Of a stretch of DNA of 32,000 bases, positions 1 through 32,000 are shown piece by piece; the first letter of the stretch is position 1, and every line of letters starts with the position of its first letter. The notes beneath the pieces were generated by a model. The model was not told the DNA's origin and made no database searches. It saw nothing but the letters and a program-made list of their open reading frames with translations. A program made the translations under genes and the position numbers. This stretch comes from Mycolicibacterium smegmatis (GTDB taxonomy: Bacteria; Actinomycetota; Actinomycetes; Mycobacteriales; Mycobacteriaceae): the NCBI RefSeq assembly GCF_001457595.1, contig NZ_LN831039.1:1380001-1412000 (forward strand), written 5' to 3'.

Positions 1-626
1 GGCGCGGGTTTGGCGCGTCGAGTGGCCGTCGAGCGGTGCATGCCGGTCACCTCCGCGGCCTTGCGGGTCGGAATCTGGATATCCCGCAGATCGTTGTAGG
101 CATCCATCAGCGCTTGGTCGGCGGCGTGTCGGTGTCCGCGCTCTCGGAGAGAGACTCCAAGAGCGCGTGTGCTTTTCCCATGATCCCCAGGGCAGCCTCG
201 GTGGTCGCCAGCCGATTATTGGCCTGGGCGAGTTCCTTTTTCAGGCGGGCGATCTCGGCCTGCTCGCGGGTGAGTTTACCGACCTTCTCCCCAGGTGCCT
301 TGCCTTCCAACACCCCAGCATCGCGTTGTTTGCGCCACTCGGCGATCTGCGAGGAATACAACCCCTCACCGCGCAGGTACGCCCCACCATCGTTGGTCGT
401 ACAGGCCTGCTCATAGGCATCCAGGTGGGCCAGCTTCTGCGCCGGAGAAATCGAGCGCCGCCGGCGCGGGCCATCAGATCGCGGTGAAGGTGCCACCGCT
501 CCAGTCTCGCGCACAGCAGCCATCGTCGTCGTCATGGTTCAGGTGATTCCGTTCTCGCCCCGAGATCAAGCCAAGTTGCCAAGTTGCTAAGTACCAGTGG
601 ACTCAACTCACCCTGACACCCAGGGA
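1..626 (-). mobile_element. IS3-family insertion sequence, copy 1 (truncated by window start)
   Basis: Bases 1-626 match 13409-14034 by eye (offset 13408). This is the orfA-proximal end of the complete element at 12475-14034. It holds the first ~36 codons of orfB (1-107) and all of orfA. Identity stops after ...ctgacacccaggga. Confidence 0.85.
107..535 (-). CDS. IS3-family transposase OrfA (copy 1)
   Basis: 142-aa ORF identical to 13515-13943. Small basic protein with a leucine-zipper-like tail (REQAEIARLKKELAQANNRL), as in IS3 OrfA. GGGAAAA slippery heptamer near its 3' end (plus-strand ttttccc 173-179). Confidence 0.85.
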   Translation of the reverse strand: MTTTMAAVRETGAVAPSPRSDGPRRRRSISPAQKLAHLDAYEQACTTNDGGAYLRGEGLYSSQIAEWRKQRDAGVLEGKAPGEKVGKLTREQAEIARLKKELAQANNRLATTEAALGIMGKAHALLESLSESADTDTPPTKR

Positions 627-708
627 GAGGGCAAGTTGAGGCGCCGCCGGGGAGCTACCCCGATGGCGCCTCGCTGGGGTCTGCCGCACGATCAGGTGAC
701 AGATTCGG

Positions 709-999
709 TCACGCGGCCTGACTGGCCGGTGTGGTCATGATGGCTTCGAATTCGATCGGGGTCAACCGCCCAAGTCCGGCTTGTCGCCGGCGGCGATGGT
801 AGGTCCGTTCGATCCAGGTGACGATCGCGATCCGCAACTCTTCTCGTGTGCTCCAGCGGCGGCGATCGAGCACGTTCTTCTGGAGCAGGGCGAGGAAGCT
901 CTCCATGGCCGCATTGTCGCCGGCCGCGCCTACGCGGCCCATCGATCCGACCATCTCGTAGCGGCCGAGTGCGTGGACGAATCTTCGTGACCTGAATTG
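709..999 (-). pseudogene. IS3-family OrfB, C-terminal fragment (downstream of the IS30 insertion)
   Basis: Translation ...QFRSRRFVHALGRYEMVGSMGRVGAAGDNAAMESF...RLTPIEFE carries the third catalytic region (DNAxxES) of a DDE/rve integrase core. It continues directly from ...HSDRGSQ at 2455-2475 when 1000-2454 is removed. Confidence 0.8.
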
Positions 1000-1027
1000 G
1001 GCGGATTCAATCGGTGGTCGCAACACC
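1000..1027. repeat. IS30-family terminal inverted repeat (left)
   Basis: ggcggattcaatcggtggtcgcaacacc. About 24 of 28 positions match the reverse complement of 2427-2454. Confidence 0.8.
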
Positions 1028-2407
1028 GGCTTGATGAAGTGAGTGTAGGTGTTCGGCGAAGGCTTCCGCGGGAGTGCGCCAGCCGAGGGTTTTCCGCGGC
1101 CTGGTGTTGAGGGTATGGGCGATCGCTGCCACGTCCTCGGCCGACCATCTTGAGAGGTCGGTCCCTTTTGGAAAGTATTGGCGTAACAGGCCATTGGTGT
1201 TCTCATTGGTACCGCGCTGCCACGGACTCTTCGGATCAGCGAAGAACACCTTGACTCCGGAGGCGACCGAGAACTGGGCGTGCGCCGACAGTTCCTTGCC
1301 CCGGTCCCAGGTCAACGACCGACGCAGTTGCGCGGGCAACGTGGTGATCGTCTGTTCCAGAGCGTTGGCCATCGTGATGGCGCCATAGCCGGCCAACGCC
1401 GGCCCGTTCTTGGTCCGCGGAATTATCCCGTAACCAACTTCACGTGGCAGATGGACCAGCATGGTGAACCGGCTGCTGCGCTCGACCAGCGTGCCGATTG
1501 CACTGCGCTGCAAGCCAATCAGGAGATCACCCTCCCAATGTCCGGGAACAGCGCGATCATCGACCTCGGGTGGGCGTTGGCTGATCAACGTCTCAGGGGT
1601 GACATGGGCCCACGCCTTGGACCGCGTTCGTGCCCGCGGTACCCGCAGTGCCCGGCCTCGGCGCAGGCAGCTGACCAGATCCCGCTTCAGCGCACCGCGA
1701 GATTCGACGTACAGCGCTTGATAGATGGCCTCGTGGCTGATCCGCATAGTCACATCATCGGGGAAGTCCAGCGGGAGCCGTCGAGCGATCTGTTCTGGAC
1801 TCCATGCCTGCACCCAGGCCCGATCACCCCGGTGCGGCTTGTTGCGTCCCTTCCACGGGGCGGCGGCGGGACCGACGATGACCTGGCCATCAGCGCCGCG
1901 AACGACGCCGGACAGTTTGTCCTGGACGTACTGACGCAGCCGGTCGTTGCTAACGAGCTTGGCGGTCTTGGGGCGGCGGGCGCGCCGCTCGGCGTGCCAC
2001 TGCGCAGTGGAGGCCTTATAGTCGAGTCGATAGGTGCGGGTCGAGGCATTGCGGCGCAACTCCCGTGAGATGGTCGACGGTGCACGCTTGAGCCGCCGGG
2101 CGATCTCACGCACCCCGGCGCCCTGGGCGCGCCACAACGCGATGTTCTCACGTTCATCCGAGGACAGGTAACGTCCCGAAACTGTTTCTGGCAAGCATGG
2201 ATTCACTCCACCAGCGTGACGGAACCAGCGGAACCCAACCGGCGACGACACGCCCGCTTCGGCAGCGGCGTCCTCAGTCATAGCCCCCGCAGCGATCGCC
2301 GCCCAGAACCTCACCCGATCCTGACGCCACGCCACCGACGGCCGACCCGGAGACGGAATCTGTCCCCGATACAACCGAACCGCCCGCTGCCGATCCAACG
2401 CACCCAT
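1007..2407 (-). CDS. IS30-family transposase
   Basis: The ORF-track entry 1007-2485 starts outside the IS. The first in-element Met (MGALDRQ...) is at 2407. N-terminal HTH (REIARRLKRAPSTISRELRRN) and a DDE region with the IS30 signature HWEGDLLIG and ...LTWDRGKE.... Confidence 0.85.
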   Translation of the reverse strand: MGALDRQRAVRLYRGQIPSPGRPSVAWRQDRVRFWAAIAAGAMTEDAAAEAGVSSPVGFRWFRHAGGVNPCLPETVSGRYLSSDERENIALWRAQGAGVREIARRLKRAPSTISRELRRNASTRTYRLDYKASTAQWHAERRARRPKTAKLVSNDRLRQYVQDKLSGVVRGADGQVIVGPAAAPWKGRNKPHRGDRAWVQAWSPEQIARRLPLDFPDDVTMRISHEAIYQALYVESRGALKRDLVSCLRRGRALRVPRARTRSKAWAHVTPETLISQRPPEVDDRAVPGHWEGDLLIGLQRSAIGTLVERSSRFTMLVHLPREVGYGIIPRTKNGPALAGYGAITMANALEQTITTLPAQLRRSLTWDRGKELSAHAQFSVASGVKVFFADPKSPWQRGTNENTNGLLRQYFPKGTDLSRWSAEDVAAIAHTLNTRPRKTLGWRTPAEAFAEHLHSLHQAGVATTD

Positions 2408-2426
2408 TCCACACCTCCATAATCGA

Positions 2427-2454
2427 GGTGTTGCGACGATCAGTTGAATCCGCC
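2427..2454. repeat. IS30-family terminal inverted repeat (right)
   Basis: Reverse complement reads ggcggattcaactgatcgtcgcaacacc. Pairs with 1000-1027. Confidence 0.8.
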
Positions 2455-3045
2455 TTGAGATCCGCGATCGGAGTGCAGAATGCAACCGGCAACATCACCG
2501 CGGCGTGCCACCGCACTACTGAGCGCTGTGGTGGCCAGCCGGGACTTCATCCGGGCGTCGATCGAGTATCCGACGATGCGGTTGGAGAACATGTCCTTGA
2601 TGGCACAGAGGTAGAGCTTGCCTTCGTCGGTGCGATGTTCGGTGATATCGCTGAGCCACAGCTGATTTGGGCCACCGGCGGTGAAGTCGCGTTCGACAAG
2701 ATCATCGTGCACCGGCGGGCCGACCTTGCCGTTCTTGCCGCGCTTCTTGCCGAACACGCTCCACAACCGATTCTGTGAGCAGATCCGCCAAGCCGTGCGC
2801 TCGGCCATCGTCTCGCCAGCGTCGCGGGCCTCCTCGACCAGGTAGCGGTAGCCGAACTCGGGATCGTCGCGGTGGGCGTCGAACAGGGCGTTGGCGCGAT
2901 ATGCCTCGATGATCTCCGCATCAGTAATCGGATTGGCGCGCCAACGGTAGTACGGCTGGCGGGCGAGCTTGAGGACCCGGCACGTCACCGCGACGGGGAT
3001 CCCGTCGGCGGCGAGCTCACTTACGAGCGGGTAGAGCCTTTTCCC
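2455..3045 (-). pseudogene. IS3-family OrfB, N-terminal part (truncated by IS30)
   Basis: The -1 frame after the GGGAAAA heptamer reads ...LYPLVSELAADGIPVAVTCRVLKLARQPYYRW...NQLWLSDITEH...HSDRGSQ, then runs into the IS30 end (GGFN stop). Confidence 0.8.
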
Positions 3046-3329
3046 GGGAGGTTGGCCTGTGACAGATAGGCCGTGGCCCGGCGCAGGACCTCGTTCTCCT
3101 GCTCGAGCAGCTTGATCCGCCGCCGGGCCTCACGCAGCTCAGCAGACTCGCCGGTGCTCTTGCCAGGCTTGGCGCCTTCGTCGATATCAGCCTGGCGCAT
3201 CCACTTGTGCAAGGTCATCGGATGGACACCGAAATCGGTGGCGATCTGCTCGATCGTCACCCCGTCATCGCGGTTGCGAGCCACGCGCACGACATCATCG
3301 CGGAACTCACGGGGGTAGGGCCTTGCCAT
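3021..3329 (-). CDS. IS3-family transposase OrfA (second element)
   Basis: MARPYPREFRDDVVRVARNRDDGVTIEQIATDFGVHPMTLHKWMRQ... (HTH), then ELREARRRIKLLEQENEVLRRATAYL (zipper). Start taken at Met 3329, not the ORF-track Met at 3380, which lies at the IS end. Confidence 0.8.
   Translation of the reverse strand: MARPYPREFRDDVVRVARNRDDGVTIEQIATDFGVHPMTLHKWMRQADIDEGAKPGKSTGESAELREARRRIKLLEQENEVLRRATAYLSQANLPGKGSTRS
3039..3045 (-). promoter_or_regulatory. -1 programmed ribosomal frameshift heptamer G_GGA_AAA (OrfA->OrfAB)
   Basis: Minus strand reads ccc ggg aaa agg. The zero frame ends 7 codons later, and the -1 frame opens into typical OrfB sequence. Confidence 0.6.
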
Positions 3330-3883
3330 GGGGACATCCTTCCAGCCTGCCCACGCTGGGCAAGCCAACTCAGATGTCACCTATTCGTGCAGCAGACCCT
3401 AATGGCTTGTTGACGAACTGGATTGGCGGCCTGTTGCAACGCGTCATCTACCACTGTCGCGACAATGGTTTGCCCCATCTCAGCTCGCTGTGTGTTACTG
3501 CCGACGGAACTGTAGGAACAGGTTACGGCAGCGTTCCGCTTCGTCTTGGTGACGTCGAGTCGACGAGTTTCGACCAACTCGACGACCACGCGGCAAGATA
3601 CGACTCGAGTGTTACCGGTACTTCGGCGCCGAGATGCCCTCGGGAGGGGCGAGCCAACGCTCACACCCAAGGCGATGGCTGTGCGAGAGTGGAAACTCGC
3701 GCAGGCAAAGATGGCGCAGCCGCCAGAGATTTGTCCCGTTCACTTCATCGACCCTGCCTGCGACCGGACGATGCGATGAGTGCGATTAGGGCTGAACTCC
3801 CAGAAGCGTCCGGGGTGTCGGTGCCCTCTGTCATTCTGTGTGGCTCGCATGCGCGGGCTACGGAATGACGGAAGGAGCGTCTG

Positions 3884-4249
3884 GTGATCATCACCTATCC
3901 CGCACGATGGCGGGCATCAACCGTGGCACTCTGTGTCGTCGCGACGGCCGCGACCGCGACCGCACTCGCCGCCCCAGCGCACGCCGACCAGTACGACTTC
4001 GTGTCGATGTTGGACAACGAAGGCGTGTATTACTCGTCGATCACTGACGTGATCGATCAAGGCAAGATGGCATGCCGCATGCTGCGCAGTGGTGCGGGCA
4101 TGCCGGCCACGTTGGACTATGTCGCCGGTGGCGGTTACGCCCCGTACGAGACGGCGGTCGTTGTCGCCTCGGCCGCGGTGAATATGTGCCCCGACGTGTT
4201 GCCGACCGTCCGGGCGTTCCTCGGCAGCGGCCCCACCACTGGTGCGTAG
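3884..4249 (+). CDS. DUF732-like secreted protein
   Basis: GTG start preceded by GGAAGGAG. Signal peptide (...ATATALAAPAHA/DQ). Mature part DQYDFVSMLDNEGVYY...DQGKMACRMLRSG...AAVNMCP, with the two Cys and the helical pattern typical of mycobacterial DUF732. Confidence 0.7.
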   Translation: MIITYPARWRASTVALCVVATAATATALAAPAHADQYDFVSMLDNEGVYYSSITDVIDQGKMACRMLRSGAGMPATLDYVAGGGYAPYETAVVVASAAVNMCPDVLPTVRAFLGSGPTTGA

Positions 4250-4434
4250 CGCAGCGCTCGCCGGAACCCGAGGTCGCCAATGTCGCAACACAATCCATTT
4301 AGAGTAAAAACTAGCAAAGACTGCCTAAGCATGTTTTCATTGCTGTCAATTAAGTCGGACTTCCTTCCCACCAGCTCGCGCTGCGTCAGGCGGGTAGCGG
4401 CCGTCCGTACGAGGTCACACGAGGGGGAGCTCTA

Positions 4435-7400
4435 GTGATTAACACTGGCGATCATCATGCTCTGGTCGGGCAGGCACTGACCGTGCTGGCTCGGGGTCTG
4501 TCCCCATTTGTCAATCACGTTCTCGCCAAGGCGGTACCGCCGGGAACGGAGTGGCCGGAGCTGCTCCGTCGCAAAGACGCCGCCAACGGCCGCGGCGGTG
4601 GCGAATACCGCAGCACCGACCTGGCCATGATGCTGCGCGCCATGACCGAACGCGTCGGCGACGTCGGTTGGCCGTTCAACCGCAGCATGCCGCGGCAGGC
4701 CGAGATCTATGCCAAGGAACTGCGCGAAGTCCGCAACAAGTGGGCACACACCGGCGAATTCACGGCGCCCGAGGCCTACCGGGCCATCGACTCCGCCGAG
4801 CTGCTGCTACGCGCCATCGACGCCCCCGAACCGGCTGCGGCCCTGGCCCAGCTCAAGGCCGCGGTCTCACCGCTCGCCACCGGCACGCCGACCAACTCCG
4901 AGACGCCGGTAACCACGACCACGGCCACCAAAACCGCGCCGCACGTGCTCACGCCACCGCGGCCGCCGCACCCCGACGCACCACGCATCGACATCGCCGC
5001 GATACCGGACCTCAGCTACGCGATGGCGCACTGCCGTATCCCGGTGATCGACCACATCACCATCGACAACACCTTCGGTGACCTGCTCGGCGCCACCATC
5101 GAGATCGACGTCGTCAGTGCCGAAGGCTCGCACGGTGGTCCTCGTGAAGTCCACGCCGACCTTTCGCCCGGCCGACCGACCACACTGCGCGACGTCGACC
5201 TCAAACTCGACCCGGCCTCCATGCTCACCGTCGACGAGCAGCGCCCCGCCGACATCCGCGTCGTCGTCCGCGACCCCGCCGGCACCGCACTGGCCGAGGC
5301 CGCGCACCCGGTCAATGTCCTGGCCGCCAACCAGTGGAAAGCGTCGCCGACACAGCTCGCGCTGGAGATGCTCGCCGCCTATGTACAGCCGAACAGCACA
5401 GCCGTGGCGGCGCTCATGCCCAAGGTGTCCGATCGTCTGCTCGCGACCACCGGGAACTCGGCGATCGACGGCTACCAGAGCGAGAATCCCGACCGTGTCG
5501 ACGCCATCGCCCGCGCGGTGTTCGAGGCGATGCGCGCCTGCGACATCCGTTACGCCGAGCCACCGGCCAGCTGGGGCGACGACGGCCAAAAGGTGCGCAC
5601 GCCAGCCGAAGTCCTCGAAGGCCGGCTCGGCACCTGCCTGGACACCACCCTGACCATGGCCGCCGTGCTGGAGCAGGCCGGCATCAACACCACCATCTGG
5701 GTGCTGCGCGGGCACGCCTTCCTCGGCTACTGGCGCACCGACTCCGCCCTGAGCACGGTGTCGACGACCGAAGCGGTCGAGGTGGCCAACCAGGTTGACC
5801 TCGGCGCCATCGGCCTGATCGAGACCACGATGGTCACCCAATCGGCCGACGGCGCGACCTTCGACGACGCCCGCGCCGTCCCCCGGATCAAGTACCTGTC
5901 CGACGGGCTCGGCGACGTCATCGGCATCACCGACATCCGTCAGGCCCGGCAGGCGCGGATCCACCCGCTGCCAAGCCGCGCAGTCGACGACCAGGGCAAT
6001 GTCGTTGTCACCGAGTACAAACCGGCCAACGGCCCGGTGATCATGCCCTACGTCGCGACCGGGACCAAGGCAGCCGCCCCACAGGGAGCTGTTCCGGCCC
6101 GGGTCACCCAGTGGAAGAACGCCCTGCTCGACCTCAGCCTGCGCAACCGGTTGATCAACTTCACCGACCGGGCCGGCTTCCGGATCGAAATCCCCGGTCC
6201 CGCTCTCGCCCGGTTCGAGGACGCCATCAACGCCGGCGACAAGATCACGCTGATGGCGTCGGATGCGGTGAAAAGCGTGGACCAGGCCCGCGGCATTCGA
6301 TTCGGCCGCGACCTCCCGGAGCAGGAACGCGAGCTGCTGCTCGCCGACAAGCACAGCGCCTACATCGACATCACCGACGCGTCCTACCAACGCGGCCTGC
6401 GCAACCTCGCCTACAAGGCACGGACGATCCGGGAAGAGACCGGGGCCAACAACCTCTACCTCGCGTTCGGGATGCTGAGCTGGCACCTCAACGACCGGGA
6501 ACTGCGCTCCCCGCTCATCCTGGTGCCGGTGTCGCTGAGCACCTCCAACCGCGGCCAAAGCTACGTGCTGACCATCGATGACGCCGGCGCGTCGACGCCC
6601 AACTACTGCCTGGTCGAAAAGCTCCGCACCGCACTGGGACTGGAGATTCCCGGCCTGGCCAACCCCGATGAGGACGCGTCGGGCATCGACCTGGCCGGCA
6701 CCTTCAACTCCGTGCGTCACGCCATCGCCGATGCCGGTCTGGCCTTCCGCGTCGAAGACACGGTGCACCTGTCGATCCTGCAGTTCGCCAAGTTCCCGCT
6801 GTGGAAAGACCTCGACGAGTCCTGGGAAGCGCTGTCGCGCAACCCTTTGGTGAAGCACCTGATCGAGACGCCGACCAGCCAGTTCGTCGACCCGGTGGCG
6901 CCGCCGGAAGATGTCGACCTCGACGAGCTCGGTGCGTCGGTCCCGGTTCCCGCGGACTCCTCGCAGCTGCGGGCCGTGGCGGAAGCCGTGGGTGGACGCA
7001 CGTTCGTCCTGGAGGGGCCTCCCGGCACCGGCAAGTCGCAGACGATCACCAATCTCCTGGCGCACGCCATGGCCGCCGGGCGGCGGGTGCTGTTCGTCGC
7101 GGAGAAACGCGCTGCTCTCGACGTGGTGAAAAAGCGCCTGGAAAGTGTTGGCCTGGGCGAACTGTCGCTCGATCTGCACGACAAGTCGGCACGGCCGGCC
7201 GCGGTGCGCGCGCAGATCAAGGAAGCGTTGGAGCTGCGGGTCACCCACGACGCCGACCTGTTGCGCACCAAACTGCAATCCGCGGAATCCAGCCGCCGCT
7301 CTCTCGCGCGGTATGCCGAGCGTCTGCACGAGATGAACGCCGTCGGTCACTCGCTGTACACCGCGCGCTCGCGTGAGCTCGCCGCCGATCCCGACGTCGA

Positions 7401-10400
7401 GCCGTTCGAGGTGCCGAAATCCCTGGTGGCCAGCGCGGACCCGTCGATCTTGGACGCGGTCGACGAAGTGATGCGGGGGTTGCCGGAGAAGGTTGACCTG
7501 GCCCGGCCTCGCCGGGAGCACGCATGGGGTTTCATCGACTCCGTACCCGCCTCAGGTCTCGACGCGGCGGAGGTCTACACCGCGGCCGTGGAGTTCGACG
7601 CCGCTCTGGAGGACGTGCTGGAGGGCGGTCTGGCCCTCGACCAGCTCGCCAAAGCGCACAGCCCGAACGCGGTGGTCGCCTGGGCTCGGCTGGCAGCTGA
7701 ACCCCGGTTCCCGCTCGACGCCGTCGACAGCCTGCATGAGGCCGAGGGCCAGAACCAGCTCAACGGGATCGACCAGCTGTCAGCCAAGCTCGGTGCCACA
7801 CAACCGGACTGGTTGGCGACCGCCACGCCGGCGGCGATGGACCTCGACATCCCGGCGATCCACAAGTCGGCGGTCGAGGCGGACGAGTCGGGCTTCTTCG
7901 GCCGCAAGAAGCGTCGGCGCGCCGTGCGGGAGCAACTCGCCGATGTGTTGGCGGTCGACCCGTCGACGGTGAAGCTCAAGACACTGTCCACGCTGACCGC
8001 CGACATCGAGACGACGTACCGCGACGTGTCAGACCTTCGGGGCCGCGTCGCCAAACTGCCGACGCGACTGATCGACCCGTCCTGGAACCCGCTCGTCAGC
8101 GACGACGCCACCCGGCTGGCCGACGCGCTGGCCGCGGTGCGGCGCGTCGGAAAGGTCCTCTCGGAACATCCGGACGAGCCACGGATCAGCGCGATGCGCG
8201 CGTTCTACCGTGACACCGGCCAGGGTGCGTTGGCGCAGCCGTTGCAGCGGTTGGCGTCCGCGTGGCAGCGACTGACCGCGGTGACGGGTACTTCCGAGGA
8301 TGGCCAGCGGATGTGGGCCGGGGAGGGTTCGTTCCTTGAGCAGTGGTGGGCGACACGGGGCGACAGGAAACTTCAGACACCCGCCTCGGCGGAACGCTGG
8401 GTCGACCTGCTCACCCATGTTGAGCCGCTGCGCAAGGCCGGTATGGACCATGTCCGCGTCGACATCCTCAAGGGCATGGTGGTGCCCGAGGATGCCCCGT
8501 TGGCGTTCGACCACGGCGCGGCACGGGCCTCGGTCACCGAGCGTCTGGAGGCCAGCGCCCTCGGCGACTTCCACGTCACCGCCCACAACAAGACGATCCA
8601 GCGGTTCACCTCCAGCGCGAGCGCGATCCGCGAGGAGCTCCGCCGGGCCATCCCCGCAGAGTTGTTGGGCAGCCGCACGTTCGACGCCGCCGCTGACACC
8701 GGGCAGGTAGGTGGCTTGCGCCGTCAACTCGACCGCAAGCGTGGCGGCATGAGCGTGCGGGCACTGATGGACAACTTCGGTGAGCTGATCACCCAGATCC
8801 TGCCCTGCACGCTGATGAGCCCGGACTCGGTCGCACGGTTCTTTCCCGCACGCCCGGACATCTTCGACATCGTCGTGTTCGACGAGGCCTCGCAGATCCG
8901 GGTTGCCGACGCGATCGGCGCCATGGGACGCGCGAAATCGGTTGTCGTCGTGGGTGACAGCAAGCAGATGCCGCCGACGAGCTTCGCCGAGGCGAGCGCC
9001 ACGGTCGACGACGACGAGGACTACAACCCCGATGTGGTCGCCGACGAAGAGTCGATCCTCACTGAGTGCGTGCACGCGCAGGTCCCGCAGCAGTGGCTGT
9101 CGTGGCACTACCGCAGCCAGGACGAAGCCCTCATTGCGTTCAGCAACGTGCATTACTACGGCGGCCAGCTGGCGTCGTTCCCGGCGCCCCACGCCGGCAC
9201 CGCTGGGCACGGCATCTCGCTGGTGCGGGTCGACGGGCACTTCGAGCGGTCAGGTAAAGGAAAGACCCTGCGCACCAACCGTGTCGAGGCCGAACGCATC
9301 GTCGAGGACATCCGCCGCCGCTTCGCGGAATCACCCGACAGGGCGCCGTCGCTCGGTGTGATCACCTTCAACGCACAGCAGCGTGACCTGATCGAGAACA
9401 TGCTGCGTGATACCCGCGACGAGCGGCTGTTGGCAGCACTCGACGAACCCGATGGGCTTTTCGTCAAGAACCTGGAGAACGTGCAGGGGGACGAACGCGA
9501 CACCATCCTGTTCTCGGTGGCGTTCAGCAAGAAGGAAAACGGCGTTCTGCCGTTGAACTTCGGTCCGCTGTCACGACCAGGTGGGGAGCGGCGGCTCAAC
9601 GTGGCCGTCACCCGCGCGCGCCGGGAAGTGGTGCTCTATGCCAGCTTCGACCCCGCCGACCTGCGGGCAGAAGAAACCACACAGGTCGGGACCAAGCACT
9701 TGAAGGCATACCTGGAGCTCGCGGCGCGCGGTGTGGACACCATCATCGACGGCGGCAAGCGCCAGCCGGTGATCGACCGGCACCGTGACGACATCGCCGA
9801 AGCCCTGCGTAACGAAGGCTTCGTCGTCCGCACCGACGTCGGGTTGTCAGAGTTCCGCGTCGACTTGGTGATCGCCGATCCTGATGAGCCGGATCGCGCG
9901 CTTGTCGCGGTCTTGCTGGACGGCGCCGAGTGGTACCGCCGCAAGACTGTCGCCGACCGTGACGGACTGCCCATCGACGTCCTGTCGAATCTCATGCACT
10001 GGCCGTCTGTCGAACGCGTATGGATGCCGGAATGGCTGAACTACCGTGAGGCAACGCTCGAACGGCTTCGCCAAGCGGTCGACGACGCCAAGCAACGGTT
10101 GGCGCAGCCGGTGGAGAAACCGTCCGAGCCGGTCGAGACTCCCACCCTCGTGATTCCTCCGCCGGTTACTGGACCGGAGCACGAGCCCGCGACGATCGGG
10201 TCGCTGAAGTCGGCACCCACCGTGACGGCGCCGAAGCCCAAGCAGCACCCCAACATCCGGGCCTTCGAGGAGTGGTCGCCACGCATCGCCGGTGACAAGT
10301 CGGTGCTCGATGCGCTTCCGAGTCCGTGGGCCAGAAGCCAAGTGCTGACGGTGGCGCGCGAGATCATCGAGGTCGAGGCGCCGATTCACCGTGACCGGCT

Positions 10401-10803
10401 GGCGAAGCTTGTCGCAGGAGCGTTCGGGCTGGGCCGGGTCAACGATGATCGTCGCCGTTCAATTCAACGTGTGGTGCCGACCGAATACCGGCGCGACCGT
10501 GACGACTTCTATTGGGGCGCTGGCGTAAACCCCGACGAATGGTCACTCGTGCGGCAGCCTGAAGACGGGGGAAGCCGGCCTCTCGATGAGGTCAGCCTCA
10601 TCGAGATTGGCAACGCCATGTTGATCGTCGCTGAGCAGACCGGCGGTATCGAGCGCGAAGAGCTCAAGCGCGAGGCACTTGCGCTCTTCGGTGGTCGCCG
10701 CATCACCCAGGCGATCGGCGCTCGGCTGGACGACGCGCTGAAGCGTGCTGTCGACAGGCGAGTGTTGAAGTATTCGCCGGCGGGGTTGGTGGTGGTCGCC
10801 TAG
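4435..10803 (+). CDS. Hhe-like giant defence protein: Swt1-like HEPN + transglutaminase-like core + DUF4011 + Upf1/DNA2-like SF1 helicase + Vsr/DUF559-like nuclease + DUF3320-like tail
   Basis: 2122-aa uninterrupted ORF. GTG start after GAGGGGGAG. HEPN Rx4H motif RNKWAH (4731-4748). Cys/His motif GTCLDTTL...RGHAFLGYW. WKNALLDLSLRNRLINF (DUF4011-like). Walker A GPPGTGKSQT (~7018-7047). Helicase motifs VVFDEASQ, VVVGDSKQMPP, WHYRSQDE, QGDERD and VAVTRAR. C-terminal FRVDLVIADPD...VAVLLDG nuclease-like core. Confidence 0.85.
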   Translation: MINTGDHHALVGQALTVLARGLSPFVNHVLAKAVPPGTEWPELLRRKDAANGRGGGEYRSTDLAMMLRAMTERVGDVGWPFNRSMPRQAEIYAKELREVRNKWAHTGEFTAPEAYRAIDSAELLLRAIDAPEPAAALAQLKAAVSPLATGTPTNSETPVTTTTATKTAPHVLTPPRPPHPDAPRIDIAAIPDLSYAMAHCRIPVIDHITIDNTFGDLLGATIEIDVVSAEGSHGGPREVHADLSPGRPTTLRDVDLKLDPASMLTVDEQRPADIRVVVRDPAGTALAEAAHPVNVLAANQWKASPTQLALEMLAAYVQPNSTAVAALMPKVSDRLLATTGNSAIDGYQSENPDRVDAIARAVFEAMRACDIRYAEPPASWGDDGQKVRTPAEVLEGRLGTCLDTTLTMAAVLEQAGINTTIWVLRGHAFLGYWRTDSALSTVSTTEAVEVANQVDLGAIGLIETTMVTQSADGATFDDARAVPRIKYLSDGLGDVIGITDIRQARQARIHPLPSRAVDDQGNVVVTEYKPANGPVIMPYVATGTKAAAPQGAVPARVTQWKNALLDLSLRNRLINFTDRAGFRIEIPGPALARFEDAINAGDKITLMASDAVKSVDQARGIRFGRDLPEQERELLLADKHSAYIDITDASYQRGLRNLAYKARTIREETGANNLYLAFGMLSWHLNDRELRSPLILVPVSLSTSNRGQSYVLTIDDAGASTPNYCLVEKLRTALGLEIPGLANPDEDASGIDLAGTFNSVRHAIADAGLAFRVEDTVHLSILQFAKFPLWKDLDESWEALSRNPLVKHLIETPTSQFVDPVAPPEDVDLDELGASVPVPADSSQLRAVAEAVGGRTFVLEGPPGTGKSQTITNLLAHAMAAGRRVLFVAEKRAALDVVKKRLESVGLGELSLDLHDKSARPAAVRAQIKEALELRVTHDADLLRTKLQSAESSRRSLARYAERLHEMNAVGHSLYTARSRELAADPDVEPFEVPKSLVASADPSILDAVDEVMRGLPEKVDLARPRREHAWGFIDSVPASGLDAAEVYTAAVEFDAALEDVLEGGLALDQLAKAHSPNAVVAWARLAAEPRFPLDAVDSLHEAEGQNQLNGIDQLSAKLGATQPDWLATATPAAMDLDIPAIHKSAVEADESGFFGRKKRRRAVREQLADVLAVDPSTVKLKTLSTLTADIETTYRDVSDLRGRVAKLPTRLIDPSWNPLVSDDATRLADALAAVRRVGKVLSEHPDEPRISAMRAFYRDTGQGALAQPLQRLASAWQRLTAVTGTSEDGQRMWAGEGSFLEQWWATRGDRKLQTPASAERWVDLLTHVEPLRKAGMDHVRVDILKGMVVPEDAPLAFDHGAARASVTERLEASALGDFHVTAHNKTIQRFTSSASAIREELRRAIPAELLGSRTFDAAADTGQVGGLRRQLDRKRGGMSVRALMDNFGELITQILPCTLMSPDSVARFFPARPDIFDIVVFDEASQIRVADAIGAMGRAKSVVVVGDSKQMPPTSFAEASATVDDDEDYNPDVVADEESILTECVHAQVPQQWLSWHYRSQDEALIAFSNVHYYGGQLASFPAPHAGTAGHGISLVRVDGHFERSGKGKTLRTNRVEAERIVEDIRRRFAESPDRAPSLGVITFNAQQRDLIENMLRDTRDERLLAALDEPDGLFVKNLENVQGDERDTILFSVAFSKKENGVLPLNFGPLSRPGGERRLNVAVTRARREVVLYASFDPADLRAEETTQVGTKHLKAYLELAARGVDTIIDGGKRQPVIDRHRDDIAEALRNEGFVVRTDVGLSEFRVDLVIADPDEPDRALVAVLLDGAEWYRRKTVADRDGLPIDVLSNLMHWPSVERVWMPEWLNYREATLERLRQAVDDAKQRLAQPVEKPSEPVETPTLVIPPPVTGPEHEPATIGSLKSAPTVTAPKPKQHPNIRAFEEWSPRIAGDKSVLDALPSPWARSQVLTVAREIIEVEAPIHRDRLAKLVAGAFGLGRVNDDRRRSIQRVVPTEYRRDRDDFYWGAGVNPDEWSLVRQPEDGGSRPLDEVSLIEIGNAMLIVAEQTGGIEREELKREALALFGGRRITQAIGARLDDALKRAVDRRVLKYSPAGLVVVA

Positions 10804-11174
10804 AAGGTTGCGCGTGCCGGCTGTTCGCACCTCGTCGCTCCGTTGAAGGGGATATTGTTCGGTGGTCGATGATGGTGCCGTCGATGACCGCTGCATGCGG
10901 TTCAACGCTAACGCATTCCGTGTACCACCGCCACGACGGAAGCGGACAAATGTTGGCGTAGCCAGGATTTGACGGGTTCACGTGCGCCAGTAGTTCGGAG
11001 ACGCCACAACTCAAAGACGCCAAGCTTTATGGCCGCCCGGAGAGATCGCCGGGACCTGTACCACCCCGGCGGAGACCAAGGGAGACACTCCTGACGATCA
11101 AGATCTGGCAGAAGGCGTTGATTCCTTTGCTTGAGTGATTTTGGTCGGTCTCTCGAAGGACGCTTCTATGTTTG

Positions 11175-12286
11175 TCAATGGGCGACTGAGGTGTTGAGCA
11201 CCCGGAAGAGTTCGCGGGCGGTGTAGCGCTTGAGTGCGCGGCGGATCTCGGCGTCGGATCTGCCTTTCGCCCGGCTGGCAGCAATGCAGGCGTGGGTGCG
11301 GGGGACATCCGCCACCGCGTCAACACGATATCGTGCAGCGCCCGATTGAGATGGCGGTCGCCGCCGCGATTGAGTCGGTGCCGGTGGGTGCGACCGCTGC
11401 TGGCGGGTACCGGGCTGACTCCGGCAAGGGCCGCGAAGGCGGCTTCGTGACGGCGACCGTGATGCGACCAGGACACGAGCAACTGGCCGCCGCTGACCGG
11501 GCCGACGCCGAGTCGGTCCTGCAAGCCAGGGGCGAATGCCTCGACCAGTTCGGCCAGCTGGCGCTTGTTATCGGCGAGGCGCGGGCGCCGTCGCGGATCG
11601 CCAATGCCAACCGGCGTGCTTTGGCGCAACGTACGCGGGCTTCGGTCGAGGCGCCGCGGTCCCCGCGCCGGCGCGCGATGACTCCGAGGTTGTGTCCGAC
11701 ATCGAGCAACGGGCGAGCGCGCGATCGTCATCGTCGCCGGTGAACAGCAGCGCCCGAAGCCTGTTGATCTGCGCGGTGCGCGAGATGGTCATGTCGCTGC
11801 GCGCGCTAAGAAGTATGCGGATAGCTTCACGATCACCGCCGCGGGCAATGGCTTTCGTTCGTCATCCATGCGCAACACCTCAAGCGCAGCAAGCCGGGCG
11901 TCGACGGGATCGGACTTGCCGCGACGGCGGTGACGCCGACGCGGGCACTCGACCTCGACCACGACCAGACCGGCGTTGTTGAGTGCGCGCGCCAGACCAA
12001 TTCCGTAACTACGAGTTCCCTCCAGCCCGACGATAACGCCAGGCCCGGGCGCATGCTCGGCGATCCACTCCAACGCGCCAATGAATCCCGACGCGTTGTT
12101 CTCGATAGTCAGTGTCGCGATCGTTGTGCCGTTGGGTGCGGTCATCTCCAATGCGTGAGTGTCTCGGTGGGCGTCGCCACCGATGACAGCGCCCACCGTT
12201 TCTGCCACCATTGCCACGGGCCTTGCGCTCCTGTCCAGTGCACGGATCAGGGCGGCACCGGCCCGGGAGGATCCGCTCGGCGGCAT
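11175..12286 (-). pseudogene. IS110-family transposase, multiply frameshifted
   Basis: N-terminal DEDD-type region (GGDAHRDTHA...GLEGTRSYG...GKSDPVDA) in ORF 11789-12286. The middle (TAQINRLRALL; LDVGHNLGVIARRR) and C-terminal parts (GVGPVSGGQLL...SSGRTHRHRLNRGGDRHLNRALH; AKGRSDAEIRRALKRYTARELFRVL-stop at ~11175) lie in other frames. At least 4 frame changes are needed. Confidence 0.75.
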
Positions 12287-12501
12287 ATCTGTGATGGGTC
12301 ACGCGCCACGACAGCAGCACGGACAGGCTTCTGATCAGGCCAGAGGTGGGGCGGGCCGGTGCCGATGCCAGCGACGACGGGTCCTTCGCACGGCACACCA
12401 ACCCGGCGGCCAAATCACGCGTGAGTCAGTCCCTGGCATCGACACCGATCCTGACAGCGACTCAAACCGGAATTTGTCAAGGTGTTTGAGTCCAGTGGGT
12501 G

Positions 12502-13515
12502 TTAAGCGGCTTCCGTTTCGGTCTCCTGTTCGGCCGGTTTGGGTGGGTTGATCGCCGCGGATTCAGGTAGGTCGATGACCTTGGGTGCGGTGTCGCGGCC
12601 GAATCGGCGTGGGTGGCGCGCCCTGGCGTCGGCGAGCACGGCTCGGCGCTGGGTGTCTTTCCCGCCGGCGAGGCCGTAGAACACATCGGCGGGTGTGTGC
12701 AGCCCGATGCCGCTGTGGCGGTGTTCATGGTTGTACCACTGCACGAATCGGTCCATGAAATCCCTCGCGTGATGGATGGATTCGAAGCGTTCCGGGAACG
12801 CCGGCGCATACTTCAAGGTCTTGAACCAGGACTCGCTGTAGGGGTTGTCGTTGGATACCTTGGGCCGCGAATGCGAGCGGATGACTCCCAGATCCGAGAG
12901 CAGTCCGGCGACGGTGTTGCTGGTCATCGAGGTGCCCCGATCAGCGTGCACGACGTGTGGGATGCCGTAGGTGCCGAAGATCTGTTCCATCATCTCCTTG
13001 GCCAGCTGGCCGCATTCGCGGGCGTGCACATGGACCCCGACGATGTAACGCGAGTAAATGTCGATCATCACGTAGGCGTCGTAGTAGACCCCTTTGACCG
13101 GGCCGGCCAGTTTGGTGATGTCCCACGAATACACCTGCCGCGGCGCGGTGGCCACCAGTTCCGGGCAGACCGCTTTGCGGTGCCGGGCCAGCCGACGGCG
13201 CTCCTTGACCAGCTTGTTGGCATTGAGGACGCGGTACATCGTCGACACCGAACACAGGTAGCTGCCTTCATCGAGCAACGTGGCCCACACCTGCATCGGC
13301 GCGGCATCGACGAACCGGGCACTGTTGAGCACCTCAACCACCCGGGCGCATTCGGACTCGGTGAGCTTGTTGACCGGGACCGGTCGTGGTGCCCGATCGG
13401 CAGGCGCCGGCGCGGGTTTGGCGCGTCGAGTGGCCGTCGAGCGGTGCATGCCGGTCACCTCCGCGGCCTTGCGGGTCGGAATCTGGATATCCCGCAGATC
13501 GTTGTAGGCATCCAT
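12502..13515 (-). CDS. IS3-family transposase OrfB (DDE integrase core), expressed as an OrfAB fusion
   Basis: 337 aa from the first Met. The frame is open upstream to the slippery site. DDE-region motifs YSWDITKL, VHADRGTSMTS and SNDNPYSESWFKTLKY. Confidence 0.85.
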   Translation of the reverse strand: MDAYNDLRDIQIPTRKAAEVTGMHRSTATRRAKPAPAPADRAPRPVPVNKLTESECARVVEVLNSARFVDAAPMQVWATLLDEGSYLCSVSTMYRVLNANKLVKERRRLARHRKAVCPELVATAPRQVYSWDITKLAGPVKGVYYDAYVMIDIYSRYIVGVHVHARECGQLAKEMMEQIFGTYGIPHVVHADRGTSMTSNTVAGLLSDLGVIRSHSRPKVSNDNPYSESWFKTLKYAPAFPERFESIHHARDFMDRFVQWYNHEHRHSGIGLHTPADVFYGLAGGKDTQRRAVLADARARHPRRFGRDTAPKVIDLPESAAINPPKPAEQETETEAA

Positions 13516-13943
13516 CAGCGCTTGGTCGGCGGCGTGTCGGTGTCCGCGCTCTCGGAGAGAGACTCCAAGAGCGCGTGTGCTTTTCCCATGATCCCCAGGG
13601 CAGCCTCGGTGGTCGCCAGCCGATTATTGGCCTGGGCGAGTTCCTTTTTCAGGCGGGCGATCTCGGCCTGCTCGCGGGTGAGTTTACCGACCTTCTCCCC
13701 AGGTGCCTTGCCTTCCAACACCCCAGCATCGCGTTGTTTGCGCCACTCGGCGATCTGCGAGGAATACAACCCCTCACCGCGCAGGTACGCCCCACCATCG
13801 TTGGTCGTACAGGCCTGCTCATAGGCATCCAGGTGGGCCAGCTTCTGCGCCGGAGAAATCGAGCGCCGCCGGCGCGGGCCATCAGATCGCGGTGAAGGTG
13901 CCACCGCTCCAGTCTCGCGCACAGCAGCCATCGTCGTCGTCAT
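13515..13943 (-). CDS. IS3-family transposase OrfA (copy 2)
   Basis: Identical to 107-535. Confidence 0.85.
   Translation of the reverse strand: MTTTMAAVRETGAVAPSPRSDGPRRRRSISPAQKLAHLDAYEQACTTNDGGAYLRGEGLYSSQIAEWRKQRDAGVLEGKAPGEKVGKLTREQAEIARLKKELAQANNRLATTEAALGIMGKAHALLESLSESADTDTPPTKR
13581..13587 (-). promoter_or_regulatory. -1 programmed ribosomal frameshift heptamer G_GGA_AAA
   Basis: Minus strand reads atc atg gga aaa gca. The -1 frame (ggg aaa agc ...) is open and runs into the OrfB Met (MDAYNDL). The same heptamer is present in copy 1 at 173-179. Confidence 0.6.
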
Positions 13944-14555
13944 GGTTCAGGTGATTCCGTTCTCGCCCCGAGATCAAGCCAAGTTGCCAAGTTGCTAAGT
14001 ACCAGTGGACTCAACTCACCCTGACACCCAGGGAACAGCCGAATCGCTACAACACACACTCACAAATCACGCGATGACCTTCATTCATTCGGCTACGACA
14101 CGCCGGTACTGCTAATGAGGTCCGACTCGTACACCACTCTGCTGGACGCAACCCGTCAACGTGCAGGAAAGGAGTCGCATGAGGCGTGTCTTCGCTTTCC
14201 GCCGCTGCGACGATCGCCTCCATCTCGCGGCCGCCTTCGAGAACCGTGAAAGGGCAACCGGCGCATGGTCCGCGGTCATGAAGTCCCGCAGGCGTCTGGC
14301 CACAGCCATTGATTGCGAGACCTGACCGCCCCTGGCGAATAACGGCAGTCACAACACGTCCTCTGTACATTTCCTGGCCTGCACAGTTCGTGTATTCGTG
14401 GCGGGTGGCAAGAAATCGAACGGATGTCGGCAGTGGGCGTTATTCTCTCGGAAGGTTGCTGGAGTTGAATGATGGGAATCGGCCGCGCGCAAGAGGACGT
14501 ATCAAGTGATCAATGAAAGCGTTGTTGTACCGGGTAGGGGAGACGGAACGCATCA

Positions 14556-17500
14556 ATGATGGGCCTTGATCCCGTGTCGGACAGGCGAACCGAGCCGACA
14601 TTTGGGTACCACCCAGACGCCGACCGGGTGGATGTTCCACTTGACCTAGCTGAGTTTAGTCGAGCGGTCGTGCTGGACCGTCCCGTGGCAAACCTCAGAG
14701 ACCGGGTCGCGGACTGCCGGATCCTCTGGCAGGCAGAAGCGGGCTTGCCCGAGGGCGTGTATTGGTTCGAGGGCATCGAGTCCCCGATGCTGATGCAGGT
14801 GGCTGCCGGTGCACCGCCCGGTGACTCAGCGGTTGTTCCAGTTGCGTCGCTGCCTGACGACCATCCACTGATGAACGCTTGGGGGTGGGCAGAGGAACTG
14901 TGGGAGCGGGCCGTGCCCGTGCCTGCGCCCAAGTTCGCTATCAACGAGGTCGCAGTGACCCATCCGGGTGACAGGGATGTGACGATCAGGGACCGCCGGT
15001 TCTTCAGCGACGAGTGGTCGTACTCGGTCACCATGGACGGGCGGCGCATCGATGTGATCGAGTCGAAGTTGCGAGCTCGCCCTCAGCTCGATGATCCTCG
15101 CGCATGGGTGTTGAAGGAGCCTACGCCTGCTGGTCGGTTTGGTGCCACACTTACCCGCGCAAAGCTGCTGGGTAAGTTCGCGAATACCCTCTTCTCGTTC
15201 CGTGCTACGCGCACCACGTTTCGTCCCTACCAGTTCAAACCGGTGTTAAAGCTACTACAGACTGGCAAGGCGCGATTGCTCATCGCCGACGAGGTCGGTC
15301 TGGGCAAGACGATCGAAGCGGGTTTGATATGGACTGAGTTGGAAGCGCGGCAGGAAGCGGATCGTGTTCTGGTCGTCTGCCCGTCGAGCTTGTTGGCCAA
15401 GTGGAAAGAGGAGATGGCGGACAGGTTCGGCTTCGAGCTGACGGAACTCGATGCCAGTGGCTTGGCGCAGTTTTACGACAGGCATCTGCAGAACCGTCTC
15501 CCACGACGGCAGGCGTACATCTGCAGTATGGAACGCCTACGTACGTGGGGCGGACTGGATGATTTCAGAGATGTCCCCCCTGAGTTCGACCTTGTCATAG
15601 TTGACGAAGCGCATTCGATGCGAAATTCAGACACCAAGAGCTATGCCTTGGGCACACAACTAGACGAGTGGGCGGACAACCTGGTATTCCTGACTGCAAC
15701 GCCCATCAACCTGCACCAAACGGATCTTCTCAATCTGTTGGAGCTGTTGGCTCCTGGAGACTATGGGGACATCCGCGATCTCGAAATGCGTCTGGAACCC
15801 AACCGCATCACCAACCGCGTTGTGGCTCGACTCAGCGAGAAGGGGGTCACCGGCCACGAACTTCTTGGCGAATTGGAACAGTTGTCCGCGACACCATATG
15901 GCCGAGCACTGACACAAAGGCCGGATTTCAATCTCTTGCGTGATGTCCTGGGGAAGACTGAACTTACGCCGCGCGACATTGTCGACGCCAAACGTACCTT
16001 ATCGGAACTGAACACACTGTCCACTGTTATCACACGCACAAAGAAGGTCGAAGTCGACGACCGAAAGGCGAAGCGCAAGGAGGACCGCAGGAATATTCAG
16101 TGGACTGATGCAGAAGAAAGGTTCTACGCCGAATACCTCGAGTGGTGTCGTACGCGAGCGGCGGAACTGGGGCGGCCGCTGTACTTCGCGATGCAGATGC
16201 CATTGCGGCTCGCGAGTGCCTGTCTGCCGATGGCGCGAAAGGCCGTCCTGGAACCTGACGCATTCGGTCAGATTTCCGACTCGGACTCGGGCGAGGTTTC
16301 CAGTCGGCTCGAGCCACACGAGGCACTTGTCGATGCGGCTCTCGCGCTCCCCGAAGGTGTCGACACCAAGTTCGACGTGCTTCGTGAGGTGCTATCCAGT
16401 CTACACTCGGGCAACCGTCAAGCGTTGATCTTCACGTTCTCGGTCCCCACCCTGGCCTACTTGAGTGATCGACTCAGCGAGGATTATCGAGTTGCGGTAA
16501 TGCACGGTGGAGTAAAGCGCGAGTCCCGTATCAAGATCATGGCCGACTTCCGTTCGGGTCAGTACGACTTTGTGCTGGCAAACCGCGTTGCCAGTGAGGG
16601 TCTTGACTTCGAATTCTGTTCCGCAGTAGTCAACTATGACCTTCCCTGGAACCCTATGGAAATTGAGCAGCGCATAGGCCGGATCGATCGGATTGGGCAG
16701 CAAGACGAGGCAATCGTTGTCGTCAACTTTGTCAACGAGAGCACGATTGATGAGCGGATCCTCAGTCGTCTCCTCGACCGCATCGAGATCTTCGAATCCT
16801 CCATCGGCGCGCTCGAACCCATCGTCACGGTGCACGCACGGGAGATTCTTCAGGCCGGGTTCGACTTCACGCTCACGCGCTGCGAGCGTGAACAGAAGGT
16901 CCACGAGATGTTGACGGCTCTTGAAGAGCAGCGCGCCGGCCTGGAGGACGTCGCCGACGCTGCCAGCGCACTTCTGGTGAGCAACGATGTCGAAGTGGCC
17001 GGGCTGGAAGACGATTTGGTACGCACAGGCCAGTACATCGGGCAGCAAGAATTGGCGTCACTACTTGACGACTGGGCACGAATCGACGGTGCGCCTGGGA
17101 TCAAACGGATCGGTGACGGGAACACCGTCGAACTGCTTGGAAATCCGGCGATGGCTTCTCGCGTCAACGACCTGGTGAAGAAGCACCAGCGGACCCGCTC
17201 GGAGACGAGACTCATTTCCGCCAGCCTGCGCAACGAGTTACCCATACCGCTCGTTCTTGACCAGGAGACCGCTCGAACGGGTGGCGGAACCCTGCTCACC
17301 GCGACAAATCCTCTTGTCATGGCTGCCGCGTCAGTGCCGGGGCATCGTCAAGCTCGATTCGCTTCTCTGAGGATTGTCACCGGAGAGGATGATGTCGTAC
17401 CCGGTATCTACATTGTGGTACTGGCGACGGCGATTTCAGCCGCGCGGGGTGGAGATGAGATTTGGGGGAGCGCCGTAGACCAACAGGGGCGGAATGCGGG

Positions 17501-17924
17501 CGAGTGGCCGGTGAACGTACTACTTGCAGCATTGGCGGAGGGCAACCTCGCCGATGCACCGATGCCGGATGTCAACAAACTTGACCGCCTCGCCGAACGA
17601 GCGCTGAACCAGCTGCACTTTAGGCATGCGCGGGAGCAGAAGCGACGCGACGATGAGTTTGAGTCTCTGCGAGACGCCAAGCTCATTAGTCTGCGGGCGC
17701 AGCACCTTCGCAGGAGAGAAGCAATCGAGAATCGGATCGCTACTGCGCAGAGCCGGGGCCGTGGTGAGCGCGCGATCGATCTATTCCGCAGTCAGCTACG
17801 GCGGGCGGAGGAGCGCTACGAAGCCCTGGTGGCTGATCTGTCGACCCAGGCGCAACCTGAGATTCGACTAGAGCCCCTGGGCGCCTGCGTCATGAATGTC
17901 GGCGTCGCTGGAGAGTCTGCATGA
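14556..17924 (+). CDS. SNF2-family (HepA/RapA-type, COG0553-like) ATPase with unassigned N- and C-terminal regions
   Basis: 1122 aa. Motifs FRPYQFKPVLKLL...LLIADEVGLGKTIEAG (I), LVIVDEAHSMRN (II), FLTATPI (III). Helicase-C lobe ...ANRVASEGLDFEFCSAVVNYDLPWNPMEIEQRIGRIDRIGQ. About 215 aa upstream and about 400 aa downstream of the core carry no motif I recognise. Coiled-coil-like Arg/Glu-rich tail. Confidence 0.85.
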   Translation: MMGLDPVSDRRTEPTFGYHPDADRVDVPLDLAEFSRAVVLDRPVANLRDRVADCRILWQAEAGLPEGVYWFEGIESPMLMQVAAGAPPGDSAVVPVASLPDDHPLMNAWGWAEELWERAVPVPAPKFAINEVAVTHPGDRDVTIRDRRFFSDEWSYSVTMDGRRIDVIESKLRARPQLDDPRAWVLKEPTPAGRFGATLTRAKLLGKFANTLFSFRATRTTFRPYQFKPVLKLLQTGKARLLIADEVGLGKTIEAGLIWTELEARQEADRVLVVCPSSLLAKWKEEMADRFGFELTELDASGLAQFYDRHLQNRLPRRQAYICSMERLRTWGGLDDFRDVPPEFDLVIVDEAHSMRNSDTKSYALGTQLDEWADNLVFLTATPINLHQTDLLNLLELLAPGDYGDIRDLEMRLEPNRITNRVVARLSEKGVTGHELLGELEQLSATPYGRALTQRPDFNLLRDVLGKTELTPRDIVDAKRTLSELNTLSTVITRTKKVEVDDRKAKRKEDRRNIQWTDAEERFYAEYLEWCRTRAAELGRPLYFAMQMPLRLASACLPMARKAVLEPDAFGQISDSDSGEVSSRLEPHEALVDAALALPEGVDTKFDVLREVLSSLHSGNRQALIFTFSVPTLAYLSDRLSEDYRVAVMHGGVKRESRIKIMADFRSGQYDFVLANRVASEGLDFEFCSAVVNYDLPWNPMEIEQRIGRIDRIGQQDEAIVVVNFVNESTIDERILSRLLDRIEIFESSIGALEPIVTVHAREILQAGFDFTLTRCEREQKVHEMLTALEEQRAGLEDVADAASALLVSNDVEVAGLEDDLVRTGQYIGQQELASLLDDWARIDGAPGIKRIGDGNTVELLGNPAMASRVNDLVKKHQRTRSETRLISASLRNELPIPLVLDQETARTGGGTLLTATNPLVMAAASVPGHRQARFASLRIVTGEDDVVPGIYIVVLATAISAARGGDEIWGSAVDQQGRNAGEWPVNVLLAALAEGNLADAPMPDVNKLDRLAERALNQLHFRHAREQKRRDDEFESLRDAKLISLRAQHLRRREAIENRIATAQSRGRGERAIDLFRSQLRRAEERYEALVADLSTQAQPEIRLEPLGACVMNVGVAGESA

Positions 17925-19879
17925 AGGGTGGGGGAGACAAAGCGCTGGAACTCGAGGATGAGCGGACAGCGCAGAAGAAGTACAGGAACATCCTGCGCGA
18001 ACGTGCCTCAACACCACCTGTCTTCGACGGGCCCGCGAACGCGAATTGGACTCGTAGTGGTGTGCCCAAAGCTCCCAAAGCGGGTGACGGCGAACTCATT
18101 GGCCGCGTAGCGCTAGTGCGGTCGGATGACGAAGTGCTGGACGGAGGCGCCGACTTCTACATCGGTGAAACACACGCGAAGATCAACGATGTCAATGTCT
18201 TTGGGTGGTCGAACCCAATCGCGTGCACCTTCTTCCGAGGATCGGACCATCACTACCTGTGCGAACAGGTCGCCGTAGTCCGGTCATTTCATGTCCGCGA
18301 CCGCCATATCGTCGACTTCAGTGACGAGGTGGTGCGCACTGATGCTCCTGCGAAGCCGTTCAGGAAACAGGGACTCTCTGTCCCTGCTCCGCCGCGACCG
18401 CCGAAGGTGCCCCGCCCCCGTCCTGCCCACCCCGATGCAAAGCAGTCGGAAACCGTCGAGGACGAAATCCGGCACCCGGCTATCGCAGAATCGTCGACAC
18501 CGACCCAGCCTGGTCCCAGTGACCAGTCGGCTGAGTTGCCTCCCGTTCGGGCGGAGGAGTTGCTTCGACAGCGCCTCAGTGCGCCGCGGACGAGAAGCCT
18601 TGCGCCTGTGCTCAGTACGCTGCAGCCTGACCAGTATGACCTGGTAACCATCCCCGCCATGGACAGCGTGATCATCGAAGGCCAACCTGGTACCGGCAAG
18701 ACCATCGTGGCATCACACAGGGCCGCGTACCTGGTCAACGACGAGACACCACCTGAGAACACGCTGGATGGAACAGTACTTGTCGTCGGCCCAACGGAGG
18801 GCTACTCCCGTCACGTGCGTGACGTGATCGATCGTTTGGCTGGACCCACCGATCGGATCAAGGTGATGTCGTTGCCCGAACTGATAAACCACATAATCGG
18901 AGTGGCCCAGCCGGCACGTTCTCTTTACTCTCAGACTTGGCAGGATGTCGACTGGCGGCTGGTGCGGTTCGCGCGCCTGGCGCTTAGGAGATTAAAGGCC
19001 GCGAACGAGTGGACACCGACGCCGGAACGCGTCTACGAATACGTTCGGAGAAATGCGGCAGACATCGCCTCGGAGGGCGAGTGGTCTCGCTATCTTCTGC
19101 ACCTGCCACCGTATAAGGAGGCGATTAAGGATGGGATTCACGGTCCACTCGTGGCCTTCATCCACTGGGAGGTCTCAAAGCCTCGCGATCTGGTCCAGGT
19201 CGAGCATGTCATCGTCGATGAAGCCCAGGACGTGACCTCCCTTGAGTGGCTGTTGTTGGACGAGATCAACGAAGCGGATGCCTGGACGATTCTCGGAGAC
19301 TTGAATCAGCGGCGGTCCGACCATACGCTCACCAGCTGGTCGCAAGTCCTGGAGGTCATCGCGATAGACCCGGATACGCCGATCCATCGGATGAAGCGGG
19401 GGTATCGGTCGACCAAGCCTATTCTTGAGTTCGGGAATCGGTTGCTCCCCCGTGATCAGCGTAAGTCCTACGCGTTTCAGCAGATTGGTCCGGAGCCGCG
19501 GGTGCTCAGGGTGTCAGGCCGGGATCTGCCAGGGGCGACTGTCGATGAAGTTGAGCGTCTACTCGGTGATTACGAGAAGGGAACGGTGGCTGTGATCTGC
19601 ACGTCGCCAGACCAGATTACCAAGGTGTTGCGCACCCGAGGGTGGGCTAGGTCGACGGACGATGCCGTTGCGTGGGAACGGACGCCGCGCCGAGTGACGG
19701 TCAGCGTGATTGATGAAGCCCGCGGATTGGAGTTCGATGCCGTGGTTGTCGTCGAGCCGTCAGACTTTCAGGGCAACCTCGGGCGCCAAGGGCCGCTGTA
19801 TACCGCATTGACGCGCGCGAACCGAGAGCTCGTGGTCATTCACTCGAAATCTTTGCCTGAACGGTTGCGGAAGCGCTGA
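17921..19879 (+). CDS. HelD/UvrD-like superfamily-1 helicase (AAA_19/UvrD_C-type)
   Basis: ATG overlaps the SNF2 stop (ATGA), with GGAGAG 8 nt upstream. N-terminal segment FYIGETH...VFGWSNPIACTFFRG resembles the HelD/helicase IV N-terminus. Pro-rich linker PAPPRPPKVPRPRPAHP. Walker A GQPGTGKT, motif II VIVDEAQD, then ILGDLNQ, GYRST and ARGLEFDAVVVV...LYTALTRANREL. Confidence 0.8.
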   Translation: MKGGGDKALELEDERTAQKKYRNILRERASTPPVFDGPANANWTRSGVPKAPKAGDGELIGRVALVRSDDEVLDGGADFYIGETHAKINDVNVFGWSNPIACTFFRGSDHHYLCEQVAVVRSFHVRDRHIVDFSDEVVRTDAPAKPFRKQGLSVPAPPRPPKVPRPRPAHPDAKQSETVEDEIRHPAIAESSTPTQPGPSDQSAELPPVRAEELLRQRLSAPRTRSLAPVLSTLQPDQYDLVTIPAMDSVIIEGQPGTGKTIVASHRAAYLVNDETPPENTLDGTVLVVGPTEGYSRHVRDVIDRLAGPTDRIKVMSLPELINHIIGVAQPARSLYSQTWQDVDWRLVRFARLALRRLKAANEWTPTPERVYEYVRRNAADIASEGEWSRYLLHLPPYKEAIKDGIHGPLVAFIHWEVSKPRDLVQVEHVIVDEAQDVTSLEWLLLDEINEADAWTILGDLNQRRSDHTLTSWSQVLEVIAIDPDTPIHRMKRGYRSTKPILEFGNRLLPRDQRKSYAFQQIGPEPRVLRVSGRDLPGATVDEVERLLGDYEKGTVAVICTSPDQITKVLRTRGWARSTDDAVAWERTPRRVTVSVIDEARGLEFDAVVVVEPSDFQGNLGRQGPLYTALTRANRELVVIHSKSLPERLRKR

Positions 19880-19907
19880 TCGGCATCGTCTTTTCCCATG
19901 ATGACCG

Positions 19908-19932
19908 TTTGGCCTCAGTCATTAGAGCCAAA
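19908..19932. terminator. Imperfect hairpin between convergent genes
   Basis: tttggcctc-agtcatta-gagccaaa: an 8-bp stem with one bulge, 29 nt after the HelD-like stop. It overlaps the stop of the minus-strand ORF. No U-tract. Confidence 0.25.
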
Positions 19933-20279
19933 GCCGTTGACGCGCAGCTCGTCGACGTCGTTCGACGTGCCGGCTCCGAAGTTACGAGCCGTCTGAACTC
20001 GGATCCATCCTTCTGCCAAGGCGCGAATTTCGATCGCGTATCCGGTGCCCGTTGGGCTGATCTGCCAAGGTTCGATTCGCCGGTCGCGGAGGTCGGCTGC
20101 GTCGGGGGAACGTTCTTGTCGATGTACTCGATTGCGTCGTCGGGTTTGAAGCCGACTTCTGTCCACTTCTGCGCAACGGCCAGTGGTACGTCTGCGTCGG
20201 TGAGCGTCTGGGCGTCGACAGTGAAGAATCCTGGGCGCAGCCATTCGGTCGTGCCGGTTTGAGGTGAATTGGCGGTCAT
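19915..20279 (-). pseudogene. Hypothetical small gene, possibly frameshifted
   Basis: A plausible N-terminal part (MTANSPQTGTTEWLRPGFFTVDAQTL...DDAIEYIDKNVPP) in one frame continues plausibly in another (DAADLRDRRIEPWQISPTGTGYAIEIRALAEGWIRVQTARNFG...). The switch is at a C5 run near 20100-20108. No family recognised. Confidence 0.3.
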
Positions 20280-20591
20280 GTGGTCGGTGTGTGCCAAGGG
20301 ATAACAAGCCGCCGTCGGATCTTGGCAGGCCCCCGTATTGTCCGGCGAATGCCGATGATCCACTGTCGGATTGTGGACCTAACTGCCGCTCAACCGGAAC
20401 GACTGCCAGGAATTGCCGGTACCAAAGGGAGAAGCGAAGGGTCACAGTGTTGTGCTGTACTGCGTGTCGTGTTCGGCGCAGCGCAGTCCGGAATTCCCCT
20501 CATCCTCGAGCTCGTCGGGATACCGCTCCGCCAAAGGTTCGGTGAGGGTAGAAGAAAAAGGATATCTTCCGGGGTGAATGTGGACGAGTAA

Positions 20592-22886
20592 TTGGGTTCA
20601 GAGGAGGCGGACTTGACCGAAGCTCAGGTCGGAACGTTCGCGCGAAAAGCAGCGGTGGCCGTCGAAGCGGTCGGTCGGCAGCTCATCGAGGTGGGATTTG
20701 GTAGTGATGGTTCACTTCTGACTCCGGGTAAACCCGTGTGGACGACGGCGAACTTGGACGCACTTGCGCGGGATTACGTCGACAAGCCCGACACCGGGGG
20801 CGGCGGGTTCTTCGACAAGCTGAGCCACCAACTCGCCGGCGCCTCACCCGCGGTGGTGCAACTGTTCGCGGAGCTGCTGATCCTGAACGTGCTGCCGATC
20901 ATCAACGTCGGTGGCCCGCTCAAGGTAAAGCAGGTTCGGAGTGTCCTCGAGATGAGCAGCGAGCCGGTGGCCCTGCCGAGTGACGTCGAAGCCGCGCTAC
21001 TCGGTGGCGGAGTATTCCACGGTGGCCAAGCTTTCACCAGCTATCGGTGGGCGCAGCTCGCCTACCTCATCGAACTTGCGCGCCACCTCAAATCCCTTCC
21101 CGAGCAACGGCGGACTGAAGCGCTTGCTGACCCGCTGGTCTTCCGCGGCGAGGTTGGTGCGGTGCCGACCGGCCAGGGAGCGCAGCGGCAGTCCCTGTTG
21201 TACCTGGCTTTCCCGCACTTTTTCCTACCCGTTGTGAAAACCGAGCACCGCACGGCGCTGCGTGATGCATTCGCCGACGACTACCTCACCGATCCCTCGG
21301 GTGACGTGGACATCGACCTGGCGCGCATCTACGGCGCCATCACCGAGGCCGAGGGTGGGCACGTCGATCTATACGCCGAACCGTGGATTGACCGCTGGCA
21401 GAAGCCGTCGTCGCCGGGTCCCGAACCCACGGATAAGGTGCGACACGCGTGGAAAGTGCACGGCACCAACGTCAAAGGCCAGGACATGGTGCCGACCTGG
21501 CGGGCCAAGCAGTCGGTGTCCCTAGCGGCCAGCCTGCTGCGGCCCATTGACCCCGACGTAACCCGGGAGGAACTGAAGGCCTTCGTCGACGAGGACTACC
21601 GGTCGTCGGGTTATGCGGCTCGCCAGGAGAAGTTCGATGAGTTCTACACGTTCCTCAAGCGGATGCATCCCGACGACCTGGTGGTGACCGTCAGCCAGGG
21701 AATGGTGCACTTCGGGACCGTCACCGGGCCGGCCGAGTTCACCCCGAGCAGTGACGGGAGGTCGAACCTGCGTCGCTCGGTCAGATGGTTTGAGAATCCC
21801 TGCCCGTGGCCCGACATTCCCAGCGACATCGCTGCCCGTCTCAGTGCGCAGGGCGAGGTCCTCGACCTCAGTCAGCACCTGGAACAACTGCTGGCCCTGG
21901 CCGAACACAGACCGCAGCGACCCGGGCCAGCCGAGGCCCACCTGCCCAACGCCACCCAGGAGTTGGCCGACCGAATCCACGTCGGGTTGGACTGGCTGCA
22001 GGACTGCGTCGATCTGCTGCGGGAGCGCCGCCAGATCATCTTCTACGGTCCACCCGGAACCGGAAAGACCTACATCGCACAACAACTCGCCTGGCACGTC
22101 ACCGACAAGCCGAACGTCAAACTCGTCCAGTTCCACCCGGCCTACTCCTACGAGGACTTCTTCGAGGGCTTCCGACCGCAGGGCGAGGCGGGTGGGCAGA
22201 TCGGGTTCACCCTGAAGGCCGGCCCCCTGCGCTCGCTGGTCGACAAGGCCGCGCAGAATCCCGAAGCGGCCTACGTGCTCATCATCGACGAGATCAACCG
22301 CGGCAATCTGCCGAAGATCTTCGGCGAGTTGTACTTCCTGCTGGAGTACCGCGACCAGGCCATCGACCTAATGTACTCCTCCGACAGCGCCGAACCGTTC
22401 TCGCTGCCCAAGAACATCTTCGTGATCGGCACCATGAACACCGCCGACCGCTCCATTGCCCTGGTCGACGCCGCCCTGCGTCGGCGCTTCGCCTTCCTCC
22501 CGTTACACCCTTCGGAGGTGCCCACCCGCGGCATCCTGCGCCGCTGGCTAATAGCCAACGGATACGACACAAGGCTGGCCAACCTGCACGACGAACTCAA
22601 CTCCCGGATCAGCGACACCGACTTCAAGATCGGCCCTTCGTACTTCATGCGGAAGAAGATCACGACCGACCCCACCGGCAAGGCCCTAGAACTCATGTGG
22701 CGCACCGACATTCTGCCGCTGCTCGAGGAACACCACTTCGGGGACCGCAACATCGACGTCCCCGGCCGATACGGGCTAGCCGTGCTGCGCAAGAGCCTGG
22801 CCGCCAAGTCTGCGGTCGCGATCGACGACGAGTTGGCCGTACTTAATTCCGCTGACGACAATGCCGACACCGCTGATCCTCACTGA
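20592..22886 (+). CDS. mcrB: McrB-family AAA+ GTPase with a long (~470 aa) unassigned N-terminal region
   Basis: C-terminal module IIFYGPPGTGKTYIA...VQFHPAYSYEDFFEGFRP...VLIIDEINRGNLPKIFGELYFLLEYR...FVIGTMNTADRSIALVDAALRRRF (NTAD = McrB NxxD motif). The real start may be TTG at 20613, 6 nt after GAGGAGG. Confidence 0.85.
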   Translation: MGSEEADLTEAQVGTFARKAAVAVEAVGRQLIEVGFGSDGSLLTPGKPVWTTANLDALARDYVDKPDTGGGGFFDKLSHQLAGASPAVVQLFAELLILNVLPIINVGGPLKVKQVRSVLEMSSEPVALPSDVEAALLGGGVFHGGQAFTSYRWAQLAYLIELARHLKSLPEQRRTEALADPLVFRGEVGAVPTGQGAQRQSLLYLAFPHFFLPVVKTEHRTALRDAFADDYLTDPSGDVDIDLARIYGAITEAEGGHVDLYAEPWIDRWQKPSSPGPEPTDKVRHAWKVHGTNVKGQDMVPTWRAKQSVSLAASLLRPIDPDVTREELKAFVDEDYRSSGYAARQEKFDEFYTFLKRMHPDDLVVTVSQGMVHFGTVTGPAEFTPSSDGRSNLRRSVRWFENPCPWPDIPSDIAARLSAQGEVLDLSQHLEQLLALAEHRPQRPGPAEAHLPNATQELADRIHVGLDWLQDCVDLLRERRQIIFYGPPGTGKTYIAQQLAWHVTDKPNVKLVQFHPAYSYEDFFEGFRPQGEAGGQIGFTLKAGPLRSLVDKAAQNPEAAYVLIIDEINRGNLPKIFGELYFLLEYRDQAIDLMYSSDSAEPFSLPKNIFVIGTMNTADRSIALVDAALRRRFAFLPLHPSEVPTRGILRRWLIANGYDTRLANLHDELNSRISDTDFKIGPSYFMRKKITTDPTGKALELMWRTDILPLLEEHHFGDRNIDVPGRYGLAVLRKSLAAKSAVAIDDELAVLNSADDNADTADPH

Positions 22887-24063
22887 GGGAGGCCCAGCCC
22901 AGACCGTCGCACTCACCGGTGCGGAGTACCGCGCACTCAACGATCTGGGCATCGCCACCGTCACCCCGACGCTCGACGACGGACACTTCGACATCGTCGC
23001 CGCACGCAAGGTGGGCGCCGTCACCGTCGGGAACCACCAGATCATCGTGCGCCCGAAGATCACCAACCTGAATCGGGTGCTGTTCATGCTGGGCTACGCC
23101 CGAAACCCGCAGATCTGGCGCGACGAACCCATCCGGGTGGAGGCCGCCGACGAACTGCTGCCCGCGGTCGCGGAGGCATTCTCCCGCATCGCCAGCCACG
23201 CTGTGGAACAGGGCCTGCTACAGGGATACCGGACCATCACCGACGCACTCCCGGTGCTGCGCGGACGGGTCTTGGCCGGCGAGCAGATGAGCCGGCGCTA
23301 CGGACTACCGGTGCCCATCGCCGTCCAGTACGACGACTTCACCGTCGACATCGCCGAGAACCAATTGCTGGCGATGGCAACGCTGCGCCTGCTGACCGTG
23401 CCACGGATCAGCGACCCAGCACGACGATCACTGCAGCGGCTGCGCCGCACGCTGGGAGAGGTCTCGGTGCCACCGCCGGGAACGCCGACACCGCGGTGGC
23501 ACCCGAGTCGTCTCAACGTCCGCTACCACGCCGCACTGCGGCTTGCCGAGATCATTCTGGCGGCCGAATCCTTCGAACACCGCATCGGTAACGTGACGGT
23601 CACCGGATACATGTTCGACATGTGGAAGATCTTCGAAGATTTCGTCACCACCGCACTGTCGGAGTCGTTGAACCGCCTCGGCTGGCGATGCCAGCCGCAG
23701 GCGCCGTTGTATCTGGACGAGCAACGCCGCGTCGGCATGCAGCCCGACCTGCTGTGCCGGTACGACGACTCGAGGGTCGCGGTGGTCGATGCAAAGTACA
23801 AAGCGGAGCGGCCCGAGGGGTTCCCGAATGCCGACCTCTACCAGATGTTGGCCTATTGCACCGTGCTCAGCCTGCCTGAAGGTCATCTGATCTACGCCAA
23901 AGGGAACGAGAAAGGCAGGGTGCACACTGTGCAGCGGTCTGGTGTCACGATCCATTGTCGGGCACTGGATTTAGGGTTGGATCCGGCTGCGTTGTTGCGG
24001 CAGGTCGACCAGCTGGCCGTCCGAATAGCTAAGACAGGTGCGCTCGCAGATAGGAAGGAATAG
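22861..24063 (+). CDS. mcrC: McrC-family PD-(D/E)xK nuclease subunit
   Basis: Overlaps mcrB by 26 nt. Nuclease motif MQPDLLCRY...VAVVDAKYK...ADLYQMLAY. Confidence 0.8.
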   Translation: MPTPLILTEGGPAQTVALTGAEYRALNDLGIATVTPTLDDGHFDIVAARKVGAVTVGNHQIIVRPKITNLNRVLFMLGYARNPQIWRDEPIRVEAADELLPAVAEAFSRIASHAVEQGLLQGYRTITDALPVLRGRVLAGEQMSRRYGLPVPIAVQYDDFTVDIAENQLLAMATLRLLTVPRISDPARRSLQRLRRTLGEVSVPPPGTPTPRWHPSRLNVRYHAALRLAEIILAAESFEHRIGNVTVTGYMFDMWKIFEDFVTTALSESLNRLGWRCQPQAPLYLDEQRRVGMQPDLLCRYDDSRVAVVDAKYKAERPEGFPNADLYQMLAYCTVLSLPEGHLIYAKGNEKGRVHTVQRSGVTIHCRALDLGLDPAALLRQVDQLAVRIAKTGALADRKE

Positions 24064-24066
24064 GAA

Positions 24067-24774
24067 GTGGCCGAAGGAACAGCGTTCCGGCTCGACACCG
24101 TCGATATCGCAGTCGAGTCAGGCTGGCGATTTGAGCACACCAGTCGGATCGACGAATTCAACAAGGACGGCGTGGTCGTCACGGTGCACTACTCGGCGGA
24201 CGACGACATCACCAGCCTCACCAGATCGGGCAAGCGCAACGAGGACGAGGTTTACGGGCACGACTCAGCAGGAAAGCATGAGCGGCTGTGGATCTGGTTG
24301 ACGGGACGAGCGACTTGCGCCGCCAAGCCGGTGCCGTCCAACACATTTTCCATCGAGTATGGACAGGAGCCCGGTGGCTGGACGCTTGACGAATTCATTG
24401 AGGCGGTCGAACATCCGAGCGACCGTGCCTTCCTGATGCGATTGCTGGAGTTGGTGGCTGCAAATAGCCAGCTTCCCCGGCTGGGGCCGAAGAAACCTCT
24501 CGTTTTCGGAAAGAGGCCCGGTGGAGCAATGTTCGTCTATCCGTTTGGGCGTAGGCATCCGCCATTCAAGTTTTTCGTGAAGAACGGCCAACTGTCGATT
24601 GCAGGTTGTTGGACCGGATTTCCAGCAGTGAAAGGACATCGAGGTTTCGCAGCGCTGGCATCGATGCTTGACCTCGATGAGTGCGGTCCCGCGACGGCGG
24701 TTCCTGTCGCGGGTCTCGATGCGGACGAGATTTGGAAAGTCGGCGAGGCGGTCTCGCAAGCGATCAATACGTGA
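24067..24774 (+). CDS. Hypothetical protein coupled to mcrC (no family recognised)
   Basis: GTG start 3 nt after the mcrC stop, with GGAAGGAA upstream. 235-aa ORF with ordinary amino-acid composition. No motif I can name. Confidence 0.55.
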   Translation: MAEGTAFRLDTVDIAVESGWRFEHTSRIDEFNKDGVVVTVHYSADDDITSLTRSGKRNEDEVYGHDSAGKHERLWIWLTGRATCAAKPVPSNTFSIEYGQEPGGWTLDEFIEAVEHPSDRAFLMRLLELVAANSQLPRLGPKKPLVFGKRPGGAMFVYPFGRRHPPFKFFVKNGQLSIAGCWTGFPAVKGHRGFAALASMLDLDECGPATAVPVAGLDADEIWKVGEAVSQAINT

Positions 24775-25242
24775 AAACACGCGAGTTATCACAGGGAAGG
24801 CGGACAACGATTTCTGGTCGGCCGCGGCCCCTCGAGGCTAGGTCCCGGGCCGGCTCGCCGAACGGCCATGGCGCGAAAAGAACCCACCACGTTGAGCGCC
24901 AGCCGTGGTTTCGGCCATGCATAGATACGATCTTCGTTGGCAACAGACTTGAGTTCTGTTCGGGCATTTACGACGAAATCGCGCACGATCGGGGCGAATA
25001 CGGAGAAGTCGGAAGAGTCACCGACCTGCCCAACGTTCCCCAACCATATCTGGGGTTCGTTCTTTCTCGGCGGGAGGGCGAGTACGTGTTCGGTTCCCCA
25101 CGTCTGCGGATTTCGTGGCGTCGCCCTTCGAAAAGACCACGCCACGGCGCCTCGATTGTGAAGTGATGTCCGTAGGAACCAGAGCCGCATCGCACGCGAT
25201 CTTCGTGAGATCTCCGTTGATGATGAAGACATGCCCGCTCAC
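24764..25242 (-). pseudogene. Macro-like domain ORF, degraded by frameshifts (possibly once fused to the upstream ankyrin ORF)
   Basis: Frame 0 reads GHVFIINGDLTKIACDAALVPTD (macro N-terminal GDxTK...DAxV pattern). Sensible sequence then continues in another frame (SLHNRGAVAWSF...EHVLALPP...IWLGNVG...RLALNVVGS), and possibly in a third (FGEPARDLA...EIVVRLP). Confidence 0.35.
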
Positions 25243-25252
25243 GGGCGAAAGG

Positions 25253-25792
25253 TTAAACAACGCGCCCGTGATGTGAAAGAGGTATGGCGAGGATCGGCGG
25301 ATACCGCAGGACCGCACGGGGATCAAGGCCGTCGTAGAGCACGCCCTTGATACGACCGTCGATCACCTCTGCGAGATGACGATCCAGCGCCTGAACTCGG
25401 TGCGGCGGCAGGGGAGCAGAAGGTGGCAGGAGCACCTCACACAGGGCGTCCACCGACTGCCCAGTGGTGGCGTGTCGCTCCATCGCCACGTCGTAGGCGG
25501 TGCGTCCCCGAGAGTCCGTCTGCGTGCGCAGCGCCCCGCGGTCAATCAGTTCCTGCGCGACCTCGGCGGAGACACCGTGCCACGCGGCCTGGTGCAGCAC
25601 CGTGAACCACGTGGTCCCGCCGGGTCGCCACCAGTTGACCTGTGCGTCTTCATCGAGCATCCGGAACACCGTCGACCATTCGCCCATCTTCGCCGCGTCG
25701 GCCAGACGGTGACCGGCTGCGACGACGGAGTCGATCAGTTGGGCCGGATTCAACACGCCGTTCCACACGAAGTCTCCACCATCGTCAGCCAT
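25253..25792 (-). CDS. Ankyrin-repeat protein
   Basis: 179 aa. WFTVLHQAAWHGVSAEVAQELIDRGALRTQTDSRGRTAYDVAMERH fits the ANK consensus (TxLHxAA..G....v..Ll..GA....D..G.TA.d.A). The ATG overlaps the upstream stop (ATGGCTGA). Confidence 0.65.
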   Translation of the reverse strand: MADDGGDFVWNGVLNPAQLIDSVVAAGHRLADAAKMGEWSTVFRMLDEDAQVNWWRPGGTTWFTVLHQAAWHGVSAEVAQELIDRGALRTQTDSRGRTAYDVAMERHATTGQSVDALCEVLLPPSAPLPPHRVQALDRHLAEVIDGRIKGVLYDGLDPRAVLRYPPILAIPLSHHGRVV

Positions 25793-27236
25793 GGCGCGGT
25801 GTCCCTTCGCTCAGCAGGTTCACATTTCCCAACCGGCGCAACGCGTTGCGGAACACCGGATTCGGATTCGCGTGTGGTAGCGCAGCCAAGACATCTCGCA
25901 GTGCGTCCGCAACGTCGATGTTGCGCAGACGCGCACCGTAGAGCGCCGCGACGGTGGGGGTACGGCTGTGCGCCTCGACGCAGTGCAACAACACCGTCCG
26001 CCCCTCCGCGCGCAACTGCTCGACCGCGCGCACGGCGTCGGTCAGCACGAAGTCCAAGTGCGGATTCTCGTCCGGGTCCGGGCTGTCGATCAAACGAACC
26101 TCGACATGCGGTATGCCCTGGGGGACATCCTCATCGGCGACGCGGCACAGCGACACCACCGCATCAACCCCCGGCGGCAGGTCGCGCAGGACACCGACGC
26201 CGCCGAGGAGAACACGCGGATCGTGCGGGTGGGCGGCAAGGGTGTCGATCCGCAAACCCGAGTAGACCGGCTCGCGGCTTGGCCCGCCCTTGCGGACAAT
26301 GGCATTCGACAGCGCGACCAGATCTCGTGCGGTGAAGCCTGGCCATCCATGCAGCATCCGGCGCCATTCGAGCGGCACTGCGGAGGCGCCGTACGCCGCA
26401 CCGAGCAGACCCCCGGCGATGGCGGCAACGGTGTCGGTGTCGTGACCGCATCGGACCGCGGCATCGAGTCCGAGGCGCAGATGCTCGGCGCGGGATGTTT
26501 CGACGAGTTTCAGCGTCGTGGTGATCGCCGACCACGCCGCCTGCAGCGCCGCGACCACCCAGCCGTTGTTGGCGAAGTCCGACGGACGCGCGGACTCTGC
26601 CTGCTCGATCCGATCGGACCAGAGCTTACGGCGATCGGCATCGAGGTGGTGGAGCCCGACCCGAACATCGAGCTCGGTGGTCAGCACCGCATGGCGAATG
26701 GCGCACGACCACAGCACCGCAGCATCGCCGGCGTCGGAGTCGAAATGGGTGAGCCCGCTGATCGCTCGAGCAGCGGCCACAAGCGCATCCTCGTTGTCGA
26801 GGTAGGCCAGCGCTACCGGCGCCGTCCGCATCAATGAACCGTTGCCCGCAGTGCGGCCGGTCTGCTCATGCAATGCCTCGGACGACGCGCGGGCCCGTGC
26901 CGCCGTGATGTCATCGCCGCGGGCGGCGCTGGACAGCACCGATCGGGTCTGGATCCCGACATCCTTGGCGCGTAGGGACCATTCGTACCACCGGGCCACG
27001 ATTGCGTCCTGGGCCGCTTCGTCGCGCAGATCGGCGCCGGTGGCGGCAACCTCGGCGATCGCGATCGCCATGTCGGTGTCGTCGGTCCATTCGCCGGGCT
27101 CCCATTGCCTGCCGCCCACCATTTCCACGGGCAGCTCGGGACCGCGTGCCGGCTGGAACTCGTACGGTGCGCCGAGCGCATCACCGGTTGCCGTGCCCAG
27201 CAGGACGCCCTCGATCCGATCATTCATCGATGCCAT
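25785..27236 (-). CDS. ADP-ribosylglycohydrolase (ARH/DraG family) fused to a CX5R dual-specificity-phosphatase-like domain
   Basis: N-terminal part RIEGVLLGTATGDALGAPYEF...EWTDDTDMAIAI...GNGSLMRTAP...GHDTDTVAAIAGGLLGAAYG (ARH motifs). C-terminal part VLLHCVEAHSRTPT (HCX5R(S/T) P-loop). Start taken at Met 27236, which is preceded by GAAGGTGG. The ORF track extends to 27284. Confidence 0.8.
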   Translation of the reverse strand: MASMNDRIEGVLLGTATGDALGAPYEFQPARGPELPVEMVGGRQWEPGEWTDDTDMAIAIAEVAATGADLRDEAAQDAIVARWYEWSLRAKDVGIQTRSVLSSAARGDDITAARARASSEALHEQTGRTAGNGSLMRTAPVALAYLDNEDALVAAARAISGLTHFDSDAGDAAVLWSCAIRHAVLTTELDVRVGLHHLDADRRKLWSDRIEQAESARPSDFANNGWVVAALQAAWSAITTTLKLVETSRAEHLRLGLDAAVRCGHDTDTVAAIAGGLLGAAYGASAVPLEWRRMLHGWPGFTARDLVALSNAIVRKGGPSREPVYSGLRIDTLAAHPHDPRVLLGGVGVLRDLPPGVDAVVSLCRVADEDVPQGIPHVEVRLIDSPDPDENPHLDFVLTDAVRAVEQLRAEGRTVLLHCVEAHSRTPTVAALYGARLRNIDVADALRDVLAALPHANPNPVFRNALRRLGNVNLLSEGTPRHG

Positions 27237-27252
27237 CGCCACCACCTTCTCT

Positions 27253-27266
27253 ATTTTGCGCAAAAT
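27253..27266. promoter_or_regulatory. Perfect 14-bp AT-rich palindrome ATTTTGCGCAAAAT in the divergent promoter region (candidate NrtR operator)
   Basis: Read directly from the sequence. It lies between the ARH-phosphatase start (27236, minus strand) and the NrtR-like start (27275/27305, plus strand). Confidence 0.45.
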
Positions 27267-27274
27267 TGCGCTAA

Positions 27275-27964
27275 TTGCTGGCAACTGTACGCTGGCATAC
27301 CGACATGGACAACAAGGCGTATCAGGACAGCGGCGGACGCTCTTTGGAGAAGTATCCGCGGCCCTCGGTTGCCGTCGACGCCGCGGTACTCACCGTCGAT
27401 CCCGAGACGGGCCTAACTGTGCTACAGGTCCGTCGGGCCGGGGGGCCCGGCTGGGCGCTACCCGGCACCTTCTTGCATCAGGGGGAGACCCTGGCTGAAG
27501 CGGTCAACCGGGCCCTCTCGACCAAGGCGAACGTACAGGGCCTGCGGCCCCGCCAGCTCCACGTGTTCGATGACCCACACCGCGACAACCGCGGGTGGGT
27601 GCTGTCGGTGGCACACGTCGCCGTCGTCCCACCCGATCAGCTGGTCGACCGCTTTCCCCAGTCCACCCGGCTGATGCCGGTGCACACTCCGGGGCGACTC
27701 ATCTATGACCACGCCGACATCATCGCGCTGGCCGTGGCCGACGTACGGGCCCGCTACGACTCGAGCCCCGATCCGGATCATCTACTCGGCGATGAGTTCA
27801 CGCTGCGCGACCTGCGGCTGATCCACGAAGCGGTTGCGGGACATGCCCTTCAGCGAGACACCTTCCGGCGTGCGATGGAACCGCACCTCATCTCGACCGG
27901 CGACACTGTGTCTCGCGGTAGAGGACGGCCGGCAGAGTTGTTTCGTCGCCGTAACGACGAATGA
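27275..27964 (+). CDS. NrtR-like regulator (degenerate Nudix domain + C-terminal winged helix)
   Basis: PSVAVDAAVL...WALPGTFLHQGETLAEAVNRALSTKANV is a Nudix box lacking the catalytic REx2EE glutamates. C-terminal part FTLRDLRLIHEAVAG..LQRDTFRRAM...GRGRPAELFR is typical of the NrtR wHTH. Alternative start: ATG at 27305. Confidence 0.75.
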   Translation: MLATVRWHTDMDNKAYQDSGGRSLEKYPRPSVAVDAAVLTVDPETGLTVLQVRRAGGPGWALPGTFLHQGETLAEAVNRALSTKANVQGLRPRQLHVFDDPHRDNRGWVLSVAHVAVVPPDQLVDRFPQSTRLMPVHTPGRLIYDHADIIALAVADVRARYDSSPDPDHLLGDEFTLRDLRLIHEAVAGHALQRDTFRRAMEPHLISTGDTVSRGRGRPAELFRRRNDE

Positions 27965-28096
27965 TGTGACCCGAAGCTGAGTCATTGTGAATCCTACTGT
28001 CGGATAAGCTGGTTGCCTATGCGCCGGGCGATGTGGGCTCAGTCCGGAGGTACTCCGCTCGAACACGTGACCTGTCGCGTCCACCATAACCGAGCA

Positions 28097-29193
28097 TCAC
28101 TCTGCGGTCACGTAATGCCCAGGATCGATCGTGGTCTCGCCCGACCAGCGGTAGGCGGTCAGCTTCCCGCCTTTCACGGCGCTGAAGTCCACGCACGCCG
28201 TGTAATTGGTCCAATCGTGTCGGTGCTTGGGCGATCCTTGCCGCCAGTAGTGGCCGTAGAACACCGGGACTTGCGCGGTGTAGACGTATGACTGATCTCC
28301 GCCGGAGAGCTCCAACTCGGGCAGCGGCGGGTACGGTTCACCGGTCGCGGTGGTGAACTTGCCGCCCATCTCCGCGATATCGCGCAGCGTACGCGCCTCG
28401 CCATTCCACCACTGCACCCGGGCACTGCCGCGCGGATGGCCGTCCTTGTCGTGGTACTCTGGTTGTCCGCGGTCGACCAGGCTGATCTCCGGCCCTTTCA
28501 GGAGCGTCTCGACAGCGTCGTACAACTCGTCACCTTTGGTGCTGGCGGCCGCCAGGTGCCGCAGTTCGGCGAACGGGGCGCTCGAACCGCAGCGGTTCTC
28601 GACCAGCTTGATCGAGTCGTCATGCCAGCACGCTGCACGACGCGCACCTCTCCGAGATCCAGCCACAGCGGAATCGTCCGCGAACCACTCCAAATATCGG
28701 CGGCGGTCGTCACGGCGAACCTGCTCGAGAAAAGCGGCATGCTGTTTGGTGTTCTTGGCCGCCCGTCGATCATCCGGATCATCGTGTGGCCGCAGGTATT
28801 TCCCGCTGCCCTCCGGCCATTCGGCGGCATAGGCCAGCGCGTTGAACTCGTGGTTACCCATGACGATGCGGGCGGTACCTGCATCGACCATCGCCTTGAC
28901 GACCTCCAGCACGCGGAGTTGCTCGTCTCCCCGGTCGATTAGGTCACCGACGAAGATGGCCTGACGCTCGGGTGGCGGTACGCCGCGGATCCGCGGCCGG
29001 TCCTGTAACCGAGTTTGTTCAGCAGCGCCTCGAGCTGTGTGGCGCGGCCGTGTACGTCTCCGATGACGTCGTAACCGTCTGGGGTTCGTTCATCGACCTC
29101 CTGTCCTCTTGCTCGGTCAAGTGCGACGGCATTACCGGCTGCCTCGGATGTTGGTGGGAATCGACCGAATGCTGACGCCACTAACGCGACCAC
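28097..29193 (-). pseudogene. Metallophosphoesterase (PrpE/ApaH-like Ser/Thr or diadenosine-polyphosphate phosphatase family), frameshifted
   Basis: Motif I YDVIGDVHG...LLNKLGY lies in ORF 28939-29193. Motifs II/III (RQAIFVGDLIDRGDEQ, VMGNHEFN) and GHYW lie in the frame of ORF 28097-28912. The two join only if one base is restored in the ca-ccc-gag tract near 28953-28960 (YRHP/ERQAIFVGD). Confidence 0.7.
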
Positions 29194-29513
29194 CGGGGGA
29201 CTCCGACCCAGTCGTCACGTCCGAGGTAGCGCATCAACTCGGCGCCGTCCTCGCCGTAGATCCCACGGTGGTCACCGTCGAGTACCCAACGGTGCTGCTG
29301 GTCGGCACGCGCAGCGATCTCGGCGGCGCGGCGTTGCCGCGCGGCTTCCACGGACTGATAGTGGCGGACACATGCCGCGATGATCCAGAACGTCAGGACA
29401 AGACCGAGCGCCGCCAAGATCCACCAGATGTATTTGATGATCAACCCGATGAGAAACAGCACACCGATGGCGCCTATCAGTCCACCACCGGATTGACTCT
29501 GTTGACGGCTCAC
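29181..29513 (-). CDS. Small membrane protein (two predicted TM helices)
   Basis: GTG at 29513 preceded by GAAGGTGG. GGLIGAIGVLFLIGLIIKYIWWILAALGLVLTFWIIAACV followed by a charged tail. Overlaps the downstream phosphoesterase ORF start by 13 nt. Confidence 0.5.
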   Translation of the reverse strand: MSRQQSQSGGGLIGAIGVLFLIGLIIKYIWWILAALGLVLTFWIIAACVRHYQSVEAARQRRAAEIAARADQQHRWVLDGDHRGIYGEDGAELMRYLGRDDWVGVPRWSR

Positions 29514-29793
29514 GCAGACCACCACCTTCGATACTTCGCATGATGCCACGAGGTACCGACAAGTCCTGATCGGAGCCGACGAGATTGAGCAAAAAATGGA
29601 CGTTCGACTGACAGCGTGTGGGCGTCGACTTCTGGGAGCCTGTTGTGGCTCCACGCTGCGGTGGTCGAGTGCAGAAGGACTACGTCGAGGGCTATGTCGC
29701 AATACAATTCAAAATCGCAAACCGCTCCCCGCCGCGTGATCCCGCATGGTTATATGTGCTAGCTATTTGTCGTGAAGTCGTGGGGGCAGCAAA

Positions 29794-30747
29794 GTGACTG
29801 ATGGAGAACTCGTCCGTGAACGCGTACCGGAGATGCTTCACGGGGCGGGCCGGTCTGTTGAAGCACGTCGGTTATCGGGCGGGGACCTCGCGCGGGCGCT
29901 GGTCAACAAGCTGAGCGAGGAAGCGGACCAACTCACGCAGGTGGTCGACGATCGCGAGCAGCTGATCACTGGTATCGCTGAAGTCACCGACATGCTGAGG
30001 ACCCTGGCCGAATGCCAACACATCGATCAGGTCGAGATCGACGCAGAGATTCGCCGCACCGTGGCGGAACTTGGTGGATTTGACTCGGGCACATGGCTGG
30101 TCAGCGAGATCCCGCACATCGTGCGGCGGTACACCTCCGCTCACGTCGAGCGCCAGCGCAACCGATGGATTCCCGAGCGTTGGGCAGGTGTATTCGCCGG
30201 CCACGAACAGGCTCACGCCGATCTGCGCGAGCACGTTGAAGAAGCCGGCGGTATTGCGCGCAGCTTCCTGCATGCCCAAGCCGGACGCGACCCCGTCGAT
30301 CTTTTCCTGATGACCATGGCGTGGGGTTACCAGCCGAAGGACTACGGGCCGCAGCGCACCGCCGCCGTACTGGGCCAGGACGGGGCCGTGGAGAAGATCA
30401 ATGCCATCGTGGAGGCCACCCGGACGGACGGGGCGGCCGCTGGATGGAGCGCACTGCTGGACAGCCACAAGATCCGCGGACTGGGCATGTCGTTCGGGAC
30501 GAAGCTGCTTTACTACGCGGGCTACACGTGCCACCAAGAGCAGCGGCCGTTGGTACTCGACGAACGCGTACGAGCTGCGCTGGCCATCGTCGCGCCCGGG
30601 ACGGTGCCAGCGCGTGGTTGGGTACGTAGGGACGACTATCTGCGGTACCTGGATCTCGCGGAGACGTGGGCGGCCAACCCGGCGTGGAATCAGGCACCGG
30701 ACGTCGTGGAGTACGCGCTGTTTTCTCATGGCGGTGTACAGAAATGA
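29794..30747 (+). CDS. Fusion of a MazG-like/PRA-PH-like NTP pyrophosphohydrolase fold (N-terminal) with an OGG/HhH-like fold domain (C-terminal)
   Basis: N-terminal part LVRERVPEMLHGAGRSVEARRLSGGDLARALVNKLSEEADQL...IAEVTDMLRTLAE...ELGGF follows the 'house-cleaning' MazG-like pattern (KLVRD.IPEI...KL.EE..E...E.aDvlevl). C-terminal part ...WGYQPKDYGPQRT...IRGLGMSFGTKLLYYAGY...LVLDERV resembles OGG-fold/HhH proteins. GTG start. AT-rich promoter-like tract upstream. Confidence 0.6.
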   Translation: MTDGELVRERVPEMLHGAGRSVEARRLSGGDLARALVNKLSEEADQLTQVVDDREQLITGIAEVTDMLRTLAECQHIDQVEIDAEIRRTVAELGGFDSGTWLVSEIPHIVRRYTSAHVERQRNRWIPERWAGVFAGHEQAHADLREHVEEAGGIARSFLHAQAGRDPVDLFLMTMAWGYQPKDYGPQRTAAVLGQDGAVEKINAIVEATRTDGAAAGWSALLDSHKIRGLGMSFGTKLLYYAGYTCHQEQRPLVLDERVRAALAIVAPGTVPARGWVRRDDYLRYLDLAETWAANPAWNQAPDVVEYALFSHGGVQK

Positions 30748-30786
30748 TTCGCCGGAAATGTTGCGGTGCAGGTGATCGAGGGTGCC

Positions 30787-32000
30787 ATGTCGGATGAGCG
30801 TCTGAAGAACTTCGTGTTGTCGCTGGCTGACCGCGATGACACGTTGAGCGAAGAGGCGAAGCTCGTCGTGCTCGCCGCGCTGGAAGGCGCCGACGACCTC
30901 ACGGAGGTGTTGGATCAGTCGGCGACCCGTCCCGATTTGATCGAATCGCTGACCACCACCCACGAGGACACAACCGAACCTGTCGGGGCGTATCTGCGCT
31001 CGATCACCGTGCAGGGATTTCGGGGAATCGGGCCCGAGGTCACGCTCAACTTCCAACCCGGACCAGGCCTGACCGTCGTCGCCGGGCGGAACGGGTCCGG
31101 TAAGTCGACACTTGCGGAAGGTCTCGAGCTCGCACTCACCGGCAAGAACTCGCGCTGGGGTGACAAGCCGGGTGTGTGGTCGCAAAGCTGGCGGAACCTG
31201 CACGCCGGAGAACCGGCGCAGCTCCGTGTGGTGCTGGCCGAAGAAGGCTCGGGCGCAACCATAATCGGAGTGGACTGGCCCGCCGGTGACGACATCGACG
31301 TCGATAATTGCTCGTGCTGGGTGCAGCGGCCCAAACGCAAGCGGGAAGACGTCAGCGCGCTGGGGTGGTCCGGCGCGCTGGAGATGTACCGGCCGCTGCT
31401 GAGCTACGACGAACTGGGCGGCATCCTCGAAGGCGCACCTAGCAAGTTCTACGACCAGCTGCACAAGTTGCTCGGACTGGAGCAACTCACCGAGGCCATG
31501 ACGCGGCTGGAAGCCGAGGTCAAGGTGCTCAAGCAGCCGTCGGAGGAAGGGCGGAAGGCGCGTGCCGCGCTGCGGGTCAAGTTGGAGTCGCATGAGGACC
31601 CACGTGCCGCGAAGGCGCTGACCCAGGTCAAGAAGCGCCGGCCCGACCTCGACGCGCTCCGGCCGTTGGTCACCGGCGGAACGGGGGCCGATGTGCCGAC
31701 AGCTTGGCTACAGGCGGAGGGATTATCGATACCGACCGACGACGAGGTGGCGTTGGCGTGCGAAGTGCTTCGAGCGGCCGCCGGCGCGGAGCTGCAGGAG
31801 GCCGAACGCGCTGACGCTCTAGCCGCGGATCGGAGCCGGGTGTTGTCGATGAGCCTGGATTTCCATGCGGCCCATGGGGATCAGAAGTGTCCGGTCTGCG
31901 GGGAAGGGTATCTCACCGCGGAGTGGGCAACAGCAGCGCGCGAGCTGTTGGAGCAAGACCAACGGGTGGTCAAGGCGCTGGCGGAGGCTCGGCAGGCTGC
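30787..32000 (+). CDS. SMC/RecF/SbcC-like AAA ATPase with coiled coil and CxxC, 5' partial (continues beyond the window)
   Basis: Open frame from ATG 30787 (GAGGG upstream) to the window end. It is absent from the ORF track because it has no stop. ITVQGFRGIGPEVTLNFQPGPGLTVVAGRNGSGKSTLAEGLELALTG (Walker A). Long helical Ala/Glu/Leu-rich region. CPVCGEG near 31893-31913. Confidence 0.75.
   Translation, partial: MSDERLKNFVLSLADRDDTLSEEAKLVVLAALEGADDLTEVLDQSATRPDLIESLTTTHEDTTEPVGAYLRSITVQGFRGIGPEVTLNFQPGPGLTVVAGRNGSGKSTLAEGLELALTGKNSRWGDKPGVWSQSWRNLHAGEPAQLRVVLAEEGSGATIIGVDWPAGDDIDVDNCSCWVQRPKRKREDVSALGWSGALEMYRPLLSYDELGGILEGAPSKFYDQLHKLLGLEQLTEAMTRLEAEVKVLKQPSEEGRKARAALRVKLESHEDPRAAKALTQVKKRRPDLDALRPLVTGGTGADVPTAWLQAEGLSIPTDDEVALACEVLRAAAGAELQEAERADALAADRSRVLSMSLDFHAAHGDQKCPVCGEGYLTAEWATAARELLEQDQRVVKALAEARQA

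Follow-up and report, generated by a model that had tools for sequence, protein, structure and literature searches.

Genes A and B of the analysed window, by which is meant the whole 32,000 nt stretch of Mycolicibacterium smegmatis DNA, form a translationally coupled, horizontally mobile and self-contained two-gene operon of Actinomycetota. The pair is a real, autonomous and probably defensive two-motor module. As in the preliminary description, the ORFs encode motor proteins of 1122 and 652 aa and share an ATGA overlap (Table 1); a Shine–Dalgarno-like GGAGAG lies upstream of the overlap. The motifs quoted there were likewise all found in the translated ORFs: DEVGLGKT (Walker A), DEAH and QRIGRIDRIGQ (motif VI) in A, and FYIGETH, GWSNPIACTFF, GQPGTGKT and VDEAQD in B, together with a proline-rich stretch at about aa 150–205. 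The native region upstream of A is 97 % identical to the corresponding region in three metagenome loci (L082–L084), and neither a sigma-70 consensus nor a palindrome was detected within it. GC content is 0.57–0.61 over 14–21 kb versus 0.63–0.69 over the 10 kb before, with values of about 0.60 also found elsewhere in the window.

Table 1. Features of the operon and its surroundings, in window coordinates
Feature	Position	Strand	Size, evidence and remarks
HEPN_Swt1-DUF4011-SF1 helicase-MTES_1575 REase-DUF3320 protein (PDC-S37/Hhe-like)	4435–10803	+	2122 aa; PADLOC/Pfam; possible partner
Composite IS insertion	11161–14065	.	2905 bp; IS110-type and IS3-type transposase ORFs (Transposase_20, rve)
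Native region upstream of operon (presumed promoter)	14066–14555	+	Starts at right IS edge
Gene A	14556–17924	+	1122 aa, ATG start; RapA/DrmD/BrxHII-type Swi2/Snf2 ATPase
A, N-terminal beta-rich domain	14589–15080	+	aa 12–175; AF2 pLDDT 80–90, strand pattern; many invariant residues
A, Swi2/Snf2 ATPase core	15213–16805	+	aa ~220–750; DEVGLGKT, DEAH and QRIGRIDRIGQ invariant in alignment A2
A, C-terminal alpha+beta domains	17043–17903	+	aa 830–1116; AF2 secondary structure; DrmD profiles reach aa 1069–1102
A stop/B start overlap (ATGA)	17921–17924	+	Sequence reading; translational coupling of A and B
Gene B	17921–19879	+	652 aa, ATG start; HelD-superfamily SF1 NTPase
B, N-terminal domain	17921–18370	+	aa 1–150; aligned to HelD NG region; invariant residues
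B, proline-rich linker	18371–18592	+	aa 151–224; pLDDT <50, predicted disordered; variable in alignment A1
B, helical insert in domain 1A	18830–19192	+	aa 304–424, ~120 aa; structure model, PDB and hhalign alignments
McrB-like AAA_5 GTPase and McrC	20592–24063	+	764 aa and 400 aa; domain matches; downstream of pair

Whether the two genes are neighbours in other genomes was a question raised by the preliminary description. Of 31 independent related loci for which upstream DNA is available, 30 have an A orthologue immediately preceding the B orthologue. A scan with the B alignment gave 26 B-orthologue loci (L001–L026), three of which begin at a contig end; A is immediately upstream of B in 22 of the remaining 23, and all eight further loci from an exact-protein look-up carry the pair. 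Adjacency persists down to approximately 31–38 % B identity, and the A proteins of the deep branches are full-length orthologues of 44–47 % identity. Additionally, a 1012-aa B-like paralogue has an A-like gene directly upstream (L095). A 4 nt (A/G)TGA overlap joins the two genes in 21 of 27 distinct tabulated loci, window counted. The identities of A and B to the window proteins covary (r = 0.97; 33 rows, duplicate loci included), which is weak evidence because shared descent explains it. Catalytic and ATPase motifs are intact in all A orthologues (29/29) and all B orthologues (34/34). The distribution is patchy, A and B are always co-inherited, and they are the only genes conserved across the compared loci.

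A is a full-length DrmD/BrxHII/RapA-type protein and, from its intact motifs, is predicted to be an active Swi2/Snf2 ATPase. Pfam finds SNF2-rel_dom and Helicase_C, and the PADLOC DrmD model PDLC02623 matches aa 199–1069 (E 1.3e-123), with BrxHI/II (E 1e-57 to 4e-50), HmaA and DpdE as further relatives at the PADLOC/NCBIfam level. NCBIfam scores are below their cut-offs, both for DISARM_DrmD (328 bits, cut-off 610) and for RapA (171, cut-off 576). The nearest relatives by sequence are DrmD, DpdE and BrxHII; on this basis A groups with defence SNF2 proteins, not with RapA, and is nearer to known defence helicases (DrmD/BrxHII/ArmA) than had been assumed. The closest solved fold in a PDB search is E. 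coli RapA (6bog_A, E 1.1e-30, 1140-column full-length alignment), 15 orders of magnitude ahead of other SNF2 structures, and RapA–RNA polymerase complexes are among the matches. DrmD, DpdE and BrxHII, which work in DNA-modification-based systems, share the RapA architecture, and thus RapA-likeness does not point specifically to binding of RNA polymerase. The preliminary description had placed the SNF2 core between flanks without recognisable motifs; the core motifs stand, but the C-terminal ~400 aa are covered by DrmD profiles. The N-terminal domain is family-specific, lying outside the DrmD and RapA sequence profiles (DrmD matches begin at aa 199–220), and a Pfam search of it gave no match even at E 10. 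In the AF2 model it has one helix between two beta-barrel-like halves. At the other end, a long coiled-coil hairpin (aa 1009–1096) is modelled before the last strand, a layout described for RapA/BrxHII (PMC12839542); no nuclease motif is apparent in the C-terminal domains. The two AF2 models, one for each protein, are mediocre (pLDDT 67 and 70), with shallow alignments.

B is placed by sequence comparison in the HelD superfamily and is not an equivalog of HelD or HelR. A PDB profile search returned M. smegmatis HelD (E 3.7e-37), and the best Foldseek matches are HelD–RNAP complexes; the solved structures closest to B are RNA polymerase-bound HelD chains. Alignment with the HelD/HelR-like family by hhalign (probability 100 %, E 1.3e-43) shows homology running through the NG domain. 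The NCBIfam HelR and HelD scores are 138 and 123 bits, against cut-offs of 1100 and 1051. PADLOC-DB 2.0 holds no model specific to B and gave weak GajB matches alone (best E 7e-9, compared with E 4e-40 for HelR); unlike GajB, B is HelD-like and has no RelE domain. The helicase motifs of B are of the HelD type. Its motif III, GDLNQRRSD, matches HelD GDLAQRRS and is unlike that of canonical UvrD, in which base-stacking aromatic residues occur. B is also too short to accommodate the 1B/2B DNA-binding domains found in true UvrD-type helicases. Of the earlier reading of B as a HelD-like N-terminus, a proline-rich linker and a UvrD-type ATPase, the HelD kinship, the linker and the motifs were retained, and the UvrD type gives way to a HelD-type motif III. 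From its intact motifs B is predicted to be an active HelD-superfamily SF1 NTPase.

B is a trimmed member of that superfamily. Where HelD has an N-terminal coiled coil, B has one predicted helix (aa 4–29), followed by a four-strand NG-like domain with FYIGE and W-x-x-P-I-A-x-x-F-F-R, a region of low AF2 confidence. This N-terminal domain is family-specific, with 138 matches among 1.84 billion representatives. The conserved W-x-x-P-x-A-x-x-F aligns to HelD residues ~100–112, at the end of the NG-loop, which in HelD touches the beta-prime funnel (PMC7749160). Most of the linker, as far as about aa 205, has no counterpart in HelD and is an insertion (a gap in hhalign). With HelD domain limits taken from PMC7749160, the helical insert of B, which has no Pfam match, occupies the position of a 243-aa clamp-opening domain plus primary-channel loop; B is without most of the former and without any acidic primary-channel loop. 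The HelD parts reduced or absent in B are those that clear nucleic acids from RNA polymerase (PMC7749160), which counts against RNA polymerase remodelling by the pair.

The neighbours of the pair vary between loci, yet are rich in defence genes. These include full-length PglW, PDC-S68, PDC-S37, BrxHI, DruE/YprA-like proteins, type I methylases and other restriction-modification genes, MADS genes, BREX type 1 and 2, McrBC, GmrSD, AbiE, SIR2, PLD and NERD-UvrD; at L090, no defence gene was recognisable within 10 kb. In the control, 98 neighbours of canonical HelD/HelR-like genes match almost only generic kinase models. The pair thus lies mostly inside anti-phage defence islands and is a credible candidate defence module, still unnamed. 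The sub-cut-off NCBIfam scores, the patchy distribution and this contrast with the HelD control show that the two proteins are not core RapA/HelD orthologues.

In the window itself, the order of an Hhe-like gene, an IS and McrBC around the pair was described correctly, although the upstream protein scores better as PDC-S37 (E 4e-283) than as Hhe (E 5e-119). The IS is a recent insertion: it is absent from the near-identical contigs L082, L083 and L084, in which position 11160 is joined straight to 14066. McrBC also adjoins the pair in Microbispora rosea (L086, divergent orientation), is absent from most other loci and was judged an independent system. No DrmA/B/C, methylase, YprA, DUF1998 or PLD gene was found within the window by PADLOC-DB 2.0 and domain searches, in line with the partners that the preliminary description had listed as missing (methylase, DUF1998 and PLD). 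Its statement that no named system consists of just this pair also holds, since PADLOC-DB 2.0 assigns A to DrmD models and B matches only GajB, weakly, and the literature searched contains no named system and no description of the A–B pair.

A known parallel is ARMADA type II, in which a RapA-like SNF2 protein and a UvrD-family helicase resemble A–B; a methylase and a YprA helicase are required there as well, all four genes being essential, and the system acts directly, without aborting the cell. The pair might be a DNA-directed two-helicase defence, related in reduced form to ARMADA, DISARM class 1 or BREX type 3, with A translocating on double-stranded invader DNA, as presumed for DrmD/ArmA/BrxHII, B, like ArmD or GajB, serving as a translocase of the UvrD family, and replication or packaging being blocked or host nucleases finishing the job. 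The top sequence matches of A fit this reading, as do three loci (L008, L009 and L015) in which a DruE/YprA-like giant helicase directly follows B, giving three of four ARMADA-like roles. However, most loci, like the window, have no methylase or YprA beside the pair, Pfam detected no nuclease domain in A or B, and the HelD-like character, motif III and length of B argue against a DNA translocase, making this reading not especially likely. A decaying remnant of a larger DISARM- or ARMADA-like system, functionless alone, was already disfavoured and is highly improbable: decay is seen at single loci (a premature stop in A at L006/L080, a disrupted B at L024, a B fragment without A at L022, a short-called B at L090), but across Actinomycetes and Acidimicrobiia the two genes have stayed together at 31–76 % identity, with motifs and coupling kept, as remnants would not be expected to persist.

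Operon-like abutment to a giant helicase-nuclease in several loci means that the pair may not act alone. It could be inactive by itself and assist or regulate a variable effector (PDC-S37/Hhe-like, PDC-S68 or DruE-like), in the window the HEPN/REase protein; an effector of this kind would make up for the missing nuclease. In L006 (a 66 %-identical homologue of the 2122-aa protein) and L007 (a different PDC-S37), PDC-S37 abuts A or overlaps it; in the lineage of the window, some 850 bp separated the two until the IS inserted. PDC-S68 follows B with a 4 nt overlap or a 6–8 bp gap in L002, L003 and L088, and DruE-like genes come after B in L008, L009 and L015. Yet these partners come from at least three unrelated families, each a single-gene candidate system in PADLOC, and none adjoins the pair in many loci (L086, L087, L089, L090, L093, L094); conservation of A and B only is the pattern expected from island co-location, and an accessory role is unlikely. 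By analogy with HelR, the pair might instead be an accessory module for transcription maintenance or drug tolerance, one that rescues RNA polymerase when it stalls or meets natural-product inhibitors made by soil actinomycetes. For both proteins, the relatives that have been characterised recycle or protect RNA polymerase, and the HelR paper, which regards most HelD-like diversity as unexplored, considers that some members could act against other RNA polymerase inhibitors; a sigma-70 family gene adjoins the L095 paralogous pair, and at L089 and L090 one flank consists of housekeeping genes. Against this, restriction, BREX, McrBC, GmrSD and Abi genes strongly and repeatedly surround the pair, in contrast to canonical HelD/HelR-like genes, A sides by sequence with defence SNF2 proteins and not with RapA, and a crude test found no palindrome like the rifamycin-associated element upstream of A. 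A non-defence role is thus rather improbable.

A two-gene defence operon, with RNA polymerase remodelling as the favoured mechanism, is tentatively the best overall explanation. The earlier suggestion that the pair acts on transcription complexes stands at the level of homology and architecture only. A and B would act jointly, in a complex that spends ATP on remodelling RNA polymerase and not on cutting DNA, a mechanism that is doubtful in itself and takes the largest single share among those considered. The B NG domain would dock at the secondary-channel rim in the manner of HelD, and A, in the manner of RapA, would provide the force for clamp opening and translocation, which B no longer has. 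On invading DNA the two might then remove transcription complexes or lock them in place; alternatively, they might release RNA polymerase that a phage has blocked. In both cases the phage programme would be aborted. No means of telling self from non-self is apparent in the pair. From its gene context, anti-phage or anti-mobile-element defence without a dedicated methylase or nuclease is reasonably likely, and A–B would then be a two-motor defence module that has neither.

Gene A (an SNF2-type ATPase) and gene B (a HelD-like SF1 NTPase) form a coupled pair, as the preliminary description had observed: the ORF coordinates place the stop codon of A and the start codon of B in a shared ATGA, and a GGAGAG element lies 5′ of the B start. 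The motifs it had quoted were all recovered in the translations, namely DEVGLGKT, DEAH and QRIGRIDRIGQ in ORF A, and FYIGETH, GWSNPIACTFF, a proline-rich stretch, GQPGTGKT and VDEAQD in ORF B. The surroundings it had claimed (a Hhe-like gene, an IS and McrBC) were found to be correct by Pfam and PADLOC on the window ORFs. The best PADLOC match of the 2122-aa protein is PDC-S37, a candidate single-gene system (E 4e-283), with Hhe second (E 5e-119).

Features of the window surrounding the A-B pair, in window positions
Feature	Position (nt)	Strand	Remarks
IS30-type transposase (HTH_38 + rve) and second rve fragment	1007-2988 and 3884-4249	- and +	Left of island
PDC-S37-like protein	4435..10803	+	2122 aa; HEPN_Swt1 (N-terminal), DUF4011, SF1 helicase (AAA_11/AAA_12), MTES_1575 REase, DUF3320
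IS block	11161-14065		2905 bp; IS110-type transposase (Transposase_20) + IS3-type element (OrfA-like ORF + rve)
ORF A	14556..17924	+	1122 aa
ORF B	17921..19879	+	652 aa
McrB-like protein, then McrC, then 235-aa ORF	20592-24774	+	McrB-like protein 764 aa, with long N-terminal extension and AAA_5 at aa 482-633; third ORF tightly linked
Ankyrin-repeat protein	25253-25792	-	Overlaps ADP-ribosylglycohydrolase/dual-specificity phosphatase fusion
ADP-ribosylglycohydrolase + dual-specificity phosphatase fusion	25785-27284	-	
NUDIX/NrtR-type regulator	27275-27964	+	Overlaps start of ADP-ribosylglycohydrolase fusion

Transposase ORFs lie between the PDC-S37-like gene and A. The IS block is missing from three near-identical metagenome contigs (L082-L084), in which position 11160 is joined directly to 14066, and is a recent insertion; the ancestral spacing between the PDC-S37-like gene and A was thus about 850 bp. 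Given that its right edge lies 490 bp 5′ of A, the block may alter expression of the A-B operon. No clean terminal repeats were recognised across the IS region in a repeat search. Promoter and terminator scans of the operon surroundings found no sigma-70 consensus and no more terminators than expected by chance; a palindrome search upstream of A was negative, in what is a crude test as regards a rifamycin-associated element. The GC content is 0.57-0.61 over 14-21 kb against 0.63-0.69 in the preceding 10 kb, and is also about 0.60 elsewhere in the window. No tRNA that could mark an integration site is present in the window. A DUF732 protein, of a family typical of mycobacteria, was noted with the IS30-type transposase and rve fragment at the left of the island and agrees with descent from a Mycobacterium or Mycolicibacterium relative, and the ORFs at 25253-27964 may constitute an NAD/ADP-ribose-related module at the island edge. 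The 235-aa ORF after McrC has no family match and also occurs in L082. In Microbispora rosea (L086) a 50 %-identical McrBC adjoins the pair in divergent orientation. McrBC was rejected as a component of the A-B system, its adjacency being confined to the window lineage and, divergently, to Microbispora rosea.

A scan of a B alignment against 185,579 species genomes returned 26 true B-orthologue loci and 53 distant HelD-like loci. Three of the 26 have no upstream DNA because their contig begins there; of the other 23, 22 carry an A orthologue whose end meets the start of B, and the remaining one (L022) holds a C-terminal B fragment only. At none of the 53 distant loci does an A-like gene lie upstream of the HelD-like gene. 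All eight further loci found by exact-protein look-up (three reached from A, five from B) carry the pair, and the neighbourhood conservation that the preliminary description proposed to check is upheld in both sets; clustering of all ORFs of the loci left A and B as the only genes common to them. Among the loci reached from B is a deep branch (Microthrixaceae, a marine MAG labelled Acidobacteria and one further MAG) in which B is 31-38 % identical and the A genes are full-length orthologues of about 44 % identity. In a table of 27 distinct loci, one of which is the window, 21 have a 4 nt (A/G)TGA overlap as the junction, and the ATPase motifs are intact in every orthologue of A (29/29) and B (34/34). 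Copies that look damaged show a premature, in-frame stop codon late in A (L006/L080), a disrupted or split B (L024), the lone fragment of L022, an N-terminally short A (L026, L094) or a short-called B (L090). Such damage fits the turnover typical of island genes, and part of it may be assembly or gene-calling artefacts.

In Micromonospora chersina, a 1012-aa B-like paralogue is likewise preceded by an A-like SNF2 gene, and the genome also holds a standard pair (P0061). Directly upstream of the paralogous pair, on the same strand, is a sigma-70 family gene with regions 2 and 4 (L095, 2837-3997), a single case that is suggestive of a link to transcription.

The preliminary description had placed the SNF2 core of A amid sequence of no recognised kind. 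This does not hold for the C-terminus, as DrmD profiles span aa 199-1102: the PADLOC DrmD model PDLC02623 matches aa 199-1069, nearly end to end (E 1.3e-123), and NCBIfam DISARM_DrmD aligns with aa 220-1102 at 328 bits, against a cut-off of 610. Weaker profile matches after DrmD are to DpdE, RapA, BrxHI/II and HmaA; NCBIfam RapA (PRK04914) reaches 171.5 bits against a cut-off of 576, in two stretches covering the ATPase core only. The N-terminal ~200 aa lie outside every profile, with no Pfam match up to E 10, and are strongly conserved among orthologues despite this lack of coverage. Pfam searches at E up to 10 with the isolated N- and C-termini of A, and with the N-terminus and insert of B, returned nothing useful.

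An AlphaFold model of A built from 25 orthologues (pLDDT 69.8) has a beta-rich N-terminal domain modelled with confidence (aa 12-175), after which come the ATPase core and C-terminal alpha+beta domains whose last strand is preceded by a long helical hairpin (aa 1009-1096). Foldseek gave full-length E. coli RapA as the best solved match of the model (6bog_A; E 1.1e-30 over 1140 columns), followed by other RapA entries, RNA polymerase complexes included; chromatin remodellers reach only ~1e-15. TM-scores of the top full-length RapA matches (E 1e-30 to 1e-20, 1114-1140 columns) are low, at 0.2-0.3, owing to a different arrangement of the domains and to the moderate quality of the model. RapA was also the best match in a PDB sequence profile search with A (E 5e-42). 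[quoted passage not shown] With RapA as its top fold, matches to BrxHI/II and DrmD profiles, and this layout (PMC12458937, PMC12839542), A resembles the ArmA type of SNF2 protein.

NCBIfam models place B far below their cut-offs (HelR_2, 138 vs 1100; HelD_MYCSM, 123 vs 1051; HelR, 118 vs 750; HelD_BACSU, 108 vs 419), and PADLOC gave GajB only, weakly (best E 7e-9), by contrast with E 4e-40 for HelR in NCBIfam. A profile of 20 B orthologues matched M. smegmatis HelD (E 3.7e-37) and B. subtilis HelD (E 8e-34), with PcrA/UvrD far behind (1e-7), and the first matches of an AlphaFold model of B (pLDDT 66.8; good core, poor N-terminus) are HelD chains of RNA polymerase complexes. When the B family was aligned by hhalign with a HelD/HelR-like family, a reference set from other Actinomycetota scoring 350-410 bits on HelR/HelD models, the probability was 100 % (E 1.3e-43), with B aa 43-643 aligned to positions 58-721.

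Domain limits for the comparison were taken from M. smegmatis HelD, whose NG domain docks on RNA polymerase at the secondary channel (PMC7749160). A region homologous to the NG domain is present in B: aa 43-140 align to the HelD-like region by hhalign, aa 83-137 stand opposite HelD 93-144 by HMM, and of the two B motifs FYIGE and W-x-x-P-I-A-x-x-F-F-R the latter lies opposite the end of the HelD NG-loop. B shares with M. smegmatis HelD, B. subtilis HelD and S. venezuelae HelR this domain with its W-x-x-P-x-A-x-x-F, both halves of a split domain 1A with a helical insert, domain 2A and HelD-type motifs, motif III included (e.g. GDLNQRRSD vs GDLAQRRS of HelD), with no room for 1B/2B. It differs from them in NCBIfam scores of about a tenth of the cut-offs, in an apparently reduced coiled-coil arm and in an insert of 120 helical residues (aa 304-424) as against HelD 261-503, the 243-residue clamp-opening domain plus primary-channel loop, the loop being a class II feature; no acidic primary-channel loop is visible in the B sequence. 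A proline-rich linker at aa 151-224, predicted to be disordered, adds 50-70 aa, about 150-205 being an insertion relative to HelD. B is also set apart by its coupling to an SNF2 gene in defence islands. Its extreme N-terminus, predicted as one helix (aa 4-29) and then a low-confidence Pro/Gly-rich stretch, lies outside the hhalign alignment with HelD, in which an antiparallel N-terminal coiled coil enters the secondary channel. The N-terminal part of B as a whole has no Pfam match and no RelE domain. The N-terminal 160 aa are family-specific: 1.84 billion representatives, searched exhaustively, gave only 138 matches, nearly all of them 640-730 aa proteins with the domain at the N-terminus. Longer B-family members also occur: P0003 (1100 aa) has matches to many extra P-loop families and spans the whole of B, P0293 (1120 aa) has HEAT-repeat Pfam matches, and these two and P0330 (1016 aa) may be fusions or duplications.

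No description of an SNF2 + HelD-like pair was found in the literature, and PADLOC-DB 2.0, its HEC and PDC candidates included, holds no specific model for both proteins, A matching generic SNF2 defence families only. Ten candidate window ORFs of 234-2122 aa were scanned by Pfam and PADLOC and ten more by Pfam alone; none of them encodes DrmA, DrmB (DUF1998/MZB), DrmC (PLD), DrmMI or any methyltransferase domain, and PglX, PglZ, BrxC, a YprA-like helicase and a GajA-like gene were not found in the window by Pfam or PADLOC. Pfam detected no nuclease, methylase or toxin domain in A or B. The earlier statements that the pair matches no named system and lacks a methylase, DUF1998 or PLD partner thus stand, in view of the missing B model, the absent partners and the negative literature search.

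DrmD of DISARM class 1, BrxHII of BREX type 3 and ArmA of ARMADA resemble A in the SNF2 core, in the C-terminal alpha+beta/coiled-coil layout and in residing in defence islands. A differs from DrmD in falling under the NCBI cut-off and in its longer, family-specific N-terminal domain of ~175 aa, and the partners of the three systems (DrmA/B/C + DrmMI, PglX/PglZ/BrxC, and YprA + PglX-like methylase, respectively) are absent here, A instead being translationally coupled to a HelD-like gene. ARMADA type II, a multi-helicase, non-abortive system abundant in Actinomycetota, consists of ArmA (RapA-like SNF2), ArmB (PglX-like methylase), ArmC (YprA helicase) and ArmD (GajB-like UvrD helicase), all four essential (PMC12458937). 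Like the pair, it combines a RapA-like SNF2 protein with a UvrD-superfamily ATPase, and in a few loci a YprA/DruE-like helicase follows B. However, the pair has two conserved genes rather than four, no methylase and a different gene order, A and B being adjacent and overlapping, and B, unlike ArmD, is HelD-like, only weakly GajB-like and without a RelE domain. Gabija (GajB), Hachiman and Nhi-type systems are likewise built on an SF1/SF2 motor, to which B relates by its weak GajB matches, but couple it to a nuclease (GajA, HamA or fused), of which none is detectable here. Classification as DISARM, ARMADA, BREX type 3 or Gabija was rejected, the defining partners being absent from the window and B not being GajB/ArmD-like.

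RapA, the RNA-polymerase-associated Swi2/Snf2 ATPase of E. coli, is the best solved match to A over its whole length. In Proteobacteria it has a housekeeping role; A, by contrast, occurs patchily in actinobacterial islands, and its sequence similarity to RapA does not extend beyond the ATPase core. Core-genome RapA or HelD orthologues were rejected as an identity for the pair, in keeping with the preliminary description, on scores under the NCBIfam cut-offs, patchy spread and neighbours that are rich in defence genes when compared with those of a HelD control. The pair is a candidate for a type of helicase-based defence module containing a RapA-like SNF2 protein; the named systems nearest to it are DISARM class 1, BREX type 3 and, above all, ARMADA type II.

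Judged by sequence, A and B are two motor ATPases with intact catalytic motifs, co-inherited and at a defence-island address. The two proteins would form one complex that protects the cell from phages or mobile elements. RNA polymerase is tentatively favoured as the target, a possibility rather than an expectation, because all characterised HelD-family proteins bind RNA polymerase and are without helicase activity or DNA-binding domains (PMC7749160; HelR paper), because the HelD docking domain and HelD-type motifs are kept in B, and because A is RapA-like over its full length and its N-terminal domain is enlarged and conserved. Plausibly, B acts as anchor and A as motor: B would dock at the RNA polymerase secondary channel, and A would supply clamp-opening or translocase work beyond the reach of the truncated B insert. 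Against RNA polymerase as target, the HelD parts that clear nucleic acids are absent from B, the means of discriminating self from non-self is not evident, and DrmD, BrxHII and ArmA share the RapA architecture yet sit in DNA-methylation-based systems. A rival is a DNA-directed pair related to ARMADA/DISARM, a rather doubtful reading; B is HelD-like and the methylases of those systems are missing.

Neighbours of the pair vary by locus and are mostly defence genes, very large helicases among them. PDC-S37 lies directly 5′ of the pair in L006 and L007, and the window PDC-S37 is 66 % identical to the copy abutting A in L006 (Mycobacterium sp. 1274756.6), which implies that PDC-S37, A and B travelled together in that sub-lineage. 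PDC-S68, another PADLOC candidate single-gene system, lies directly 3′ of B in L001-L004 and L088 (by a 4 nt overlap or 6-8 bp gap in L002, L003 and L088); in one mycobacterial sub-clade it is a RecD-like SF1 protein of ~1250 aa. In L008, L009 and L015 a DruE/YprA-like giant helicase (1700-2200 aa) is found 3′ of B, with no nearby large gene able to encode a PglX-like methylase. The PDC-S68 and DruE/YprA-like cases represent either three-gene variants or a hotspot at which giant helicases insert. That the pair is an accessory to adjacent giant helicase-nucleases is quite improbable; A and B are shared across the loci, and the large genes beside them change. BREX genes in L006/L080 and L094 form separate neighbouring clusters. 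Least probable among these readings is a role outside defence, in the maintenance of RNA polymerase or in drug tolerance, with which the HelD-like features of B and the housekeeping genes on one flank in L089 and L090 would agree. No recognisable defence gene lies within 10 kb in L090. In the control, 98 neighbours of canonical HelD/HelR-like genes, chosen in a similar way, gave almost only generic kinase models, from two proteins. Plasmid and phage collections contained no B orthologue, only distant HelR-like matches.

The computational tests run (profiles, neighbourhoods, models and context) support the original proposal of a candidate undescribed two-helicase defence module. It is unlikely, though conceivable, that this is the first defence system made only of RapA and HelD derivatives, protecting without nuclease, methylase or toxin by physically dislodging or blocking RNA polymerase on invading DNA, or by detaching a phage-encoded inhibitor from the host polymerase, as HelR does with rifamycin. 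New candidate defence systems are common; the obligate pairing of derivatives of both RNA-polymerase-recycling motor families without an effector enzyme is unusual. To our knowledge, HelD-family proteins have to date been linked only to transcription recycling and rifamycin resistance, and a defensive role would tie them to phage and plasmid conflicts. If the pair protects alone, two motor ATPases would make up a minimal defence that needs neither nuclease nor methylase, and the DISARM/BREX/ARMADA group of RapA-like helicase systems would gain a new design. The pair also offers a tractable model for the unexplained role of the RapA-like SNF2 protein in DISARM, BREX type 3 and ARMADA, since two proteins are far easier to reconstitute than the four to six genes of those systems. 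In environmental and clinical mycobacteria, the pair may be a barrier to mycobacteriophages.
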